Assembly: GCA_934162205.1 (NCBI GenBank)
Contig: CAKPIA010000006.1
Coordinates: forward strand, 11,882 to 75,881
Length of the DNA stretch: 64,000 bases
Reading direction: 5' to 3'
From: an uncultured Clostridia bacterium
GTDB lineage: Bacteria > Bacillota > Clostridia > TANB77 > CAG-508
Shown here: positions 1 to 64,000 of the stretch, one piece after another
How positions within the stretch are numbered: position 1 is the first letter of the stretch
Layout: each line of letters opens with the position of its first letter
Translations under genes and position numbers: made by a program
Notes under the pieces: model-generated
Told to the model about the DNA's origin: nothing
Seen by the model: the letters and a program-made list of their open reading frames with translations, nothing else
Database searches by the model: none

Positions 1-739
1 AGAATGTTCAGCAATGGGACAAAAATATTTAGGAGAACAATTTGATATACATACAGGTGGTATTGATTTAATTCCTACACATCACGAAAATGAGATTGCA
101 CAAAGTAAAGGTAAATGTGGCAAAATACCTGCAAGATATTGGATGCATGGAGAATATTTATTAATAAATGGCGGTAAAATGTCTAAAAGTTTAGGAAATG
201 TTTATTTATTATCAGATATCATAAATAAGGGATATGATCCATTAGTGTATCGTTTATTTACTTATTCATGTACTTATAGAAATAAACTTAATTTCACTTG
301 GGAAGGAATTGATGCAACTTCAAAAGCATTAAATAGATTAAGAGAAGGATATCAAAAACATTTAACTGGAACAGAAGATGTTTCTGATGAAATGTTAAAT
401 GAATATGAAAATAAATTTCATGAGGCAATAAATGATGATTTGAATATGCCACAAGCAATTAGTGTTGTATGGGATGTTGTTAAAAATAATACAAAATCAA
501 AGAAATTTGCAGAATTACTAGATAAATTTGATACTGTTTTAGGTATAAAAATATCAGAAAAACCAGCAGAAGAAAAAGTAGAAATACCAAGTGAAATTTT
601 ACAAATTGCTGAAGAAAGAATATTAGCTAGAAAAAATAAAGATTGGGCAAAATCTGATGAATTAAGAAACTTAATTATTCAAAAAGGATATGAAGTAAAA
701 GATACAAAGAATGGGCAAAAAATAGAAAAAATAAAGTAG
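1..739 (+). CDS. cysS: cysteinyl-tRNA synthetase, C-terminal part (5' end lies upstream of the window)
   Basis: Class I aaRS KMSKS motif (GGKMSKSLGNVY). C-terminal anticodon-binding/DALR-like region. The ORF runs in from the window edge. Confidence 0.88.
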   Translation, partial: ECSAMGQKYLGEQFDIHTGGIDLIPTHHENEIAQSKGKCGKIPARYWMHGEYLLINGGKMSKSLGNVYLLSDIINKGYDPLVYRLFTYSCTYRNKLNFTWEGIDATSKALNRLREGYQKHLTGTEDVSDEMLNEYENKFHEAINDDLNMPQAISVVWDVVKNNTKSKKFAELLDKFDTVLGIKISEKPAEEKVEIPSEILQIAEERILARKNKDWAKSDELRNLIIQKGYEVKDTKNGQKIEKIK

Positions 740-752
740 AGGTAATATAAGA

Positions 753-1232
753 ATGAAAAGTGATTATATATCAGAAATAAGAAGCAAAGTTGGACATATA
801 CCTATGTTAAGTCCTGTAGTTACATTAGTTATATATAAAGAGGGAAAAATACTTTTACAAAAAAGAGAAGATAATGGCTGCTGGGCAATACATGGTGGAG
901 GTATAGAAATTGGTGAAAAATATATTGAGACTTTAAACAGAGAAATAAAAGAAGAATTAAATATAGAACCAATAAATCCAGAATTAATGGGGATTTATTC
1001 GGGAAAAGAATTATTTAACATTTATCCTAAAAGTAAAGATCAAGTATATGTGCTTAATCATGTATTTTTTTGTGAAAGTTATAATGGTGAAATTAAATTC
1101 AATGATGGAGAGGTTGATGACTTACAGTGGTTTGATTTAGATAATTTACCAGATAATATCTTTAAGGTAAACAAACCAATAATAAATGATGTAAAACAAT
1201 TTGTAAAGGATCATAAAGTCATAGTAAATTAA
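753..1232 (+). CDS. NUDIX hydrolase
   Basis: Nudix box GGGIEIGEKYIETLNREIKEELNI (GX5EX7REUXEEXGU pattern). 159 aa. Confidence 0.8.
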   Translation: MKSDYISEIRSKVGHIPMLSPVVTLVIYKEGKILLQKREDNGCWAIHGGGIEIGEKYIETLNREIKEELNIEPINPELMGIYSGKELFNIYPKSKDQVYVLNHVFFCESYNGEIKFNDGEVDDLQWFDLDNLPDNIFKVNKPIINDVKQFVKDHKVIVN

Positions 1233-1347
1233 AAAGTTTTTAAATTTCTACGTAAGTAGAGTTAATTTATATAATGATTGGGTTTACAGTCATTTAATAC
1301 AGATTTGAATATGATTTTTAATAAAACAATTAAGGAGGATTGACATT

Positions 1348-1860
1348 ATGGTAGAAAATTTAGAAAATATTTCGAAAAAACTTCAAACGGAACGGGAAGG
1401 CAAGAAAGTAGTTTTAGCAACAGGAACATTTGATTTGTTTCACTATGAACACTTGAAATATCTTGAAAATGCAAAAAAGCAGGGAGATATTCTAGTTGTT
1501 GCAGTAAAGAACAACAAATGTGTTAAATTAAAAGGAGAAGATAGACCAATAATTGATGAAAGACATAGGATTGCAATTGTTGATGCAATAAAATATGTAG
1601 ATTATACATTTTTGGTCGATTATAATCCTAATGTTTTGTTAGAAGTAAAATCAGATAACGAGAACCAGGAAGAATGGTTAAAAATCTTTCAGGAAACATT
1701 TAAAATCTTAAGACCAGATATACTTTATTATGAAGATAATCCTATACTTTTGACGGCAAGGGAAAGAGTATTTGATAGATATGGAATAACTGGAATTAAG
1801 AAAGCAAGAGGAAAAGAAAGTTCTACGACAGACATAATAAAAAAAATTTCAAATCTGTAA
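1348..1860 (+). CDS. cytidylyltransferase-like nucleotidyltransferase (TagD/RibL-like HxGH fold)
   Basis: GTFDLFHYEH motif (HxxH nucleotidyltransferase signature) at the N-terminus. 170 aa. AAGGAGG RBS. Confidence 0.6.
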   Translation: MVENLENISKKLQTEREGKKVVLATGTFDLFHYEHLKYLENAKKQGDILVVAVKNNKCVKLKGEDRPIIDERHRIAIVDAIKYVDYTFLVDYNPNVLLEVKSDNENQEEWLKIFQETFKILRPDILYYEDNPILLTARERVFDRYGITGIKKARGKESSTTDIIKKISNL

Positions 1861-1866
1861 AAATGG

Positions 1867-1905
1867 CAACAGTAGAGTTACTTACTCTACTGTTGTTAAA
1901 TTTAT
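1867..1905 (+). terminator. rho-independent terminator (12-bp perfect stem CAACAGTAGAGT/ACTCTACTGTTG, 5-nt loop, T-rich tail)
   Basis: Hairpin seen directly in the sequence, immediately after the stop of the upstream gene. Confidence 0.6.
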
Positions 1906-1923
1906 AATATATTAATAAATATA

Positions 1924-1952
1924 TTGATTTATTAATGCAAATTAAGTATAAT
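1924..1952 (+). promoter_or_regulatory. sigma-A-type promoter TTGATT-17-TATAAT upstream of galE
   Basis: Hexamers with 17-nt spacing located 34 nt upstream of the galE start codon. Confidence 0.45.
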
Positions 1953-1985
1953 TTACTTGAATAAATGATATAGGGAGGTAAATAA

Positions 1986-2990
1986 ATGTCTATATTAGTA
2001 ACAGGTGGAGCAGGATTTATAGGAAGTCATACAGTAGTAGAATTATTAAATTCTGGTAAAGAGGTAGTTATATTAGACAATTTTTCTAATAGTAACCCAG
2101 AAGTGCTGGATAATATAAAAAAAATAACAGGAAAGGATTTTAAATTTTATGAAATTGATTATTTAGACAGAGAAAAATTAGAAAAAGTATTTGAAGAAAA
2201 CAAAATTGATGCTGTAATGAATTTTGCAGGATATAAAGCTGTTGGAGAATCTGTACAAAAACCAATAGAATATTATACAAACAATGTATCTGGGGCATTA
2301 GTTCTATTAGATACAATGAAAAAATATGGATGCAAAAAATTTATTTTTAGTTCATCAGCTACAGTATATGGTGAGAATGCACAAATTCCATATACTGAAG
2401 AAACAAAAACTGGAGATACAACTAATCCTTATGGAACAACAAAATTGTTTATAGAACAAATATTGAAAGATATATATAAATCAGATAATTCATGGGATAT
2501 ATGTATATTAAGATACTTTAATCCTATAGGAGCCCATGAGAGTGGTTTAATAGGAGAAAAGCCTAATGGAATTCCTAATAATCTAATGCCATATATAACA
2601 AAAGTTGCAGTAGGACAATTAAAGGAATTATCAATATTTGGAAATGATTATAATACACCAGATGGTACAGGAGTTAGAGATTATATACATGTAGTAGATT
2701 TAGCTAAAGGACATATAAAAGCATTAGAAAAGTTAGACAAAGAAAAAGAAGGTTTATACATATATAATTTAGGTACAGGTCATGGTACTAGTGTGTTAGA
2801 AATGGTTAATGCATTTGAAAAGGCAACAGGTAAAAAAGTACCATATAAAATAGCACCAAGAAGAGCAGGGGATTTAGCAGAATATTATGCAAAAACAAAA
2901 AAGGCAGAAGAAGAGTTAGGTTGGACAGCAACAAAAACAATAGAAGATATGTGCAAAGATTCATGGAATTATGCAAAAAATAATATGTAA
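1986..2990 (+). CDS. galE: UDP-glucose 4-epimerase
   Basis: N-terminal TGGAGFIGSH Rossmann motif. YxxxK SDR active site. 334 aa, typical GalE length and layout. Confidence 0.9.
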   Translation: MSILVTGGAGFIGSHTVVELLNSGKEVVILDNFSNSNPEVLDNIKKITGKDFKFYEIDYLDREKLEKVFEENKIDAVMNFAGYKAVGESVQKPIEYYTNNVSGALVLLDTMKKYGCKKFIFSSSATVYGENAQIPYTEETKTGDTTNPYGTTKLFIEQILKDIYKSDNSWDICILRYFNPIGAHESGLIGEKPNGIPNNLMPYITKVAVGQLKELSIFGNDYNTPDGTGVRDYIHVVDLAKGHIKALEKLDKEKEGLYIYNLGTGHGTSVLEMVNAFEKATGKKVPYKIAPRRAGDLAEYYAKTKKAEEELGWTATKTIEDMCKDSWNYAKNNM

Positions 2991-3004
2991 AAAGAGGTTA
3001 ATTT

Positions 3005-4711
3005 ATGATGAATTTTAAAGAACAAATATCAGAAGCAATAGAAAAAGTTATAAATGTTGACTCTAAAAAATTAGAAACATTTATAGAAGAACCTAAAGAT
3101 CAAGAAAATGGAGATTATGCTTTTCCTTGTTTTAGGTTGGCAAAAGAATTAAAAAAAGCTCCACAAATAATTGCTCAAGAGATATCACAAAATATAGAAA
3201 TTGATAATAAATATGTTGAAAAAATTGACGTGGTAGGTGGATATCTTAATTTTTATATAAATAAAGATACATTAGCAAAAGAAGTTGTAAAAGAAATAGC
3301 AGAAAAAGAGGAATACGGAAAAAGTGAAATAGAAAATGGAAAAACTATATTAGTAGAATATTCATCTCCCAATATTGCTAAACCATTTCATATAGGACAT
3401 TTAAGAACAACATTAATAGGAAATGCATTATATAAAGTTTATAAATATTTAGGATACAATACAGTTGGAATAAATCATTTAGGTGATTATGGAACACAAT
3501 TTGGTAAAATGATAGAAGCATATAAATTATGGGGAAATGAGTATAATTTAGAAGAAGATCCTATAAATAAAATGATGGATATGTATGTAAGAATAAATGC
3601 ATTGTGCAAGGAAGACGAAAAAGTATTAGAAAATTGTAGAGAAAACTTTAAATTATTAGAAGAAGGCGATGAATACTGTACTAAACTATGGGAAAAATTT
3701 AAAGATTTAAGCATGATAGAATTTAATAAAATATATGACATATTGAATGTAAAATTTGATTCTATAAAAGGTGAAGCATTTTATGCAGATAAAACAGACA
3801 ATGTTTTGAAAATATTAGAAGAAAAAGGAAAAATAACAGAATCAGAAGGTGCAAAAATTGTAAATTTAGAAGATGTAGGAATAGAAACACCTGCAATAAT
3901 ACAAAAGGCAAATGGTTCTTCAATATATGCAACAAGAGATTTGGCTGCAATTATATATAGAGCACAAACATATGATTTTGATAAATGTTTGTATGTAGTG
4001 GCATATGAACAAAATTTACATTTTAAACAAATTTTTGAAGTAGCAAAATATTTAGTAGATGAAAAATATTATAAAGGATTAATACATGTATCATATGGAA
4101 TGGTACAATTACCAACAGGAAAAATGTCAACAAGATTAGGAAATGTAGTAAAAATAGAAGATTTGATTAATGAAACAATAGAAAAGGCAAAAGAAATAAT
4201 CGTTTCAAAAAATCCGGAATTAAATGATAAAGATGAAGTGGCAAAAAAAGTTGGTTTAGCAGCAATAATATTTAATACATTATCAACAGTGACAAATAAA
4301 GATCAAATTTTTGATTGGAATACAGCATTAAATTTCCAAGGAGAAACAGGCCCATATATTCAATATACATATGTAAGAACACAAAGTGTATTAGAAAAAG
4401 TTGGAGATATTCCAAAATATAATGAATTTGATACAAATGCTTTAACAGATAGTTATTCACAAAATATATTAAAACTTATATATAAATTTGAAGATATCTT
4501 AAAACAAGTTGTAGATAAAAATGAACCATCAATTTTATCAAGATATTTAATAGATCTTTCAAAAGCATATAGTTCTTTTTATAATGAAAATAAGATAATT
4601 GTAGAAGATGAAAATGTAAAAAAAGCTAGAGTTTTTATAACATATGCAACTGGAAAAGTATTAAAATTAGGAAGCGCTTTATTAGGTATAGAAATGCCAA
4701 ATAAAATGTAA
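3005..4711 (+). CDS. argS: arginyl-tRNA synthetase
   Basis: HIGH motif (PFHIGHLRTT). 568 aa. Class I aaRS with DALR anticodon-binding C-terminus. Confidence 0.93.
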   Translation: MMNFKEQISEAIEKVINVDSKKLETFIEEPKDQENGDYAFPCFRLAKELKKAPQIIAQEISQNIEIDNKYVEKIDVVGGYLNFYINKDTLAKEVVKEIAEKEEYGKSEIENGKTILVEYSSPNIAKPFHIGHLRTTLIGNALYKVYKYLGYNTVGINHLGDYGTQFGKMIEAYKLWGNEYNLEEDPINKMMDMYVRINALCKEDEKVLENCRENFKLLEEGDEYCTKLWEKFKDLSMIEFNKIYDILNVKFDSIKGEAFYADKTDNVLKILEEKGKITESEGAKIVNLEDVGIETPAIIQKANGSSIYATRDLAAIIYRAQTYDFDKCLYVVAYEQNLHFKQIFEVAKYLVDEKYYKGLIHVSYGMVQLPTGKMSTRLGNVVKIEDLINETIEKAKEIIVSKNPELNDKDEVAKKVGLAAIIFNTLSTVTNKDQIFDWNTALNFQGETGPYIQYTYVRTQSVLEKVGDIPKYNEFDTNALTDSYSQNILKLIYKFEDILKQVVDKNEPSILSRYLIDLSKAYSSFYNENKIIVEDENVKKARVFITYATGKVLKLGSALLGIEMPNKM

Positions 4712-4737
4712 TAGTAATAAAGAAAAGGGGAAGTTTA

Positions 4738-5436
4738 ATGAAAAATAAAAAAGTATTAATAGGAGTGATAGTGGCAGTTGTAGTTGTTGCAATTGCATTA
4801 GTAGGAGGATTTGTTTATAATCAACAAAATAAAATAAAACAAGAAAACATATTAAAAGAAGAAGCAGAAAAGTTAGCTAAATTAGATTTGACAAAAGATG
4901 AAATAGATATGGATATTAAAACAAAAGGAAAATATGCAATTGTAGAAAAAACAATGAAAGATTATATGAAAGAGACACAAACAGTAATGACAGAATTAAT
5001 AGACTTATTTAATAACAGTGATTTAGATAAAACATTATCAAGTGAAAATCTTTCAAAAGATGCACCAGAATTTGTAGAAACAAAAGAAAAACTAGCATCA
5101 TTAAAAACAAAATTAAGTGAATATTCAGAAAAATGTGATAAATTATTAAATGCAGAAAATATAGAGAATGCTATAAATGATAAAGGTGTAAGCAAATATT
5201 ATAAAGAATTATATGTTAATTTAATGCTAGATGACGAAACTAAAGAAAGCATAGAGAAAGAAAATACAGAATTAAAAAATTCAATTGAAGAAGTTAATAA
5301 GGCTATTGAAGGGTTAGAAAAAATAGTTAACTTTTTAACTGAAAATAAAGATGAATGGACAGTAACAGATGGAAGAATACAATTCAAGAGTATAACAAAA
5401 TATAAAGAATATTATCAAATAGTAAATGAATTATAA
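4738..5436 (+). CDS. hypothetical single-pass membrane protein with coiled-coil-rich ectodomain
   Basis: N-terminal hydrophobic segment VLIGVIVAVVVVAIALVGGFV followed by a K/E-rich sequence. No recognised domain. Confidence 0.55.
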   Translation: MKNKKVLIGVIVAVVVVAIALVGGFVYNQQNKIKQENILKEEAEKLAKLDLTKDEIDMDIKTKGKYAIVEKTMKDYMKETQTVMTELIDLFNNSDLDKTLSSENLSKDAPEFVETKEKLASLKTKLSEYSEKCDKLLNAENIENAINDKGVSKYYKELYVNLMLDDETKESIEKENTELKNSIEEVNKAIEGLEKIVNFLTENKDEWTVTDGRIQFKSITKYKEYYQIVNEL

Positions 5437-5460
5437 AATAATAAATATAAATAAAAAGAT

Positions 5461-5510
5461 GGCAATGGAAAATTATATAAATATAGTTTTCCATTGCTGT
5501 TTTTTTATTT
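5461..5510 (+). terminator. rho-independent terminator (stem GCAATGGAAAA/TTTTCCATTGC, then T-run)
   Basis: 11-bp perfect stem followed by TGTTTTTTTATTT. Confidence 0.65.
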
Positions 5511-5584
5511 AATAGAAAAAATGTATTGCATAAAATAATATATAATGATAATATGTAGAAAATTGAAAAAAGAGGTCGAAGAAA

Positions 5585-6454
5585 ATGAATATTTTAAAAT
5601 TAGAGGATTTAAAAGTAAATGAAATTGAAGAATTATTAGATAATGCTATTGATTTTAAAAGTGGTAAAAGAAAAGTTAGTTGTAATGATGATAAAGTTAT
5701 AGCTAATCTTTTTTTTGAGCCATCTACAAGAACACATTATAGTTTTGAAATGGCAGAATATAAATTAGGATACAAAACAATTGATTTTACAGCAGATACA
5801 TCAAGTATGAAAAAAGGAGAAACTTTATATGATACAATCAAAACATTTGAAAGTATAGGAGTAGATGCAGTTGTAATAAGACATAGAGAAGATATGTATT
5901 ATAATCAGTTAGAGAACATTAATATACCAATTTTAAATGCAGGAGATGGAACAAAGGATCACCCATCACAATCTTTATTGGATTTAATGACTATAAAAGA
6001 AGAATTTGGGAGTTTTAAAGGGTTAAAGGTATTAATAGTTGGTGATATAAAACATTCAAGAGTAGCACATTCTAATATAAAAGTTATGGAAAGACTAGGA
6101 ATGGAAGTATATACATCAGGTCCAGAAGAATTTAGAGATGAAAATTTACAATTTGTTGATTTTAACGAAATGCTACCTAAAGTGGATGTTGTAATGCTAC
6201 TTAGAATACAATTTGAAAGACATGATGATAAAATGAGCATGACAAATGAAAAATATAATACTTTATATGGAATTACTATGGATAAAGTAAACAAAATGAA
6301 AGAAAATGCTATAATAATGCACCCAGCACCATTTAATAGAAATGTTGAAATTTCTGATGATGTTGTAGAATGTAGTAAATCTAGAATATTTAAACAAATG
6401 ACAAATGGAGTATATGTAAGAATGGCTATGCTAGATAAAGCTTTAAATAACTAA
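5585..6454 (+). CDS. pyrB: aspartate carbamoyltransferase catalytic subunit
   Basis: FFEPSTRTHYSFE carbamoyl-phosphate binding motif. HPAPFNR motif. Close overall match to the remembered Bacillus PyrB layout. 289 aa. Confidence 0.85.
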   Translation: MNILKLEDLKVNEIEELLDNAIDFKSGKRKVSCNDDKVIANLFFEPSTRTHYSFEMAEYKLGYKTIDFTADTSSMKKGETLYDTIKTFESIGVDAVVIRHREDMYYNQLENINIPILNAGDGTKDHPSQSLLDLMTIKEEFGSFKGLKVLIVGDIKHSRVAHSNIKVMERLGMEVYTSGPEEFRDENLQFVDFNEMLPKVDVVMLLRIQFERHDDKMSMTNEKYNTLYGITMDKVNKMKENAIIMHPAPFNRNVEISDDVVECSKSRIFKQMTNGVYVRMAMLDKALNN

Positions 6455-6482
6455 TAATTTTGTATTAATCTCTCATACATAC

Positions 6483-6511
6483 TTGAAATGTTATGGAAAC
6501 TAATGTATAAT
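6483..6511 (+). promoter_or_regulatory. sigma-A-type promoter TTGAAA-17-TATAAT upstream of the LCP gene
   Basis: Hexamers with 17-nt spacing about 30 nt upstream of the start. Confidence 0.45.
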
Positions 6512-6543
6512 ATAATTATTGTATGTAAGGATTGGAGAAAATT

Positions 6544-7569
6544 ATGAAAAAAAATAAAGTTATAAAAATTATTACTATAATAATAGTTGTAATACTAATA
6601 TTAATAGGAATTGTTTCAGGTATAATATATTTTTATATAAATAATAAACTAAACAAGATTAATAAAGTTGATGTAGACCTTAACAACATAACTATTAATG
6701 AAGAAGTTAAAGAAAAATTAACCGGTTATAGAAACATTGCATTATTTGGTATTGATACAAGATCAGATGATTACGGATTAGGCAATAGAAGTGATTGTAT
6801 AATAATTGCAAGTATTAATAATGATACTAAAGAAGTGAAATTAGCTTCTGTATATAGAGATTCATATTTAGAAATTCCTAATAGAGGACTAGATAAAGTA
6901 ACACATGCTTACTCATTTGGAGGTGCAGAACTTGCACTTAGCACTTTAAATAGTAACTTAGATTTAAATATGACAGAATTTATAACAGTTAATTTTGATG
7001 CAGTAGCAGAAATAGTAAATAGTTTAGGTGGAGTGGAAATAGATATTACACCAGAAGAAGTTGGATATTTAAAAAGTTATACATATGCAACTGCTCAGTC
7101 TACAGGAATTGCTTCTAGTGTAATTACTGAACCTGGAAAACATAATTTAAATGGAGTACAAGCTGTGGCATATTCAAGAATAAGATATACAGCAGGTGGA
7201 GATTATAAAAGAACTGAAAGAATGAGAACAGTTTTAACAGCTATAGTTGAAAAAGCTAAAACAAAAAATATTTCAGAATTAAATAAATTGATGGACACAC
7301 TTTTACCAAGAATATATACAAATATAGATAAAAGTGAAATATTATCATTATTGCCAGAAGCTATGTCTTACAGTATAACAGATAGTATAGGATGGCCATA
7401 TGAAGTCGATGGGGGAAAAATTTCCGGTATTTGGTATGGAGTTCCAAGTAATTTAGAAAACAATGTTTCAAGATTACATCAAGAACTATTTCCAAATGAA
7501 AATTATGAACCATCTCAAAAAGTAAAAGATATAAGTCAAAAAATTATAAACAAAACAGGACGTAATTAG
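6544..7569 (+). CDS. LytR-CpsA-Psr (LCP) family cell-envelope polymer phosphotransferase
   Basis: N-terminal TM anchor, then an LCP core (ALFGIDTRSDD ... RSDCIIIASIN ... VNFDAV). Start moved to the ATG with GGAG spacing (ORF track begins at an upstream TTG). Confidence 0.85.
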   Translation: MKKNKVIKIITIIIVVILILIGIVSGIIYFYINNKLNKINKVDVDLNNITINEEVKEKLTGYRNIALFGIDTRSDDYGLGNRSDCIIIASINNDTKEVKLASVYRDSYLEIPNRGLDKVTHAYSFGGAELALSTLNSNLDLNMTEFITVNFDAVAEIVNSLGGVEIDITPEEVGYLKSYTYATAQSTGIASSVITEPGKHNLNGVQAVAYSRIRYTAGGDYKRTERMRTVLTAIVEKAKTKNISELNKLMDTLLPRIYTNIDKSEILSLLPEAMSYSITDSIGWPYEVDGGKISGIWYGVPSNLENNVSRLHQELFPNENYEPSQKVKDISQKIINKTGRN

Positions 7570-7582
7570 AAAGTAGAGAAAG

Positions 7583-7621
7583 AAATGTAAACATAAAAAT
7601 AATGTGTTTGCATTTTTTTTG
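7583..7621 (+). terminator. rho-independent terminator (11-bp stem with one G-U wobble, T8 tail)
   Basis: AAATGTAAACA ... TGTTTGCATTT TTTTTTT. Confidence 0.6.
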
Positions 7622-7696
7622 CGTGATAGTTAAATTCTAATTTTCTTCAAATTATTGGAAAATATGTACATATGTTACATAAATTTACATAAAAGG

Positions 7697-7725
7697 TTGA
7701 TTTTACATAAAAAATGTAGTATAAT
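7697..7725 (+). promoter_or_regulatory. sigma-A-type promoter TTGATT-17-TATAAT for the polysaccharide operon
   Basis: Hexamers with 17-nt spacing, 58 nt upstream of the first operon gene. Embedded in three TTACATAAA direct repeats. Confidence 0.5.
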
Positions 7726-7783
7726 AGAAAATATAGTTAAAACAAAATTCTACAAATGATGACAAAATATTAGGAGGAATAAA

Positions 7784-8476
7784 ATGAGTGTTAATTCAAT
7801 AAATAGTAGCGCCATTAATGACAAAGACATTTTAACTATACCAAAAAAATCAAAAAGTTTAGTTTTAAAAAATCAATATAAAATAACGAAAAGAACAGCA
7901 GATATATTAGTTTCACTAATAGGCTTAATTTTTTTGTCACCATTATTTCTAATAATTTCAATTGCAGTTAAATTAGATTCTAAAGGACCTGCTTTTTTTG
8001 TACATAAAAGAATAGGTAAAGATGGAAAAATAATTAATGTATATAAATTTAGAACTATGGTAGATAATGCAGAAGGATTAATTAGAAAATTTACACCAGA
8101 ACAATTAAAAAAATTTAATGAAAACTTTAAATTGGAAGATGATCCAAGAATAACTAGAATAGGTAAATTTTTAAGAAAGACAAGCTTAGATGAACTACCA
8201 CAATTATTAAATATATTAAAAGGCGAATTATCAATAATTGGACCAAGACCTGTTGTTAGTAATGAAATTGAGAGATATGGCGAAAATAAAGAAAAACTTT
8301 TAAGTGTAACACCAGGACTTACTGGATATTGGGCAGCAAATGGAAGAAGTTGTACTACATATGAAGAAAGAATGCAAATGGAACTTTATTATGTTGATAA
8401 TATTTCACTAAAAACGGATATAGAAATATTTTTTAAGACAATAATATTAGTTTTAAAAAGAGAAGGAGCTATGTAA
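7784..8476 (+). CDS. initiating undecaprenyl-phosphate sugar-1-phosphate transferase (bacterial sugar transferase, small WbaP/CpsE type)
   Basis: C-terminal catalytic domain with DELPQLLNILKGELSIIGPRP. One N-terminal TM. 230 aa. Confidence 0.85.
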   Translation: MSVNSINSSAINDKDILTIPKKSKSLVLKNQYKITKRTADILVSLIGLIFLSPLFLIISIAVKLDSKGPAFFVHKRIGKDGKIINVYKFRTMVDNAEGLIRKFTPEQLKKFNENFKLEDDPRITRIGKFLRKTSLDELPQLLNILKGELSIIGPRPVVSNEIERYGENKEKLLSVTPGLTGYWAANGRSCTTYEERMQMELYYVDNISLKTDIEIFFKTIILVLKREGAM

Positions 8477-8478
8477 TT

Positions 8479-9333
8479 ATGAATATAGATATTATATGCC
8501 CTTTGTATAATGCGGAAAAATACATACGAAATTTACACAAATCATTAGAAATGCAAAAGGGAGTAACAATAAATAAATATAGATATATTGTTACTAAAGG
8601 AACAGATAATACTGAACAAATATTAAAAGAGTTAAAAATAGATTATGAATTAATAAAACCAGAAGAATTTTCACATGCACTAACTAGGGAAAAAGAAGCT
8701 ATGAAAAGTAATGCAGATATACTAGTGTTTATAACTCAAGATATAATAATTAAAGATGAATATTGGTTATACAATTTAGTAAAAGATATAGAAAAAAATG
8801 AGTGTGAAGCATGCTACAGTAGACAAATATGTACTAATAACACAATAGAAAAATACACCAGAGAAAAAAATTATCCAGAAGAGTCATTTGTAGTAACGAA
8901 AAAAGACATAAATAAATTAGGATTAAGAACATTCTTTTTTTCTGATGCATCATCAGCAATTAAAAAGGATGTTTTTTTAGAACTTAAAGGTTATGATGGT
9001 AAAAAATTACCTATTAATGAAGATATGTATATAGCGTATAAGTTAATTATGAATAATTACAGAATTAAATATTGTGCAGAGTCTAAGGTTATTCATTCAC
9101 ATAGATTTACTTTAAAACAAATATATAAAAGATATTATGATACTGGTAAATTTTTTAAAGAAAATTTATATTTAGATAATTTTAAAACAAATAAAACAGG
9201 TGGAAATTTAGCATTATATATTTTAAAAAGAGCTATACAAGATAAAAATGTAAATGTTTTAATTAATTTTATTCCTAATATGTCTGCAAGATTTTTAGGG
9301 ATGAAGAAGGGAAAGTATGATGGAAGAAAATAA
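8479..9333 (+). CDS. glycosyltransferase (GT2-like)
   Basis: N-terminal IDIICPLYNAEKYI resembling the GT2 nucleotide-binding start. Position inside the polysaccharide operon. Confidence 0.6.
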   Translation: MNIDIICPLYNAEKYIRNLHKSLEMQKGVTINKYRYIVTKGTDNTEQILKELKIDYELIKPEEFSHALTREKEAMKSNADILVFITQDIIIKDEYWLYNLVKDIEKNECEACYSRQICTNNTIEKYTREKNYPEESFVVTKKDINKLGLRTFFFSDASSAIKKDVFLELKGYDGKKLPINEDMYIAYKLIMNNYRIKYCAESKVIHSHRFTLKQIYKRYYDTGKFFKENLYLDNFKTNKTGGNLALYILKRAIQDKNVNVLINFIPNMSARFLGMKKGKYDGRK

Positions 9334-10336
9334 TAAAATAGATTTTGTTGTTTTGTGGGTTGATAGTAATGACCCATTATGGCAAGAAGAAAAAAATAAG
9401 TATCAAGCAAAAAGTGATTCTGATAGTTCTAAATATAGATATAGAGATTGGGATTTATTACAATATTGGTTTAGAGGAGTAGAAAAATTTACTCCATGGG
9501 TTAATAAAGTTCATTTTGTAACTTATGGACATATTCCTAAATGGTTAAATTTAGATAATCCTAAATTAAATGTTGTAAGACACCAAGATTTTATACCAGA
9601 AAAATACTTACCAACTTTTAGTTCTCATTCTATTGAATGTAATATTCATAGAATTAAAGGATTATCTGAAAACTTTGTATATTTCAATGATGATTTTTAT
9701 ATTATTAAAGATACAAAGCCAAAACACTTTTTTAAAAATGGATTACCTTGTGAAACAATTGGATTAAATGTACATTGTCCAAAGAAAAATTTAATTGCAC
9801 AAAAAATATGTTTTAATGATACAAGTATTATAAATGAACATTTTGATTTTAAAAAATCATTTAGAGAGAATATTTTTAAATGGCTTAACTTTAAAAATGG
9901 TAATATAAATTTGAGAACATTAGTTTTGATGAATTGTCCCAGATTTCCAGGATTTTGGCAACAACATATAGCTGAACCATATAGTAAAGAAACATTTAAG
10001 GATGTATGGAATAATGAGTATGAAATTTTAGATGAGACTTGTACTCATAAATTTAGAGAGAGTTCAGATATTAATCAATGGTTGTTTAAAGAATGGCAAA
10101 TAGCAAGCGGAAAAATTGCTATTAGAAGTAAAAAGTTTGGAAAATCATATTTTATAGATAGAGATGGAATAAATAACATAAAAGAGGAGCTTTTAAATGC
10201 AATTCAAAAACAAAAATATAATATGATTGCAATAAATGATGGACCTATGAATGATAATGAATTTGAAAACTTATTAAAAGATTTAAAAGAATCATTTAAT
10301 AAGATATTACCTGAAAAATCAACATTTGAAAAATAA
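9317..10336 (+). CDS. Stealth-family capsular polysaccharide hexose-1-phosphoryltransferase
   Basis: Matches the Stealth conserved regions as I remember them: CR1 VVLWVDSNDPLW, CR2 YRYRDWDLLQYWFRGVEKFTPWVNKVHFVT, CR3 LPTFSSHSIECNIHRIKGLSENFVYFNDDF. Confidence 0.75.
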   Translation: MMEENNKIDFVVLWVDSNDPLWQEEKNKYQAKSDSDSSKYRYRDWDLLQYWFRGVEKFTPWVNKVHFVTYGHIPKWLNLDNPKLNVVRHQDFIPEKYLPTFSSHSIECNIHRIKGLSENFVYFNDDFYIIKDTKPKHFFKNGLPCETIGLNVHCPKKNLIAQKICFNDTSIINEHFDFKKSFRENIFKWLNFKNGNINLRTLVLMNCPRFPGFWQQHIAEPYSKETFKDVWNNEYEILDETCTHKFRESSDINQWLFKEWQIASGKIAIRSKKFGKSYFIDRDGINNIKEELLNAIQKQKYNMIAINDGPMNDNEFENLLKDLKESFNKILPEKSTFEK

Positions 10337-10360
10337 AAAAGAAGGGTAGCAATTATTAAG

Positions 10361-11545
10361 ATGTTTAAAAGTAATAATAAACTAATAAGTTTTATAATAT
10401 ATATTTTTCTGTTAATACCATTCTTTAGGATAACTTATCTTGTTGTTATGTATCCACAAACAGAATTAGTATATAAAATTTGGCAAATAATTTCAATATT
10501 AATAATTTTTGTAATATTAATGAAATATGGAAAATATTCTAAATTTCTTAATTATTTTATTGTGTATTTTATATTATTAATGTTGTCTACAGTTTTAAAT
10601 AATGCAGATGTTCCCGGATGTATTTTTTTGGCAATCAGAACAATTGGTTTATGCATGATTGTTGATTATGGTATAAAAAGAGATGCTAAAGTTTTTTTAA
10701 ATGCTTTTGAGTTTTTTTTATCTGTATTAGTGTATATTAATTTATTTAGTGTTATAATTTTTAAAGATGGTATGTATGTTAACAGTACTGTTGGTTATAC
10801 AGAAAACTGGATATTGGGATATAGAAATTTACATATATTATATATATTGCCAGCAATTTTAGTTAGTTTTATTAATTCGTACTATAAAGAAGGAAAATTA
10901 ACTATTAGAAATTACATTTTATTAATAGCATCATATTTATCAATTTATCTTGTGAAAAGTGGAACTTCTTTAATAGGCATGACAATCATAGTTGGGTTAT
11001 TAATTTTAAATAATATATTTAAAAAAATAAAACTTTTAAATATTAAAAACTATTTTTTAGCATATATAATATTATTTTTGGCAATTGTAATATTCAGGAT
11101 TCAAAATTTATTTGAATATATTATTGTTGATATTTTAAATAGAGATTTAACTTTAACAGGAAGAATATATATTTGGGATTATGTTATAGAGTTTATTAAA
11201 GAAAGACCAATATTAGGTTATGGTGTAGAGGATAGTATATTAAGATTAAATAAAACTAGTTTTATGGTTAGCACACATGCACATGATCAGATTCTAGAGA
11301 TAATATATAAATCGGGTATTGTTGGATCTAGCATTTATTTTATAATTCTAATAAAATCTATAATTGAACTTTATAAATACAAAGAAAGTAAAATAGCACA
11401 AATTCTATCAATAGTTATGTTTGCTTATTTGTTTATGATGTTAACAGAGTTCTTTTCTTTAGATTTAATTATGTTTTTATTTGTATTTTGTTTAGATATT
11501 AAATTTTTTGCAAAAGAAGGAGAAAATAATGAAACAATTAATTAG
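10361..11545 (+). CDS. wzy: O-antigen/capsule repeat-unit polymerase (Wzy-like polytopic membrane protein)
   Basis: About 10 predicted TM helices with a large loop near the C-terminus. Located between GT genes in the operon. No sequence signature beyond topology. Confidence 0.55.
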   Translation: MFKSNNKLISFIIYIFLLIPFFRITYLVVMYPQTELVYKIWQIISILIIFVILMKYGKYSKFLNYFIVYFILLMLSTVLNNADVPGCIFLAIRTIGLCMIVDYGIKRDAKVFLNAFEFFLSVLVYINLFSVIIFKDGMYVNSTVGYTENWILGYRNLHILYILPAILVSFINSYYKEGKLTIRNYILLIASYLSIYLVKSGTSLIGMTIIVGLLILNNIFKKIKLLNIKNYFLAYIILFLAIVIFRIQNLFEYIIVDILNRDLTLTGRIYIWDYVIEFIKERPILGYGVEDSILRLNKTSFMVSTHAHDQILEIIYKSGIVGSSIYFIILIKSIIELYKYKESKIAQILSIVMFAYLFMMLTEFFSLDLIMFLFVFCLDIKFFAKEGENNETIN

Positions 11546-12545
11546 TGTTATTGTTCCTGTATATAATTCAGAAAAGTATTTAAAGGAGTGTATTAATTCA
11601 ATATTATATCAAACATATGAAAATATAGAAATTATTATTATAAATGACGGATCAACAGATAACTCTTTATTAATAAGTCAAGAATTACAAAAAGAAGATA
11701 AACGAATTAAAATTATAAACCAAAAAAATAGTGGCGTTTCATATTCAAGAAATAAAGGTATACAAGAAGCAACAGGTGAATACATTATGTTCGTTGATAG
11801 TGATGACTTTATTGTACAAAATTATATTGAATTAATGTATAAAGAAATTACAAAAAATAATTATGATGTATGTATTTCTGGTATGACTTTTTGTGATAAA
11901 AACAGAAAGATAATAAAAAAAGAAATGTTTGTAAAAAATAATATAGAACTAAATTTTAAAGAGATTATTCCAAGTTTTGTAAACACTTTATATTTTTGTT
12001 CGTCTTGTAAAACTTTAATAAATAGAAAAAAGATTATAGAAAATTGTATAAAGTTTAAAGAAGATTTAAGTTTTGGAGAAGATTTAAGATTTTCATTTGA
12101 TGTAATTAGAAGTTGTAAAAGAATTGGATATCTAAGTGAATGTGGATATTTTTATAGACAAAATGGTGAAAGCATTACACATGAAAATGATATAGAAACT
12201 ATAAAAAAATATTTAAGAGATTCTTTAGAAGTTTATATGTACATAGAAAATTTTATAAATGAACCTATATTAATATCTAATAGGTTGTTTACAAAATTAA
12301 ATTATGCATTAAGAAAATTAACGATATTATCCAAAATAAATTATCAAAAATTTAAAGAATATTATAATTTGATTTTAGAAGAATTTGAAAAAAATGTAGA
12401 TTTTAGCAATATTAATTTAAAAAATATAGATTATGAAACAAATATAAATTCTCTTTTACTATATATGCTTAAAAATAAACAAATTCATTTATATTATTCT
12501 TTAAATGTACTATTAAATAAAATGAAAAGTATATTAAGAAAGTAG
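11529..12545 (+). CDS. family 2 glycosyltransferase
   Basis: ISVIVPVYNSEKYLKECINSILYQTYENIEIIIINDGSTDNS, classic GT2 N-terminus with DxD (FVDSDD). Start placed at the ATG 6 nt after AAGGAG. Confidence 0.85.
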   Translation: MKQLISVIVPVYNSEKYLKECINSILYQTYENIEIIIINDGSTDNSLLISQELQKEDKRIKIINQKNSGVSYSRNKGIQEATGEYIMFVDSDDFIVQNYIELMYKEITKNNYDVCISGMTFCDKNRKIIKKEMFVKNNIELNFKEIIPSFVNTLYFCSSCKTLINRKKIIENCIKFKEDLSFGEDLRFSFDVIRSCKRIGYLSECGYFYRQNGESITHENDIETIKKYLRDSLEVYMYIENFINEPILISNRLFTKLNYALRKLTILSKINYQKFKEYYNLILEEFEKNVDFSNINLKNIDYETNINSLLLYMLKNKQIHLYYSLNVLLNKMKSILRK

Positions 12546-12552
12546 AATTAAA

Positions 12553-14082
12553 ATGAGAAAAGAAAATTCAATAAAAAATATAGTAGCATCAGTAACATCG
12601 AATATTATTACAATTGGAATTGGAATTATAGCTCAAGCGATATTTATAAAAATATTAGGAAATGAACTTCTAGGAATAAATAGTTTATTTAATAATATTA
12701 TATCAATGTTATCAATAGTAGAACTAGGAATGGGAACAGCTATAATTTATAATTTATACAAACCTATAGCTGAAAACGAAACAGAAAAAGTTAAATCACT
12801 AATGAACTTTTATAAAAAAAGTTATAGAGTGATTGCTTTAATTGTGTGTTTTATTGGGGGATTAATAATTCCTTTTTTAAAATATATAATTGATATAAAT
12901 ACTATTAATGCGAACATAAACATATATATTATATATTTACTATTTTTAAGTGATTCTGTATTTTCTTATTTTTTATCTTATAAAAGAAGTATATTGTATG
13001 CAAATCAAAAAAATTATATAGTAAATATTATTCATATAATTTGTATTACTATATTAAATATTATTCAGATTATAATATTGTTTTTTACTAAAAATTTTTA
13101 TTTGTATTTAATGATAAAAGTTATAATGAAAATTATTGAAAATATGATTATAACTTTTGTAGCAAATAAACTATATTCTTTTTTAAATGAAAAAGATTAT
13201 GCAAAATTAGACAAGAGTGTGGAAAAAGATATTTTTACGAAAATTAAAGCATTATTTTTCCATAAAATAGGAACTTTTGTAATTCTTGGAACAGATAATA
13301 TTATAATTTCTAAGTTTCTAGGTATTGTAGTTGTGGGTATGTATTCGAATTATTATTTAATAATAAATTCTGTACAAACTGTCTTTAATCAAATTATTCA
13401 GGCATTAACTCCAAGTTTAGGAAATCTGTTAGTAACAGAATCAAAAGAAAAACAGTTTATTACGTATAAAAGAATTAGATTTATAAATTTTTGGATTACT
13501 GCGTTTTCTTCAATCGCAATATTAATTATAATGGAAAGCTTTATAAAAATATGGATTGGAAATAATTATATATTGCCTAGAACGGTATTATATATTCTTG
13601 TACTTAATTATTATTTAAATAGTTCAAGAGCAACCTATATAGCTTTTAAAGATGCTGCAGGTATATATTATGAGGATAGATTTATTCCACTATTTGAATC
13701 TTTAATTAATATTATAGTTTCTATATTGCTTGTGAAAAAATTAGGTCTTGTTGGAGTTTTTTTAGGAACTATTGTAAGTGGCTTAGTTTTATGGTGTTAT
13801 AGTTATCCGAAATATGTATATAAATTAATATTAAAAAGAAATTATTTTGATTATGCAAAGGAAAATATAGGATATTTAGTACTATTTATAATTACTGCAT
13901 TTATAACGGTTATGATTTCAAATAGTATACATGTACAATCAATAGCTTTTCAATTTTTTTATAATGTAATAATTGCATTGATTGTACCTAATTTAATTAT
14001 GTTATTATTCTTTATAAAAGATGAAAAACTAGTATATTTTTTTGATTTATTTAAAGAAATAAAAAATAAAATACAACATTAA
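12553..14082 (+). CDS. wzx: polysaccharide flippase (Wzx, MOP superfamily)
   Basis: 509 aa, 12-14 predicted TM helices, typical Wzx length and position. Confidence 0.7.
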   Translation: MRKENSIKNIVASVTSNIITIGIGIIAQAIFIKILGNELLGINSLFNNIISMLSIVELGMGTAIIYNLYKPIAENETEKVKSLMNFYKKSYRVIALIVCFIGGLIIPFLKYIIDINTINANINIYIIYLLFLSDSVFSYFLSYKRSILYANQKNYIVNIIHIICITILNIIQIIILFFTKNFYLYLMIKVIMKIIENMIITFVANKLYSFLNEKDYAKLDKSVEKDIFTKIKALFFHKIGTFVILGTDNIIISKFLGIVVVGMYSNYYLIINSVQTVFNQIIQALTPSLGNLLVTESKEKQFITYKRIRFINFWITAFSSIAILIIMESFIKIWIGNNYILPRTVLYILVLNYYLNSSRATYIAFKDAAGIYYEDRFIPLFESLINIIVSILLVKKLGLVGVFLGTIVSGLVLWCYSYPKYVYKLILKRNYFDYAKENIGYLVLFIITAFITVMISNSIHVQSIAFQFFYNVIIALIVPNLIMLLFFIKDEKLVYFFDLFKEIKNKIQH

Positions 14083-14168
14083 ATAAATAATTAATCATTG
14101 ACAATCTAAAATATTAATAGTAAATTAGTATTGTAGACAAAAGAAAATAAAAAAGGAGAAAAATATAA

Positions 14169-14858
14169 ATGGAGGAATTAGATTTTAAAGAGTTATTTAG
14201 TATATTTTGGAGTAAAAAAGTACAAATAATCTTAATTATTCTAATATTTGCTGTTTTAGGAGCAATTTATACTATGACACTTGTAAAACCTAAATACACA
14301 TCTTCTACAACTCTAGTATTAGTACAAGCTGAAAGTAATAAAGGAAACACTGTTACAACAGAATCAATAACAACAACAGATATAACATTAAATTCAAAGT
14401 TGGTATCTACATACAGTGAATTAATAAAAAGTAAAAATGTACTAAGACAAGTTATGTCTAATTTGAATTTAGATTTAAATGAAGAAGAAATAAAGAAAAA
14501 TATAAAGGTAAAATCAGTTTCTGATACTGCCTTAATAGAAATATCTGTTACTGATGAAAACCCTAAATATGCAGAAAAACTTACAAACGAAATTGCTAAT
14601 GTTTTTGTGCAAAAGGTTTCAGAAATTTATAATATTAATAACGTATATATAGTAGATAAGGCAGAATTTCCAACAGAGCCATCTAACATAAATCATTTAA
14701 AAGATATAATAATTTTTGCTTTTGCTGGAATATTCTTTGCTTTTGTATCTGTATTTATAATAAATTTATTAGATACTACTGTTAAAAATTCAGAAGATAT
14801 AGAAAAAAAATTAGGTATATCAGTTTTGGCGTCAATACCAAAGTATGATTCTAAATAA
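14169..14858 (+). CDS. capsular polysaccharide chain-length regulator / tyrosine-kinase modulator (CpsC/Wzz, PCP2b family)
   Basis: TM near the N-terminus, periplasmic-type domain, second TM at the C-terminus. Sits immediately upstream of the BY-kinase, the usual Firmicutes arrangement. Confidence 0.75.
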   Translation: MEELDFKELFSIFWSKKVQIILIILIFAVLGAIYTMTLVKPKYTSSTTLVLVQAESNKGNTVTTESITTTDITLNSKLVSTYSELIKSKNVLRQVMSNLNLDLNEEEIKKNIKVKSVSDTALIEISVTDENPKYAEKLTNEIANVFVQKVSEIYNINNVYIVDKAEFPTEPSNINHLKDIIIFAFAGIFFAFVSVFIINLLDTTVKNSEDIEKKLGISVLASIPKYDSK

Positions 14859-14871
14859 AGGAGATTTATAA

Positions 14872-16014
14872 ATGAGAAAAGAATTAATTACACATGAAGA
14901 CCCAAAATCACCTGTATCTGAAATGTTTAGAACATTAAGAACTAATATACAATTTATGAATACAGATGAAAGAATAGAAACAATATTAATAACAAGTACA
15001 TTACCAGGTGAAGGAAAAAGTTGGGTTTCATCAAATTTGGCAGTTACATTTGCACAAACAGGAAAAAAAGTAATTATTATAGATGCTGACATGAGAAAAG
15101 GAAGACAATATAATATATTTAAAGTTTCTCCAAGACCAGGATTGTCTAATTATTTGTCAGGTGTTGTAAATGGTGAAAAATTAAATGTTACTAAAGATTT
15201 AGAAATGTTTATTAAGAAAACTGATGTAGAAAACTTGTATGTTATGCCAGCTGGAAATGTTCCTCCAAATCCATCTGAATTATTAGTTTCAAAAAAAATG
15301 GAAAAATTATTAAAAGAATTAAAAGAGATGTTTGATGTTATAATATTTGATGGTACACCAAGCCTTTTAGTTGCAGATGCAATAATTTTATCCAGAATAG
15401 TAGATACAACTATAATTGTTACAGCATATAAAGAAACAAAGATGGATAATTTGGATAAAGTTAAAAAAACAATAGAAAATGTTGGAGGAAATATAGCAGG
15501 AGTTATATTAAATAAAATTCCAATATCAAACAAAAAATATGAAGATACATATTATTATGGTAATAGTTCTTCAAAATCTTTTGATATAAAGAATATAGAA
15601 AAACATCAAGAAAGACCTCATAAAACAAAGCAGAACAATATTAATAGTAATAAAATTGTAACAGATAAATTATTAGACAAAAAAGTTAATAAAAAAATAG
15701 AAAAAGATAATGAAGATATTGAAACTCAAGTTCAAACAGAAGAAATTAAAACAATTGAATATGAACCTATAAAAGAAATAAAAAAGACTAAAAAAGTAGA
15801 AAAAACAATAGAAAATACGGTTGAAAACTCAGTTAAAAATATTGAAGAACCTAAACCAATTAGTGCACCAAGAAAAAGAAATTCAATATTAAATGATATA
15901 GATAATGAAGATGAGGTTGGAATAAGAGTTACAGATGAAGAATTAGAATTAAAAGCTAAAAATAGATCAAGAGATATATTACAACAAATAAATAGATATA
16001 TGAAAGAAAAATAG
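14872..16014 (+). CDS. BY-family protein-tyrosine kinase (CpsD/CapB-like) with a ~150-aa K/E-rich C-terminal extension
   Basis: Walker A TSTLPGEGKSWVSSNLA. Walker B IIIDADMRKG. C-terminal Tyr cluster YEDTYYYG at about aa 222-229, followed by an unusual low-complexity extension. Confidence 0.85.
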   Translation: MRKELITHEDPKSPVSEMFRTLRTNIQFMNTDERIETILITSTLPGEGKSWVSSNLAVTFAQTGKKVIIIDADMRKGRQYNIFKVSPRPGLSNYLSGVVNGEKLNVTKDLEMFIKKTDVENLYVMPAGNVPPNPSELLVSKKMEKLLKELKEMFDVIIFDGTPSLLVADAIILSRIVDTTIIVTAYKETKMDNLDKVKKTIENVGGNIAGVILNKIPISNKKYEDTYYYGNSSSKSFDIKNIEKHQERPHKTKQNNINSNKIVTDKLLDKKVNKKIEKDNEDIETQVQTEEIKTIEYEPIKEIKKTKKVEKTIENTVENSVKNIEEPKPISAPRKRNSILNDIDNEDEVGIRVTDEELELKAKNRSRDILQQINRYMKEK

Positions 16015-16022
16015 GTGATTTA

Positions 16023-16784
16023 ATGATAGACATGCATTCACATATATTACCTAATATAGATGACGGCTCAAAGAATATTGAACAGTCTTTGCAATTACTT
16101 AAAGAAGCGTCTGATGCAGGATTTACAGATATTGTATCAACTAGTCATTATTTAGAAGGTTATTATGAAGAAGATGTAGAAAAAAGAAAAGAATTATTAA
16201 ATGTTTTAATTGATAGTTCAAATACAAATTTAAAATTACATTTAGGAAGTGAAATTTATATATCTGAAAAAATTATAGAATTAATAAGAGAAAATAAAGC
16301 TTCAACAATTAATAATTCAAGATATGTATTATTTGAACTTCCAATGAATAATAATGTGTTATATTTAAAAGATATTATTTTTACATTAATTGAAAATGAT
16401 TTTATTCCAATAATAGCACATCCAGAAAGGTATTCATTTGTACAAAAAAATCCTAGTATGTTAGTAGAACTAATTCAAATGGGAGTGCTTTTTCAATCAA
16501 ATTATGGTAGTATAGTAGGATATTATGGCAAAGATGCTGAAAAAACTGTAAAAATTTTATTGAAAAATAATTTAGTACATTTTTTAGGATCAGATGTACA
16601 TAGGCCAAATACAATTTATAAAATGATGCCTAATATATTAAAAAAATTAGAAAAATTAATAGGAAAAGAAAAGTTATACGAAATAAGTACTTATAATCCT
16701 AGTATGGTATTACAAGATTATAATATAGATGTTAATTACCCTCAAAATATTAAATTAAGTTTTTGGGATAAGATTATGAAATAA
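16023..16784 (+). CDS. PHP-family protein-tyrosine phosphatase (CpsB/YwqE-like)
   Basis: MIDMHSHILPNIDDG metal-binding start typical of the CpsB PHP phosphatases. 253 aa. Confidence 0.85.
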   Translation: MIDMHSHILPNIDDGSKNIEQSLQLLKEASDAGFTDIVSTSHYLEGYYEEDVEKRKELLNVLIDSSNTNLKLHLGSEIYISEKIIELIRENKASTINNSRYVLFELPMNNNVLYLKDIIFTLIENDFIPIIAHPERYSFVQKNPSMLVELIQMGVLFQSNYGSIVGYYGKDAEKTVKILLKNNLVHFLGSDVHRPNTIYKMMPNILKKLEKLIGKEKLYEISTYNPSMVLQDYNIDVNYPQNIKLSFWDKIMK

Positions 16785-16812
16785 TGGCTTTTACAAGAAA
16801 GGAAGATTTAAA

Positions 16813-18177
16813 ATGAGAAAATACTTTGGAACAGATGGTATAAGAAGAATTGCTAATACTGAACTTTCACCAGAATTAGTATATAAAGTAGCAAAGGCAG
16901 GTGCATATGTTTTATCTAAACATACAGATCATTCACCTACAATTTTAATAGGAAGAGATACAAGAATATCTGGAACACTAATAGAAAGTGCAATGGTTGC
17001 AGGATTTTTAAGTTATGGGGCAAATGTAAAATTACTTGGAGTTATACCTACACCAGCGGTAGCATATTTAACAAGAAAATTAAATGCAGATGCAAGTGTT
17101 GTTATTTCTGCATCACATAATACATATGAATTTAATGGTATAAAATATTTTAGTAATAAAGGTATGAAAATATCAGATGAGTTAGAAGAAGAAATAGAAG
17201 AAATAATGGAATCTGGAAAATTAGACGAGTTAACAGCTGTAAATGAAAAAATTGGAGTGTCTGAAGTTAGAACAGATTTATTAGATGAATATGTATATTT
17301 CTTTAGAAAAAATTTTGATGATGATATAGAAAAATATAATAATGATGATTTTGTTGTAGGTATTGATACTGCAAATGGTGCTACATACGAAGTTGCAGAA
17401 AAAGTATTCAAATGTCTTGGAATAAAATATAAAATAATAAATAATAATCCAGATGGAATAAATATTAATAAAGCTTGTGGATCAACACATTTAGAAAGTC
17501 TAAAACAATATGTTAAAGATAATAAGCTAAGTTTGGGAATTGCATATGATGGTGATGGAGATAGATGCCTAGCTGTTGATGAATTAGGAAATGAAATAGA
17601 TGGAGATAAAATATTAGCAATTATTTCAAATACTTTAAAAAAAGAGGGAAAATTAAATAAGAATATAATAGTAGCTACAGTTATGAGTAATCTTGGATTA
17701 AATAAATATTGTAATGAAAATAATATGAACTTAATTCAAACAAAAGTTGGAGATAGATATGTTTTAGAAGAAATGTTAAAAAATGGATACAATTTAGGTG
17801 GAGAACAATCTGGACACGTAATACTATTAGACTATAATCCAACAGGTGATGGCATATTAACATCTTTAATGATAATAAGTGCTATATTAAAAACAGGTAA
17901 AAAAGCCTCTGAATTAGGAAATTTAGTTAAACAATATCCACAAGTTTTGGTAAATGCAAAAGTAGATTCAAATAAAAAATATGATTATGATAAAGACATA
18001 GAAATAAAAACAGCTATAGAAAATTTAGAAAAAGAATTTGCTGGAAATGGAAGAGTATTAATAAGACCTTCTGGAACTGAACCATTAGTAAGAGTTATGA
18101 TTGAGGGAGAAGATCAAAAATATTTAGAGAAAAAAGCGAATGAAATTGCAAAATTAATTGAAGAAAAATTAAAATAA
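16813..18177 (+). CDS. glmM: phosphoglucosamine mutase
   Basis: Active-site serine loop ISASHNTYEFNGIKYF. Starts MRKYFGTDGIRR. 454 aa. Confidence 0.9.
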   Translation: MRKYFGTDGIRRIANTELSPELVYKVAKAGAYVLSKHTDHSPTILIGRDTRISGTLIESAMVAGFLSYGANVKLLGVIPTPAVAYLTRKLNADASVVISASHNTYEFNGIKYFSNKGMKISDELEEEIEEIMESGKLDELTAVNEKIGVSEVRTDLLDEYVYFFRKNFDDDIEKYNNDDFVVGIDTANGATYEVAEKVFKCLGIKYKIINNNPDGININKACGSTHLESLKQYVKDNKLSLGIAYDGDGDRCLAVDELGNEIDGDKILAIISNTLKKEGKLNKNIIVATVMSNLGLNKYCNENNMNLIQTKVGDRYVLEEMLKNGYNLGGEQSGHVILLDYNPTGDGILTSLMIISAILKTGKKASELGNLVKQYPQVLVNAKVDSNKKYDYDKDIEIKTAIENLEKEFAGNGRVLIRPSGTEPLVRVMIEGEDQKYLEKKANEIAKLIEEKLK

Positions 18178-18243
18178 TTATTGATTATTTTGTAAATAAG
18201 TGTAATAATATATGTATTAAAACAAAAGAAAAGGAGAATGAAA

Positions 18244-18582
18244 ATGGTTTTTTTAGATTTAACTAATCCAATAACACTAGTATTAATGTTACTAGGAACA
18301 ATATTATTAATTTTTTTAGCACAAGAAATGAAAAAAAGTTATATAGCTTTTGTGCCTTTAGTTACATTTTTACTTTTATTAATTACTCATGTAACACAAT
18401 TAATGACAATAAAAGATGAGTTTAGATATTTAATATCAGCTATTTCAACAAGTGTTGCAATAGATTTTGTATTTATATTAATATCATTTTTTGCATATTT
18501 ATGGGTTGATGATATTGAAGCTAAAGCAACAAATAAAAAGAGTATTGATAATAGTTTGGATTGGTTTTGGAAAAAAATTTAA
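18244..18582 (+). CDS. hypothetical small membrane protein
   Basis: Three hydrophobic segments. Start placed at the ATG 7 nt after AAGGAG. Confidence 0.45.
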   Translation: MVFLDLTNPITLVLMLLGTILLIFLAQEMKKSYIAFVPLVTFLLLLITHVTQLMTIKDEFRYLISAISTSVAIDFVFILISFFAYLWVDDIEAKATNKKSIDNSLDWFWKKI

Positions 18583-18718
18583 TTTAGATTTATAAACATT
18601 AAAATGATTTTGAAAATTTTTTCAAAATCATTTTATATTGTCTACAAGTATTTCTTGACTACTTTGACAAACAAGTGTATTATATATATGTATATTTTAA
18701 AAATAGAAGGAGAAAAAA

Positions 18719-19744
18719 TTGAAAGTATCAGAATTTAATTATGAGTTACCAGAAGAATTAATAGCTCAAACACCTTTGGAAAAAAGAGATGAGTCAAGAT
18801 TGATGGTACTTGATAGAAAAAAACAAACAATTGAACATAAGATATTTAAAGATATAATAGATTATTTAGAACCAGGAGATGTTCTAGTAAGAAATAATAC
18901 AAAAGTTATTCCAGCTAGATTATATGGAAAAAAAGAAACTGGTGCAAATATAGAGTTTGTTTTGTTAAATAGAATTGAAGGAGATATTTGGGAAACTATC
19001 GTAAGACCAGGAAATAAACTTCATGAGGGAGCAAAAGTTATATTTGGAGATGGTTTATTACATGCAGAAATTTTAGAAACAATGCCTGGAGGAACAAGAA
19101 AAGTAAAATTTACTTACAAAGGTATATTTAATGAAATTCTTGATCAAATTGGTCTTATGCCATTACCACCATATATTCATGAAGAATTAAAACAAAAAGA
19201 TAGATATCAAACTGTATATGCTAAATATGAAGGTTCAGCTGCTGCTCCAACAGCAGGATTGCATTTTACACCTGAATTGTTAGAAAAAATAAAAGAAAAA
19301 GGTGTAGAAATTGCAAATGTAACTTTACATGTAGGAATAGGAACTTTTAGACCGGTAAAGGTTGAAAATATTGAAGAACATAATATGCATTCTGAACATT
19401 TTTATATAAAAGAAGAAGATGTACAAAAAATAAATAATGCAAAGAAAAATGGAAAAAGAGTAATAGCAGTCGGAACTACATCTTGTAGAGTTTTGGAATC
19501 AATAGCAGATGAAGAAACTGGATTTGTAAAACCAATAGAAAATGATACAAAAATATTTATTTATCCAGGATATAAATTTAAATGTATAGATGGTCTTATA
19601 ACTAATTTTCATTTGCCAGAATCAACATTACTAATGCTTGTATCTGCATTAGCTGGTAGAGAATATATAATGAAAGCATACAATGAAGCTGTAAAAGATA
19701 GATATAGATTTTTTAGTTTTGGAGATGCAATGTTTATAATATAG
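18719..19744 (+). CDS. queA: S-adenosylmethionine:tRNA ribosyltransferase-isomerase
   Basis: N-terminus (L)[18 protein letters not shown], the standard QueA start. 341 aa. TTG start 6 nt after AAGGAG. Confidence 0.9.
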
Positions 19745-19765
19745 ATACTAATTAGTACTTTATAA

Positions 19766-20902
<1,137 letters not shown>

Positions 20903-20912
20903 GAGGAATTTT

Positions 20913-22301
20913 ATGGAATTATATGATGAAAGTGAATTACAAAAAAGTAAAAAAAACAATAAAATTACAAACATAATATTAATTATGATTATATTAATAA
21001 TATTAATTATAATTGGGTTAGTTGTAGGAATAATGTTGTTAAAGGAAAACAAAATTATAGTAACAGTTGACGGGAAAAAGAGTGATGAATTATTGTCTAT
21101 TATAGAATTTGATGATGATAATTCAAAAATATATATTCCTATAAAAAAAGTTGCTCCATATTTAGGATATAATTGCTATAATGGAGATTATTCACAACCA
21201 TCTGAAGATACAAGTAAATGTTATGTTCAATCAGAAAATGAAGTTACGAATTTTTCATTAAATTCTGATACCATCTATAAAATGAAAGTTAATACTGATT
21301 CTAATTATGAAGCCATTCAGATAGACGAACCTGTAAAAGCTATAAATGGTGAATTATATACAACAATTGATGGATTAGAAAAAGCATTTAATATTAGTTG
21401 TTCTTATAAAGATAATAAAATTGAAATTTATACAATTGATTTTTTAACTAGTTATTATTCGAGTGTTATAGTTAACTATGGATATACTAATATTGATGAA
21501 GATTTTAATAACAAGAAAAGTATTTTAGCAAATATGTTAGTTGTTAGAAATGATAATAAATACGGAGTTATAGATATAAACGGAAATGTTATTTTAGATG
21601 CAAAATATGATAATATACAATATATCCAAAATACTTCTGACTTTTTAGTAAAGAGTAATAATAAAGTAGGAATAATATCAAAGGAAAAACAAACTAAAGT
21701 TAGTGTTTCATATGATAATATAGAATTAATGGATAATGATTCTAATTTGTATTTAATACAACAAAATAATAAGTATGGTGTTATAGATATAAATGGAAAC
21801 ATAAAAATACATCCTGAATATGATAAAATAGGAATAGATATAAATTCGTTTAAATATAACAATGTTAAAAATGGATATATATTAATTGATACCCTTATTC
21901 CTGTTCAAAAGGATAATTTATGGGGATTGTTTGATAAAGCGGGAAATAAAATTGTTGATTTTAAATATAATAATTTAGGATATGTACAAAACTCATCTCA
22001 AAATATAAATAATTTATTAATAGTACCAAATTATGATGTTATTGTTGTAGAAAAGGATGGAAAATATAATTTAATAACACTAAAGGGAAAAGAAGTTATA
22101 GGATCATTTGTAGATGGTATATATACAACAATTGAAGGTGGAGAAACTAAATATTATATATCTTATAATGAGAAAACAATTGATTTATTACCACTTTTAA
22201 AACAATATAGTGCTAGTTCTAATAACAAAAGTACAGAAATAAATAATACTACAACTGATGATTATAATACCGTAACAAATAATACAGTTGTATCTGAATA
22301 A
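20913..22301 (+). CDS. membrane-anchored protein with WG-like (KWG) beta-repeats
   Basis: N-terminal TM (ITNIILIMIILIILIIIGLVVGIML). Repeated units NDNKYGVIDINGNVILDAKYDNIQY, QNNKYGVIDINGNIKIHPEYDKIGI, KDNLWGLFDKAGNKIVDFKYNNLGY. Start placed at the ATG after AGGAGG. Confidence 0.6.
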   Translation: MELYDESELQKSKKNNKITNIILIMIILIILIIIGLVVGIMLLKENKIIVTVDGKKSDELLSIIEFDDDNSKIYIPIKKVAPYLGYNCYNGDYSQPSEDTSKCYVQSENEVTNFSLNSDTIYKMKVNTDSNYEAIQIDEPVKAINGELYTTIDGLEKAFNISCSYKDNKIEIYTIDFLTSYYSSVIVNYGYTNIDEDFNNKKSILANMLVVRNDNKYGVIDINGNVILDAKYDNIQYIQNTSDFLVKSNNKVGIISKEKQTKVSVSYDNIELMDNDSNLYLIQQNNKYGVIDINGNIKIHPEYDKIGIDINSFKYNNVKNGYILIDTLIPVQKDNLWGLFDKAGNKIVDFKYNNLGYVQNSSQNINNLLIVPNYDVIVVEKDGKYNLITLKGKEVIGSFVDGIYTTIEGGETKYYISYNEKTIDLLPLLKQYSASSNNKSTEINNTTTDDYNTVTNNTVVSE

Positions 22302-22304
22302 AGT

Positions 22305-22347
22305 AAAAAGCAAAAAATGAGAGTTATCTACATTTTTTGCTTTTTTG
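22305..22347 (+). terminator. rho-independent terminator (15-bp stem AAAAAGCAAAAAATG/CATTTTTTGCTTTTT)
   Basis: Perfect inverted repeat with an 11-nt loop directly after the stop codon. Confidence 0.65.
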
Positions 22348-22414
22348 ACTAGACAAAATACAATTTTTGGAATAAAATATTAATGTTAAATTTTATTAAG
22401 GAGTAATAGATAAA

Positions 22415-23659
22415 ATGTTATTAGAACACATTATATTTACAATATTAGCTTTTGGATTATTTATTATTATTTTTATGAAAATGATTCAAAAAAATGATAC
22501 AACATATGTTGCAATATTATTATTAGAAGCTATAGGAATAGCAATAATGTCAGTTGAAATGATATTTGATATTACACTAAATATGTTTCTAAAAATAGTA
22601 ACATATATATTAGCTATAATATTACCAGTAACAATTGTAATAATGGAAAAGAAAAATAAAAGCTTACTAGAGTTTGTTAGCATTGTTAAAACTAAAATAT
22701 GTTTAATGTTTGAAGATAATAAAAATGCTAAAAATATATTAATAAAACTAGTTACAAAATATCCTAACAGTTATGAGGGACATAAATTACTTGCAGAAAT
22801 ATATGAAAAAGAAGGCGGAATGAGAAAAGCTATTGATGAATATGTACAAGTAATAGATATAAATAAAAAGGATTATGATTCTTATTACAAAATAGCAAAT
22901 CTTTTAAATGATTTAGATAAAAAAGATGAAGCATCAGAAATGTTAAGTAGTTTATTATCTAAAAAACCAGAACATCTACAGGCATCACTATTATTAGGAG
23001 ACATACTAATAGATAAAGGTGATTATAAAGAAGCTTTAAATATATATAATGAAGCATTAAAATTTGATCCAACTAATTTTGAACTTAATTATAGTTTAGG
23101 AATTGCATATACAATGTTAAATGATTTTCAAAATGCTAGAATGTATTATGAAAAAGCAGCAGAATTAAATTCTTTATTATATAATTCAAAATATAGTTTG
23201 GCCGAAATTGCTTTAATATATAAAGAATTAGAAGAAGCAGAAAAAAGATTTATGGAAGTTTTGGAAGATGAAGAGCTTCAAGCAGATGCATACTTTGAAT
23301 TAGCTAAAATTAATATGATAAAAGGTGAAAAAGATAAAGCTATTAACTATGCCAATATAGCAATAGAAAGTGATCCTAAAAAGATCGTAGAAAAAATCAA
23401 AAAAGATCCAATTTTTATTCCTATTTTAGCAAAAATTTCAATGCCTATAACTTTTGAAGTAGAAGAAAGTGAAGAAGATAAAAAGAAAAAATCAAAATTA
23501 ACTAAAAAAGAATTAAAGGCAAAAGAGCAATTAGAAAAAATGTCTGAAATAACTAGAAAATTGAGTTATAGTGATATTAATTTACTTAAAAAAACTGAAG
23601 ACAGAAAATATGAAATTAAATTTAAACAAAATGATATTCAAAAGGAAAGAGAAGAATAA
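22415..23659 (+). CDS. TPR-repeat protein with N-terminal membrane segments
   Basis: Two or three N-terminal TM helices, then multiple 34-aa TPR-like units (for example AEIYEKEGGMRKAIDEYVQVIDINKKDYDSYYKIANL). Confidence 0.65.
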   Translation: MLLEHIIFTILAFGLFIIIFMKMIQKNDTTYVAILLLEAIGIAIMSVEMIFDITLNMFLKIVTYILAIILPVTIVIMEKKNKSLLEFVSIVKTKICLMFEDNKNAKNILIKLVTKYPNSYEGHKLLAEIYEKEGGMRKAIDEYVQVIDINKKDYDSYYKIANLLNDLDKKDEASEMLSSLLSKKPEHLQASLLLGDILIDKGDYKEALNIYNEALKFDPTNFELNYSLGIAYTMLNDFQNARMYYEKAAELNSLLYNSKYSLAEIALIYKELEEAEKRFMEVLEDEELQADAYFELAKINMIKGEKDKAINYANIAIESDPKKIVEKIKKDPIFIPILAKISMPITFEVEESEEDKKKKSKLTKKELKAKEQLEKMSEITRKLSYSDINLLKKTEDRKYEIKFKQNDIQKEREE

Positions 23660-23723
23660 ACTTTATTCATAAAATTCAAGAATTTTAATATACTTTAATA
23701 AATAGTTAGAAAGGATGAATTTT

Positions 23724-24587
23724 ATGAAAGTTGATAAAATTTCGGTTATAGGTGGAGATTCAAGAATAATTAAACTAGTAGAAATGTTGGCAGATGACGA
23801 TATAAAAATAAAGCTTTATGGATTAGAAAAAGCAGAAGAATTAAAAAATATAAAAAATGTATCTTTTTGTAATAGCATAGATGAAGCAATAAATGATACT
23901 AATATTATTATTGGGCCTATACCATTTTCAAAAGATAATATAAAAATAAATACACCTTTTAGTAATAATGAAATAACAATTAAAAATTTAACAGAACAAT
24001 TAAAAGGAAAAACTTTTATAGTAGGTTCGGTAAAAGATGAACATGTAAAAAATTTTGAAAACAACAATATAAAAATTATTGATGTAATGAAAAATGAAGA
24101 ATTAGTTATTTTAAATACTATTGCAACTGCAGAAGGAACTATAAAAGAAGTTATTGCAAATACAGATATTATACTTCATAAAAGTAATTTGCTTATATTA
24201 GGATTTGGAAGAGTTGCCAAAACATTAGCACATAAATTTTCTGCTTTAGATGTAAATGTTACATGTGCTGCGAGAAAAAAAGAAGATCTAGCTTGGATTG
24301 ACACATATGGCTATAGTAGTACAAATATAAATCTTTTAGGCAAAAACTTAAAGGATTATGATATAATAATAAATACAGTTCCACATCTTATTTTAGATAA
24401 AGAAAGATTAACGTATATAAAAAAAGATTGTTTACTTATGGATGTATCTTCAAAACCAGGAGGAATTGATGAAGAATATGCTAATAACAATGGATTAAAT
24501 ATGAAATGGGCATTAGCATTACCAGGAAAAGTAGCACCAAAGACTACTGCAAAATTTATAAAAAAAGTAATATATGAATTATTATAA
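23724..24587 (+). CDS. dpaA: dipicolinate synthase subunit A
   Basis: N-terminal ISVIGGDSR, and C-terminal SKPGGIDEEYANNNGLNMKWALALPGKVAPKTTAKFI, which matches the remembered SpoVFA C-terminus (SRPGG...ALLAPGLPGIVAPKTAG). Confidence 0.8.
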   Translation: MKVDKISVIGGDSRIIKLVEMLADDDIKIKLYGLEKAEELKNIKNVSFCNSIDEAINDTNIIIGPIPFSKDNIKINTPFSNNEITIKNLTEQLKGKTFIVGSVKDEHVKNFENNNIKIIDVMKNEELVILNTIATAEGTIKEVIANTDIILHKSNLLILGFGRVAKTLAHKFSALDVNVTCAARKKEDLAWIDTYGYSSTNINLLGKNLKDYDIIINTVPHLILDKERLTYIKKDCLLMDVSSKPGGIDEEYANNNGLNMKWALALPGKVAPKTTAKFIKKVIYELL

Positions 24588-24613
24588 AAATAAACAATAT
24601 GGAGGAAAAAAGA

Positions 24614-25423
24614 ATGGAAACAATAACAGTTTTTCAAGCGATTATTTTAGGAATAGTACAAGGATTAACGGAATTATTACCAGTTTCAAGTTCAGCACAT
24701 TTAAACTTAATTCCATGGATATTTGGATGGAGTATGCCAGATAGTTTTGATGTAGCTTTACATTTAGGAACGCTACTTGCAATAACAGTATTCTTTTTTA
24801 AAGATTGGATAAATCTAATAAAAGGTGGTTATAAACAAGTAGTAAAAAAAGAAAAAAGTACAGAAGGAAAAATATTTTGGTACATAATTATAGCTACAAT
24901 ACCAACAGGAATATTAAGCTTAGTATTAGACAAATTTTCTGGATACATATGTGATAAATTTGGAATAGAAATGTTATTAATTGCTATTGCATTAATTGTA
25001 ATGGGAATTATATTATATGTTGTAGATAAAAAATCAGAATCAAAAATAGCATATAAAGACATTACTTTTAAACAATCACTTTTAATTGCGTTATCGCAAG
25101 CAATTGCTGCAGCTTTCCCAGGTGTTTCACGTTCTGGAATAACAATGACTGTTGCAAGGGCTTTAAAAATAGATAGAGAAAGTGCTGCTAAATATTCATT
25201 TTTATTATCTACACCTATAATAGCAGCGGCAGTATTATTTAGTATAACAGACTTTCAATTTACACTTGCATTTTTCTTAGGAGTACTTGCAAGCTTTGTG
25301 GTAGGAATGTTTGTTATAAAGTTCTTGCTAGAATATTTAAAAAAGGGAAGTTTCAAAGTATTTGCGATATATAGAATAATTTTAGGAATAATAATTATAA
25401 GTTTATTTTTTATAAGAATGTAA
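24614..25423 (+). CDS. uppP: undecaprenyl-diphosphatase
   Basis: ELLPVSSSAHL motif. Polytopic, about 270 aa. Start placed at the ATG 7 nt after GGAGG. Confidence 0.9.
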   Translation: METITVFQAIILGIVQGLTELLPVSSSAHLNLIPWIFGWSMPDSFDVALHLGTLLAITVFFFKDWINLIKGGYKQVVKKEKSTEGKIFWYIIIATIPTGILSLVLDKFSGYICDKFGIEMLLIAIALIVMGIILYVVDKKSESKIAYKDITFKQSLLIALSQAIAAAFPGVSRSGITMTVARALKIDRESAAKYSFLLSTPIIAAAVLFSITDFQFTLAFFLGVLASFVVGMFVIKFLLEYLKKGSFKVFAIYRIILGIIIISLFFIRM

Positions 25424-25430
25424 ATTTTAA

Positions 25431-25458
25431 AAAGGGCTATTAAATAGTCCTTTTTGTG
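25431..25458 (+). terminator. probable rho-independent terminator (9-bp stem with G-U wobble, short T-run)
   Basis: AAAGGGCTA ttaaa TAGTCCTTT TTGTGG. Confidence 0.45.
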
Positions 25459-25544
25459 GTATTAGTAAACTTTTTAAAAATACTTGACTAATACGTGTAT
25501 ATGACTATAAAATATAATTATAAAATGTAAAAGGATGTGGTAAT

Positions 25545-26387
25545 ATGACGATAAAAGAAGCTTTAAATAAAGGAACATTTATGTTGAAAAATAACAATAT
25601 TGAAACACCAAAATTAAAAGCAAGATTATTATTGCAATTTACATTAAATAAAACAAGAGAGTACTTAATTATTTATGATAATGAAAGTATTTCCCAAGAC
25701 AAAGAAGTACTGTATTTTAAATATATAGATAAATTAATACAAGGTATTCCATTGCAATATATTACAAATACACAAGAATTTATGAAAATGTCTTTTTTTG
25801 TAAATGATAATGTATTAATTCCGCAACCTGATACAGAAATACTTGTAGAAGAAACAATAAAAATAGCAAGAAATATTAAAAAGCCAACTATATTAGATTT
25901 GTGTACTGGTAGTGGTGCTATTGCTGTTTCATTAAAAAAATATTTGCAAGATAGTATTGTTTATGCTTCTGATATAAGCCCAAAAGCATTAGAAGTTGCT
26001 AAAAGAAATGCAAAAAATAATAATGTGGAAGTTAATTTTTTTGAATCAGATTTGTTTGAAAATTTACCAAATATAAAATTTGATATTATTGTTTCAAATC
26101 CACCATATATAAAAAAAGATGTAATTAAAACTTTAGATAAAGAAGTTCAAAATGAACCCAAATTAGCTTTAGATGGAGGAATAGATGGACTAGATTTTTA
26201 TAGAAAAATTGTAAATGATGGATATCATTATTTAAAATATAATAGTTATTTGTGTTTGGAAATAGGTTATAACCAAAAAGAAGAAGTAATGGAAATAATA
26301 AAAAATGAAAGAAAGTATATAAATACATATTGTTTAAAAGATTTATATGATAATAATAGAGTAATAGTAACAAAAGTAGGTGATTAA
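25545..26387 (+). CDS. prmC: release-factor glutamine N5-methyltransferase
   Basis: VSNPPYI catalytic motif and GTGSGAIAV SAM-binding motif. 280 aa. Confidence 0.85.
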   Translation: MTIKEALNKGTFMLKNNNIETPKLKARLLLQFTLNKTREYLIIYDNESISQDKEVLYFKYIDKLIQGIPLQYITNTQEFMKMSFFVNDNVLIPQPDTEILVEETIKIARNIKKPTILDLCTGSGAIAVSLKKYLQDSIVYASDISPKALEVAKRNAKNNNVEVNFFESDLFENLPNIKFDIIVSNPPYIKKDVIKTLDKEVQNEPKLALDGGIDGLDFYRKIVNDGYHYLKYNSYLCLEIGYNQKEEVMEIIKNERKYINTYCLKDLYDNNRVIVTKVGD

Positions 26388-26388
26388 T

Positions 26389-27276
26389 ATGTCATTTTCT
26401 TCTGAAACAAAAGAAGAATTAAGCAAAATAAATAATTTAGTTAATAAAGAAGCTGTTAAATATGAGTTAATTGGCTATTTATTAAGCGTTAATACAATTA
26501 TAAATACTAAAAGTGTGAAATACTCTACTAGTAGTGAGTATAACATAAATAGATTTTCAAAATTGCTAAATAATATTAATATATTGGATTATAAAATATA
26601 TTTACAAGGCAAAATATATTTTATTACATTAAGTAAGAATAAATTAAAAGATATCGTAGAAATAAATGATGATGAAATTATAATTAATCAAAGTATTGAT
26701 AATGAAGAAAATATAAGAGCATTAGTAAGAGGAATATTTTTAGGATCAGGTTCAATTAATAATCCAGAAAATAAATATCATTTGGAAATAAATCTATCTA
26801 ATGTTGAATATGCAAATAATATAAAGAATTTAATGGAAAAATACGATATATGTTTAAAAATACTAGAAAAAGAAAAAAATTATTCTTTATACATAAAAGA
26901 AGGAGAAGAAATATCTAAGTTTTTAGCTTTTATTGGAGCAAATAAAGCTGTGCTTAAATTTGAAGGGATACGAGTTCAAAGAGAAATGAATAACAAAATA
27001 AACAGAATAGTAAATTGCGAAACAGCCAATTTAAATAAAACAATAAATGCGTCTGTAAATCAAGTTGAAGCTATAAGATATTTACAAAAAATAAATAAAT
27101 TTGAAAAATTAGATGATAATTTAAAAGAAATTGCATTGATTAGACTTGAGAATCCTAATATGCCCTTATCAGAATTAGGTAATTTATTAAAAGAACCTAT
27201 AGGAAAATCTGGTGTGAATTATAGATTAAAAAGAATAATGCAAATAGCAGAAGATTTAAAAGGTGAAAATATATGA
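26389..27276 (+). CDS. whiA: sporulation/cell-division transcriptional regulator WhiA
   Basis: Starts MSFSSETKEEL (close to the remembered Bacillus WhiA start MSFASETKKEL). LVRGIFLGSGSINNPENKYHLEI LAGLIDADG-like core. LVNCETANLNKTINA. C-terminal HTH GKSGVNYRLKRI. Confidence 0.85.
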   Translation: MSFSSETKEELSKINNLVNKEAVKYELIGYLLSVNTIINTKSVKYSTSSEYNINRFSKLLNNINILDYKIYLQGKIYFITLSKNKLKDIVEINDDEIIINQSIDNEENIRALVRGIFLGSGSINNPENKYHLEINLSNVEYANNIKNLMEKYDICLKILEKEKNYSLYIKEGEEISKFLAFIGANKAVLKFEGIRVQREMNNKINRIVNCETANLNKTINASVNQVEAIRYLQKINKFEKLDDNLKEIALIRLENPNMPLSELGNLLKEPIGKSGVNYRLKRIMQIAEDLKGENI

Positions 27277-28424
27277 AAAAAGAAGAATTAGGAATATATA
27301 TACATATTCCTTTTTGCAAGAAAAAATGTTATTATTGTGATTTTATATCTTATTGTAATAAAAGTGAATTTGTTGATGATTATATAAAATGTTTAAAAAA
27401 CGAGATAATTAATTTTGCTCAAAGGCATAAAGATATACATGATATTACAACGATATATATTGGAGGAGGTACGCCTTCTTTTATTGAAGAAAAACATATA
27501 AAAGATATTATAGACACAATAGATGAAAATTTAGTAAAAATAAAAGATATTAAAGAAATAACCATAGAGGTTAATCCAGGTACTATAACAAAGCAAAAAT
27601 TAGAACAATATAAATCAAGTGGAATAAATAGAATAAGTATAGGGCTTCAAAGTACAAATAATAAGCTTTTAGAAGAGATAGGAAGAATACATAATTTTGA
27701 TGAGTTTTTAGAAACTTATAATATGGCAAGAAAAGTAGGATTTAAAAATATAAATGTTGATTTAATGCTAGGTTTACCAAATCAAACAATAAATGATTTA
27801 AGTGATAGTATTAATGAAATTATTAAATTAAATCCAGAACATATATCAATTTATTCATTAATTTTAGAAGAAAATACAGTGCTATATAATTTGGTAGAAG
27901 AAGGAAAATTAACACTCCCAACTGATGAATTAGAAAGAAATATGTATTGGTATGTAAAAAATAAATTAGAGTTAAACAATTATAATCATTACGAAATATC
28001 TAATTTTGCTAAGGAAGGATATGAGTCAAAACACAATTGTAATTGTTGGGAACAAAAACAATATGTTGGCTTTGGTACATCTGCACATTCATATTTAAAA
28101 GATAAAAGATTTTCAAATACAGAAAATTTAGAACAATATATTAACAATATTGAGAATAATAATATACAAAAAAATTATATAATACATGAAAATCAAGATA
28201 TTGAAGATAAGAAAAAAGAATATATGCTATTAGGATTAAGAAAAGTAGAAGGGGTAAGTATACAAAAATTCAAAAATAAATTTAAAGATAACCCTATATA
28301 TTTATTTAGAAATGAATTACAAAAATTAATAGAAGAGGGCTTGTTAGAAATAGATGGAGATAACATTCGATTAACAAATAAAGGGTTAGATTTAGCAAAT
28401 ATTGTTTGGGAAGAATTTGTATAA
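27273..28424 (+). CDS. hemW: radical-SAM heme chaperone HemW (HemN-like)
   Basis: CxxxCxxC radical SAM cluster (FCKKKCYYCDF). HemN C-terminal domain. 383 aa. Confidence 0.85.
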   Translation: MKKEELGIYIHIPFCKKKCYYCDFISYCNKSEFVDDYIKCLKNEIINFAQRHKDIHDITTIYIGGGTPSFIEEKHIKDIIDTIDENLVKIKDIKEITIEVNPGTITKQKLEQYKSSGINRISIGLQSTNNKLLEEIGRIHNFDEFLETYNMARKVGFKNINVDLMLGLPNQTINDLSDSINEIIKLNPEHISIYSLILEENTVLYNLVEEGKLTLPTDELERNMYWYVKNKLELNNYNHYEISNFAKEGYESKHNCNCWEQKQYVGFGTSAHSYLKDKRFSNTENLEQYINNIENNNIQKNYIIHENQDIEDKKKEYMLLGLRKVEGVSIQKFKNKFKDNPIYLFRNELQKLIEEGLLEIDGDNIRLTNKGLDLANIVWEEFV

Positions 28425-28455
28425 TATTACATAAATGTTACAAATTATACTTTTT

Positions 28456-28493
28456 AGTTACAATTTTTTATTTTAATTGTAACTATTTTTTTG
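28456..28493 (+). terminator. rho-independent terminator (stem AGTTACAATT/AATTGTAACT, T-run)
   Basis: 10-bp perfect stem, 9-nt loop, then ATTTTTTTG. Confidence 0.6.
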
Positions 28494-28532
28494 TTATGAT
28501 AAAATTTAAATGTATATAAAAGGAGGATTCAA

Positions 28533-30662
28533 ATGAAAAAGATAAAAAAAATGTCAATAGTTTTAATTATTTTATCTTTGTTATGCATGAGCATTGAAAC
28601 AACAGCATTTGCAAATATAAATGAAAATAATACAGCATTACATAAATTATGGACAGAATTGTCAGAAAAACAAAGATTAAATACAATAGAACCATTACCA
28701 TATAATGTTGATATTAATGATAGTATAAAAGCTTCTAATTTTTCAAAATATTTAAATTTAGGTGAAAGTTTAGAAACAAAATATGATATTAGAGATTATA
28801 TTAAAATGAATGTAAAGAATCAAGAAAATACAAATTGGTGTTGGGCGTTTGCTACAACAAGTGTATTAGAAAGTAATTTAGCAAAAACAAGAAATAAGTA
28901 TCTTACTTTTTCTCCAAAACATATAGCATATGCTACTACTGCTAAGTATTCTAATAAAGGATTTAATAAAGATGTAACTTCTGGTGCCAATCCATATTTA
29001 TCATTGGCGTATTGTGTAAATGGAAGCGGACCAGTATTAGAATCAAAGGTACCTTTTGATAATAATCAAAAAGAATTAACTGCATCTGAAATAAATCTAA
29101 AACCAGAAATTAAAGTAAATGAATATACTAAATTTTCTGATATATACAAAGAATATACTAATGGCTATGTTTCTAATTATACTAATGGATTAACAGAAAA
29201 CAATAAAACAACATATACAGATGCACAAGTAAAAGTAGCAAGAAATAAAATTAAAGAATATATAAAAAAATATGGAGCTATAACATCTTTAACTAATATT
29301 AGTAAATTAGAAAATTATTATCAATTAGTAGATGTAGATAAAGATGGAAAAAATGATCAATTAACATATTATTGTAATGATTCTACAGCAGAAGCAGATC
29401 ATCAAATTACAATAATTGGTTGGGATGATAATTTTTCTAAAGATAACTTCAAAATACCAGCAAAGAATGATGGAGCATATTTGGTATTAACTTCATATGG
29501 AGAGGATTTTGCTAATAAAGGTACATATTATGTTTCATATGATGATGCTCTTATAGAAACTTATTTATTTGGTGTAAGTGAAACTTCAGATGTGGATTAT
29601 GATAATATTTATCAATATGATCCATTAGGGTTTAGTTATCCAGGTACTTTTGCATCAACAGAAACACAAAACGCCGTAAATAATATTTATGCAGCTAATG
29701 TGTTTGAAACAAACAAAAAGAAATCTTATGAAGAATATTTAAAAGAAATTTCAATTTACATTCCAAAGACTTCTGATGTGCAAGTTTATGTAAATACAAA
29801 TAATGATGATAAAACTAAAATAGAGTTAGTTGCATCACCAGGAATATTAGAAAGTGGATATCATACAGTAAAATTGTCTTCTCCACTAAAGCTATCAGGA
29901 AACAAATTTGTTGTGTGTGTAAGATTAAGTAGCGAGGATGGTGCCGAAGTTCCATTAGAATTAAATTACAAATCAAATGGAGTTACAACTGTACCAACTT
30001 GGGATACAGCAACTAGTGAAAAAAATCAAAGCTTTGTATCATTAAATAAAAGTATGTGGCAAGATTTACAAGATTTGAATTATAAAGATACTAATATATG
30101 TTTAAAAGCTTTTACTAAATATCAGGAAGTAAAAGATGTTAAAGTAACATCTGTAAGTTTAAATAAAAATAAAATGACAATGACAGTTGGAGATAAATCA
30201 AATTTAGTGGCTACAATAAATCCTACAAATGCAACAAATAAAAATGTTAAATGGACTACATCTAATTCAAATATAGTAACAGTAACAGAAAAAGGAGTTA
30301 TTGAAGCAAAAAAAGAAGGAACTGCAGATATTACAGTTACTACTGAAGATGGATCAAAAACAGCAACTTGTAAAATTACAGTAAATAAAAAGACATCAAC
30401 AGATGATGATAAATATAAAAAAGATGATGAGGATGGTCAGGTTAAACCAGATAAAGACAGCAGCAAAGGAGAAGAAAATAAAAAGCCAACAACAACAAAT
30501 ACAACAACAACGACTACAGCTACTACTAAAGATACAACAACTGCAAATAAAATAATTCCATATGCAGGAACACAAATATTAGTAATAGCTGTTATTGCTG
30601 TAATTACGATATCATGGATTATAGTATTTATAAAATATAAAAAATTAAATGATGTAAAATAA
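28533..30662 (+). CDS. secreted papain-family (C1A) cysteine peptidase with Ig-like Big_2 domain, Thr-rich linker and C-terminal TM anchor
   Basis: Signal peptide. Catalytic Cys in NTNWCWAFATTSVLES. Catalytic His in ADHQITIIGWDDN. Big_2-like segment VTSVSLNKN...KITV. PTTTNTTTTTTATTKDTTT linker. C-terminal hydrophobic stretch plus KYKKLNDVK. Confidence 0.8.
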   Translation: MKKIKKMSIVLIILSLLCMSIETTAFANINENNTALHKLWTELSEKQRLNTIEPLPYNVDINDSIKASNFSKYLNLGESLETKYDIRDYIKMNVKNQENTNWCWAFATTSVLESNLAKTRNKYLTFSPKHIAYATTAKYSNKGFNKDVTSGANPYLSLAYCVNGSGPVLESKVPFDNNQKELTASEINLKPEIKVNEYTKFSDIYKEYTNGYVSNYTNGLTENNKTTYTDAQVKVARNKIKEYIKKYGAITSLTNISKLENYYQLVDVDKDGKNDQLTYYCNDSTAEADHQITIIGWDDNFSKDNFKIPAKNDGAYLVLTSYGEDFANKGTYYVSYDDALIETYLFGVSETSDVDYDNIYQYDPLGFSYPGTFASTETQNAVNNIYAANVFETNKKKSYEEYLKEISIYIPKTSDVQVYVNTNNDDKTKIELVASPGILESGYHTVKLSSPLKLSGNKFVVCVRLSSEDGAEVPLELNYKSNGVTTVPTWDTATSEKNQSFVSLNKSMWQDLQDLNYKDTNICLKAFTKYQEVKDVKVTSVSLNKNKMTMTVGDKSNLVATINPTNATNKNVKWTTSNSNIVTVTEKGVIEAKKEGTADITVTTEDGSKTATCKITVNKKTSTDDDKYKKDDEDGQVKPDKDSSKGEENKKPTTTNTTTTTTATTKDTTTANKIIPYAGTQILVIAVIAVITISWIIVFIKYKKLNDVK

Positions 30663-30666
30663 TATT

Positions 30667-30699
30667 AAAAAGTGCAAGAAAAACCTTGTACTTTTTTTA
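30667..30699 (+). terminator. rho-independent terminator (AGTGCAAG/CTTGTACT stem, T7)
   Basis: Hairpin then TTTTTTT directly after the peptidase gene. Confidence 0.55.
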
Positions 30700-30751
30700 T
30701 TAAATGATATAATATAGCTGATTATTAAAAAGAAAGGATGTGCTAATAGCA

Positions 30752-31624
30752 ATGAAAATTTTAATAACAGGAGCAAATGGAATGTTAGCAAGAGAAGTAA
30801 AAGAAAAATTTTCAAAGGAAAATGAAATTATATTAACAGATGTAGCAGAATTAGATATAACTGATGAAACTGCAGTGTTAAAATTTATAAAAGAAGAAAA
30901 ACCAGGATGCATAATAAATTGTGCAGCATTTACTGCAGTAGATAAAGCAGAGGATTGTTATGAATTAGCTGATAAAATAAATGGTAATGGACCAACTAAT
31001 TTGGCAAAAGCAGCAAAAGCAGTAGATGCAAAATTAGTTCATATATCAACAGATTATGTATTTGGTGGAGATTTAGACTTATCTAAAGATTATAGCGAAG
31101 ATGATAAAAAAGAACCAGTAACAGTTTATGGTGTAACAAAATTACATGGAGAAGAAGGAATACAAGCTAATACAGATAAATATTATATATTTAGAACAGC
31201 TTGGTTATATGGAGTTGGAGGAAATAATTTTGTAAAAACAATGACAAAATTAGGTAAAGATAGAGATGAGATTAACGTAGTTTCTGATCAACATGGAAGT
31301 CCAACATATGCAAAAGATTTAACAGAAATTATATATCAAGCTATAGAAAAAGAAATACCATATGGAATATATAATGCAACTAATGAAGGCTATACAACAT
31401 GGTATGATTTTACAAAAGAAATATTAAAAGAACAAAATATTGAATGTAAAGTAAACCCTGTAACAACAGATGAGTACATAAAAATGATGGGAGTTACACA
31501 AGCTAAAAGACCATTTAATTCTCAAATGTCAAAAAATAAATTAAAAGAAAATGGTATAAATGTCCCAAGTTGGCAAGATGGTTTAAAAAGATATTTAGAA
31601 GAAGAAAAACAAGTAAATGGCTAA
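30752..31624 (+). CDS. rmlD: dTDP-4-dehydrorhamnose reductase
   Basis: MKILITGANGMLAREV start. About 290 aa, the standard RmlD layout. Start at the first in-frame ATG after the RBS. Confidence 0.85.
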   Translation: MKILITGANGMLAREVKEKFSKENEIILTDVAELDITDETAVLKFIKEEKPGCIINCAAFTAVDKAEDCYELADKINGNGPTNLAKAAKAVDAKLVHISTDYVFGGDLDLSKDYSEDDKKEPVTVYGVTKLHGEEGIQANTDKYYIFRTAWLYGVGGNNFVKTMTKLGKDRDEINVVSDQHGSPTYAKDLTEIIYQAIEKEIPYGIYNATNEGYTTWYDFTKEILKEQNIECKVNPVTTDEYIKMMGVTQAKRPFNSQMSKNKLKENGINVPSWQDGLKRYLEEEKQVNG

Positions 31625-31646
31625 AAAAAGAAAGGAATGAAGAAAT

Positions 31647-32570
31647 ATGAAAAATAGAAAAGGAATTATTTTAGCAGGAGGAAGTGCAACAAGATTATAT
31701 CCAATAACATGTGCTGTTTCAAAACAAATGTTACCAGTTTATGATAAACCAATGATATATTATCCATTATCAGCTTTGATGATGGCTGGAGTAAGAGAAG
31801 TTTTAATAATATCTACACCAATACATATCGATAGATTTAAAGAATTATTAGGTACAGGTGAAGATTTAGGAATGAAATTTGAATATAAAATTCAAGAAAA
31901 ACCTGTAGGATTAGCAGATGCATTTATATTAGGTGAAGATTTTATTGGTGATGATAATGTTGCATTAATACTTGGAGATAACCTTGTATATGGTTCTAGA
32001 ATTGAAGAAGTACTAAAAGCTGCAAGTAAAGCAGAGACAGGAGGACTTATATTTGGATATCAAGTTGCAGATCCAAGATCTTATGGTGTTGTAGAAATTG
32101 ATGAAAAGGGAAATGCTATATCAATTGAAGAAAAACCAGAAAATCCAAAATCTGACTTAGCCGTTCCAGGAATATATTTTTATGATAATAGAGTTATTGA
32201 AATTGCAAAAAATATTAAACCTTCAGAAAGAGGAGAATTGGAAATAACAGATGTTAATAAAGCATATATGGATATGGGAGAATTAAGAGTTATACCTTTA
32301 GGAAAGGGTTATGCATGGTTTGATACAGGAACACCAGATAGATTATCAGATGCTTCAGACTTTGTAAAAGCAATAGAATTAAGACAAGGAACACAAATTG
32401 CATGCTTAGAAGAATATGCATTTTACAATGAATGGATAGGTAAAGAAAAGGTTGAGAAAGCAATAGAAAAATATAAAAAAACAGAATATGGAAAATATTT
32501 AAGAAGAATGCTTGATAGAAGTGAAAAACCAAAATATACAGAAATATACAAAAGTGAATTGTTTCAATAA
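31647..32570 (+). CDS. rmlA: glucose-1-phosphate thymidylyltransferase
   Basis: GIILAGGSATRLYPIT nucleotide-binding motif. Confidence 0.9.
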   Translation: MKNRKGIILAGGSATRLYPITCAVSKQMLPVYDKPMIYYPLSALMMAGVREVLIISTPIHIDRFKELLGTGEDLGMKFEYKIQEKPVGLADAFILGEDFIGDDNVALILGDNLVYGSRIEEVLKAASKAETGGLIFGYQVADPRSYGVVEIDEKGNAISIEEKPENPKSDLAVPGIYFYDNRVIEIAKNIKPSERGELEITDVNKAYMDMGELRVIPLGKGYAWFDTGTPDRLSDASDFVKAIELRQGTQIACLEEYAFYNEWIGKEKVEKAIEKYKKTEYGKYLRRMLDRSEKPKYTEIYKSELFQ

Positions 32571-32587
32571 AATATAAGGAGGAACAA

Positions 32588-33154
32588 ATGGGAAAGTTCA
32601 AAAGAATTGATACAGATATAGAAGGATTATATGTTATAGAGCCAACAGTATTTGGAGATAACAGGGGTTACTTTATGGAAACATATAGTAAAGAAGATTT
32701 TAAAGAAATTGGAATAGATTATGAGTTTGTTCAAGACAATCAATCAAAATCAAAAAAAGGTGTTTTAAGAGGATTGCATTTTCAAAAAGAAAATACTCAA
32801 GGAAAATTAGTAAGAGTTATAAAGGGAGCAGTTTTTGATGTTGTTGTTGATTTAAGAAGAGAGAGTCAAACTTATGGAAAATGGTATGGAGTAGAATTAA
32901 CAGAAGAAAATAAAAAAATGTTCTTTATACCACCATATTTTGCTCATGGATTTTTAGTATTATCAGATGAAGCTGAATTTACTTATAAATGTACAGATAT
33001 ATATAATCCAGCATCAGAATCTGGGATTATGTATAATGACCCAGATGTTGGAATTAAATGGCCAGAAGTTGATGCTGAAATATTAACATCAGAAAAAGAT
33101 GCTAAATGGCAATCATTAAAAGAGTTTACAGAAAGTGACGTATGGAAAAAATAA
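32588..33154 (+). CDS. rmlC: dTDP-4-dehydrorhamnose 3,5-epimerase
   Basis: 188-aa cupin with the RmlC core (RGLHFQ ... FIPPYFAHGF). Confidence 0.9.
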   Translation: MGKFKRIDTDIEGLYVIEPTVFGDNRGYFMETYSKEDFKEIGIDYEFVQDNQSKSKKGVLRGLHFQKENTQGKLVRVIKGAVFDVVVDLRRESQTYGKWYGVELTEENKKMFFIPPYFAHGFLVLSDEAEFTYKCTDIYNPASESGIMYNDPDVGIKWPEVDAEILTSEKDAKWQSLKEFTESDVWKK

Positions 33155-33191
33155 GCATATATTCAAAAGAAGATTAAAGGAGAATTTTTAA

Positions 33192-34979
33192 ATGGAAGAA
33201 GAAAAAAGTAATAATAAAGGTAAAATTATAGGAATAGTTATAATAGCATTAATTGCAATAGTTGCATTTTGTTGTGGATACTACTACTATAAGTCAAATG
33301 ATTCAAAAACTGTGTTTGTAAGTGCAATAAATAAAGGAATAGATAAATATGAAGAAAACATTTCTAAAACATGTAAAACACAAGATGTTACATTAAAATT
33401 AAGTGGAAATATTAATTCAGATAATGATGATGCGAAGAAGGTGGCAGAATATATAAATAAATCAGCTTTACAGTTAAATACGCAAATAGATTATGAAAAT
33501 AAAAATGCTTTAATAAAATTAGGTGTTGATTATGATAATGACAAATTAATAGGTGGAAGAGTGTATTATAATTCAAATGACAAGATGGCTTATGGATATA
33601 TTGAAGAATTATTTGATAAGTATTTTAAAATGGATTTAAGTTCATCTGATTATAACGAAATGAATGAGACATTTAATGATATATTTGAAACACAAAGTGA
33701 AATGAAATTAGGAGAGAAAGTATCTTTAAAAAAAGCTGTTAAAATATTAAAAGAAGAAATATCAGATAAACTTAACAAAGAATATTTTTCAAAGGAAAAT
33801 TGTAAAATTAATGTAGCTTCTAAAGAAGTAAAGGCTACAAAATTTAAATTAATTTTAACAGAAAAACAATTTGTGGAAATGCTTCAATCAATATGTAAAG
33901 AATTATCAGAAAATGATGATTTCTTAGAATGTTGGGAAGAAAAGGACAAAATAAAAGATGCTTTAGTACAAATGTCAAATCAATTGAATGAAACAGAAAA
34001 AAATGATGAAGTAAAAATTGAATTTAATATTTACAAAAAAGGTATATTAAATAAATTTGTTAAATTTGAAATTAATATGTATGAAGTAAATAATGAAGAT
34101 GAAAAAATTAGTTTTGACGTTGTAAAAGAAAACGATAAAAAATACTTATTTAATGCTAAATCAGAAATAGAAAAAGAAAATGTAGAATTTTCAGGAGATA
34201 TTAATATAGAAAAAATAGATTCTGATACATATAAATATGTTGTTGGATCAAACATACCTGAATTTGGAAACATTACTTTAAATATAGAAGTATCTAATAA
34301 ATTAAATGGAACAATTGAAAATGTAAATAAATCAGATGCTGTTTCATTAGAAGATTTAACAGAAGAGGAACAAGAAACAATATATAATAACTTACAGAGA
34401 ATGAAACTTTATGAGGTATTACAAAATATTTATAAAAATAATCCAATTGAAGATGTAAATACTGGTACAGATAACGACATTAATACAAATAAAGGCGAGA
34501 ATGAAATAACAACAACTACTAATACATCTAATCAAAGCATAAAAGATTATTCAGGAAAAATAGTAGTATCATATGGAGTTCCAGCAAATTTTGTTTTAGG
34601 AAATTATAGTGAGGATACATATAAAATATACAGAAATGAAAATAGTGACGTTAAGGTAACTGTAACTATGCAAAATAAAACTTTAGATGAATTTTCTAAA
34701 GAAATAGACAAAAATAAAGAATATTTTGAAGAAACAAAAGATTATACAGATGTAAAGGCTACAGATTTAGAAACTAAGAAAGTTAATAATAAAGATTTTA
34801 AAATAAGAACACTTTCTTATACTTATAAAAGTTCTATATCAAGTGAGTATGATATAAAATATAAAACTATGTACATTTATTATGATATAGATGGTGAGAA
34901 TTCATATAATGTAGAAATAGAAAATGCAGACAATATTACAGAAAACGAAATAAATCAATTTTTAAATATTACAAAATAG
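33192..34979 (+). CDS. hypothetical membrane-anchored protein (595 aa) inserted in the rml operon
   Basis: N-terminal TM IIGIVIIALIAIVAFCCGYYYY, then a long polar ectodomain with no motif I recognise. Gaps to flanking rml genes are under 40 nt, so it is co-transcribed. Confidence 0.65.
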   Translation: MEEEKSNNKGKIIGIVIIALIAIVAFCCGYYYYKSNDSKTVFVSAINKGIDKYEENISKTCKTQDVTLKLSGNINSDNDDAKKVAEYINKSALQLNTQIDYENKNALIKLGVDYDNDKLIGGRVYYNSNDKMAYGYIEELFDKYFKMDLSSSDYNEMNETFNDIFETQSEMKLGEKVSLKKAVKILKEEISDKLNKEYFSKENCKINVASKEVKATKFKLILTEKQFVEMLQSICKELSENDDFLECWEEKDKIKDALVQMSNQLNETEKNDEVKIEFNIYKKGILNKFVKFEINMYEVNNEDEKISFDVVKENDKKYLFNAKSEIEKENVEFSGDINIEKIDSDTYKYVVGSNIPEFGNITLNIEVSNKLNGTIENVNKSDAVSLEDLTEEEQETIYNNLQRMKLYEVLQNIYKNNPIEDVNTGTDNDINTNKGENEITTTTNTSNQSIKDYSGKIVVSYGVPANFVLGNYSEDTYKIYRNENSDVKVTVTMQNKTLDEFSKEIDKNKEYFEETKDYTDVKATDLETKKVNNKDFKIRTLSYTYKSSISSEYDIKYKTMYIYYDIDGENSYNVEIENADNITENEINQFLNITK

Positions 34980-34994
34980 GAAAGGAAGTTAAAA

Positions 34995-35960
34995 ATGAAA
35001 AATATATTAGTAACAGGTGCAGCTGGATTTATTGGAGCAAATTTTGCAGAATATTTTGTAAATAAATATCCAGATTATAATATAATTGTTTTAGATAAAC
35101 TTACATATGCAGGAAACATTCATAATTTAGATAATGTAAAAGATAAAATAACTTTTGTACAAGGAGATATATGCGATTTTGACTTTGTATCAGAAGTATT
35201 CAAAAAATACGAGATAAATGGAGTAATTCATTTTGCAGCAGAATCACATGTAGATAATAGTATAAAAACACCATTTGTATTTACACAAACAAATGTAATT
35301 GGAACACATACACTTTTAGAAGCAGCTAAAAGAGCATGGGGAGAAGGTAGTGAAAATAAATTTGTACATATATCAACAGACGAAGTTTATGGTTCTTTAG
35401 GAGAAGATGGATATTTTACAGAAAAATCACCAATTAAACCAAGTAGTCCATATTCATCATCAAAAGCAAGTTCAGATTTAATTGCTTTTGCATATAAAGA
35501 AACATACAAAATGAATATTAATGTAACAAATTGTTCAAATAATTATGGACCATACCAACATAATGAAAAATTAATTCCACATATGATTAAATTAGCTTTA
35601 AATAACGAAAAATTACCAGTGTATGGAACTGGAAAAAATATAAGAGATTGGCTATATGTAGAAGATCATTGTGAAGCTATAGATTTAGTATTCCATAAAG
35701 GTGTATCTGGTGAAAGATATAATATTGGTGGACACAATGAAAAAAGAAATATTGATATTGTTAAATTAATATTAAAAAGATTAGGTAAATCAGAAGATTT
35801 AATAGAATATGTAGAAGATAGAAAGGGACACGACTATAGATATGCAATAGATCCTACTAAAATAACAAATGAGTTAGGATGGTTCCCAAAAACTAAATTC
35901 GAAGATGGAATAGTAAAAACTATAGATTGGTATTTAGCTAATCCAGATTGGTTAAAATAA
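34995..35960 (+). CDS. rmlB: dTDP-glucose 4,6-dehydratase
   Basis: MKNILVTGAAGFIGANF start. TYAGN motif. YxxxK. Confidence 0.9.
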   Translation: MKNILVTGAAGFIGANFAEYFVNKYPDYNIIVLDKLTYAGNIHNLDNVKDKITFVQGDICDFDFVSEVFKKYEINGVIHFAAESHVDNSIKTPFVFTQTNVIGTHTLLEAAKRAWGEGSENKFVHISTDEVYGSLGEDGYFTEKSPIKPSSPYSSSKASSDLIAFAYKETYKMNINVTNCSNNYGPYQHNEKLIPHMIKLALNNEKLPVYGTGKNIRDWLYVEDHCEAIDLVFHKGVSGERYNIGGHNEKRNIDIVKLILKRLGKSEDLIEYVEDRKGHDYRYAIDPTKITNELGWFPKTKFEDGIVKTIDWYLANPDWLK

Positions 35961-35966
35961 AAAGTA

Positions 35967-36000
35967 AAAGCAAATTAGAAAAATCTAATTTGCTTTATTT
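35967..36000. terminator. bidirectional rho-independent terminator between convergent genes (12-bp stem AAAGCAAATTAG/CTAATTTGCTTT)
   Basis: Perfect hairpin flanked by A-rich and T-rich runs on both sides. Confidence 0.7.
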
Positions 36001-36017
36001 GTATATAATTTTATTTT

Positions 36018-37934
36018 TTATAAATTTTCATTTGGTCCAACCATAAACCATGGCCAATAATTTTCATATCCTTGAAATTGGTAAACTTCTGGAAGTTCAT
36101 CATATGTTTTAAAGAAATAATTATATGATGTACTTTTTTTAGTACGATCTGCTGAATGTCTATCTAATGAAGCATCAAAAATATATTCTGTACCATTAAT
36201 ATTTATTACTGTCCAAGTATGTGCTGTATAACCTCCACCAGAAGCTCTAGTTTGACCAGTAGGACAATATGCATTTAATCCCATAACTCTACATATTCCA
36301 GTAAATGTACCTGCATAGTTTTTGCAATTATAACCATCTTTATGATACATATGTTGAACTAAATATTTATACATTGTTTTTACTTTAGTGTATGTAGACA
36401 TATTTGAGTTTGTATTTTTATTAATAAGTTTCTTATAATAATTATAATAATTTACAAGTGAAGAATTTTTAAAATCTTTATCTGGAGATAATGTGGTTTT
36501 GTTTAATTGTTGTTGTCTGTTTCCAGTTATAGCTGATTTTATTTCAGAATATTGTCCATGTAATTCTTTTCCGCTTCTATTTTTGTATGTTCTAATACGA
36601 TAAAAATATACTTTACCTTGACTTAACTTATAATCTTTGTAACTTGTTTTTTTAGAAGAAACAGTTGCAATTTTTGAGTACTTTCCATTTTGTGATGTTG
36701 CTCTATATATTTTATAACCTTTTATTTCATTTACTTTTTTCCATTTTAATTTAATATAATTACCAGTATAAGTTACATTTTTTAGATTTGTTTGAGCTAA
36801 TGCTTCTTTTGCTTTTATATCAGTAAAATTACCATAAACTCTTCCAACTGACGTATCTGAATAAGCTCTAATTTTATAATAATATTTAGTAAAGTTTTTA
36901 ATTTTTTTATCAGTGTATTTGCAATTATTTTGACCTTTTATAGTTTTAATTCTAACATATTTTCCATTTTTGTTTGTTGATCTAAATATTTGATATGCAG
37001 TAGCACCATTTACTTTGTCCCAACTTAAATAAGTTCTATCATTTCCACTTGATAAATTATAATTTACGCCTTGAACAAATATTATACTAGAAATAGAAGA
37101 GTAATTACTGTATATTTTTGTTCCATTTACATATTTATAAGAACGAACTTTATAATAATATGTTTTTCCACTAGTAGCAGGTGTTATATCTATATAAGAC
37201 AAATCTTTTTTTGAATGATATGCTATGACTTTTTCTTGTTTATTTGTTGAAGTATATCTACAAATTTCATATCCATCTACTTCTAAAGATATTTTTTTCC
37301 AAGATATTTTTATTCCATTTGTTTTTAGCGTTGTAGATATTTTTGTTACTTTGGGTAAAATAACATTGTATGATATACTTTTATATCCATAAAATTCAGA
37401 ATTAGGAGCTCCTTCAAGAGAAATGTATGCTGTTCCTACTGGAGTACCAGATGAATAAGATGGATAATTAATTATATAATCTTTTCCTTCTTTTAATGTT
37501 TTTCCTTTATATGTTACTTTAAAGTTTTTAGGTTTAATTTCTTTACCAGTATATTCTTGATCGGGTATAGCTGAAACATTTACATTATAAAGATTATATT
37601 TACAAATTACATAATATACATATTTTGTTCCTGTGTAATTTCCTTTTCCTTTTATAGTTATTTTTTTTGAAGTACCAATATTAATATTGTCTTCGTATGT
37701 AACAGTATAGTCTTTTCCTAATTTTAGTTTTCTATATGGGTTATTTCTTATTAGTTCAACTTTTGGTTTTATTTCTTTTCCTGTATACTCAAAAATGTTT
37801 TTTTCAATAAATGCATAATAATTAGAAGAAGTAATATTTTCTTTATTGCTAGCATTTGATGGAATAGCCAAAGCCATAAGTAAAATTCCAAAAGCTAAAA
37901 TAATAGAAATAAACAATTTTTTACTAACTTTCAT
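36018..37934 (-). CDS. secreted multi-domain protein: Ig-like repeats, three Fn3-like domains and a C-terminal transglutaminase-like cysteine-peptidase domain
   Basis: Signal peptide. Repeated YTGKEIKPK...GKDYT(V/I) units. Fn3-like segments (ISWKK..GYEICRY, LSWDKVNGATAYQIFRS, LKWKKVNEIKGYKIYRA). C-terminal Cys/His/Asp triad layout (NCKNYAG ... YTAHTW ... IFDAS). Strong AAGGGGGA RBS. Confidence 0.75.
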   Translation of the reverse strand: MKVSKKLFISIILAFGILLMALAIPSNASNKENITSSNYYAFIEKNIFEYTGKEIKPKVELIRNNPYRKLKLGKDYTVTYEDNINIGTSKKITIKGKGNYTGTKYVYYVICKYNLYNVNVSAIPDQEYTGKEIKPKNFKVTYKGKTLKEGKDYIINYPSYSSGTPVGTAYISLEGAPNSEFYGYKSISYNVILPKVTKISTTLKTNGIKISWKKISLEVDGYEICRYTSTNKQEKVIAYHSKKDLSYIDITPATSGKTYYYKVRSYKYVNGTKIYSNYSSISSIIFVQGVNYNLSSGNDRTYLSWDKVNGATAYQIFRSTNKNGKYVRIKTIKGQNNCKYTDKKIKNFTKYYYKIRAYSDTSVGRVYGNFTDIKAKEALAQTNLKNVTYTGNYIKLKWKKVNEIKGYKIYRATSQNGKYSKIATVSSKKTSYKDYKLSQGKVYFYRIRTYKNRSGKELHGQYSEIKSAITGNRQQQLNKTTLSPDKDFKNSSLVNYYNYYKKLINKNTNSNMSTYTKVKTMYKYLVQHMYHKDGYNCKNYAGTFTGICRVMGLNAYCPTGQTRASGGGYTAHTWTVININGTEYIFDASLDRHSADRTKKSTSYNYFFKTYDELPEVYQFQGYENYWPWFMVGPNENL

Positions 37935-38070
37935 TTTAAATCCCCCTTTATTTAATATAAAACAATTTTAAAACATTATTAAATTTTTTTCAATATATTG
38001 GTAAAATATAAGACGAATTTGTTGCTTTTTTTATTAAAAATATAATATAATATTGCTAGAGGGGAAAATT

Positions 38071-38829
38071 ATGCCAAAATTTTTTGTAGAAAATAGTCAA
38101 ATTAATGAAAATAATATAGAAATTATAAATGATGATGTTAAACATATAAAAAAAGTATTAAGGAAAAATATAGGCGATACATTAGAAATCTGTAATAAAA
38201 ATACAGGTGATAATTTTTTGTGTAAAATAGAGGAATTTAATAATGAAAAAATTATTTGTAATATAGATAAAATAATTGAAAATAAAGCAGAAAATAACAT
38301 ATATATTAATATATTTCAAGGATTGCCTAAACTAGATAAAATGGAATATATAATTCAAAAATCTGTAGAGTTAGGAGTGTCAGAAATAACACCACTAAAT
38401 ATGAAAAGATGTGTTGTTAAAATAGATGCTAAAGACGAAAACAAAAAAATTCAAAGATGGAATAAAATATCAGAAGTTGCAGCAAAACAATGTGGAAGAA
38501 ATATAATACCTAAAGTTAATAATATTGCAAAAATTAAAGAAATTAAGAATTTGTGTAACGATTATGATATAATATTAGTTGCATATGAAGAAGAAAAAGA
38601 AAATAAACTAAAAAAAGTGCTACAAGAATTAAAAAATATTTATAATAAAGATGAAGTTCTAAAAATTGCAATAGTAATTGGTTCCGAAGGTGGAATTGAT
38701 AAAGAAGAAGTAGAAGAATTAAAAAATATAAATAATGCAAAAGTAATAACTCTTGGTGATAGAATATTAAGAACAGAAACTGTTGCTTTGAATATTATAA
38801 GTATTATAATGTATGAGTTTGAAGGATAA
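38071..38829 (+). CDS. rsmE: 16S rRNA (uracil1498-N3)-methyltransferase
   Basis: MPKFFVE start, PUA-like N-terminus. C-terminal SPOUT domain (IAIVIGSEGGIDKEEVE ... LGDRILRTETVAL). Start placed at the ATG 6 nt after AGAGGGG. Confidence 0.85.
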   Translation: MPKFFVENSQINENNIEIINDDVKHIKKVLRKNIGDTLEICNKNTGDNFLCKIEEFNNEKIICNIDKIIENKAENNIYINIFQGLPKLDKMEYIIQKSVELGVSEITPLNMKRCVVKIDAKDENKKIQRWNKISEVAAKQCGRNIIPKVNNIAKIKEIKNLCNDYDIILVAYEEEKENKLKKVLQELKNIYNKDEVLKIAIVIGSEGGIDKEEVEELKNINNAKVITLGDRILRTETVALNIISIIMYEFEG

Positions 38830-39677
38830 TGGAGGAAAATATGAACGAAAATATTAAAGAAGAAAAAAATAAATTATACAAAAAATTGTTTAAAAACATA
38901 ATGATAGCAATAATTATATCTATATATTTTATTTTTCTTAATTTGGGAAATATAAATATAGATGCCAATATATTTTTAACAGACATAAAAGTTTTTTCTA
39001 TAATAATTTTAGGAATATCAATAATAATTTTTGAAAAAGCTTATAAAAATGATAGTGGAGAATTAACTATTAATGCTATTGAAATATTAGTATTGGCATG
39101 TCATACTCTATCATTAATATATGTTACAAATATTTTTAAATTTGATTTTAAATATTATGTTTTAACATCTTCTTATATTTTTTCTATTTATTATACTTTT
39201 AAAGATATAATAATTTATACACGAGAAAATAGAAAATATTTAAAACAATTAAGTGATATATCAGATATAGTGAAAAAAGAAAAGCCTTCAAAAAAGAAAG
39301 CTACAAAGAAGAGTAGTAATATAGAAGATACAACAAGTGTAGAAAGCAAAAATGAAGTTAAAGTAATGGATGATAATATAAAAAAAGAAAAAATAGATGA
39401 AGAAGAATTTGCTAAAGAAATAGTAGAAGAAACAACAATTCCAAAAAAAGAAACAAAGAAATCTACATCAAAAAAATCAACTACTAAAAAAAGCACAACA
39501 AAATGTAAAACAACTAAAAATACAACTACAACAAAAACTACAAAAACAACAACTAAAGCAACTGCAAATAGCAAAAAGAAAAGTGAAAAGCAAAATGATG
39601 AAAAATTAGAAAAAAGTGTTGAAGAAGAAAACAAATCAAAAAGAAGAGGAAGACCAAAAAAGAAGGTGGAAGAATAA
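38829..39677 (+). CDS. polytopic membrane protein with K/T-rich low-complexity tail ending in an AT-hook motif
   Basis: About 4 TM helices in the first ~130 aa, then a K/T/E-rich region and C-terminal KSKRRGRPKKKVEE (RGRP AT-hook core). An alternative start at 38841 has a better RBS. Confidence 0.6.
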   Translation: MEENMNENIKEEKNKLYKKLFKNIMIAIIISIYFIFLNLGNINIDANIFLTDIKVFSIIILGISIIIFEKAYKNDSGELTINAIEILVLACHTLSLIYVTNIFKFDFKYYVLTSSYIFSIYYTFKDIIIYTRENRKYLKQLSDISDIVKKEKPSKKKATKKSSNIEDTTSVESKNEVKVMDDNIKKEKIDEEEFAKEIVEETTIPKKETKKSTSKKSTTKKSTTKCKTTKNTTTTKTTKTTTKATANSKKKSEKQNDEKLEKSVEEENKSKRRGRPKKKVEE

Positions 39678-40553
39678 ATGATAAAAAGTATGACAGGATT
39701 TGGAAGAGCCAAACTAGTAAAAGATTTAAGAGAATATCAAGTAGAAATGAAATCTGTAAATCATAAATATTCAGATATAAATGTAAAATTACCAAGAAGT
39801 ATTAGTTATTTAGAAGAAGACATTAGAAAGATAGTTTTATCAAAAATTAAAAGAGGAAAAGTAGAAGTTTTTATAACTTTTGATAATTATAGTGATGAAG
39901 GCAAAAATATAATAATTAACAAAGAAATAGCAAAGGTTTATATAAATAATTTAAAAGAATTAGCTGATGAAGAAAATATATCTTCAAATATAGAAGTTAC
40001 AGAAATTTCAAAACTTCCAGATGTTCTTACAATAAAAAATGTTGAAAACGAAGAAAAAATAAAAGAAGAAATTGTACAAGCTGTAACAGAGGCAACAGAA
40101 AAATTAGTAAATATGAGAAAAATAGAAGGAGAAAAAATTGCAACTGATTTACTAAATAGAATAAACAACATAGATGTAATTGTAAAAGAAATTTCTCAAC
40201 TTTCTACTGGACTTATTGAAGAATATGTAGTAAAATTAGAGAATAGAATAAAAGAAATTTTAAAAACTGAGCAAGTTGATAAAACAAGGCTAGCACAAGA
40301 AGTTGTAATTTATTCAGATAAATGTTCAATAGAAGAAGAACTAACAAGATTAAATAGTCATATTGCTCAATTTAAAGATTTATTAAATTCAGAAGATGCA
40401 ATAGGAAAAAAATTAGACTTTTTAATACAAGAAATGAACAGAGAAACAAATACAATAGGTTCAAAATCAGTAAACTTAGAAATTACAAATAAAGTAATAG
40501 ACATAAAAACAATTTTAGAAGATATAAGAGAACAAATTCAAAATATTGAGTAG
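39678..40553 (+). CDS. yicC: YicC-family stress-induced protein (YloC-like)
   Basis: [12 protein letters not shown]-terminus characteristic of YicC/UPF0701. 291 aa. Confidence 0.85.
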
Positions 40554-40566
40554 AAAGGGTGATTTT

Positions 40567-40821
40567 ATGCAATTAGTAAATATAGGATTTGGAAATATAG
40601 TTTCTGCAAATAGAATAGTTGCAATAGTAAGTCCAGAATCAGCACCGATAAAAAGAATGGTGCAAGAGGCAAAAGATAATAAAACAGCAGTAGATGCTAC
40701 ATATGGTAGAAGAACAAGAGCAGTTTTAATTATGGATTCAGGACATATTATTTTATCAGCAGTTCAACCAGAAACAGTTGCAGGAAGATTAGATAAAGAT
40801 ATATCTCAAGAAGAAAATTAA
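40567..40821 (+). CDS. remA: RemA/YlzA family (DUF370) biofilm regulator
   Basis: [37 protein letters not shown] is near-identical in layout to Bacillus RemA. Follows yicC as in Bacillus. Confidence 0.8.
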
Positions 40822-40836
40822 AGGAGGCGAATTATT

Positions 40837-41070
40837 ATGATGGTAAAACCAACAGTTGCAGAATTATTAAAAAAATCTACTAATAGATATGAATTAGTAA
40901 TAGCTACTTCAAAAAGAGCAAGACAAATTGCAGATGGTGATGCACCAAAAACAGATGTTAAAGAAGAATCACCTGTAACATTAGCTGCAAATGAAATAGC
41001 AGAGGGAAAAGTTACAATTATAAAAGGTGAAGACCCAAATAGTGAAGAAGAAAATGAAGAAGAGGAATAA
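40837..41070 (+). CDS. rpoZ: DNA-directed RNA polymerase subunit omega
   Basis: LLKKSTNRYELVIATSKRARQI matches the omega core (..KY.LV...S.RAR..). 77 aa with acidic tail. Confidence 0.8.
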   Translation: MMVKPTVAELLKKSTNRYELVIATSKRARQIADGDAPKTDVKEESPVTLAANEIAEGKVTIIKGEDPNSEEENEEEE

Positions 41071-41073
41071 AAA

Positions 41074-41640
41074 ATGTTAGTATTATTATCTGGAGTATCA
41101 GGAGCAGGAAAAGATACAATAAAAAAAGAATTAATAAAAAGAGTGGCTAATGTAGAAACATTACCATCTATAACCTCTAGATCTCCTCGTCCAAATGAAG
41201 AAGAAGGAGTTCAATATCATTTTATATCAAAGGAAGAATTTGAAGAAAGAATAAAAAATGGTGAGTTTTATGAATATGATTTACACCATAATAATTATTA
41301 TGGAACTTCTAGAAAGATATTAAATGAGAAAATAGCAGGTGGAAAAATAATTGTAAAAGATATAGAAGTAAATGGAACAGAAAATTTATTAAAACTTCTA
41401 AAAGATGATGTTAAAATTGTAACTATTTTCTTAAAAGTAGATGAAGCAGAATTAAGAAAAAGATTACAAGAAAGAGGAGATTCTGAAGAAGATATCGAAT
41501 TAAGACTTGGAAGATTAGATTATGAAGAATCTAAAATGAATATATATGATTATGTTATAAAAAATAATGATTTTGAAAAAACAGTTCAAATTATTATGAC
41601 AATAATTCAAAATGAACAAAGATTAGAATCATATGAATAA
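41074..41640 (+). CDS. gmk: guanylate kinase (Gmk-like)
   Basis: LSGVSGAGKDT P-loop. SITSRSPRPNEEEGVQYHF matches Gmk TTR.PR.GE..G.DY.F. NNYYGT. Confidence 0.7.
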   Translation: MLVLLSGVSGAGKDTIKKELIKRVANVETLPSITSRSPRPNEEEGVQYHFISKEEFEERIKNGEFYEYDLHHNNYYGTSRKILNEKIAGGKIIVKDIEVNGTENLLKLLKDDVKIVTIFLKVDEAELRKRLQERGDSEEDIELRLGRLDYEESKMNIYDYVIKNNDFEKTVQIIMTIIQNEQRLESYE

Positions 41641-41648
41641 AAAAGTAT

Positions 41649-41690
41649 AAGAAACTAGAAACTTTCTAGTTTTCTTTTTTATTTACTAGA
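41649..41690 (+). terminator. rho-independent terminator (GAAACTAG/CTAGTTTTC stem, T-run)
   Basis: Hairpin followed by TTTTTTATTT after gmk. Confidence 0.55.
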
Positions 41691-41741
41691 TTTTTAAAAA
41701 TATTTAATATATAATATTCAAAGAATTAAAAAGGAGATAAA

Positions 41742-43976
41742 ATGGTAGCAGAAGTTATAATAAATAGTACAGCAAAAAAATTAAATAGAATATTTGATTA
41801 TAATATTCCAAAAGAATTAGAAGATTTAATAGTAGTTGGAAGTAAAGTTTTAGTACCTTTTGGAAATATGAAAAAGCTAGAAGAAGCATATGTTGTAGCA
41901 ATTAAAGAAAAATCAGAATTTAAAATAAAAGATATTGCTAAATTAGAAGAAAATCTAACAAATAATCAAATACAATTGGCTAGATGGATGGCAAAAAGAT
42001 ATTTTTGTAATGTATCAGATTGCATTAAACTTATGCTAACACCAGGAACAAGAACTAAAAACAAAGAAAATAGAATTCAAGATAAATTAATAAATTGTGT
42101 TTACTTAAAAAAAGATATTGAAGAGATTAATTTTGATATAGAAACAAATAAAATAAAATCAGAAAAACATAAGAGGGTATTAAACTTTTTAAAAGAAAAT
42201 GAAGGGTGTACAATACCAGATATAGAAATGTTTACAGATTGTTCTAGAGCTATTGTAAACACTTTAGTAAAAAATGGATATGTAGAAATTTTAGAACAAA
42301 AGATAGAAAGAAATCCATTAGCAAATAAAAAAATAGAAAGAACAGAAAATTTAAAGTTAACAAATGAGCAGGAAAACGCTTTTAATAAAATTTCTAATTC
42401 AATAAAAGACAATAAATATGAACAATATTTATTGTTTGGTGTTACAGGTTCTGGAAAGACAGAAGTATATCTTCAACTAATAAAAGAAGTAATAGAACAA
42501 AATAAAACTGCAATAGTATTAGTTCCAGAAATTTCACTTACACCACAAATGATAGATAGATTTATTAGTAGATTTGGTAAAGAAACAATAGCTGTTTTAC
42601 ATAGTAAATTATCAATTGGCGAAAGATATGATGAATGGAATAAAATAAAATCAGAAAAAGCCAAAATAGTTATAGGTGCTCGTTCTGCTATATTTGCTCC
42701 TCTTAAAAATATAGGTATAATTATAATAGATGAAGAACATGATAGTTCTTATAAATCAGAATCAACGCCAAAATATGATGCAAAAGAAATTGCAAACAAA
42801 TTGGCAAAAGAAAATAATTGTCCATTAGTTTTGGGTAGTGCTACTCCAGATTTAAAAACATATTATAATGCAATTAATGGAAATATAGAATTGTTAGAAT
42901 TACCAACTAGAGCAAATCATTCTAAATTACCACAAGTAACAGTAATAGATTTAAAACAAGAATTAGCCAATGGAAATAGATCAATGTTAAGTTTTGATTT
43001 ATATAATGCAATAGAAGAAAATTTAAAGAACAAAAAGCAGACAATTTTATTTTTAAATAGAAGAGGCTTTTCTACTTTTATAATGTGTAGAGATTGTGGG
43101 TATACTGTAAAATGTAAAAATTGTGATATAAGTTTAACATATCATAGATTCGAAAATAAATTAAAATGTCATTATTGTGGATATGAAGAACCTGTTGTAA
43201 AAATTTGTCCTAATTGTAATAGCAATAAAATTAGATATTTTGGAACAGGAACTCAAAAATTAGAAGAAGAAATAAATAAACAATTTCCAAATGCTAAAAC
43301 AATAAGAATGGATATAGATACAGTAACAAAGAAAAACTCTCACGAAGATATATTAAATAGTTTTAAAAATGATGGAATAGATATTTTAATAGGGACACAG
43401 ATGATTGTAAAAGGTCATCATTTTCCAAATGTAACTTTAGTTGGAGTTATGGCAGCTGATAGTAGTTTAAATATTGATGATTATAGAGCAAATGAAAGAA
43501 CATTTCAAATATTAACACAAGTAGCGGGAAGAGCAGGAAGAGAAAGCGATGATGGAAAAGTAATTATACAAACATATAATCCAGATAGTTTTGCTATTCA
43601 AACTGCAAAACAACAGAATTATAATATGTTTTTTAATACAGAAATAGCATTAAGAAAACAGTTGAAATATCCACCTTTTTGCGATATAATATTAATTAGC
43701 TTTAATAGTACAAGAGAAGATGAAATTGCTAGTATAAGTAATAAATCATATGAATATTTAAAAGAAAAAATGGAAAATACAGGATTTAATGTATTTAAAC
43801 CAGTACCATCTCCAATAGATAGAATACAAAATAAATTTAGATGGAGAATTATTTTAAAAGGAAATATGACACAAGAAGTAAATGAGATTTTAAATGATTA
43901 CTTAAAGAAGGTTTATGATAAAAATTTAAGAAACACAAAAATATCAATAGATGTAAATCCAAATAATATGATGTAA
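41742..43976 (+). CDS. priA: primosomal protein N' (replication restart helicase PriA)
   Basis: Walker A GVTGSGKTEVY. DEEH box. Two Cys4 zinc fingers (CRDCGY..CKNCD, CHYCGY..CPNC). 744 aa. Confidence 0.9.
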   Translation: MVAEVIINSTAKKLNRIFDYNIPKELEDLIVVGSKVLVPFGNMKKLEEAYVVAIKEKSEFKIKDIAKLEENLTNNQIQLARWMAKRYFCNVSDCIKLMLTPGTRTKNKENRIQDKLINCVYLKKDIEEINFDIETNKIKSEKHKRVLNFLKENEGCTIPDIEMFTDCSRAIVNTLVKNGYVEILEQKIERNPLANKKIERTENLKLTNEQENAFNKISNSIKDNKYEQYLLFGVTGSGKTEVYLQLIKEVIEQNKTAIVLVPEISLTPQMIDRFISRFGKETIAVLHSKLSIGERYDEWNKIKSEKAKIVIGARSAIFAPLKNIGIIIIDEEHDSSYKSESTPKYDAKEIANKLAKENNCPLVLGSATPDLKTYYNAINGNIELLELPTRANHSKLPQVTVIDLKQELANGNRSMLSFDLYNAIEENLKNKKQTILFLNRRGFSTFIMCRDCGYTVKCKNCDISLTYHRFENKLKCHYCGYEEPVVKICPNCNSNKIRYFGTGTQKLEEEINKQFPNAKTIRMDIDTVTKKNSHEDILNSFKNDGIDILIGTQMIVKGHHFPNVTLVGVMAADSSLNIDDYRANERTFQILTQVAGRAGRESDDGKVIIQTYNPDSFAIQTAKQQNYNMFFNTEIALRKQLKYPPFCDIILISFNSTREDEIASISNKSYEYLKEKMENTGFNVFKPVPSPIDRIQNKFRWRIILKGNMTQEVNEILNDYLKKVYDKNLRNTKISIDVNPNNMM

Positions 43977-43997
43977 AAAGTTAGGGGGAAAAATACA

Positions 43998-44495
43998 ATG
44001 GCAATTAGACAAATAAGACAAGAAGGAGACGAAATATTAAAAAAGAAATCAAGAGAAGTAGAAGTTATTGATGACAAAATTCAAGAATTAATTGATGATA
44101 TGATTGAAACAATGCATAAGTTTAATGGGGTAGGACTTGCTGCTGTACAAGTTGGTGTATTAAAAAGAGTAGTTGTTATTGATTTATATGATGATAATGG
44201 AGTTCTAGTTTTAATAAATCCAGAAATAAAAAAAGAAAAGGGAGAACAAGAAGTAGAGGAAGGATGTTTAAGTTTTCCAAATCAATTTGCTAAAATAATA
44301 AGACCTATGGAAGTTACAGTAGAAGCATTAGACAGAGATGGTAAAAAAATAAAAGTAAAAGGAAAAGAATTGTTAGCTCAAGCTATGAGTCATGAAGTAG
44401 ATCATCTAAATGGAGAATTATTTATAGATAAAATAATTCCAGGAACTTTAGAATATATTGAACCTGAAGATAATAGTAAATCAAGGAGGAAATAA
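43998..44495 (+). CDS. def: peptide deformylase
   Basis: [17 protein letters not shown] and HEVDHLNG motifs. Confidence 0.9.
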
Positions 44496-44496
44496 A

Positions 44497-45441
44497 TTGA
44501 AAATAGTTTTTATGGGAACACCAGACTTTGCTAAAGAGTCTTTAGAAGCTATATATAATGAAGGATATGATATAGAAGCGGTTGTAACAAATCCGGATAA
44601 ACCAAAAGGAAGAGGAATGAAAATGATTGCATCACCTGTAAAGGAATTTGCAATTGAAAAAAATTTAAAAATATATCAACCTGTAAAAGTAAGAAATAAT
44701 ACAGAATTCATTGATGAACTTAAAAAAATTAATCCAGATGTTATATGTGTTGTAGCATATGGAAAAATATTACCCAAAGAAATATTAGAAATTGCAAAAT
44801 ATGGTTGTATTAATGTTCATGGATCACTCTTACCACAATACAGAGGAGCAGCTCCTATTCAATGGGCTGTACTTAATGGAGATAAGACAACAGGAATAAC
44901 TACAATGTATATGGATGAAGGAATGGACACAGGAGATATTATTTTAAAAAGAGAAGTTGAAATTGGAGAGAATGAAACAACAGGAGAATTGTGGGATAAG
45001 CTTTCTAAAATTGGTGGAGAATTATTAGTAGAAACTTTAAAAAATATAGAAAATGGAACTGCACCAAGAGAAAAACAAGGCGAAAATTTTACAATGGCAC
45101 CAATGTTAAATAAAGATATGGCAAAAATTAATTGGGAAGATAAAAACTCTGAAGAAATCAAAAATTTAGTTAGAGGATTAAATCCAATTATGGGAGCTTA
45201 TAGTTTTATAGATAATAAAAAAGTTAAATTTTGGAAAGTAGAAAAATTAGAATTGCCACTAGACAAACAAACTTTAAAAAATGGAACTGTAATAATATCA
45301 GATTCAAAACAAGGATTACAAATTAAAGCTAAAGATGGAATTATAAATGTAATTGAAATCCAAGGAGAAAATGCTAGAAAGATGGGCATTGGCGATTATT
45401 TAAGAGGAAATAATATAGAAGTAGGAAAAGTATTTGAATAG
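44497..45441 (+). CDS. fmt: methionyl-tRNA formyltransferase
   Basis: (L)KIVFMGTPDFA start, HGSLLP motif. TTG start 6 nt after AAGGAGG (the ORF track began further upstream in frame). Confidence 0.9.
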   Translation: MKIVFMGTPDFAKESLEAIYNEGYDIEAVVTNPDKPKGRGMKMIASPVKEFAIEKNLKIYQPVKVRNNTEFIDELKKINPDVICVVAYGKILPKEILEIAKYGCINVHGSLLPQYRGAAPIQWAVLNGDKTTGITTMYMDEGMDTGDIILKREVEIGENETTGELWDKLSKIGGELLVETLKNIENGTAPREKQGENFTMAPMLNKDMAKINWEDKNSEEIKNLVRGLNPIMGAYSFIDNKKVKFWKVEKLELPLDKQTLKNGTVIISDSKQGLQIKAKDGIINVIEIQGENARKMGIGDYLRGNNIEVGKVFE

Positions 45442-45493
45442 ATCTTTGAAAAGTAAATAAAAATATTACTAATTATTTAAAAATAGTTGTAAA

Positions 45494-45537
45494 AAATAAA
45501 AAAGATTGATATACTTATACTACAAAAAAAGTATATC
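45494..45537 (+). terminator. rho-independent terminator (12-bp stem ATTGATATACTT/AAGTATATCAAT, T6)
   Basis: Perfect inverted repeat plus TTTTTTAT after fmt. Confidence 0.7.
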
Positions 45538-45563
45538 AATTTTTTATTTAGGAGGTAAAAAAT

Positions 45564-46031
45564 ATGGAAGAAAATAATAATGAGGAAGTATTAGAAATAA
45601 AAGAGGAAACATCTACAGAAAATGAAGGTGTTAAAATATCAAATGATGTAATTGCAGTTATAGCAGGTGTTGCAGTATCAGAGGTACAAGGCGTTGCAAG
45701 TATGTCAGGAGGCTTTGCAGGAGGTATTTCAGAAGTTTTAAGTGGAAAGAAAAATTTAGCAAAAGGTATAAAAGTAGAAGCAGGAGAAAAGGAAGCTAAA
45801 ATAGATGTTAATATTGTAGTTGAATATGGTACAAGAATACCAGATGTTGCATTTGAAATACAAAACAGAGTAAAAAAAGCAGTAGAAAATATGACAGGTT
45901 TAAAAGTAGAAGAAGTAAATGTACATGTGCAAGGTGTAAATACAGCTACAGTAGAATCTAAAGAAGATGTAAAAGAAGAAACTAAACAAGAAGAAAATGT
46001 AGATAGTCAAGAAGAAAATAGTGAAAATTAG
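45564..46031 (+). CDS. Asp23/Gls24-family alkaline shock protein
   Basis: ISNDVIAVIAGVAVSEVQGVASMSGG typical Asp23 N-terminus. 155 aa. Confidence 0.8.
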   Translation: MEENNNEEVLEIKEETSTENEGVKISNDVIAVIAGVAVSEVQGVASMSGGFAGGISEVLSGKKNLAKGIKVEAGEKEAKIDVNIVVEYGTRIPDVAFEIQNRVKKAVENMTGLKVEEVNVHVQGVNTATVESKEDVKEETKQEENVDSQEENSEN

Positions 46032-46039
46032 TAATAAAG

Positions 46040-46609
46040 ATGGGAGAAAATAAAATGAAATTTATAGAAAAAATTGTACTAAATATATACTCAATAATTA
46101 TGTTAGTAATATCATTAGTTTTATGCTTATTAGTATTTGGATGGGTTGATATAGAAATAATAGGAAATATGATATCAAAAGTGCTATTTAATTCAGTATA
46201 CTCAAATATAGTTTTAGGAGTAAGTATTTTATTTATTTTATTATCACTTATATGTATATTTTTTGATTCTTCAAAAGAAAGTCAAAAAGATAAACAAGGA
46301 GTTTTATTACAAAACGAAAATGGTAAACTTATGATATCAAAAGATACGTTAGAAAATTTAGTAAATACAGTAGCAAAAGATTTTGATAGTGCAGAAGAAA
46401 TTACAACTAATGTAAGTTTAGATGCAGAAAATAATGTTACAGTATATGTTAATTTAGTAGTAAGCCAGAATGCAGTAATAAAAGAATTATCTGCTAATTT
46501 ACAACAAAAAATAAAAGAAGCTATAAAAAACGCTTCAGATTTAGAAGTAAAAGAAGTAAATATTAAAGTAAAAAATATTGCTCCAAAAAAGGAAGTAGCA
46601 AAAGAATAA
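46040..46609 (+). CDS. Asp23-like membrane-anchor protein (AmaP-like)
   Basis: N-terminal TM helices followed by an Asp23-like domain. Position next to asp23. Confidence 0.55.
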   Translation: MGENKMKFIEKIVLNIYSIIMLVISLVLCLLVFGWVDIEIIGNMISKVLFNSVYSNIVLGVSILFILLSLICIFFDSSKESQKDKQGVLLQNENGKLMISKDTLENLVNTVAKDFDSAEEITTNVSLDAENNVTVYVNLVVSQNAVIKELSANLQQKIKEAIKNASDLEVKEVNIKVKNIAPKKEVAKE

Positions 46610-46631
46610 ATAATAGAAGGGAGCTATAAAT

Positions 46632-46835
46632 ATGAACGATATAAAAGAATTTATAAAAAATTATAGAGGTGCAATAATTGGTATTATAATTGCTATATTA
46701 ATTCTTCTTACAAATTTATATAAATTAATTATTGCTATAATTTTAATAGTAATAGGAGCATTTGTTGGAAATTATGTTCAACAAAACAAATATGATGTAA
46801 AAGAAAAAATAAAAAAATTTATAGATAGAATGTAG
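46632..46835 (+). CDS. small membrane protein (DUF2273-like)
   Basis: 67 aa, two hydrophobic segments, in the asp23 cluster as in staphylococcal asp23 operons. Confidence 0.5.
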
Positions 46836-46849
46836 TAAAAGGAGCAAAA

Positions 46850-47260
46850 ATGAATAGATCAGCAATTAGAGAATTAACTTTTAGGCTTATATATAGTATG
46901 GAAATTCAAAAAGAAACAAATATAGAAGAACAAGTAGATTTATATATAGAAAGCAACAATATAGATGATGAAAATGCTAAAGAATATATAAAAGATGTTA
47001 TATTCGGTATTAATTCAAATGTAGAAGAAATAACAGAATTAATAGAAAAACATTTAAAATCTGATTGGAAAATAGATAGAATTTCTAAAATTGATTTAAG
47101 TCTATTAAAATTAGCAATTTATGAAATAAAATATAAAGAAATACCATATAAAGTTGCAATAAATGAAGCTATTGAATTGGCCAAAAAATATGGCGAAGAT
47201 AATTCAAAAAACTTCGTAAATGGAGTTTTAGCAAGTGTTGTAAAAGAGTTAGATATATAG
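46850..47260 (+). CDS. nusB: transcription antitermination factor NusB
   Basis: 136 aa. N-terminal [14 protein letters not shown]-terminal ...[10 protein letters not shown]. Confidence 0.85.
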
Positions 47261-47272
47261 GAGTTAATAGTA

Positions 47273-48463
47273 ATGAAATATAATGCAGTATCAGTAACTG
47301 ATTTAAATAAATATATAAAAGATAAATTTGAATCTGATGAACTATTAACTGATATATTGGTAAAGGGAGAAATATCAAATTTTAAAAGCCATTACACAGG
47401 ACATCTTTATTTTACATTAAAAGATGAAAATTCTTTAATTAAATGTATAATGTTTAAAAGTTATGCAGAAAGATTAAAATTTAATGCAAAAGATGGAATG
47501 AAAGTAATGGTTTTTGGCACTGTTTCTGTTTTTGAACGTGATGGTGTATATCAAATATATGTAAAAGCAATGCAAGAAGATGGTTTAGGTGATTTATATA
47601 CTAAATATGAAGAATTAAAGAAAAACTTAGAACAAGAAGGACTTTTTGATATAAGCCATAAAAAGAAAATACCACAAATGCCTAAAGTTATTGGTGTTTT
47701 AACATCACAAACTGGATCTGTTATAAGAGATATAATTAATGTTTCTACAAGAAGAAATCCAAATGTATATATACGATTACTACCAGTTCCAGTTCAAGGA
47801 CAAGGTGCAGCAGAGAAAATTGCAAAAGGAATTCAATTAATGAACGAAAAAAAACTTGCAGATGTATTAATTTTAGCAAGAGGTGGAGGTTCATTAGAAG
47901 ATTTGTGGCCATTTAATGAAGAAATCGTTGCAAGAGAAATTTATAATTCGGAAATCCCTATAATATCAGCAGTAGGACATGAAACAGATTTTACAATAGC
48001 AGATTTTGTAGCAGATTTAAGGGCACCAACCCCATCTGCAGCAGCGGAATTAGCAGTATCAGATATTTATGAATTAAATGATAAAATAAATTTATATAAT
48101 AAAAGATTAAGATTAGCATTAAAAAAGAAAACAGAATTAATGAGATTAAGATATGAAAAATGCATGACAAGTAGGGTGTTTAAAGATCCATTAAAAAATA
48201 TAAATGACAATTATTTAATAATTGATAATTATATTAAGAGTCTAGTAAATAGCATTAGAATGAAGCAAAAGGATTCATCATCAAAATATATAGAACTGGT
48301 AACAAAACTAGATACTTTAAGCCCATTAAAAACTTTAACAAGAGGATATAGTTTAACAGAGATGAATGGAAAAATTATAAAAAGTTCTAAAAGTTTAAAA
48401 CAAGAAGATGAAATAGATATTAAATTTTATGATGGAACAAGAAAAGCAAAAGTAATAGAATAA
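47273..48463 (+). CDS. xseA: exodeoxyribonuclease VII large subunit
   Basis: OB-fold N-terminus (VKGEISNFKSHYTGHLYFTLKDE). Catalytic core. 396 aa. Confidence 0.9.
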   Translation: MKYNAVSVTDLNKYIKDKFESDELLTDILVKGEISNFKSHYTGHLYFTLKDENSLIKCIMFKSYAERLKFNAKDGMKVMVFGTVSVFERDGVYQIYVKAMQEDGLGDLYTKYEELKKNLEQEGLFDISHKKKIPQMPKVIGVLTSQTGSVIRDIINVSTRRNPNVYIRLLPVPVQGQGAAEKIAKGIQLMNEKKLADVLILARGGGSLEDLWPFNEEIVAREIYNSEIPIISAVGHETDFTIADFVADLRAPTPSAAAELAVSDIYELNDKINLYNKRLRLALKKKTELMRLRYEKCMTSRVFKDPLKNINDNYLIIDNYIKSLVNSIRMKQKDSSSKYIELVTKLDTLSPLKTLTRGYSLTEMNGKIIKSSKSLKQEDEIDIKFYDGTRKAKVIE

Positions 48464-48466
48464 GGA

Positions 48467-48946
48467 GTGGTAAATTTGAATAATAAAATAAAAAATGTAA
48501 TAATTGTAATTATTTTTTCATTAATATTTAGTATATCACTTATTATGATTTTAGATAGAAAAGATTCTTCAATAGATCAAAACTTAGTAAAAATAGAAAA
48601 TGAAAATGTAGTTAATAATACAGTTAAAAATCAAATAACAAGTAATAATACTCTAAAAGAAGAGAATAATATTGATGCAAACAATATAAACGAAAATACA
48701 ACATCAAATGTTATAGGAAAAGAAGAAACTAATTCTGAAAAAGAAGAGGATTCATCACAAAATAAAGAAGAAAAAGCAATTAATTTAGTAAAAAAAGAAT
48801 GGGGAAGTGATGATGATTCTGTATATTTTAATATAGCAAATAAAAATGGTAATAAATATACAATATCAGTAAATAGTAGTGAAACAACAGAAGCAATTGC
48901 TTGGTATGATGTTGATTTAGATACAGAAAAAGTAACATCAAATTAA
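48467..48946 (+). CDS. hypothetical membrane-anchored protein between xseA and xseB
   Basis: N-terminal TM (VIIVIIFSLIFSISLIMIL), then an N/E-rich ectodomain. No recognised domain. Confidence 0.5.
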   Translation: MVNLNNKIKNVIIVIIFSLIFSISLIMILDRKDSSIDQNLVKIENENVVNNTVKNQITSNNTLKEENNIDANNINENTTSNVIGKEETNSEKEEDSSQNKEEKAINLVKKEWGSDDDSVYFNIANKNGNKYTISVNSSETTEAIAWYDVDLDTEKVTSN

Positions 48947-48967
48947 TGATATATAGGAAGGTAAAAA

Positions 48968-49198
48968 ATGAAGGAAGAAAATAATTTTGAAGAAAAAATG
49001 AAAGATTTAGAAAATTTAGTTACTGAACTTGAAAAAGGAGATTTAAATTTAGATGAATCTGTAAATAAATTTGAAGAAGGTATGAAATTATCTAAAGAAT
49101 GTAATGATATTTTGCAAAAAGCAGAAAAAAGAATATCAATTCTTCTTGAAAAAGATGGAGATATTACAGAAAAAGATTTTAACAATAATGAAGATTAG
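48968..49198 (+). CDS. xseB: exodeoxyribonuclease VII small subunit
   Basis: 76-aa helical protein, FEEKMKDLENLVTELEKGDLNLDESVNKFEEGMKL, classic XseB. Confidence 0.85.
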   Translation: MKEENNFEEKMKDLENLVTELEKGDLNLDESVNKFEEGMKLSKECNDILQKAEKRISILLEKDGDITEKDFNNNED

Positions 49199-49218
49199 GA
49201 GATAAATAAAAGGGTAAG

Positions 49219-49659
49219 ATGGAATATTTAATTAACTTTATACAAAATAAATATATATATATACCATTACTTTCATGGTTTGGTATACAAACATTTAAAG
49301 TGATATATGATTTAGTTACAACAAAGAAATTTAATTTTAAAAGAATATTAGGTGCTGGTGGAATGCCAAGTTCTCATTCAGCTGTTGTTATGAGTTTAAC
49401 TACTTTAATAGGAAAAAATTATGGATTAGACAGTGCAATTTTCGCTATATCTTTAATATTTTCTTTTGTAGTTATGTATGATGCTGCTGGAGTAAGAAGA
49501 GCTGCTGGAAAACAAGCATCAATATTAAATAAAATAGTAGAGACACCTGGATTGTCAGGAGTAGAGGTTTCAGAGAGATTAGCAGAAGCATTAGGTCATA
49601 CTCCTTTACAAGTATTGGTAGGAGCAATAATTGGTATAATAATGGGATGTATCTTTTAA
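49219..49659 (+). CDS. divergent PAP2-family membrane protein (acid phosphatase/vanadium haloperoxidase-related, DUF212-like)
   Basis: GGMPSSHSA and YDAAGVRRAAG motifs. 146 aa. Confidence 0.7.
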   Translation: MEYLINFIQNKYIYIPLLSWFGIQTFKVIYDLVTTKKFNFKRILGAGGMPSSHSAVVMSLTTLIGKNYGLDSAIFAISLIFSFVVMYDAAGVRRAAGKQASILNKIVETPGLSGVEVSERLAEALGHTPLQVLVGAIIGIIMGCIF

Positions 49660-49674
49660 AAGAGGGTGAAATTT

Positions 49675-51336
49675 ATGACAGATATAGAGATTGCAAGAAA
49701 TACAAAATTAGATAATATAGTAGATGTTGCAAAAAATATAAATATAAATGAAGATGATTTAGAATTATATGGAAAATATAAAGCAAAAATATCAAATGAT
49801 TTATATAATAAAATTGAAAAAAATAAAAATGGTAAATTAGTATTAGTAACAGCAATTAGTCCAACACCATTAGGAGAAGGAAAGACAACAATATCAATTA
49901 GTATAGCAGATGGACTAAAAAAAATTGGGAAAAAATCAATATTAGCTTTAAGAGAGCCATCATTAGGACCTGTATTTGGAATTAAAGGTGGAGCAACAGG
50001 CGGAGGTAGAGCTCAAGTAGCACCTATGGAAGATATAAATTTACACTTTACAGGTGATATTCATGCAATAACATCTGCAAATAATTTATTATCTGCATTA
50101 ATAGATAATCATATATTTTCAGGAAATAGTTTAGAAATTGAAAAAGTTATTTGGAAAAGATGTGTTGACTTAAATGATAGACAATTAAGAAAAGTCCAAA
50201 CTGGTTTATCTGGCGAAAAAAATATGCAACCACGTGAAGATTCATTTGATATAACTGTTGCTTCAGAAATAATGGCTATTTTGTGTTTATCAAAAGATTT
50301 AATTGACTTAAAGAAAAGGGTTGGAAATATAGTTATAGGATATAACAAAAAAGGAGAACCTGTATATGCTAAAGATTTAAAGGCAGAAGGAAGTATTGCT
50401 GTCTTATTAAAAGATGCAATAAAACCAAATTTAGTACAAACCTTAGAACATACACCTTGTTTAATACATGGAGGACCTTTTGCAAACATTGCACATGGAT
50501 GTAATAGCATAATTGCGACTAAACTTGCTTTAAAATTAGCAGATTATGCAGTAACAGAAGCAGGATTCGGGGCTGATTTAGGTGCAGAAAAATTTTTAAA
50601 TATAAAATGTAGACAAGCAGAAATAAAACCTGATGTAGTTGTATGTGTTGCAACACTTAAAGCTCTTAAATATCATGGTGGAGTTGAAAAAGATAAAATT
50701 CAAGAAGAGAATATAGAAGCTCTTGAAAAAGGCATGAATAATTTATACAAACATATAGAAAACATAAAAGATAAATTTGGATTAAATGTTATAGTAGCAT
50801 TAAATAAATATAGTAAAGATAGTCAAAGAGAAATAGAATATTTAAAAAATAAATTAAATGAAAAACAAATAGAATTAAGTCTTGTAGAAGGTTGGGAAAA
50901 AGGCTCTGATGGAGCAATAGATATAGCAAATAAAATTGTTGAATTATCAGAGAAAGAAGAAAAATTTACATACACTTATGAATTACAAGATGATGTAAAA
51001 ACAAAAATAGAAAAAGTTACTTCTGAAATATATGGAGCCAAATCTGTTATATACGAAGATCAAGCTATAGAAAATATTGAAAAAATAGAAAAAATGGGAT
51101 ATGGAAATTTACCAATTTGTATAGCTAAAACACAATATTCTTTTTCTGATAATGCAAAAAATCTAGAATGTGATGATGATTTTAGTATAACAGTAAGAAA
51201 TGTAGAATTAAAATTAGGAGCAGGTTTTATAGTAATTTTAGCAGGTAAAATCATGACAATGCCAGGACTTCCTAAAGTGCCAGCAGCAGAAAATATAGAT
51301 ATAGATGATAATGGAAATATTATAGGAATTTTTTAA
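49675..51336 (+). CDS. fhs: formate--tetrahydrofolate ligase
   Basis: PTPLGEGKTTISI P-loop. About 554 aa. Start placed at the ATG 8 nt after AGAGGG (the ORF track began at a GTG inside the RBS). Confidence 0.93.
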   Translation: MTDIEIARNTKLDNIVDVAKNININEDDLELYGKYKAKISNDLYNKIEKNKNGKLVLVTAISPTPLGEGKTTISISIADGLKKIGKKSILALREPSLGPVFGIKGGATGGGRAQVAPMEDINLHFTGDIHAITSANNLLSALIDNHIFSGNSLEIEKVIWKRCVDLNDRQLRKVQTGLSGEKNMQPREDSFDITVASEIMAILCLSKDLIDLKKRVGNIVIGYNKKGEPVYAKDLKAEGSIAVLLKDAIKPNLVQTLEHTPCLIHGGPFANIAHGCNSIIATKLALKLADYAVTEAGFGADLGAEKFLNIKCRQAEIKPDVVVCVATLKALKYHGGVEKDKIQEENIEALEKGMNNLYKHIENIKDKFGLNVIVALNKYSKDSQREIEYLKNKLNEKQIELSLVEGWEKGSDGAIDIANKIVELSEKEEKFTYTYELQDDVKTKIEKVTSEIYGAKSVIYEDQAIENIEKIEKMGYGNLPICIAKTQYSFSDNAKNLECDDDFSITVRNVELKLGAGFIVILAGKIMTMPGLPKVPAAENIDIDDNGNIIGIF

Positions 51337-51422
51337 ATTAATAAAAAAAGTATTGTAAAATAAAAAAGTGTACAAAATAAATAAAGATAAAAACAAGGAA
51401 AAAATACAAAGGAGCAAAAAGT

Positions 51423-52883
51423 ATGAAAATAAAGCAAACTAAAGGTATTACATTAATAGCATTAGTAATAACAATTATAATATTATTAATACTAGCAGGA
51501 GTAACAATAACGATGTTGACAGGAGATAATGGAATACTAAAACAAGCAACAAATGCAAGAGAAACAAATAGTAAAGCAGAATTTGAAGAACAAGTAAAAT
51601 TAGCAGTAATAGCATCAAGAGTAAATGATACAGCAAGTATAGATTTAAAAGCATTAGATGAAGAATTAAATAAAATAAGTGGAACAATAATAACAAAATC
51701 AGCAGATAATAATTTACCATGGACAGTAAAAAAAGGAAGTTATGAAGTAACAATAACAGCAGATGGAACAATAACATCAAACACAACAGGAAAAGATGAA
51801 CCAGTTGTTGAATCAGAAGTTGTAAAACAAGCGAAATCAGCAATGCCAGAAGGAGCATCAATAGACGCAACTACAAATGAAAACACAGGAATAGTAATGA
51901 TAGATAGTAATCAAAATGAATGGGTATGGATAGAAGTACCACCAACAGTATTTACAACTGCAAAAAATAGTACAGATTATGATAATATAAAAGCAGATTT
52001 AATAGCATATGCAAGTGATTATAGGGAAAGTTATACAGATAAGTGGTATGCTATGGATGGAGAAACATTAGTAACAGCGAGTACAGAGGGATTAACAGAA
52101 GCACAAAAATTACTAAATAATGGATGTGGATTAACATATAATGAATATAATACAAATTATAATAAAATGTTAAGTAGCATATATAAAAATAAGGGATTTT
52201 ATATAGGGAGATATGAAGCTGGAATAGCAGGTAGTGATGAGAATACAAGCTTAGCAAGATATAGTAGAACAGAAATAACAAGCAACACACCAAAAGCTGT
52301 AAGCAGAAAAGATATGATACCATATAATTTTGTGACTTGTAGTGATGCACAACAATTAGCAAATGGAATGAGTACAGGAAATAAAACAAGTAGTTTAATG
52401 TATGGAATCCAATGGAATTTAGTATGTAAGTTTTTAGAAGTAAAAGGTAATTGGGATACAACTGAGAATACAGCACAATATTATATAAAACAAAATAGTA
52501 CAAGTTGGGGAAATTATGCTAATAGTAGTATAACATTATCAAGAGGAAAATATAATATAAATCCAAGTTTATCATCAAGCATATGGACACCATTTGGTAC
52601 AGATACATTAAATTATGTAACATCAAGTAAAACCAATAGCAGTACATCATACTACCAATTATTAACAACAGGAGCAAGTGAAGATACTAACAAAATGAAT
52701 ATATATGATTTTGCTGGAAATGAATATGAGTGGATATTAGAGACTACTGCCAACACCTACAATCCTTGTAACGTTAGGGGAGGTAGTTGCAACAACGGTG
52801 GCAACAATCCAGCTTCTTGTTGCAATGCCAGTAGGACGACTAACAGCAATTGCGTCATTGGACTACGTTCCTCACTTTATTAG
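51423..52883 (+). CDS. pilin-like N-terminus fused to an FGE/SUMF1-like domain, with Cys-rich C-terminal tail
   Basis: N-terminus MKIKQTKG/ITLIALVITIIILLILAGV resembles a class-III (prepilin) signal (G-hydrophobic-T-L-I-x-L), but with Ala where the conserved Glu5 would be. C-terminal half matches the FGE-sulfatase fold signatures (YGIQWNLVCKF; FAGNEYEWI; NVRGGSCNNGG; NCVIGLRSS). Tail has six Cys. Confidence 0.7.
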   Translation: MKIKQTKGITLIALVITIIILLILAGVTITMLTGDNGILKQATNARETNSKAEFEEQVKLAVIASRVNDTASIDLKALDEELNKISGTIITKSADNNLPWTVKKGSYEVTITADGTITSNTTGKDEPVVESEVVKQAKSAMPEGASIDATTNENTGIVMIDSNQNEWVWIEVPPTVFTTAKNSTDYDNIKADLIAYASDYRESYTDKWYAMDGETLVTASTEGLTEAQKLLNNGCGLTYNEYNTNYNKMLSSIYKNKGFYIGRYEAGIAGSDENTSLARYSRTEITSNTPKAVSRKDMIPYNFVTCSDAQQLANGMSTGNKTSSLMYGIQWNLVCKFLEVKGNWDTTENTAQYYIKQNSTSWGNYANSSITLSRGKYNINPSLSSSIWTPFGTDTLNYVTSSKTNSSTSYYQLLTTGASEDTNKMNIYDFAGNEYEWILETTANTYNPCNVRGGSCNNGGNNPASCCNASRTTNSNCVIGLRSSLY

Positions 52884-53041
52884 TAGAGTGGTACTCTAAA
52901 GCCGTGATTAGAGTATAGCAATAAAATAACTTTAAGTGGAAAAAAGAGATTGTATTTTATAGTGTATACATTTGAAAAATAATGTATACACTATTTTTAT
53001 ATCAATATAAATAGATCAAAAACATAGGAATTTTTTAAACA

Positions 53042-53070
53042 TTGCATTTTACATAAAATTGTGGTAAAAT
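53042..53070 (+). promoter_or_regulatory. sigma-A-type promoter TTGCAT-17-TAAAAT with TG extension
   Basis: Hexamers with 17-nt spacing, 76 nt upstream of the 155-aa ORF. Confidence 0.4.
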
Positions 53071-53146
53071 AAAAACTATAAAAAGTAAAAAAGCTAATCA
53101 AAAATTAGGTTAGCATACATTATGATTAAGACAGGAGGGAAAATTT

Positions 53147-53614
53147 ATGAAAACTTTAGCTTATGAAGTTGTTTTTCGGTTAGAAAATACAATACATGAA
53201 CAAATCATTAATAATGGATTTATAGTTGTTTACTTTAATGAAGAAGATAATTTTAAGTTTTTAGAAGGCTTACTAACAAATGATTATATGTATGGAAAGC
53301 TGGAAAATGATAAATGGATTCTTAATTTGTATTCTTCATATATTCTTCAGGAATTATATTCTAGAAATGATGCAATGAAATTAACTGAAGAATTAGTAAA
53401 TCAAATGGAAATTTCTTGGCAAGGAATTATGGGAATAGATGAGCTTGAATTTCCATTTGAGATTAATTTAGAATTGGAATATCCAATTAATAATGGTAAA
53501 GAACTTGTAAAGGAAAAAGTAAACATTGCTTGTGGGAGACCATTAAGTGATGTTGAAAAGTATAAAAGTCTTATTGAAGATTTTAAAAATAATAAAGTTT
53601 TTGTAAGTTTATAA
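53147..53614 (+). CDS. hypothetical cytoplasmic protein (155 aa), monocistronic
   Basis: AGGAGGG RBS. Has its own promoter-like element and a strong terminator. No recognised motifs. Confidence 0.55.
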   Translation: MKTLAYEVVFRLENTIHEQIINNGFIVVYFNEEDNFKFLEGLLTNDYMYGKLENDKWILNLYSSYILQELYSRNDAMKLTEELVNQMEISWQGIMGIDELEFPFEINLELEYPINNGKELVKEKVNIACGRPLSDVEKYKSLIEDFKNNKVFVSL

Positions 53615-53622
53615 GAACGGTC

Positions 53623-53655
53623 AATGACCGTTCTTATTTATTTTGCATAATTTTG
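53623..53655 (+). terminator. rho-independent terminator (GC-containing stem AAGAACGG/CCGTTCTT, T-rich tail)
   Basis: AAGAACGGTCAATGACCGTTCTTATTTATTTTG directly after the stop. Confidence 0.8.
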
Positions 53656-53706
53656 TAAAATATATAAATAATATTAATAGATTTATTTAAGGAGTTGATT
53701 ATTTAT

Positions 53707-54630
53707 ATGTATAATTTTAGAACAGATTTAGCAACAGAAAGAAGAGATATATACAAAAAAGCAAATAGTATAGAAAATGATATAAATGGTATAGAAAGTA
53801 CAAAAGAAGAAATTAATGATAAAATCTCAGTAGAAAAAGTAAAAATATTAAATGAAGAAGGAGAAAAAGCAATAGGAAAACCTATTGGAAATTATATTAC
53901 AATAGATATTAAAAAATTAAAATTAGCACAAGAAGAGGATATACAAAATGCATCAGAGGTATTAACAAATGAATTAAAAAATATTTTAGATATGCATGTA
54001 CAAAAACAAGATGAGATTATAATAGTTGGATTAGGTAATATATATGTAACACCAGATAGTTTAGGTCCTAAGGTAATTAATGAAATAGATGTTACTCGTC
54101 ATTTAATAAAATATGTGCCAGATGTTGTAGAAAAAGATACAAGAAGTGTAAGTGCTGTTGCTCCTGGAGTTTTAGGAACAACAGGAATAGAAACAGTTGA
54201 AATTTTAAAGGGAATTATAGAAAATACTCATCCAAAATTAGTTGTAGTAATTGATGCATTAGCATCTAGAAGTATAGAAAGAATTAGTAGTACAATACAA
54301 ATTTCTGATACTGGAATAATTCCAGGTGGTGGCGTTGGAAATGCAAGAACAGAAATAAGTGAAAAAACTTTAGGAATTCCAGTAATAGCTTTAGGAATAC
54401 CAACAGTTGTAGAAACAGCGGTATTGGTAAATGATTCGTTAAATCTTTTTATAGATAAATTACAAAATGATGCCAAATCTAATTCATATTTAAATGAAAT
54501 AAAAGAAAAAGATAACTACGAAGAAATAAAAGATGCTTTAAATCCATCTGATTATAATATGATTGTTACTCCAAAAGAGATAGATGATTTAATAGAAAAT
54601 ATGAAAGATATAGTTGCAAGACGGCATTAA
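53707..54630 (+). CDS. gpr: germination protease (spore endopeptidase Gpr, MEROPS A25)
   Basis: IIVGLGNIYVTPDSLGPKV and ISDTGIIPGGGVGN match the remembered Bacillus Gpr (IVGLGNWNVTPDALGP; ISDTGIHPGSGVGN). Confidence 0.85.
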   Translation: MYNFRTDLATERRDIYKKANSIENDINGIESTKEEINDKISVEKVKILNEEGEKAIGKPIGNYITIDIKKLKLAQEEDIQNASEVLTNELKNILDMHVQKQDEIIIVGLGNIYVTPDSLGPKVINEIDVTRHLIKYVPDVVEKDTRSVSAVAPGVLGTTGIETVEILKGIIENTHPKLVVVIDALASRSIERISSTIQISDTGIIPGGGVGNARTEISEKTLGIPVIALGIPTVVETAVLVNDSLNLFIDKLQNDAKSNSYLNEIKEKDNYEEIKDALNPSDYNMIVTPKEIDDLIENMKDIVARRH

Positions 54631-54688
54631 TTTTGCAATAAATTAGTAATATTTTTTTCATAATAATCCTTCATACATTTGTCATAAT

Positions 54689-54717
54689 TTGACAAGACAG
54701 TAATAAAATGGTATAAT
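54689..54717 (+). promoter_or_regulatory. sigma-A-type promoter TTGACA-17-TATAAT (TG-extended) overlapping a TGTCA-N5-TGACA palindrome
   Basis: Perfect consensus hexamers with 17-nt spacer. TSS predicted about 25 nt upstream of the ATG at 54749. Confidence 0.55.
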
Positions 54718-54748
54718 GAAGAGGTGCTTTCAAAAAAAGGAGGAAAAT

Positions 54749-55495
54749 ATGAAAGAAAATAATAATACTAAACTAAGAATTGGACAAATAATATATGTAA
54801 GTTTAGCAATAGTTTTTTTAACAATATTTATAACAATAAACAATTTAAATAACCAAGAAATAGAAGTAGCTGATAAAACAGTAAATAATGAAATAGTAGA
54901 AGAAACAAATAAAGTAGAAGTAGCAGAACAAAGCAAAGAAACTAGTAGTAGAAGTACAATAAGAGAAAAAAGTGCAACAATAACAAGCAGATCTTCATCA
55001 AGTATTAGAGAAGCTGTATCAGAAGAAAAATATGTATCATTAGATGAAGTATCTATATCAAGAAATATGGATTTAACAGAAAGAACAGGATTATCAAAAG
55101 AAGATTTTAAAACATTAGTAGCAAATACAAAACAAGACACAACAAAGTTCTTCTATAATAATAGTGATACAATATATGACTTATGTAAAAAATATGAATT
55201 AAATGAAATATTTTTCTGTGGTTTAATAGCTGGTGAATCAGGATGGAATATAGCATCTAATCACAGAAATACTCATAACTATATAAGCTTAATGTCAAAT
55301 GGTAAATTATTAAGATTTGCAACTGTTGAAGAAGGATTAGAAAAAGCGGCTAGTACTCTTCACAATAAATATTTATCTACAAGTGGTAGATTTTATGCAG
55401 GTAAAACATTAGATGGTGTTAAAAAAAGATTTTGTCCAGCATCATCAACTTGGACAAATTTAATATATAAATGTATGAGTCAAATGGTAAATTAG
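54749..55495 (+). CDS. membrane-anchored glucosaminidase-domain protein (FlgJ/LytD-like N-acetylglucosaminidase fold)
   Basis: TM near the N-terminus. C-terminal GESGWNIASNHRNTHNYISLMS ... FATVEEGLEKAASTL resembles the glucosaminidase (ESGWG...NLFGIK) signature. Start placed downstream of the predicted TSS. Confidence 0.6.
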   Translation: MKENNNTKLRIGQIIYVSLAIVFLTIFITINNLNNQEIEVADKTVNNEIVEETNKVEVAEQSKETSSRSTIREKSATITSRSSSSIREAVSEEKYVSLDEVSISRNMDLTERTGLSKEDFKTLVANTKQDTTKFFYNNSDTIYDLCKKYELNEIFFCGLIAGESGWNIASNHRNTHNYISLMSNGKLLRFATVEEGLEKAASTLHNKYLSTSGRFYAGKTLDGVKKRFCPASSTWTNLIYKCMSQMVN

Positions 55496-55496
55496 A

Positions 55497-55527
55497 ACTT
55501 TTAAATAAGTTCTAATTTTTTTGGCAT
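55497..55527 (+). terminator. rho-independent terminator (TTAGAACTT/AAGTTCTAA stem, T7)
   Basis: 9-bp perfect stem, 6-nt loop, then TTTTTTT. Confidence 0.7.
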
Positions 55528-55555
55528 TAACAAATTATAATTTACAATTAATGGA

Positions 55556-55584
55556 GCATTTGCAAATATTATGTAAATATGATA
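55556..55584 (+). promoter_or_regulatory. sigma-A-type promoter TTGCAA-17-TATAAT with TG extension
   Basis: Near-consensus hexamers, 17-nt spacer, 36 nt upstream of the 778-aa ORF. Confidence 0.55.
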
Positions 55585-55619
55585 TAATATAAGATAGTAG
55601 TTTAAAAAAGGAGAATTGT

Positions 55620-57956
55620 ATGAAAGATTTAAAAGATATGTCTATTGGTGAAGTTTTAGAAAAAATAGGAATATTTGCAAGCAATATTGATTTTCAAATT
55701 TTTATTAAAGATGAACAATTAATTGAGGAAATTAATAATCTTTTTTCTCAAAAAAGACATACTACTAAAATGGATTATATTACTAATTTTATAAAAGAAA
55801 ATGAAAAAAATATAGATATTGAAAAATTTGTTTTGACACAGCTATATAGAATGGAAACAGTAAAAAGAGAAATGAAAAAAGAAAATAAAAGATTTGAGAT
55901 AAAACAAGTTGGAGAAAAGGTTTCTGTTCCTGAAGAAAGTATAGAAAGAAAGATGAATATAGCAAAAGAACTTTTAAAAAACTATAAAGGTAGTATATTA
56001 ATCTTAGATGAAAACAATAAAGAACAAATTGTAAATATGGATATTTTGAATAATGGAAAAACTTCTCAAAAAAATACTCATAAATTACAAAAACTTGATG
56101 AAAATGAAAGTTTAGATTTGATTTGTTCAACTTTAAGTTGGGAAGATATTCCAGATTTGGTTTCATCAAATGATCCTAATTTTTCAGAATATTTAATAGA
56201 CTATACTGTACAAAATACTGTTAATAATACTTTACCTACATATTATAATTGTAGTGAACAAGAAATAGAAAAGCATATGCAAACACCAGAGTACAGAAAA
56301 GAATTTTATAAGCGATTAAAAGAAACATTTAAAGAATATTCAAAGTTTATACAGGTTGATAAAATGATGGCTATAGGAATTTATAGAAACTTAAAGTATT
56401 TAGATGTTAAAGAGATTGAAGGAAATATGTGCAAATTAATTATAGAACAATTAAAAGAAATTTATAATCAAATTGATCCAAAAACAAAAACATCAAAAAG
56501 TAAGTTTAAAATTTTAGAAGATACAGATAGCCAAGAAAAAATAAGTATTTTTCCAAAAGAGTTAAAGAAAATGTTAGATGAAAACTTTATAGATAATAAG
56601 TTTATAGGGAAAAATACAATAAAAGCTATGAAAAGAGAAATATTGGAATATGAGGTTCCATTAACAGAATATGATCCAATAGTACTAAAACTATTAGAAA
56701 TTAATATGGATGAATTAATGCAAATATTAAATAATCCATCAAACTTTGAGTATTTAATGCAATATGAAATGATAAATGATGAGGTACTAGAATATGTATT
56801 AAATACAAAAAATGATATGCCAGTAAAGATATATGAGCAATTATTAAATGGTGGAATGATTGATAAACAATATATATTAGACTTATATTCAGATGGTATT
56901 ATTACTTTAGAACAAATAAAAGAGTTAAATGAATTTTCTGAATTACATATAGAAGAAATTGTTCAAGAAGAAGAAATGATAAGATTATATAAAGAATTTT
57001 ATATGTACGGAAAAGATGAAGAAACATTTAATAGTTATATGCAATTATATAAAGAATTAAGAGTTAAAGGTAAGGATATATCAGAAAAAAGAGAAAATGG
57101 AAATAGATTGGTTGAAGAACTTGGAGAAGATTTTGAAGAAGAGGATTTAAAACAAATGTATAAATTAGGAATTATTCCGGTTGATACTGCAATAGAGTGG
57201 GGAGGAGATTCAATAACTCAAGATATGTTTAACAAAGGAATATTAAAACCTATAGATGCTAAAAGATTATATAAAGAAAATGTTTTAAATTTAGATATGA
57301 TAAAACAAGTATTAAGATCAAAAGAAATATCAGATGAAGATAAATTAGCTTTAATTGGAAGTACTTTTGATGATGAACAAGATTTTGAAATGAAAATGGA
57401 ATTAATGCAATATTTAAATTTAGTTACAGACGAAAATAGTTCAAATAGTAAAGGCCAAAAACGTTTAAAAAGAAATAACAATTCTATAATAGATGTTAAA
57501 AATGCATATATTACAGATCCATTTGCAAGATGGCAATTAATATCTTTATTAGATAATGAATATTCACAAGAAGTTTTAAGAGATGGATATATTATATTTG
57601 AATTACCAAATATAAATGATGGTACTGTAATAATAGAAAAGATGTTTAAAAAATCTCAAAATAGAGTTGTTCCTTCTTATGGAAATGCTACATATATATT
57701 ATCTAAAAAACAATTTGATAAATCAAAAAATTATATAACTGATGAAACCTTAGGTGGTAAAGTTATAAATTTAGGAGAATTAGCAGAAGTAAGAGAAGCT
57801 AGAAATGCTGATAGATTGAATCATTCTAGTAGATGGGGAAGTAATATAAAGGATTATTTTGAAGTTGGAAAAGACCAAAGTAGATATACTGAAGAGCAAA
57901 TACAAAAAATAGATAAAACAATAGAAAGTATAGAAAATTCTAGAAGATTAAAATAG
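55620..57956 (+). CDS. hypothetical large acidic protein (778 aa), first gene of a two-gene operon
   Basis: GGAG RBS. No TM segment, no P-loop, no nuclease or peptidase motif that I can recognise. E/K-rich with helical character. Confidence 0.7.
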   Translation: MKDLKDMSIGEVLEKIGIFASNIDFQIFIKDEQLIEEINNLFSQKRHTTKMDYITNFIKENEKNIDIEKFVLTQLYRMETVKREMKKENKRFEIKQVGEKVSVPEESIERKMNIAKELLKNYKGSILILDENNKEQIVNMDILNNGKTSQKNTHKLQKLDENESLDLICSTLSWEDIPDLVSSNDPNFSEYLIDYTVQNTVNNTLPTYYNCSEQEIEKHMQTPEYRKEFYKRLKETFKEYSKFIQVDKMMAIGIYRNLKYLDVKEIEGNMCKLIIEQLKEIYNQIDPKTKTSKSKFKILEDTDSQEKISIFPKELKKMLDENFIDNKFIGKNTIKAMKREILEYEVPLTEYDPIVLKLLEINMDELMQILNNPSNFEYLMQYEMINDEVLEYVLNTKNDMPVKIYEQLLNGGMIDKQYILDLYSDGIITLEQIKELNEFSELHIEEIVQEEEMIRLYKEFYMYGKDEETFNSYMQLYKELRVKGKDISEKRENGNRLVEELGEDFEEEDLKQMYKLGIIPVDTAIEWGGDSITQDMFNKGILKPIDAKRLYKENVLNLDMIKQVLRSKEISDEDKLALIGSTFDDEQDFEMKMELMQYLNLVTDENSSNSKGQKRLKRNNNSIIDVKNAYITDPFARWQLISLLDNEYSQEVLRDGYIIFELPNINDGTVIIEKMFKKSQNRVVPSYGNATYILSKKQFDKSKNYITDETLGGKVINLGELAEVREARNADRLNHSSRWGSNIKDYFEVGKDQSRYTEEQIQKIDKTIESIENSRRLK

Positions 57957-57965
57957 GAGAAAAAC

Positions 57966-58805
57966 ATGGAAGAAACATTAAAAGATGTTTTAAAAAAGAA
58001 AAGTACTAATATAAGTATAAATAAAGATAGATATAAAAAAATATTAAATGATATTATGTTAGAAATAAAAGATAATAAAGAAGAATTTAAAAGGGTTAAT
58101 GATATAGATAAAAATATATATGATACTAATATAGATATAGAAAAGCTAGTAAATATTATAAAAAATTCACAAGAAAAAGAATTAATATTAAATAAAAATT
58201 CTAAAAATATATTAATATCTTATTATGGAAGTCCATATATTACTTTAGAATTGTGCATAGAAGCTATTAAAACGAATAATAAGCTAATTTTAGCAATAGA
58301 GGATTATATGTTAGGTATAAATAAATTAATAGTTAATATCGTTCAAAATATATTAAATGATTATAGAATCGAAAACAAAATATTTATATTTAATTTATTA
58401 GATAAAAATGCTATTGCTCAAAATGCTGAAATTGATAAAGTTATTTGTATAGGAAACAAAAATACATTTGAGCTATATAAAAAGATACAAATAAATAATT
58501 TGATATATTATCCGTTTAATAATATTGATTTATATTGCGATACAGATGAATTAGAAGAATTACAAGAAATAATATATCAATATGCAGAAAAGAATTTTAT
58601 TGATTTAGAGATTTATGATGAATTCGAAAATATTAATAAAGCTGTTGAATATTTAAATAAATATGGTAATAAGTTTTGTACAGTATTACTTACTAAATCA
58701 AAAGAAAGTGAAGAGATTTTTAGAAATAGTATTATATCAAATTATATCTTTGTAAATGAAAATCCATTTGGCAAATACGAGTTTAACATTGATGAATATA
58801 TATAA
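57966..58805 (+). CDS. hypothetical protein (279 aa), second gene of the two-gene operon
   Basis: Begins 10 nt after the upstream stop, with GGAGA RBS. No recognised motif. A weak resemblance between YYGSPYITLELCIEAIKTNNKLILAIED and the aldehyde-dehydrogenase NAD-binding stretch is noted, but it is not convincing. Confidence 0.6.
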   Translation: MEETLKDVLKKKSTNISINKDRYKKILNDIMLEIKDNKEEFKRVNDIDKNIYDTNIDIEKLVNIIKNSQEKELILNKNSKNILISYYGSPYITLELCIEAIKTNNKLILAIEDYMLGINKLIVNIVQNILNDYRIENKIFIFNLLDKNAIAQNAEIDKVICIGNKNTFELYKKIQINNLIYYPFNNIDLYCDTDELEELQEIIYQYAEKNFIDLEIYDEFENINKAVEYLNKYGNKFCTVLLTKSKESEEIFRNSIISNYIFVNENPFGKYEFNIDEYI

Positions 58806-58810
58806 ACATA

Positions 58811-58841
58811 AAAGAAGCGGTTTAATACTGTTTCTTTTTTT
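58811..58841 (+). terminator. probable rho-independent terminator (8-bp stem with G-U wobble, T7)
   Basis: AAAGAAGC ggtttaatact GTTTCTTT TTTT. Confidence 0.5.
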
Positions 58842-58842
58842 C

Positions 58843-58871
58843 TTGACAAAAGCAAACAAATATTCTATAAT
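58843..58871 (+). promoter_or_regulatory. sigma-A-type promoter TTGACA-17-TATAAT upstream of dinB
   Basis: Perfect consensus hexamers, 17-nt spacer, 17 nt upstream of the dinB start codon. Confidence 0.55.
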
Positions 58872-58888
58872 AATTTTAGGTGATAATT

Positions 58889-60103
58889 ATGGAAAGACAA
58901 ATATTACATGTAGATGTTAATAATGCCTTTTTAAGTTGGACTGCTGTAGAAAAACTAAAAAACGGAGAAGAAATAGATATAAGAAATATACCTTCTGTTA
59001 TAGGTGGAGATGAACAAAAACGTTCTGGAATAGTTTTAGCTAAAAGTATGAAAGCAAAAGAATGTGGAATAGTAACTGGCGAAACATTATATCAAGCAAG
59101 AAAAAAATGTCCAAATTTACAAGTATTTTCAAGTGAGTTTAAAGTATATAGAAAATATTCAAATCTATTATATAATTTGTTATTAGAATATACCGATAAA
59201 ATAGAAAGATATAGTATAGATGAATGTTTTTTGGATATGACTAATTTTTTGCTAAATAGTACATTATTAGAGAAAGCAAAAGAAATTAGTAAAAGAGTAA
59301 AAGAAGAATTAGGATTTACAGTAAATATAGGAGTAGCACATAATAAGTTATTGGCTAAAATGGCATCAGATTTCGAAAAGCCTGATAAAATACATACATT
59401 GTTTGAAAATGAAATAGAAAGTAAAATGTGGGCACTTCCAGTAAAAGAATTATTTATGTTAGGAAGAAAAACAGCACCAAAATTATACAATATGAGAATA
59501 AAAACAATAGGTGATTTAGCAAAAACAGACAAAACAATATTAATTAAATTGTTTGGAAAACATGGTAATATGATGTGGGAGTATGCAAATGGAATAGATA
59601 CAACACCTGTAAAATATATAAAGGAAGATCCTAAAAGTATAGGAAATTCTGTTACGTTACCAAGAGATATTTATAAAATGGAAGAACTAAATGAAATTCT
59701 TCTTACATTAGTAGAACAGGTATCATACAGACTTAGAAAGTATAATATGGTTGCTACAACTGTTAGTGTACAACTAAGAACAAAAGATTTTGAAGATTAT
59801 TCTCATCAAAAAAAGTTAAGTACAACAACTTCTAATACTAAAGAAATATATATAAAATCAAAAGAATTGTTACAAGAAATGTATAAAAATCAAAAACCAA
59901 TAAGATTAGTTGGTTTAAGAGTAGATGGACTAATAAAAAAGGATGAACTGCAAATATCTTTATTTGATAATAATAACAATAAAAAACAAGACAAATTGGA
60001 TAGTGTAATAGATAATTTAAATGAAAAATATGGATATAATTCAATTACTAGAGCAGGAAAACTTAATATAGAAGAAATAGTAAAAATGAACCCTAAATTA
60101 TAA
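58889..60103 (+). CDS. dinB: DNA polymerase IV (Y-family translesion polymerase)
   Basis: ILHVDVNNAFLS palm start. SIDECFLDMT catalytic Asp/Glu. Little-finger domain. About 404 aa. Confidence 0.85.
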   Translation: MERQILHVDVNNAFLSWTAVEKLKNGEEIDIRNIPSVIGGDEQKRSGIVLAKSMKAKECGIVTGETLYQARKKCPNLQVFSSEFKVYRKYSNLLYNLLLEYTDKIERYSIDECFLDMTNFLLNSTLLEKAKEISKRVKEELGFTVNIGVAHNKLLAKMASDFEKPDKIHTLFENEIESKMWALPVKELFMLGRKTAPKLYNMRIKTIGDLAKTDKTILIKLFGKHGNMMWEYANGIDTTPVKYIKEDPKSIGNSVTLPRDIYKMEELNEILLTLVEQVSYRLRKYNMVATTVSVQLRTKDFEDYSHQKKLSTTTSNTKEIYIKSKELLQEMYKNQKPIRLVGLRVDGLIKKDELQISLFDNNNNKKQDKLDSVIDNLNEKYGYNSITRAGKLNIEEIVKMNPKL

Positions 60104-60133
60104 TTTAGGATTCATTTTTTATAATATAAATTA

Positions 60134-61693
60134 TTATTCCCATTCAATTGTTGCTGGTGGTTTAGATGTGATATCATACACAACTCTGTTAATATGTTTA
60201 ACTTCATTTACAATTCTACTAGAAACCTTTTCTAATATATCATAAGGTATTCTACTCCAAACACCTGTCATAAAATCAGTTGTTTCTACAGCACGAAGTG
60301 CAAGTGTATAATCATAAGTTCTTTCATCACCCATAACACCAACAGATCTTAAATTTGTTAAAACAGCGAAATATTGATTTATATTTTTATTTAAACCTGC
60401 ATTTGCAATTTCTTCTCTAAAAATATAGTCCGCTTCTTTAAGTATATCTAATTTTTCTTCAGTTATATCTCCAATAACTCTTATAGCTAATCCTGGACCA
60501 GGGAATGGTTGTCTATAAACTAATTTTTCTGGTATTCCTAATTCTAAACCAGTTTTTCTAACTTCATCTTTAAATAAACTTTTTAGTGGTTCTACAATTT
60601 CTTTAAAATCAACATAATCAGGAAGTCCACCAACATTATGATGGCTTTTTATTACAGCACCTTTACCAAGACCACTTTCAATAACATCAGGATATATAGT
60701 ACCTTGTACAAGAAAATCAACTGTACCTAACTTTTTAGCTTCTGCTTCAAAAACTCTAATAAATTCTTCACCAATTATTTTTCTTTTTTGTTCAGGATCT
60801 GTAACACCTGATAATTTATCTAAAAATCTATCTTTAGCATTAACTCTTATAAAGTTAATATCATATTGTTTTGTGAAAATTTCTTCAACTTCATCACCTT
60901 CGTTTTTACGAAGTAAACCATGGTCAACAAATATACAAGTTAAGTTTTTTCCAATAGCTTTACTTAATAAAACTGCTGCAACTGAAGAGTCAACACCTCC
61001 AGATAATGCACATAAAGCTTTTTTATCTCCGATTTTTTCTTTTAAAATTTTAATTGAATCTTCAACAAAAGAAGACATTGTCCAATCTCCAGTACATTTA
61101 CATATATTATATAAGAAATTCTTAATTACTAAAGTACCATTTACAGAATTATTAACTTCTGGATGGAATTGAATTCCATAAAGTTTCTTTTCTTCATTTT
61201 CCATTGCAGCATTAGGACAAGAAGATGTATAACCTATATTTTTAAAACCTTCTGGAACTTTTTCTACATAATCTGTATGGCTCATTAAGAAACCATTTGT
61301 ACTTTCAAACCCTTGAAATAATAGGGAAGTGTTATCTATATTAACATCTGTTGTTCCATATTCTCTTTTATTTGCTCTTGCAACTGTACCATTTAATGTA
61401 TGTGTAATAAGTTGCATACCATAACATATACCTAAAACAGGTATTCCTAATTCAAATATTTCTTTAGAGCATTTTGGAGAATCTTCTCCATAAACACTAG
61501 CAGGTCCACCTGTAAATATGATTCCTTTAGGATTTTTTTCTTTAATTTTTTCTATTGAAATATCAAATGGTACTACTTCAGAGTATACATTACATTCTCT
61601 TACTCTTCTGGCAATAAGTTGATTATATTGTCCTCCAAAGTCAAGTATTAATATTAGCTCATTATTTTTCACAATTTTACCTCCAAAAATCAA
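60134..61693 (-). CDS. guaA: GMP synthase (glutamine-hydrolysing)
   Basis: Class I glutamine amidotransferase Cys (GICYGMQL). PP-loop SGGVDSSV. C-terminal ...PPATIEWE. 519 aa. Confidence 0.95.
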
Positions 61694-61801
61694 TTTGTAT
61701 TATTTTATCATATTATACGATTTAAGTAAATAAAAATTTGAAAACTATCTCATAAATTTACATAATTTCATATTATATATAAAGTAATATGAAAGGGGGA
61801 A

Positions 61802-62389
61802 GTGATATATTTGAATTTTGAAGGAGTAAAAATTGGATTTGTACTTACAGGATCTTTTTGTACTTTCAGTAAAACAATACCTAAAATGAAAGAATTAGTA
61901 AGATTAGGAGCCACAATTATTCCAATAATGTCTTTTAATGCATATAATTTAGATACTAAATTTGGTAAATCAGAAGACTTTATAAAAGAAATAGAAGAAA
62001 TAACAGGAAATAAAATAATTCATACTATAAAAGATGCAGAACCTATAGGGCCTAAAAAGATGACAGATATAATGGTTATAGCACCAGCTACAGGAAATAC
62101 AATGGCAAAACTTGCAAATGATATAATAGATACACCTGCAACAATGGCTGCAAAATCACATTTAAGAAATAACAATCCACTAGTTATAGCAGCATCAACT
62201 AATAATGGTTTAAGTGGAAATGCAGAGAACATAGGAAAATTATTAAATAGAAGCAATTATTATTTTGTACCATTTAGACAAGATAATCCTATAACCAAAC
62301 CACGTTCATTAGTCTTTGATCCTGATTATATAATAAAAACAATAGAGACAGCTTTAAATAGAGAGCAAATACAACCGATATTGTTATGA
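61802..62389 (+). CDS. dpaB: dipicolinate synthase subunit B (flavoprotein)
   Basis: IGFVLTGSFCTF ... MVIAPATGNTMAKLAN ... matches the remembered SpoVFB layout (IGFGLTGSHCTY ... MVIAPLTGNSMSKLAN). Confidence 0.8.
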   Translation: MIYLNFEGVKIGFVLTGSFCTFSKTIPKMKELVRLGATIIPIMSFNAYNLDTKFGKSEDFIKEIEEITGNKIIHTIKDAEPIGPKKMTDIMVIAPATGNTMAKLANDIIDTPATMAAKSHLRNNNPLVIAASTNNGLSGNAENIGKLLNRSNYYFVPFRQDNPITKPRSLVFDPDYIIKTIETALNREQIQPILL

Positions 62390-62398
62390 ATATAAATA

Positions 62399-62458
62399 AA
62401 ATGCACTTAAAATATTAAATCTTTTAATAAATTTAATATTTATAAGTGCATTTTTCTT
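62399..62458. terminator. bidirectional terminator: long nested hairpin (AAATGCACTTA+AAATATTAAAT / ATTTAATATTT+TAAGTGCATTT) between convergent genes
   Basis: About 22-bp interrupted stem with a 10-nt loop, flanked by A-rich and T-rich runs. Confidence 0.65.
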
Positions 62459-62477
62459 ATATTAGATACTATTTATT

Positions 62478-63002
62478 TTAATTTTTACTCTTTATAAGTT
62501 TATACTTAAACCAATAATTTTTCTTTAGAAATTTTGAAAATTCATCAGCTGTTCCATAGTAGAACCCTTTTTTGTCTACTAGAAGGGAATTTTCATCATC
62601 TACATATAAATAAAAGAAATCAGTTGTTTCAAATATTTTATATAGCTTTGTATATTTTACTTTATCATATTTTAAATTGTTATATATTTTAAAATAATTT
62701 TTGCAAAATATAAATTTAAAAATTTTTTCATTTTGAATTTTATCGCTTTCAAAGTCTTTTTTTACCTTTAATGTCGGTTTTATTATTTTTAATACTAAAA
62801 ATAATGCTAGTAATATCATTGCTAAAAAAGCTTGTAAATAAAAATGATTAACAAAGTATAATATAATACATGTAAATAAAATCATACTCATAAATAAAAT
62901 ATAAAATGTATTTTTAAATCCAAATTTATTACTATGAAATTCTAGAAATTTTTTATAACTATTTTCAGTATATTTAGTTTTATTTTTAAATAATATTTTC
63001 AT
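62478..63002 (-). CDS. YcxB-like membrane protein
   Basis: 174 aa with two central TM helices flanked by soluble halves, the YcxB-like topology. No catalytic motif. Confidence 0.5.
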   Translation of the reverse strand: MKILFKNKTKYTENSYKKFLEFHSNKFGFKNTFYILFMSMILFTCIILYFVNHFYLQAFLAMILLALFLVLKIIKPTLKVKKDFESDKIQNEKIFKFIFCKNYFKIYNNLKYDKVKYTKLYKIFETTDFFYLYVDDENSLLVDKKGFYYGTADEFSKFLKKNYWFKYKLIKSKN

Positions 63003-63082
63003 ACAAAATCACCATTTGAATTATACCATATAAATGAATTTTATCAATTCTATAAAAAATATTTATAAAATTAAAAAAAGTA

Positions 63083-63140
63083 TTGACATAGAATATATGT
63101 TCGTATATAATAATTTCAACAAGCGAACATATATTCTATG
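63083..63140 (+). promoter_or_regulatory. consensus sigma-A promoter (TTGACA-17-TATAAT) embedded in a perfect 17-bp inverted repeat carrying two LexA/Cheo-box-like half-palindromes
   Basis: -35 at 63083-63088, -10 at 63106-63111. Inverted repeat CATAGAATATATGTTCG (63087-63103) / CGAACATATATTCTATG (63124-63140). Each arm contains a near-match to CGAAC-N4-GTTCG. Confidence 0.6.
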
Positions 63141-63150
63141 GAGGTAAAAT

Positions 63151-63456
63151 ATGAAAATAAAAATAGTTAATGTAAAAAAATTTTTTTTAAATTGTACAAT
63201 ATTGTTAGGAATTATAGTAATGTGTGGAGTTATATTCACAAATAAATCTTATTCTAAAACAGAAGAAGTATATAAAAATGAAATAATAGTGCAAGGTGAA
63301 ACATTATGGGGAATAGCTAAAAACGAAAAAAAAAATAATGATTATTATAAGGATAAAGATGTTAGATATATTGTATATGATTTACAACAAATTAATAATT
63401 TATCAAATACTAATTTATTAGATGGACAAGAAATTATTATTCCTACTTATAAATAA
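63151..63456 (+). CDS. small TM + LysM-domain protein (YneA-like SOS cell-division inhibitor candidate)
   Basis: N-terminal TM (CTILLGIIVMCGVIF). C-terminal LysM (IIVQGETLWGIAKNE ... LLDGQEIIIP). GGAGG RBS. Confidence 0.65.
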   Translation: MKIKIVNVKKFFLNCTILLGIIVMCGVIFTNKSYSKTEEVYKNEIIVQGETLWGIAKNEKKNNDYYKDKDVRYIVYDLQQINNLSNTNLLDGQEIIIPTYK

Positions 63457-63489
63457 AAGAAACTTATAATAAATAAGCTTCTTTTATTT

Positions 63490-64000
63490 TTATAAATTTG
63501 ATAATGGATTACTTTCAACAGCATTTCTAACTTGTTCATTATTTACATGGGTATATATTTCTGTTGTAGAAATACTTTCATGTCCGAGTAATTCTTGTAA
63601 AGCTCTTATATCAACATTACCATACTGATACATAAGAGTGGCTGCTGTATGTCTTAATTTATGTACAGAATATCTTTGGCTATCAAGTCCAGCTTCTTGT
63701 AACTCTTTATATATAATGTGCTGAACAGTTCTATTGCTAATACGTTCTTTTCTTTCACTTAAGAATAAAGCTTTATCAGAATTTTTAGAATCTTTTTTTG
63801 CATTTTTAGGTCTAACTTGTAAATAATTGTTTATTGCTCTCATACAAGCACTATTTAAATAAATTGTTCTTTCTTTGTTCCCTTTACCAATAACAGTCAT
63901 CTTACATTCACTAAAATCAATATTATTTACATTGATTCCAACAAGTTCAGATAAACGTATACCGCAATTTAAGAAAAGAGTTGTAATTGCATAATCTCTC
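63490..64000 (-). CDS. tyrosine site-specific recombinase, XerD/XerC-like (N-terminus lies beyond the window end)
   Basis: RDYAITTLFLNCGIRLSELVGINVNNIDF...VIGKGNKERTIYLN, HKLRHTAATLMYQ and LLGHESISTTEIYTHV catalytic R-H-R-Y region. The reading frame stays open to the window edge. Confidence 0.8.
   Translation of the reverse strand, partial: RDYAITTLFLNCGIRLSELVGINVNNIDFSECKMTVIGKGNKERTIYLNSACMRAINNYLQVRPKNAKKDSKNSDKALFLSERKERISNRTVQHIIYKELQEAGLDSQRYSVHKLRHTAATLMYQYGNVDIRALQELLGHESISTTEIYTHVNNEQVRNAVESNPLSNL

Follow-up and report, generated by a model that had tools for sequence, protein, structure and literature searches.

A solitary gene of a gut Clostridia bacterium that probably encodes a pilin-like anchor and a lectin-fold head with a fixed, retroelement-type variable region

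The gene at 51423-52883 lies on a stretch of 64,000 nucleotides from an uncultured Clostridia bacterium (hereafter the window, i.e. the whole stretch of DNA that was analysed), and raises the question of what a single protein is that begins like a type IV prepilin, continues with motifs of formylglycine-generating enzyme (FGE) and ends in a cysteine-rich tail. The initial annotation proposed either an orphan pseudopilin with an FGE-like binding or enzymatic head, or a membrane-anchored FGE-like protein that mimics a pilin leader. We consider it likely that the gene encodes a two-module surface protein, in which a type-IV-pilin-like anchor carries a lectin head of the FGE subtype with a binding surface written by a diversity-generating retroelement (DGR), and that the copy in the window is now a fixed orphan. 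This reading is built on both folds, on the codon signature of the window gene, on active DGR cassettes adjoining two relatives and on a pilus operon adjoining a third.

The open reading frame is genuine (486 aa, ATG start) and belongs to a genome of 25% GC from a low-GC gut Clostridia lineage. As initially annotated, its neighbours are fhs (49666-51336) on one side and gpr on the other; in syntenic loci, the ORF of gpr (53695-54630) is Peptidase_A25. The reported lack of nearby pilus assembly genes was confirmed over the whole 64-kb window, in which no other pilin-like N-terminus was found. The gene and its flanking signals are the following:

51423..52883, + strand: whole gene, modular pilin-like / DGR-type variable protein of 486 aa (ORF call, homologs, AF2 model)
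51332..51361, + strand: weak candidate for a sigma-70-like promoter, located 5' of the gene (9/12 matches in a consensus scan that was overall not above shuffled expectation, so that the call is positional only)
52959..53004, + strand: intrinsic terminator-like hairpin and T-run (14-pair stem, then TTTTTAT), the sole terminator-like site of the region and the end of a monocistronic unit

The N-terminus, MKIKQTKG followed by ITLIALVITIIILLILAGV, has the class-III-type prepilin pattern with Ala at +5 that had been read from it. A hydrophilic leader ending in Gly precedes about 21 hydrophobic residues (MKIKQTKG, then ITLIALVITIIILLILAGVTI), and this arrangement is conserved family-wide. The N-terminal part of the protein was divided as follows:

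51423..51446, + strand: short, basic, Gly-ended leader MKIKQTKG, with a putative prepilin-peptidase site between G8 and I9 (sequence reading and family-wide conservation; predicted cleavage)
51447..51521, + strand: hydrophobic alpha1-N segment ITLIALVITIIILLILAGVTITMLT, with Ala at +5 (model helix 7-33; sub-threshold N_methyl match)
51423..51785, + strand: pilin-like module, residues 1-121, made of a long alpha1 helix and a small 4-stranded sheet
51786..51812, + strand: flexible linker joining both modules, residues 122-130 (pLDDT <50 at 122-125; length differing among homologs)

Searches of Pfam, NCBIfam and PDB with the single sequence returned sub-threshold hints only, and family profiles were required. 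The Pfam scan that had been suggested for this protein called neither of the two expected domains: N_methyl (PF07963) scored 13.3 bits, below its cutoff of 21.2, and PF03781 gave no hit at E<=10; among 60 relatives, N_methyl matched 17 at E<0.01 and PF03781 matched 23 weakly. In the AF2 model of the 486-aa protein (mean pLDDT 93.2), an extended alpha1 helix is packed on an antiparallel beta-sheet as in the pilin fold; pilins are the top structural matches of this module and were its sole matches in a PDB profile search. At the level of fold, the two structural guesses of the initial annotation (pilin-like anchor, FGE-like head) are both correct. Module 1 (residues 1-121) would insert in the membrane. 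We infer that the leader would be cleaved between G8 and I9, and that the protein would be incorporated in a filament, presented by, or at the tip of, the type-IV-filament system of the lineage, in which even the short pilin has Ala and not Glu at +5.

The reading that competes best with filament display, although we regard it as rather unlikely, is that of a signal-anchored surface receptor, in which the pilin-like N-terminus would remain uncleaved and serve a DGR-type variable lectin head solely as its stalk and type II membrane anchor, without assembly of a filament. Glu+5 is the most conserved residue of pilins. The 93 family representatives have at this position Ala (82), Ser (9) or Val (2) and in no case Glu, which favours an anchor, as do the absence of pilus genes from the window and their occurrence near a single one of some 40 family loci, the many relatives that lack the beta-sheet module and keep the alpha1 helix alone, and the giant relatives that bear tandem head domains without a pilin-like N-terminus. 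An ordinary anchor does not, however, require the leader-Gly-hydrophobic motif to be kept as strictly as it is here (almost invariant across a diverse family, far beyond chance), and the module folds as a pilin. In L017, the one locus with pilus genes, a family member lies 4 kb away from an operon that encodes a protein with a PilN domain, a prepilin-peptidase-like product (A24_N, 106 bits), an ATPase of the PilB type (T2SSE, 64 bits; TIGR02538, E=3e-30; gene cut by the locus end) and a 72-aa pilin. This short pilin has the same Ala+5 N-terminus, passes the N_methyl cutoff (22.6 vs 21.2) and shares 74-75% identity with the N-terminal parts of family proteins from L009 and from L015, the latter in the same MAG, which argues against an anchor; the peptidase-like ORF, of which Pfam detected the N-terminal domain but not the catalytic A24 domain, and in which no GxGD motif was seen on reading the sequence, argues for one. 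The consistent lack of Glu+5, in the short pilin of the operon included, bears on type IV filament assembly.

The second module corresponds to the following feature:

51813..52880, + strand: CLec / FGE-subtype ligand-binding domain (binding role predicted), residues ~131-486

It has the FGE-sulfatase fold. The FGE-like motifs that had been noticed in it (YGIQWNLVCKF, FAGNEYEWI, RGGS, IGLRSS) are all present, likewise far beyond chance, and 3 of the 4 align with pFGE/SUMF2 (1y4j, E=0.006, profile search). More generally, the motif set (Y/F)D(L/F)xGN(V)xEW, RGGS, GFR aligns with FGE and pFGE/SUMF2 (1y1e, 1y4j), which are of the same fold subtype as the head. The closest structures to the head are non-enzymatic DGR variable proteins; a PHROGs search gave no useful match.

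While the fold of the domain had been guessed correctly, it had gone unrecognised that the protein belongs with the DGR variable proteins of CLec/FGE type and that its tail is the variable region:

52743..52876, + strand: DGR-type variable region, residues 441-485, which includes the «Cys-rich tail» 456-477 (composition, homology, hypervariability among paralogs)
52872..52913, + strand: CACTTTAT as 3' junction of the variable region, and the tract after it (…CTAAAGCCGTGATTAG), a sequence conserved in orphan copies as well as in active targets; a local hairpin, TAGAGT-GGT-ACTCTA, is included

Compared with the rest of the gene, the variable region differs in GC content (48% vs 29%), in NNC codons (40% vs 3%), in NNY codons (84% vs 33%) and in the use of AAC for Asn (6/10 vs 4/39). 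In the family as a whole, variable columns are 80-95% NNY, and the residues K/E/Q/W/M make up 4.9% of the variable segments vs 20% of the window protein body. Variation in AAY-derived NNY codons, and a CLec-fold domain with the variable region at or near the C-terminus, are features of DGR targets, and both are found here. The tail is hypervariable between paralogs, in an all-or-none manner: tails are identical in pairs with a body identity of at least 95%, and tail identity falls to 41% in some pairs whose bodies are 94% identical. The junction position reads CACTTTAT in the variable region vs CACTCTAA in both template repeats available (L012 and L038, see below). A conserved hairpin 3' of the variable region is not supported, folding being significant in the window copy only (z=-2.8), and an Rfam search of 52872..52913 matched no family.

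Active cassettes were found next to two relatives. L012 comprises a target that bears the same pilin-like N-terminus, a MutS_I ORF, bAvd (70 bits), a reverse transcriptase (RT; RVT_1, 51 bits) and a template repeat, and 17 of the 18 mismatches between its variable region and the template are at template adenines (p=8e-7). The same layout was recovered by a metagenome scan on two independent contigs (L038/L039; RVT_1 65 bits, bAvd 63, MutS_I 38), where adenines account for 24 of the 25 mismatches (p=5e-10); this cassette is related, with a template unfit for the window variable region. The variable region of the window gene is homologous to these two regions that differ from their template repeats almost only at adenines. 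That the L012 template serves other paralogs of its MAG in trans was rejected, since these show 12-31 non-adenine mismatches to it.

At the locus in the window, no RT motif and no template-like copy were found in the 64 kb, and the annotation of sister strains shows no RT (RVT_1) within 10 kb outward of either end of the window. Neither known template fits the window variable region, with 24 non-A mismatches for L012, and 25 together with a one-codon gap for L038, and a pattern search of viral contigs for a template of the window clade found none. Positions 52743-52883 show 0 mismatches with five other samples, the variable region being identical in six independent samples, and a homolog of 95% identity has it nearly unchanged. 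No sign of ongoing diversification of this variable region was seen, and its description as a currently diversifying target was rejected on account of the missing template and RT in the window, the missing RT in the sister-strain flanks and the six identical samples. The window copy is considered as a fixed orphan because its variable region is identical in these samples. The word «orphan», used in the initial annotation, is apt for the window locus, which has no pilus gene and no DGR cassette nearby, and not for the family.

We infer that this particular variable region was made by a DGR event. In the mechanism proposed, module 2 (residues ~131-486) would be a non-enzymatic, ligand-binding head of the C-type-lectin fold, FGE subtype, with the last ~45 residues as a binding surface written by the DGR. 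An error-prone reverse transcriptase would copy an AAY-rich template repeat and randomise its adenines, and the cDNA would replace the variable region, so that each Asn codon could end up as any codon of the NNY type, for instance one for Cys, Tyr, Ser, Gly or Asp. The window copy would be one member of a multi-paralog repertoire; having no cassette nearby and being fixed in the sampled population, it would therefore act with a single specificity, as a stable receptor or adhesin.

It is improbable that the tail became hypervariable by ordinary diversifying selection or by recombination among paralogs, a DGR never having acted on the copy of this lineage. In favour of such an origin, no template or RT cognate to the window copy was found in the window and sister-strain flanks, its variable region is stable across samples, and the other paralogs in the MAG of the L012 cassette have the non-adenine mismatches mentioned above. 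Point mutation at 25% GC, on the other hand, would not give 40% NNC, 84% NNY, Asn as AAC and 48% GC, nor would it be expected to cause a near-exclusion of K/E/Q/W/M that is confined to the tail segment. The tail is moreover homologous position for position to proven variable regions and templates, and has retained a 3' junction of the variable-region type with the conserved downstream tract.

An enzymatic function, whether as a membrane-anchored FGE/SUMF-like enzyme or as a redox or metal-binding protein that depends on cysteines, the Cys-rich tail then being the active or metal site, is very hard to reconcile with the family alignment. The catalytic, copper-binding pair of FGE (Cys336/Cys341 in the human enzyme) lies between the RGGS/GGS and GFR motifs, and this is the hypervariable segment here, in which none of the cysteine columns is conserved. 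The protein is not considered as an FGE enzyme for this reason, and the enzymatic option of the initial annotation is not supported. Unlike FGE and pFGE/SUMF2, the head has no conserved catalytic cysteine pair and no significant PF03781 match. The tail CNNGGNNPASCCNASRTTNSNC (residues 456-477) has four cysteines, or five with C449, rather than the six first counted. A conserved cysteine pattern was looked for across paralogs and not found: cysteine richness is not family-wide, and C449, upstream, is alone conserved. The tail cysteines are TGY codons amid AAY-derived NNY codons, as expected from AAY mutagenesis, and the nearest structures are those of non-enzymatic proteins. As a rule for the annotation of AT-rich genomes, an «FGE-like» domain with a C-terminal tail rich in GC and in NNY codons should be taken for a DGR variable region, whether active or fossil, rather than for an enzyme.

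Tail-fibre proteins are frequent among DGR targets. That the window gene encodes a receptor-binding protein of a phage or prophage is nevertheless hardly credible, as it is solitary between fhs and gpr with its own terminator, its paralogs sit among housekeeping genes, and 2.9 million viral contigs contained only 3 distant relatives (24-27% identity). The window protein has >6,900 homologs, and the family gave 20,632 clusters at 50% identity (E<=1e-3), some of which may have been drawn in by the N-terminal helix alone or by the FGE-like motif alone. The family occurs in uncultured gut Clostridia of low GC content, whose genomes each carry several paralogs, either dispersed or in tandem, and is abundant in human and animal gut metagenomes. 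The family is unannotated by Pfam, and public sources hold no names for its proteins.

A broader proposal can be made, tentatively and with less hope of being right than wrong: uncultured low-GC gut Clostridia may have a type-IV-filament system without Glu+5 that displays a genome-encoded repertoire of modular tip pilins with DGR-written lectin heads, one cassette-linked copy being rewritten at times, and duplication of successful variants leaving fixed orphan paralogs of which the window gene would be an example. If variants are stored in this way, they would constitute a library of binding specificities on a pilus.

TvpA of Treponema denticola is a lipoprotein. TvpA (2y3c) and TaqVP of Thermus aquaticus (5vf4), DGR variable proteins with an FGE-type CLec fold, are among the closest known systems; the window family differs from them by its pilin-like N-terminal module and by large, mostly cassette-free paralog sets, and the window copy by the lack of a template or RT nearby and by its invariant variable region. 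On the pilin side, the modular type IV pilins PilB (vWA module) and PilC (lectin module) of Streptococcus sanguinis, proposed to be tip-exposed adhesins, likewise consist of a small pilin module, a short linker and a bulky ligand-binding module (PMC8179133). They have a canonical class III signal, pil operons and demonstrated PilD processing (PMC8179133), whereas the window gene has Ala+5, is solitary, encodes a DGR-type CLec head and has putative processing. The GspK pseudopilin of type II secretion (3ci0_K) has an extra domain that is non-variable and inserted into the pilin sheet, and is encoded in gsp operons of diderm bacteria.

If presented on a filament, the family would give gut Clostridia retroelement-diversified pilus adhesins, in parallel to the adhesins that DGRs diversify on the type V pili of Bacteroides (bioRxiv 10.1101/2024.11.15.621889). 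The latter are also adhesive components of a pilus in gut bacteria, but belong to another phylum and to a type V pilus assembled by strand exchange, and the terms «type IV», «Firmicutes» and «Clostridia» never occur in the text of that report (bioRxiv 10.1101/2024.11.15.621889). A paper on TANB77 «pilin» describes a Tad-type cluster with short pilins (PMC11680825); these were rejected as members of the window family, being a different family. A literature search with the N-terminal motif as a sequence string gave no match. FGE-type lectin-fold DGR variable proteins and modular type IV pilins are each already well known; no paper joining them was found by literature search, and the sole trace of such a link is a DGR survey in which a «GspG-type pilin» domain is among the rare DGR targets (PMC11661182).

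The gene at 51423-52883 (+) is a genuine ORF of 486 codons with an ATG start, in a window of about 25% GC in which nearly all genes lie on the + strand. The initial annotation, which read from the sequence a type-IV-pilin-like N-terminus fused to an FGE/SUMF1-like domain, described the N-terminus and all four FGE-like motifs correctly, and likewise the placement between fhs and gpr (a 155-aa ORF intervenes before gpr). It also rightly reported an absence of nearby pilus genes: no second pilin-like N-terminus and no pilus-machinery motif were found within the 64-kb window.

Features around the window gene
49666-51336: formate-tetrahydrofolate ligase (fhs), flanking the gene on one side
52959-52994: terminator-like hairpin, the gene's own
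53695-54630: germination protease (gpr) ORF, beyond the 155-aa ORF (Peptidase_A25 in syntenic loci)

In the Pfam scan proposed by that annotation, neither half was called on the single sequence (N_methyl reached 13.3 bits, short of its cutoff of 21.2; PF03781, no match), and the top PDB sequence matches were a geopilin (E=0.87) and PvdO (E=1.3). Two folds were recognized using the family. The AF2 model (60-sequence alignment) was confident (mean pLDDT 93.2, pTM 0.79), and for the C-terminal domain the sequence profiles pointed, more weakly, in the same direction, with a match to pFGE 1y4j (E=0.006) along IYDxAGN…RGG…GFR and PF03781 matches in 23 of 60 relatives. The profile of residues 1-124 matched only type IV pilins in PDB, the best figure being that of S. 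sanguinis PilE1 (E=1.4e-3, positions 15-102), and the others geopilins, MshA and PilA; many relatives possess the helix alone.

The enzymatic head considered by the initial annotation was rejected, because the segment between the GGS and GFR motifs, where the FGE catalytic cysteine pair sits, is hypervariable and keeps no conserved cysteine column. The protein is very probably a variable lectin protein of the type diversified by diversity-generating retroelements (DGR), in which a reverse transcriptase (RT) copies an AAY-rich template repeat, adenines are randomised and the variable region (VR) is replaced; its head is the same as that of TvpA and TaqVP. In alignments of homologs 63-85% identical, the final ~45 residues were hypervariable around framework positions that stayed invariant (PC…RGG…G…PAS.R…T…G[LF]R.SLY). 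Among 41 family genes, variable columns differed at codon positions 1 and 2, whereas position 3 remained a pyrimidine (C or T) in 80-95% of sequences, with C by itself making up 30-59%, against 0-10% NNC in flanking conserved columns. Lys, Glu, Gln, Trp and Met, which are unreachable by AAY to NNY change, made up 4.9% of family variable segments versus 20% of the window-protein body. The window gene carries the same codon signature.

Composition of the variable region (52743-52871) and of the rest of the window gene
GC: 48%; rest 29%
NNC codons: 40%; rest 3%
NNY codons: 84%; rest 33%
Asn as AAC: 6/10; rest 4/39

Relatives supply direct proof: active DGR cassettes were found on close architectural homologs. 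At locus L012, the target is a family member that shares the window protein's pilin-like N-terminus; it is followed by a MutS-domain-I ORF, bAvd (70 bits, cutoff 40), an RT (RVT_1, 51 bits; motifs IGxxxSQ…YLDD) and a 140-nt repeat of the target 3' end; 17 of 18 mismatches between target and repeat fell at repeat adenines (p=8e-7). Searching with the framework pattern in all-AAY form located another such cassette, on two metagenome contigs independent of each other (L038/L039); its genes are in the same order (RVT_1 65 bits, bAvd 63, MutS_I 38), and 24 of 25 target-template mismatches fell at adenines (p=5e-10). Both templates encode Asn-rich peptides (…NPCANRGGNYNN.GS.NPASNRNNN.TTNSNNNI…) aligning position for position with the window tail. 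Together with the codon signature, this alignment identifies the reported cysteine-rich tail as AAY-derived TGY codons among other NNY codons; instead of the six cysteines announced, residues 456-477 hold four, or five with C449, the sole conserved cysteine of the tail alignment. The window variable region would have arisen by mutagenic retrohoming, and its variable face would bind a ligand.

The ORF between target and bAvd (L012 11559-11807, L038 702-1151) is small and consists of MutS domain I only (31 and 38 bits, cutoff 20.6); a MutS-like accessory gene is described for some DGR classes. The L012 RT (12169-12954) has 261 aa versus 340 aa in L038, ~80 residues after YLDD being seemingly missing, so that the L012 cassette may be inactive, even though nearly all differences between its variable region and template still fall at adenines.

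The window copy itself is invariant: syntenic copies from five other samples, retrieved via the neighbouring 155-aa gene, showed 0 mismatches over 52743-52883. No RT motif or template-like copy was found within the 64-kb window, and no annotated RT within 10 kb past either window end in sister strains. As candidate templates for its variable region, that of L038 was rejected (20 adenine-site and 25 other mismatches, one-codon gap), and that of L012 did not fit either. A remote template elsewhere in the organism's genome is possible. The window copy retains a junction of VR type (CACTTTAT, where templates have CACTCTAA) and, downstream, a ~35-nt tract that it has in common with active targets; a conserved hairpin downstream of the VR was unsupported, and no Rfam family matched. 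The conclusion was that the gene belongs to a DGR-generated repertoire as a fixed orphan copy. Across the family, tails were identical in the 88 pairs with at least 95% identity in the body (the gene outside the variable region), and tail identity dropped abruptly to 41-49% below about 93% body identity, a pattern consistent with wholesale rewriting that is rare and gives way to long stasis. The other paralogs in the MAG carrying the L012 cassette had 12-31 non-adenine mismatches to the L012 template and are therefore not its current targets. In the CAKPOI MAG (L011 11380-11470, L012 11290-11380, L018 11476-11560), ~90 nt downstream of the VR (…AAGCCGTGATTATAAAATAGGCGAGAGAGCCATTTTATAGCCGGTAAAT…CCCTCTAGCGA) are kept in the cassette-linked target and orphan paralogs, suggesting that orphans arose by target duplication including part of the cassette intergenic region.

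The N-terminal motif KGITLIALVITIIvLLILAG[VI]…LTG[ED]NGIL was near-invariant over very diverse family members, and mature position +5 was Ala in 82 of 93 representatives, Ser in 9, Val in 2 and Glu in none; the tip pseudopilin GspK likewise lacks Glu+5. Cleavage at G8|I9 would yield the mature protein, which would be presented on a filament or filament tip; true filament incorporation is slightly favoured. As a combined statement, a variable lectin head joined to a pilin-like module with a putative pilin step is probable. ORFs with the same Ala+5 N-terminus and other C-terminal parts occur at L001 7719-8489 and at L023 9902-10192 (-) and 10460-11059 (256, 96 and 199 aa), hence use of this signal beyond the lectin family; a sortase gene (9182-9832) is situated ~700 bp away from the L001 ORF.

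Pilus genes were seen beside just one of about 40 family loci, L017 of a mouse-gut MAG, where an operon with a matching short pilin lies ~4 kb from the family member.

Pilus operon at L017
PilN-domain protein
Two membrane ORFs
72-aa pilin with the same Ala+5 N-terminus (N_methyl 22.6, passing the cutoff of 21.2)
17440-18237: prepilin-peptidase-like ORF (A24_N_bact, 106 bits)
Two further pilin-like ORFs
PilB-type ATPase (T2SSE 64 bits; TIGR02538 E=3e-30), cut by the locus end

Over its whole length, the 72-aa pilin shares 74-75% identity with the N-termini of family proteins from L015 (same MAG) and L009. In the peptidase, the catalytic A24 domain was undetected by Pfam at E<=0.1, NCBIfam gave no match, and no GxGD motif was seen on reading the sequence. 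The pilin-like ORFs neighbouring it have Ala, Asp and Ser at +5.

DGR lectin heads and modular type IV pilins are each known, and the literature search found no work connecting DGRs to type IV pilins, the one trace being a brief mention of a GspG-type pilin domain among rare DGR targets (PMC11661182). The closest known systems, besides TvpA, TaqVP and GspK, are the modular pilins PilB and PilC of S. sanguinis (PMC8179133), which follow the same architectural principle, and the DGR-diversified adhesins of Bacteroides type V pili (bioRxiv 10.1101/2024.11.15.621889). The TANB77 'pilin' (PMC11680825) is different, belonging to a Tad-type cluster. Taken alone, the window locus is an ordinary paralog that has become fixed; the interest lies at the family level.

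More than 6,900 homologs were found (database clustered at 90%), and 50%-identity clusters matched numbered 20,632 at E<=1e-3 and 378 at <=1e-30. No precomputed Pfam domain was carried by the best 120 homologs listed, and public sources held no names for family proteins. Genome matches were all MAGs (uncultured Clostridia, 'Clostridium sp.', and Bacilli at one locus), with human, mouse, rabbit, sheep and chicken gut as sources; the family was nearly absent from viral contigs (3 matches at 24-27% identity). MAGs hold several paralogs (at least 4 in CAKPAX; at least 9 family genes in 6 loci in CAKPOI), some in tandem (three consecutive in L011), the majority solitary amid unrelated housekeeping genes. 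Contig breaks within family genes were frequent: all five other-sample contigs (L047-L051) begin inside the window-gene homolog, keeping 96-402 C-terminal residues, apparently through assembly breaks on paralog repeats, and the sharp 5' divergence of L047 and L048 from the window could be a chimeric join or indel. The C-terminal module is also tandemly repeated, up to ten copies, in giant proteins (P0121, 5,309 aa; P0133, 6,477 aa; P0125, P0124, P0123), where every head carries a VR-like segment that differs from the others (RGG…G[FY]R..LY), and a linker comes after it; these segments being internal, individual DGR retargeting is unlikely.

Elsewhere in the window, a weak Rfam match to Clostridium-PBP RNA at 53080-53149 (+), immediately 5' of the 155-aa ORF, scored 27 bits where the gathering score is 94 (E=0.14) and is most likely due to chance. 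The 778-aa ORF at 55620-57956 (+), for which no Pfam family is recorded, is conserved among sister strains (L040, L047-L049). A tyrosine recombinase at 63490-63900 (-) crosses the window end (Phage_integrase family in syntenic L040); beyond it, sister strains carry housekeeping-type genes and no obvious prophage. A surface-polysaccharide cluster occupies 7784-16784 (sugar transferase, glycosyltransferases, Stealth-family, Wzy-like, chain-length and tyrosine-kinase-like ORFs), and the lowest GC of the window (20-21%) falls inside it, especially at 10000-14000.

Follow-up and report, generated by a model that had tools for sequence, protein, structure and literature searches.

Between gpr and dinB in the genome of an uncultured Clostridia bacterium lie two adjacent genes, referred to here as BIG and SMALL, which raise the question of whether they are passengers inserted among core genes or a resident part of the chromosome, and of what their two products might do together. 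A first-pass annotation of the window (the whole stretch of 64,000 nucleotides that was analysed) had taken them for an accessory two-gene operon with no recognisable domains, possibly a conflict system. Comparison with relatives, whose loci carry L numbers below, leads to a different picture, in which the operon is real and its large protein undescribed, the pair is core, and SMALL is derived from an enzyme of amino-acid biosynthesis. The features on which this rests are as follows.

55560..55588, forward strand: promoter of sigma-A type with extended −10 (TTGCAA, 17 nt, TGaTATAAT), from the sequence and its relatives
55610..55613, forward strand: ribosome-binding site GGAG of BIG, 6 nt 5' of the ATG, read from the sequence
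55620..57956, forward strand: BIG, a 778-aa soluble acidic protein of an undescribed family
55620..57023, forward strand: BIG residues 1-468, the allelic hypervariable half, from nucleotide identity, dS and allele classes
56733..57317, forward strand: BIG residues ~372-566, at least four short helical repeats of the D-x3-LY-x2-G-x-I type, from a motif scan, profile-profile comparison and the structure model
57420..57506, forward strand: BIG residues 601-629, a basic linker (pI 10.0) predicted to be disordered, from pLDDT and composition
57507..57953, forward strand: BIG residues 630-778, the conserved C-terminal alpha/beta domain, from alignments A3 and A4 and the order of strands and helices in the model
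57955..57959, forward strand: ribosome-binding site AGGAG of SMALL, overlapping the BIG stop codon (translational coupling)
57966..58805, forward strand: SMALL, a 279-aa ProA-derived (ALDH-fold) protein without the catalytic-cysteine segment
58810..58845, forward strand: intrinsic terminator, a hairpin at 58810-58838 (12-bp stem, 5-nt loop) followed by a T-run

The operon and its promoter

The promoter consists of a −35 box (TTGCAA, 55560-55565), a 17-nt spacer, the TG of the extended −10 (55580-55581) and TATAAT (55583-55588). In DNA as AT-rich as this, a consensus promoter is weak evidence by itself (51 promoter-like sites in the window against 48.9 expected), and what decides the matter is conservation among relatives. 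Over the 32-nt block at 55560-55591 (TTGCAAATATTATGTAAATATGATATAATATA), which includes the spacer, the window, L001, L009, L005 and L007 show at most one difference, while the intergenic DNA around the block diverges among the same relatives. Promoters of the form TTGnnA-17-TGnTAnAAT also stand upstream of the loci of distant relatives. The near-invariance of the block, together with extended −10 promoters in distant clades, thus suggests vegetative expression from sigma-A. The spacer was also considered as a shared operator and rejected, as its motif occurs once in the window and three near-matches equal the chance expectation.

At the other end, the terminator hairpin has a folding energy of −12.1 kcal/mol (z = −4.4), and none of 200 shuffled sequences was equally stable. 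In L005 and L007 the hairpin and T-run are preserved in a different sequence. The T-run adjoins the −35 box of a separate dinB promoter. The stop codon of BIG (TAG, 57954-57956) is followed after 9 nt by the ATG of SMALL, and in relatives the two genes are separated by 1-25 nt or overlap. The two-gene operon with a near-consensus TG-extended promoter and a terminator that the first-pass annotation described is therefore borne out, with every element backed by the sequences of relatives, as is the tight coupling of the two reading frames. BIG-SMALL is a real operon under purifying selection, with dN/dS of 0.17-0.51 over BIG and 0.20-0.26 for SMALL. Both proteins are soluble, the maximum Kyte-Doolittle score over 19 residues being 0.95 for BIG and 1.39 for SMALL, and both are acidic (pI 4.96 and 4.84). 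Neither has a signal peptide, a transmembrane segment or a P-loop, in agreement with the earlier description. Its reading of the neighbours also holds: gpr (TIGR01441, E = 5e-106) and dinB (IMS, E = 1e-36) are identified by profile match, and a 259-aa protein is weakly glucosaminidase-like. The window contains no Rfam elements.

The company of gpr raises the possibility, an unlikely one, that BIG and SMALL are a structural or morphogenetic pair of sporulation, for example mother-cell proteins deposited coat-like on the spore, with the variable half of BIG exposed at the surface and SMALL recruited as a coat component. Besides gpr, a dpaB-like flavoprotein lies near the pair in the window. L013 has a divergent pair of Gate-domain proteins, read here as spmA/spmB-like, and a Germane protein, with a similar layout in L014-L018. 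The gene immediately upstream of the pair encodes YtfJ in L011 and L041, and a 182-aa ORF occupies the corresponding position in L012 and L030. In L002 the neighbours include BofA and DUF2508. Acidic, helical proteins with neither signal peptide nor transmembrane segment would suit this role, and coat proteins evolve fast and are often derived from enzymes. However, these small genomes have many sporulation genes, which makes adjacency weak evidence. The −35 box of sigma-A is exactly where the conserved block begins, and TGnTATAAT lies within it. Upstream bases that might act as a sigma-F/G −35 lack conservation, and a CATA-type −10 is absent, so that a sporulation-sigma promoter was rejected. 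Among 51 BIG-family members, Pfam spore families were unmatched apart from a chance-level match to YlbD_coat in one.

A core pair with recurrent neighbours

Wherever HMM searches detected BIG on a contig long enough to include the position expected for SMALL, the two genes were adjacent (the window, L001, L002, L005-L018, L027, L029, L030 and L041). The order is reversed, SMALL preceding BIG, in L011, L012, L030 and L041; L031, from the same clade, has its contig cut at its start. In L003 and L004 a SMALL homolog follows an unrelated 1296-aa protein, which was rejected as a relative of BIG (no relation by BLASTP, and an hhalign probability of 1.3%). This protein has in common with BIG only a short P-x-D-x-K-x-L-(F/Y) repeat motif.

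The first-pass annotation saw the genes as an accessory cassette inserted among core genes, and named the gpr-dinB junction in relatives as the place where this reading could fail. The junction was anchored on the exact DinB protein and not on the cassette, which yielded 19 contigs with identical DinB, of which 10 places were shown. The arrangement gpr, 248-aa gene, BIG, SMALL, dinB is complete in eight of these ten, and in the other two, on the short contigs L039 and L040, dinB is preceded by nothing more than SMALL or a gene cut off by the contig end. The cassette or its visible end is thus found in all ten places shown, and the pair, conserved at its position, is core. Further evidence contradicts the accessory reading: the order BIG-SMALL-dinB persists in lineages at only 44% BIG identity, the G+C content of the genes (20-25%) is the same as that of their flanks, and no relatives were found in phage, plasmid or IMG/VR collections. 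BIG-SMALL is a core, chromosomally fixed and non-mobile pair, and it is known only from uncultured, low-G+C, spore-forming gut Clostridia.

BIG, SMALL and their relatives

An exhaustive HMMER search placed BIG in a family of 319 clusters at 50% identity, 150 of them with E < 1e-30, whereas a word-indexed search with a 51-sequence profile gave only the same nine proteins. A genome scan with the narrower alignment A4 had yielded 10 loci and a metagenome scan four. No member of the family carries a name in any source annotation, and the 51 members compared with Pfam gave no consistent match. BIG itself has no match in Pfam, NCBIfam, PHROGs, PADLOC or PDB sequences, and despite a confident structure model no significant fold match was found in the PDB. 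The earlier suggestion that the module is undescribed stands in this respect, and the claim of no recognisable domains stands for BIG and falls for SMALL, as set out below.

BIG is modular: its parts are a fast-evolving N-terminal half, a series of short helical repeats, a basic linker predicted to be disordered and, at the C-terminus, an alpha/beta domain that is conserved. The repeat segments match one another in profile-profile comparison (probability 61-91% for five of six pairs, E = 1e-6 to 1e-4), and the model shows the region as runs of short helices. In its short paired helices and at least four detectable repeats, this middle region resembles alpha-solenoid scaffolds (HEAT, ARM, TPR, PPR), and alpha-solenoid proteins are the only fold neighbours of BIG in the PDB. 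The linker has pLDDT below 50 at residues 601-623 and coincides with a second, small variable patch, seen as a dip in identity in the 601-650 block. The C-terminal domain carries the family-wide motifs DPxxR, DG(H/Y)xIFxLPN, VIIEK, (G)xATY and HxxxWG; P663, E673 and H735 are invariant, D633, D645, D655, A690, T691 and W739 nearly so, and the motifs persist in divergent variants. Many family members align over the C-terminal half only. Longer members whose C-terminal part lies outside the profile alignment have no alternative Pfam domain there; what they have is the same C-terminal domain in a diverged form. A PD-(D/E)xK nuclease was considered for this domain, judged by a helix-strand-strand-strand-helix-strand core with D...(D/E)xK in strands 2 and 3 and by structural similarity to nucleases, and is not supported.

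The first 350-470 residues of BIG occur in at least four old allele classes within one species, at 45-62% identity. Nucleotide identity across 55624-57024 falls to 64-74%, whereas the flanks stay at 91-100%. The drop ends abruptly on the right, and the breakpoints differ among alleles, variation extending to about residue 350 in class B and about residue 500 in class D. The variable half has dS of 0.60-0.83 and dN/dS of 0.38-0.51, compared with dS of 0.004-0.18 for gpr and dinB. The C-terminal part of BIG, SMALL and the flanks are 87-100% identical across alleles, SMALL being 88-100% identical irrespective of the N-terminal allele of BIG. Genomes with the four classes share Gpr at 98-100% identity, and their DinB proteins, where the contig includes dinB, differ little or not at all (dN ≤ 0.006). 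In two other clades, too, no part of BIG evolves faster than its N-terminal half. The N-terminal alleles are exchanged by recombination, and the mean dN/dS below 1 reflects old alleles and relaxed constraint, with positive selection not demonstrated. Silent cassettes of the kind used in antigenic variation were looked for and rejected, as none of the N-terminal alleles has a partial copy elsewhere in the 64-kb window.

The neighbourhood of the pair invites another reading, which appears doubtful: BIG and SMALL might be a lineage-specific accessory factor of DNA repair or replication acting with RecG or DinB, the N-terminal divergence arising from weak constraint and recombination with related species. 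An operon-like SMALL-BIG-recG arrangement, with 5-18 nt between BIG and recG, extends across a whole clade (L011, L012, L030, L031, L041), and BIG-SMALL is directly upstream of dinB in three sublineages. The genes recA, recX and scpA are near the pair in L041, and parA-parB lies upstream of it in L027. One of the helical repeats of BIG gives a weak HTH-like match to MerR_2 (E = 0.01), and the linker is basic. Against these points, the conserved terminator insulates the pair from dinB in the window, and dinB has a perfect promoter of its own. Sequence, profile and fold searches detected no nucleic-acid-binding or nuclease domain, and the acidity of both proteins also speaks against such a factor. 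Weak constraint alone is hard to fit to a dS of 0.6-0.8 in half of one gene when that of the flanks is about 0.004-0.18.

SMALL, unlike BIG, has recognisable ancestry. Its profile matches PDB 1o20_A at E = 1.3e-13, with E = 1e-13 to 6e-12 for the ProA structures 1o20 and 8zok together. Its AF2 model (pLDDT 84.7) has the ProA/ALDH fold; the top 15 Foldseek matches in the PDB are all ProA or P5CS (E = 1.5e-10 to 4e-8, probability 1.00), with query-normalised TM-scores of 0.55-0.61 to ProA structures. These profile and fold matches establish homology to ProA and refute the claim that SMALL lacks a recognisable domain. NCBIfam PRK00197 and TIGR00407 give 20.2 and 16.7 bits, far short of their cut-offs (289 and 317), and Pfam PF00171 does not match SMALL of the window even at E ≤ 1. 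The 330-aa SMALL relative in L003 reaches 28 bits against the PF00171 cut-off of 23, over 52 residues only.

The fold and order of elements are those of ProA, although SMALL has 279 residues where ProA has about 415. The alignment falls into two blocks that skip ProA residues ~252-321 (about 70 residues), SMALL keeping the N-terminal helices, the Rossmann-type domain and the end of the catalytic domain. The catalytic cysteine of Thermotoga maritima ProA, Cys255 (PMC4271523), falls in the segment that is absent. Neither a conserved cysteine nor a CN[ATS]xE motif occurs across 23 SMALL-family members, and the ProA motifs ESRPNV, ILRGG, IPRGG and GNCH are all degenerate in SMALL. From its sequence, SMALL is thus probably a pseudoenzyme, since the loss of the catalytic-cysteine segment and the decay of the signature motifs would leave it without the activity of a gamma-glutamyl phosphate reductase. 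Its partner in the genome is BIG and not proB: it adjoins BIG and dinB or recG, and BIG and the flanking genes examined gave no amino-acid-kinase match. It is thus highly improbable that SMALL is an active, unusual ProA-type reductase in a metabolic operon for proline or related aldehyde chemistry, with BIG as a scaffold or a substitute for the ProB kinase, for although SMALL is homologous to ProA and a large gene followed by a ProA-like gene mimics the order proB-proA, the cysteine and motifs are lost and BIG has neither amino-acid-kinase nor PUA similarity in any search.

The ALDH fold has been retained after loss of the catalytic cysteine elsewhere. Omega-crystallin and the inactive C-terminal ALDH domain of ALDH16A1 are enzyme-derived, non-catalytic ALDH proteins in which, as would be the case for SMALL, the fold serves as a structural or binding unit. 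Both are eukaryotic, are not derived from ProA and have no known BIG-like partner, so that the analogy is functional only. In the literature on ProA pseudoenzymes in sporulation or defence, nothing relevant was found.

A proposed two-subunit complex and its possible targets

The best explanation, put forward tentatively, is that BIG and SMALL form a putative two-subunit cytoplasmic complex, expressed vegetatively from sigma-A and inherited vertically as a fixed pair. Since the sequence of SMALL is independent of which N-terminal allele accompanies it, its docking site would be the conserved C-terminal half of BIG, and SMALL may serve as a structural or nucleotide-sensing subunit, NADP(H) binding being putative. 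In BIG, recognition (specificity) could then reside in the N-terminal half and output in the C-terminal domain. The allelic pattern of BIG suggests that the target itself varies, which might be a phage, a mobile element or another partner in genome conflict. Repeated adjacency to recG and dinB suggests that the complex may act on or near DNA, but this link could be due to chance, because most genes around the pair are unremarkable ones of housekeeping or sporulation, and the acidity of both proteins is unusual for DNA binders.

Allelic hypervariability within one species, as in the N-terminal half of BIG, is typical of recognition modules under balancing selection. Polymorphic specificity loci in which variable and conserved parts meet at a sharp boundary include the comQXP pherotypes of Bacillus, the agr groups of Staphylococcus and hsdS of type I restriction. 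As proposed for BIG, these combine old, discrete recognition alleles with a conserved output part, recombined among near-identical genomes. They differ in having no sequence or fold kinship with BIG, which lacks a membrane segment, kinase, methylase or target-recognition domain. Two-gene anti-phage systems in PADLOC-DB with a large sensor and a small partner resemble BIG-SMALL in their compact operon, constitutive promoter and fast-evolving large protein. Unlike them, BIG-SMALL has a fixed, syntenic place and is not found in phages, plasmids or IMG/VR. PADLOC-DB 2.0 gave no match for BIG, SMALL, P0009 or the large protein of L003, none above chance for the neighbours, and only two single, chance-level matches (E = 0.002-0.005) among 51 BIG-family members.

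A more specific proposal, and a less likely one, is a chromosomally fixed sensor-effector module of immunity or genome conflict, in which ancient recognition alleles would be held in balance and the conserved half would act with a ProA-derived pseudoenzyme possibly reading NADP(H) or a related nucleotide; such a component is not seen in any described defence or surveillance system. Against a conflict role, such systems are usually patchy and mobile, and BIG-SMALL is syntenic, absent from PADLOC and not island-like in its distribution, even counting the two short contigs among the ten places shown. The conflict-system idea of the first-pass annotation is weakened by this fixed state, and is partly rescued by the hypervariability of half of BIG within one species.

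BIG-SMALL defines a sizeable family (319 clusters) and an obligate partnership that lie outside curated databases, solved structures and source annotation, in hosts that are abundant but uncultured Clostridia of the human and animal gut. SMALL is probably a plain example of how an enzyme of amino-acid biosynthesis, ProA, can become a subunit without catalytic function. In BIG, a cytoplasmic protein, alleles within one species diverge up to a sharp boundary, a pattern that usually marks the recognition of something variable. If a role in defence or genome surveillance is true, the pair would be a core-encoded system of a kind missed by design in island-based discovery pipelines; if it is a housekeeping pair, it would mark an unknown, lineage-specific process of the cell.

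The operon and its transcription signals

BIG (778 aa) and SMALL (279 aa), the first and second gene products of the operon studied here, are both soluble and acidic, and a search for a P-loop found none in either.

Features of the BIG-SMALL operon
TTGCAA 55560-55565, 17-nt spacer, TG 55580-55581, TATAAT 55583-55588, + strand: BIG promoter
GGAG, 6 nt upstream of the ATG, + strand: BIG ribosome-binding site
55620-57956, + strand: BIG ORF, 778 aa
AGGAG overlapping the BIG stop codon TAG (57954-57956), + strand: SMALL ribosome-binding site
57966-58805, + strand: SMALL ORF, 279 aa
58810-58838: terminator 3' of SMALL, 12-bp hairpin and T-run

This arrangement of reading frames, promoter, coupling and terminator, as proposed in the first-pass annotation, is borne out by the coordinates and by comparison with relatives. 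The BIG stop lies 9 nt from the SMALL ATG, and 0 of 200 shuffles were as stable as the terminator hairpin (-12.1 kcal/mol, z = -4.4), which in the related loci L005 and L007 is retained together with its T-run, with different stem sequences. Since this is DNA of 20-30% G+C, with 51 promoter-like sites in the window against 48.9 expected, a consensus promoter is by itself no evidence. Among the window, L001, L009, L005 and L007, a 32-nt promoter block (TTGCAAATATTATGTAAATATGATATAATATA), spacer included, differs at one position at most, and the intergenic DNA outside it is divergent or unalignable; TTGnnA-17-TGnTAnAAT is also found 5' of the pair in distant relatives. Within the 17-nt spacer (55566-55582), variation is confined to at most the single base preceding TATAAT, which is G in L001 and L009, though the coding sequences of these lineages are only 69-77% identical. 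It contains the direct repeat AAATAT-N5-AAATAT, and its motif has no second occurrence in the window. Such conservation suggests that a regulator binds here or that the requirements on the spacer are strict.

The genes neighbouring the pair are gpr (TIGR01441, E = 5e-106), dinB and one for a 259-aa membrane-anchored protein with weak similarity to peptidoglycan hydrolases. The dinB gene has its own perfect TTGACA-17-TATAAT promoter (58843-58871), the spacer of which holds AAAC-AAAT-ATTC (AAAC-ATAA-GTTC in L007), resembling the Gram-positive LexA (Cheo) box GAAC-N4-GTTC; dinB is probably under SOS control, separately from the BIG-SMALL operon.

An obligate pair in the core chromosome

BIG and SMALL are an obligate pair. 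HMM searches found them adjacent in every fetched locus with a detectable BIG and a contig that reaches the expected position (the window, L001, L002, L005-L018, L027, L029, L030 and L041; L numbers denote loci from related genomes or metagenome contigs), with gaps of 1-25 nt or an overlap. Adjacency is kept in the clade of L011, L012, L030 and L041, where the order is reversed to SMALL-BIG; L031, cut at its start, also belongs to this clade. The hosts are uncultured Clostridia, Candidatus Scatovivens included, from the gut of human (Hadza and others), sheep and rabbit.

Several loci depart from the usual layout. L002 (9992-17436) is the only one seen with a duplicated BIG, two paralogs (961 and 955 aa) lying around one SMALL and a phosphoribosyltransferase gene. 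On one same-species metagenome contig (L020/L036, ~3650-5992), BIG is called as pieces of 40 and 723 aa, either through a strain frameshift or pseudogene, or through an assembly error. Among polC, dnaG, sigA and rpsP of a human oral Clostridiales MAG (L003/L004, 6133-10993), the reading frame of a 1296-aa protein ends 23 nt inside that of a 330-aa SMALL homolog. The 1296-aa protein has no Pfam match and, with the one exception of a repeated 'APEDLKxxFY' motif, no detectable relation to BIG; the two may represent another, analogous partnership of a dead ProA (gamma-glutamyl phosphate reductase).

The pair had initially been regarded as an accessory insertion. Relatives at 64-72% BIG identity share the order FTHFS, a ~155-159-aa gene, gpr, a 248-aa gene, BIG, SMALL, dinB and guaA (the ~155-aa gene is missing from loci of BIG allele class C), and BIG-SMALL-dinB persists in lineages at 44% BIG identity. 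To avoid picking loci by the cassette itself, the window's exact DinB protein was used as anchor; it is present on 19 contigs, and the full array of gpr, 248-aa gene, BIG, SMALL and dinB occurs in 8 of the 10 places listed, the other two being short contigs with SMALL, or a cut gene, 5' of dinB. The G+C content of the pair is that of its flanks, tblastn against 50,697 phage and 72,556 plasmid records gave no match to it, and IMG/VR holds no relative. The conserved synteny, the DinB-anchored loci, the base composition and the absence of phage, plasmid and IMG/VR relatives thus do not support the accessory reading, which the first-pass annotation had itself proposed to drop should the pair keep this position in all relatives: the pair is core.

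At 33% BIG identity, in L027 (GCA_037194325.1, 11344-18376), the pair has parA-parB-DUF4446 on one side and, on the other, a cluster of conjugation type with four TrbC/VirB2-like pilins, PrgI, a TraC-like protein and a VirB4-like ATPase, which may reflect the chance insertion of a conjugative element here; L002 has a TraG/VirD4-like gene ~6 kb upstream. The remaining window is ordinary chromosome (argS, glmM, priA-def-fmt, nusB, xseA/xseB, FTHFS, guaA), with no Rfam family at gathering score across its 64 kb; 28533-30662 encodes a secreted papain-like, lectin and Big_2 protein. The segment 51339-53023 is an indel between strains, since it has no counterpart in the near-identical L001, and blastn joins window 51338 to 53024. 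It carries an ORF (51423-52883, 486 aa) that lacks a Pfam match and whose N-terminus resembles that of a prepilin (MKIKQTKGITLIALVITIIILLILAG...); a 465-aa homolog of this ORF (E = 9e-28) lies directly 5' of BIG in L005.

BIG and its ProA-derived partner

Both proteins had been described as lacking recognisable domains, which does not hold for SMALL. NCBIfam searches gave weak ProA matches (E = 2e-4, 20 bits, cut-off 289), the distant 330-aa relatives have a short PF00171 match, and a 23-member SMALL profile matched the solved ProA structures 1o20_A (E = 1.3e-13) and 8zok_A (E = 6e-12). In a confident AF2 model (pLDDT 84.7), SMALL resembles ProA and P5CS, which supply all of the closest PDB structures (probability 1.00, E down to 1.5e-10). 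SMALL aligns in two blocks, query 21-199 with ProA 36-251 and query 211-268 with ProA 322-380, so that ~70 ProA residues are replaced by ~11. The deposited ProA chain presumably carries a 12-residue tag. With or without counting this tag, the catalytic cysteine of T. maritima ProA, Cys255 (PMC4271523), falls within the alignment gap. Across the 23 family members there is no conserved cysteine, and none (0/23) has the C-N-[ATS]-x-E motif; the ProA motifs ESRPNV, ILRGG, IPRGG and GNCH are all degenerate, at positions still conserved across the family. Judged by sequence, the lost cysteine segment and degenerate motifs indicate that SMALL is a ProA-derived protein incapable of ProA chemistry, a new and degenerate member of a known enzyme family.

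For BIG, the description stands. A word-indexed search found only nine relatives; when 1.84 billion representatives were searched exhaustively with a profile, 319 clusters emerged at E <= 1e-3, 150 of them at E < 1e-30, all from metagenomes or MAGs and with no named member in any source. The majority, at 750-850 aa, can be aligned over their whole length. When 51 diverse members were compared with Pfam, NCBIfam and PADLOC, only single chance-level matches appeared; BIG has no match in PHROGs, and its profile none among PDB sequences even at E <= 10. Its architecture was read from the structure model and alignments.

Architecture of BIG
Residues 1 to ~350: N-terminal region, mixed helical and beta-hairpin
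~372-566: run of short helices, at least 4 copies of a D-x3-LY-x2-G-x-I repeat
601-629: basic, disordered linker
630-778: C-terminal alpha/beta domain, family-wide motifs DPxxR, DG(H/Y)xIFxLPN, VIIEK, xATY, HxxxWG

Invariant residues are P663, E673 and H735 in the C-terminal domain and Y514, D546 and F583 in the helical region preceding it. Nothing described matches BIG or its partnership with SMALL, and the earlier designation of the module as the window's best candidate for something undescribed is supported.

Allelic variation of BIG and the function of the pair

Window and L001 are 94-100% identical in the flanking DNA, only 64-74% at 55624-57024, and then abruptly 91-100% again; against L023/L024 the flanks are 97-99% identical and the first 468 BIG codons 76%. 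Four allele classes are found among loci in which Gpr is 98-100% identical and DinB, if the contig includes it, is unchanged or almost unchanged (dN <= 0.006).

BIG allele classes (N-terminal identity to the window)
A: window, L033-L035, L038; 99-100%
B: L023, L024; 61%
C: L025, L026; 59%
D: L001, L019, L032; 45%

Between classes, the last 310 residues of BIG are 87-94% and SMALL 88-96% identical, and breakpoints vary (~residue 350 in B, ~500 in D).

Nei-Gojobori estimates, window versus L023, L026 and L019
BIG residues 1-468: dS 0.60-0.83, dN/dS 0.38-0.51
BIG residues 469-778: dS 0.12-0.28, dN/dS 0.17-0.24
SMALL: dS 0.09-0.15, dN/dS 0.20-0.26
gpr: dS 0.05-0.18, dN/dS 0.02-0.06
dinB: dS 0.004-0.06, dN/dS about 0.1

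This pattern indicates that the N-terminal alleles are old and were moved by homologous recombination, and it rules out a recent burst of substitution as their source. The 64-kb window holds no silent copies of them. In two other clades the N-terminal half is likewise the fastest-evolving part of BIG, and many family members match the profile over the C-terminal half only. Further divergence from L001 (72-86% nucleotide identity, background 94-100%) is seen at 53024-53600, covering a 155-aa ORF (53147-53614, no Pfam match); at 54624-55024, covering the N-terminal membrane and low-complexity part of the 259-aa glucosaminidase-like protein; and at 62424-63000, covering a YcxB-like 174-aa ORF on the - strand. 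These spots are unlinked to BIG allele class, since the first two show 97-99% identity in L023.

On the most likely reading of these facts, BIG and SMALL would be the two subunits of a cytoplasmic complex expressed from a strong promoter of vegetative type. One half of BIG, the variable one, would serve in recognition and the other, conserved half in output. SMALL, with its ProA fold but no catalysis, would be the subunit that belongs with the conserved half, since its sequence does not follow the N-terminal allele. The main rival, a structural role in sporulation, draws on the recurrent neighbours gpr, Germane, YtfJ, BofA and two Gate-domain proteins resembling spmA/spmB, and is weakened by the sigma-A type of the conserved promoter. 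Defence might be inferred as a role, against which stand the fixed, syntenic distribution and the lack of a PADLOC match. Metabolic ProA function is excluded by the absent active site.

The target and action of the proposed two-subunit complex we infer from its surroundings and its alleles. The order SMALL-BIG-recG, with 5-18 nt separating BIG from recG, holds throughout one clade, dinB lies 3' of the pair in three sublineages and parAB 5' in L027, and this independent adjacency to DNA-transaction genes hints at a link to DNA. The specificity loci comQXP, agr and hsdS likewise have old alleles sharply joined to a conserved part, and by this analogy BIG points to a variable target, which may be a phage, a mobile element or another conflict partner.

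Follow-up and report, generated by a model that had tools for sequence, protein, structure and literature searches.

YneA-type inhibitors, which combine a transmembrane (TM) helix with a LysM domain under the control of LexA, are established in Bacillus and have been predicted next to lexA in Clostridium thermocellum. Listeria also has an inhibitor of this type, whose gene is likewise divergent from lexA, and the LysM-bearing ChiZ (Rv2719c) is an SOS division inhibitor of Mycobacterium tuberculosis. The LexA box of B. subtilis, GAACN4GTTC, is of the Gram-positive type. Three LexA sites are located upstream of lexA in B. subtilis, with yneA diverging from the same non-coding region, and multiple operators are also present upstream of lexA in C. 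thermocellum, where the divergent LysM gene Clo1313_1450 shares that region and has LexA DAP-seq sites; the divergent yneA-lexA pairing is found in Bacillus, C. thermocellum, and the organisms bearing orthologues (PMC8457756). YneA targets FtsW and stalls septal wall synthesis, and the LysM residues D46, T47, and I81 of the B. subtilis protein are needed for its activity (PMC13396833). [quoted passage not shown] SpoIIIM of B. subtilis has a YneA-like topology, yet chimeras with its TM or its LysM domain fail to inhibit division (PMC13396833). SosA of Staphylococcus aureus, DivS of Corynebacterium, and SidA of Caulobacter are further LexA-repressed small membrane division inhibitors (PMC6851548, PMC13396833). 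In Clostridioides difficile, a lexA mutant is filamentous (PMC4689574), and a subset of the operators predicted with the clostridial LexA search motifs GAACnnnnGTTC, GAACnnnnGTTT, and GAACnnnnnTTC was stably bound by C. difficile LexA in SPR (PMC4234289).

Here, we analyzed a stretch of 64,000 nucleotides from an uncultured gut Clostridia bacterium (the window; 24.7% G+C over the whole 64 kb). Based on the sequence and its comparison with relatives, we estimate a probability of roughly 0.7 that the product of its LysM gene (63151-63456) is the YneA-type SOS cell-division inhibitor in a gut Clostridia lineage with 25% G+C.

Genomic context of the LysM gene

The gene and its immediate surroundings comprise the following features.

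62478-63002, minus strand: YcxB-like gene, left neighbor of the LysM gene promoter
63140-63144, plus strand: ribosome-binding site (RBS) GGAGG, 6 nt ahead of the LysM gene ATG at 63151
63151-63456, plus strand: coding sequence of the LysM gene, 101-aa YneA-like protein (ORF, Pfam, NCBIfam, and AF2 model)
63447-63495, no strand: AT-rich hairpin and U-run where the LysM gene and the convergent recombinase gene meet, probably terminating transcription in both directions
63490 to beyond 64000, minus strand: Xer-like tyrosine recombinase gene (Pfam and NCBIfam); the window ends inside it

A GGAG-type RBS was also observed in the upstream regions extracted for homologs of the LysM gene. The hairpin has a folding energy of -11.7 kcal/mol (z -4.75), and none of 200 shuffled sequences was as stable. 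Since a terminator-like hairpin follows the stop codon and the next gene is convergent, the LysM gene looks monocistronic and is likely transcribed as a unit of its own. Along the window, dinB is followed by guaA on the minus strand, then by a flavoprotein gene, the YcxB-like gene (also minus), the LysM gene itself and, again on the minus strand, the Xer-like recombinase gene. Contig L147, which encodes an identical 101-aa protein, runs on past the recombinase into a HAD/VanW gene and a dCMP deaminase gene, beyond which lies a gene with Polysacc_synt, MatE, and cytidylate-kinase matches. The Xer-like recombinase gene is the convergent neighbor of the LysM gene in 56 of the 66 fetched loci, and its product is 71-89% identical across loci in which the LysM protein is only 39-65% identical. 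This higher conservation points to a housekeeping Xer gene, located together with guaA and the flavoprotein gene in a conserved neighborhood. The LysM gene thus resides in a conserved part of the chromosome and not in a mobile element. In one sub-lineage, a spore-photoproduct-lyase gene is located 3' of the LysM gene.

Genes for LexA and RecA were searched for by tblastn, with the E. coli LexA and RecA sequences and a B. subtilis LexA sequence as queries. No LexA homologs were detected in the window, in the LysM gene loci, or in the dinB loci described below (E. coli queries for the latter), nor were RecA homologs detected in the window or any fetched locus. No lexA was found within 6-10 kb of the LysM gene in any of the ~60 loci, among the called genes and Pfam families of contigs extending past the window, or in the 10 kb that L147 adds beyond its right side. 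The absence of an adjacent lexA, already remarked upon when the sequence was first read, thus extends to both sides (the left within the window, the right in L147). Among the ten largest ORFs of the window, four were without Pfam matches, and the Pfam assignments (PriA, ArgRS, FTHFS, and others) included no SOS gene other than dinB, the one canonical SOS gene recognized in the window.

Promoter and operator boxes

Five overlapping elements precede the LysM gene.

63083-63088, plus strand: -35 hexamer TTGACA, part of a 12/12 promoter match with 63106-63111
63106-63111, plus strand: -10 hexamer TATAAT, separated from the -35 by a 17-nt spacer
63087-63140, no strand: inverted repeat, perfect over its 17-nt arms (63087-63103 and 63124-63140), each arm being one of the boxes extended by 3 nt
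63090-63103, no strand: putative operator box 1, AGAATATATGTTCG, filling the spacer between -35 and -10, with its strong half-site GTTCG adjoining the -10
63124-63137, no strand: putative operator box 2, CGAACATATATTCT, at about +6 to +19 from the predicted start, its center 34 bp from that of box 1

In the promoter scan, 63083-63111 matched TTGACA-17-TATAAT at all 12 hexamer positions; perfect matches to TTGACA-N17-TATAAT occur three times in the 64 kb, at the LysM gene (63083), at 54689, and at dinB (58843). The arms of the repeat, CATAGAATATATGTTCG (63087-63103) and CGAACATATATTCTATG (63124-63140), are 100% complementary and lie 20 nt apart. It is the sole perfect inverted repeat of at least 17 nt with a loop of at most 40 nt in the window, and no such repeat arose in 30 first-order Markov simulations. 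The 3-nt extension beyond the boxes is not conserved, as the sister contig L001 has TTGACAC and a shorter repeat. Each box has two mismatches to CGAACN4GTTCG, a level (two or fewer) reached by four sites in the window, the other two being inside ORFs. One half-site per box is degenerate (AGAAT where CGAAC would be expected), and the 12-mer cores GAATATATGTTC and GAACATATATTC show one mismatch each to GAAC-N4-GTTC. With a position weight matrix (PWM) trained on the LysM gene promoter sites alone, box 1 (17.3 bits) and box 2 (16.3 bits) are the best and second-best matches of the window.

An earlier note, made from the letters of this DNA, had described a perfect promoter before the 63151 gene, a perfect 17-bp inverted repeat around it, and in each arm a 14-mer two positions off the LexA Cheo box, all of which our scans reproduce. 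It had further placed one site in the spacer and the other at the predicted +1. The former placement holds, but the latter needs correction, since box 2 begins 13 nt past the -10 and so lies just downstream of +1 and not on it.

Operator conservation in related genomes

A protein search and a genome scan yielded 58 homologous loci. They belong to metagenome-assembled genomes (MAGs) of uncultured Clostridia from the guts of humans, rabbits, mice, goats, sheep, and chickens, and boxes were accepted with up to three mismatches to CGAACN4GTTCG. A promoter of the TTGACA-17-TATAAT type was identified in 56 of 59 loci, nearly always with TTGACA itself as the -35 hexamer. All 56 promoters contain a Cheo-like box within the spacer, and 55 have a second one downstream of the -10, at a modal center spacing of 34 bp (range 29-36). 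A third box upstream of the -35 is present in 29 of the 56, mostly 29-31 bp (range 29-40) upstream of the spacer box; the species of the window is without it. The symmetrized consensus of 119 family sites is CGAAC-N4-GTTCG, and positions 3, 4, 11, and 12 of the 14-mer (A3, A4, T11, and T12) are invariant over all of them. Over the 731 kb that the loci span, the PWM gives no more than 12 matches of at least 11 bits outside the LysM promoters.

Across lineages, the 4-nt spacers of the boxes vary and the side bearing the perfect CGAAC half-site switches (e.g., TCGAACATAATTTCA...CAAACAATAATTCG in L005 and L013), and the homologs retain the half-sites but not the complementarity of the arms. Half-sites that keep their promoter positions while the spacers vary and the perfect half-site moves from one side to the other point to the site of a dimeric protein, i.e., a repressor operator, and not to an RNA structure. 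Perfectly complementary 17-nt arms, of which the 3' one ends 1 nt into the GGAGG, could otherwise have been taken for a hairpin in the 5' leader RNA, acting as an attenuator or sequestering the RBS. This is hardly credible, however, given that the 5' arm is situated between the -35 and the -10, ahead of the predicted start and thus outside the mRNA, that the gene upstream is on the other strand, and that arm complementarity is lost in the homologs; the hairpin was rejected on the position of the 5' arm and on this lack of conservation.

A promoter flanked by inverted repeats is also the hallmark of an inverton, and a convergent Xer-like recombinase gene lies just downstream in the 56 of 66 loci mentioned above, so the repeat might be a recombination site or an invertible promoter switch of that recombinase. 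Yet the 20 bp between the arms are far too short to be flipped (about 100 bp or more are needed), the repeat is not conserved beyond the LexA half-sites, and the dinB promoters described below, next to which no recombinase gene was seen, contain the box only once. A housekeeping Xer gene is also suggested by the difference in identity between recombinase and LysM protein. We therefore consider a switch very improbable, and rejected it for its short inter-arm segment and the lack of conserved arm complementarity.

As a separate observation, a CGAACATTTGTT site recurs in seven loci within ORF-free, AT-rich DNA. No Rfam family was found at gathering thresholds in four loci holding this site, and neither a listing of small ORFs nor an alignment of the seven copies revealed a clear gene or structure.

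dinB as a putative second regulon member

The dinB gene, whose coding sequence ends 3 kb upstream of the LysM gene, is associated with a promoter and a box of its own.

58843-58871, plus strand: dinB promoter of the form TTGACA-17-TATAAT, whose spacer contains one Cheo-like box
58853-58866, no strand: dinB box CAAACAAATATTCT, in the spacer and overlapping the -10, PWM score 12.2 bits
58889-60103, plus strand: dinB, DNA polymerase IV of the Y-family, with IMS and IMS_C domains (NCBIfam DNA polymerase IV, E 1e-101)

The dinB box is the third-best PWM match of the window and the best one outside the LysM promoter; the matches ranked below it are inside genes or score at most 7.1 bits. Among the first set of loci, dinB was carried by near-identical strains only, and its conservation was therefore counted on loci retrieved from metagenomes. 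Of these 80 dinB loci, 79 encode proteins with 67-72% identity and one with 97%. The motif (C/A)(G/A)AAC-N4-(G/A)TT(C/T)T is kept at the dinB position in 63 of the 64 distinct upstream regions of the relatives, where it overlaps the -10 of a TTGACA-17-TATAAT promoter, while the DNA farther upstream is unrelated among loci. Moreover, in ~414 kb of dinB loci, all 40 PWM matches of at least 12.5 bits are located at dinB promoters. A motif common to the dinB and LysM promoters across the lineage indicates that one operator type controls both, and dinB is thus a putative second member of a shared regulon.

The repressor binding these boxes would be LexA, as judged from the form of the operator and its occurrence at dinB. 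Another possibility is that the boxes are operators of a different repressor, either lineage-specific or HdiR-like, with a likeness to the Cheo box that reflects partial convergence. The degenerate half-site in each box speaks for such a repressor, as does the failure to find a lexA gene anywhere in the fetched DNA. Nevertheless, the consensus of the 119 sites, with its four invariant positions, is that of the Gram-positive LexA box, the motif is common to a canonical SOS gene across the lineage, and the sites fit clostridial LexA motifs, some of which are bound by C. difficile LexA in SPR (PMC4234289). A repressor other than LexA is, on balance, quite improbable.

The 101-aa protein and its family

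The product of the LysM gene has 101 residues with one hydrophobic segment at approximately residues 11-30 in the hydropathy profile, preceded by the N-terminus MKIKIVNVKK with its four Lys, and a LysM domain at residues 39-100 (Pfam PF01476, 26.7 bits against a cut-off of 20.9). In the AF2 model (mean pLDDT 85.9), a helix formed by residues 8-32 is followed by a beta-alpha-alpha-beta domain, for which nearly all of the top PDB matches are LysM domains (probability 1.0). The Lys-rich N-terminus is predicted to be cytoplasmic and the LysM domain extracytoplasmic. The sole significant NCBIfam family for this protein is NF010723, "cell division suppressor protein YneA" (E 4.4e-13), with the match spanning profile positions 7-86 of 87 and scoring 49 bits, below the curated cut-off of 60. 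The same model matches every one of the 45 family members aligned, whose identity to the window protein ranges from 39 to 93% (93% for the protein of MAG CAKPAX01, L009), with a best E of 5.5e-16, whereas SafA and other LysM models give weak matches to only 2-10 of the 45.

In the family alignment, G49, T51, and W53 of the G-[D/E]-T-L-W motif are invariant and I97 is conserved in more than 90% of the sequences; the Asp of this motif, present in most relatives, is a Glu in the species of the window (G49-E50-T51). An insert in the LysM domain, N63-x-Y65-Y66-K67-x-K69-D70-x-R72 (NxYYKxKDxR), is also invariant; in the window protein it includes YYKDKDVR. A conserved S-Y-S follows the TM helix and could be a signal-peptidase site releasing the LysM domain. 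A profile search at E ≤0.001 retrieved at least 1,402 clusters, and the named public records are restricted to "LysM peptidoglycan-binding domain-containing protein," "LysM repeat protein," or "hypothetical protein."

Some of these features would also suit a LysM protein that is under LexA/SOS control but is not a division inhibitor, and acts instead in wall remodeling, in the spore or its cortex, or as a secreted peptidoglycan-binding factor. The match to the YneA HMM stays under the equivalog cut-off, SpoIIIM illustrates that a YneA-like topology can come with chimeras that leave division unblocked (PMC13396833), the S-Y-S could be a cleavage site, a spore-photoproduct-lyase gene is adjacent in one sub-lineage, and the invariant NxYYKxKDxR insert is functionally unassigned. 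On the other hand, YneA is the sole NCBIfam family with a strong and near-full-length match, the size and topology of the protein correspond to those of YneA, and a toxic SOS gene would be expected to have such a consensus vegetative promoter, covered by two or three operators. Taken together, a wall function of this other kind is unlikely.

In architecture and promoter layout the locus agrees with YneA membership, from which it departs in two respects: its HMM score is under the curated cut-off, and lexA is not adjacent. Conceivably, the family could represent a distinct, lexA-unlinked branch of TM+LysM SOS effectors, apparently confined to uncultured low-G+C gut Clostridia, in which the NxYYKxKDxR insert might reflect a target or mode unlike that of B. 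subtilis YneA. Such a target may, for example, be another component of the divisome or of the sporulation septum, or the protein may be released as a soluble peptidoglycan-binding factor, and these lineages might, in addition, hold an uncharacterized LexA-box-controlled element at CGAACATTTGTT. We view this reading as rather unlikely. The LysM gene is better regarded as a divergent, lexA-unlinked member of the known YneA kind, which very probably works like YneA.

Proposed mechanism and significance

Following the Bacillus paradigm, a YneA-type inhibitor encoded at this locus would operate as follows. In uninduced cells, a LexA dimer would sit on each of the two Cheo-type boxes, in the spacer and just past the start site, and the bound dimers would occlude the consensus sigma-A promoter, so that a potentially toxic gene is kept silent. 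Upon DNA damage, RecA-stimulated self-cleavage of LexA would free the promoter, and a monocistronic mRNA would be made; this induction is assumed by analogy with Bacillus. The 101-aa protein would then enter the membrane in an orientation that leaves the N-terminus in the cytoplasm and exposes the LysM domain on the outer side. On the model of B. subtilis YneA, the TM helix may target the septal peptidoglycan synthase FtsW, and the LysM domain would bind peptidoglycan, stalling septal wall synthesis and thereby blocking division until repair is complete. The dinB gene would be co-regulated through the single box in its own promoter, 4 kb upstream.

This outline agrees with the proposal of the earlier note, namely a YneA-type SOS division inhibitor with an N-terminal TM and a C-terminal LysM in 101 aa, and dinB 3 kb upstream. 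Hydropathy, Pfam, and the AF2 model support the architecture, and the coordinates of dinB agree with the stated distance. The note had also pointed to an HMM search for YneA and to a whole-genome matrix scan for clustering with the recA/lexA/uvrBA sites; the HMM search returned NF010723 as the sole significant family, if below its cut-off, and the PWM scan of the window placed its next-best match in the dinB promoter spacer. The comparative data as a whole (HMM match, operator layout in 55 of 56 promoters, shared dinB motif, and clostridial LexA motif) favor a YneA-type inhibitor.

The assignment provides a testable function for a family of at least 1,400 clusters known only by generic LysM or hypothetical names. 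It also offers a lead to the SOS division block of clostridia, for which an experimentally identified effector was not encountered in the literature found, the one of C. thermocellum being a candidate from in silico and DAP-seq data only. In evolutionary terms, the regulatory link between YneA and LexA would be able to outlast the loss of physical linkage to lexA. In addition, the lineage-specific LexA-box matrix, cross-validated on dinB, could serve for reconstructing the SOS regulons of these MAGs. We see in this a sound functional annotation; it involves no new mechanism or type of system and would not surprise a specialist.

Comparison with known systems

The closest system is B. subtilis YneA, with its Listeria and B. 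megaterium orthologues, which share with the window protein a length of ~100 aa, one TM helix near the N-terminus, and a LysM domain outside the cell. They also share a promoter overlapped by multiple boxes of the GAAC-N4-GTTC LexA type. However, yneA is paired divergently with lexA and has yneB-ynzC as partners, whereas the window gene lacks this pairing and is monocistronic, and the window protein scores 49 bits against the 60-bit equivalog cut-off and carries the lineage-specific, invariant NxYYKxKDxR insert.

Clo1313_1450 of C. thermocellum resembles the window gene in being clostridial, in its YneA-like LysM structure, and in having LexA sites with a B. subtilis-like motif upstream, but a divergent lexA lies across its upstream region, while the window gene has none within at least 10 kb on either side. 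In comparison with the clostridial LexA operators of C. difficile, C. perfringens, and C. acetobutylicum (PMC4234289), the window core GAACATATATTC fits GAACnnnnnTTC exactly, and the dinB-type sites of the relatives fit GAACnnnnGTTT and GAACnnnnGTTC; the window differs in having two inverted boxes in a perfect 17-nt repeat around the -10, with the strong half-sites facing this element.

More distantly, SosA, SidA, and DivS are without a LysM domain, unlike the window protein. By description, SosA, ChiZ, DivS, and SidA follow the same logic as that proposed here, that of LexA-repressed small membrane proteins blocking late division or septal synthesis.

Operator boxes at the LysM-gene and dinB promoters

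Of 56 promoters of the type TTGACA-17-TATAAT that precede the LysM gene (encoding a YneA-like protein with a transmembrane helix and a LysM domain) in homologous loci of uncultured gut Clostridia (L-numbers), 29 carry a third box, CGAACATTTTTTC(A/T), upstream of the -35. This box precedes the one in the spacer by about 29-30 bp (up to 40 bp). The LysM-gene promoter of the window has no third box upstream of its -35 and, in contrast to the three-box homologs, its two boxes form a perfect 17-nt repeat. The promoter of dinB (DNA polymerase IV) carries a single Cheo-like box (a putative LexA operator), CAAACAAATATTCT, within the spacer and overlapping the -10, a position conserved in 63 of 64 distinct upstream regions of dinB in relatives.

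L015 3967, third box, homolog LysM-gene promoter
L018 5906, third box, homolog LysM-gene promoter
window 58843-58871, dinB promoter, perfect TTGACA-17-TATAAT

A further perfect TTGACA-17-TATAAT promoter, the third in the window, has no Cheo-like box (54689-54751). The mechanically called ORF start at 54716 falls inside this promoter, and the ATG at 54749, preceded by AAGGAGG, is likely the start codon of its gene. Elsewhere in the window, four large ORFs (486-778 aa) matched no Pfam family at E <=1e-5.

36018-37934, minus strand, large ORF
55620-57956, large ORF
33192-34979, large ORF
51423-52883, large ORF

Half-boxes in AT-rich DNA

A strong, invariant half-box, CGAACATTTGT(T), was found repeatedly in long AT-rich stretches of seven homologous loci. 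The sites follow the LysM gene at a distance of about 2-6 kb and, in two of the loci, come shortly after the recombinase gene; the half-box is not present near the LysM locus of the window. These sites could mark a small gene or RNA under LexA control that has escaped annotation. In the seven loci no ORF of at least 70 aa lies nearby, the small-ORF search around the sites gave no clear candidate, and the Rfam search of four of these loci at gathering thresholds returned no family.

L010 11191, half-box
L034 8427, half-box
L035 5132, half-box
L044 11776, half-box
L049 10631, half-box
L050 11899, half-box
L055 9980, half-box

The LysM protein and its neighbouring genes

window 63337-63366 (residues 63-72), N-x-Y-Y-K-x-K-D-x-R insert
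window 63490-64000, minus strand, Xer-like tyrosine recombinase gene, extending past the window end
L005 10001-11360, LysM and spore-photoproduct-lyase (SPL) gene pair, same strand (also L006-L008 and L013)

The insert, located between the two LysM helices, is invariant in all 45 aligned family members, among which it is more conserved than the transmembrane helix. Just downstream, the pairing of the LysM gene with the convergent recombinase gene is conserved in 56 of 66 fetched loci, and the recombinase (71-89% identity across loci) is much more conserved than the LysM protein. In one sub-lineage, whose LysM protein is ~50-57% identical to that of the window, the SPL gene lies 50 nt beyond the LysM gene in the same orientation, and the two genes may constitute a DNA-repair operon behind the same putative double operator.
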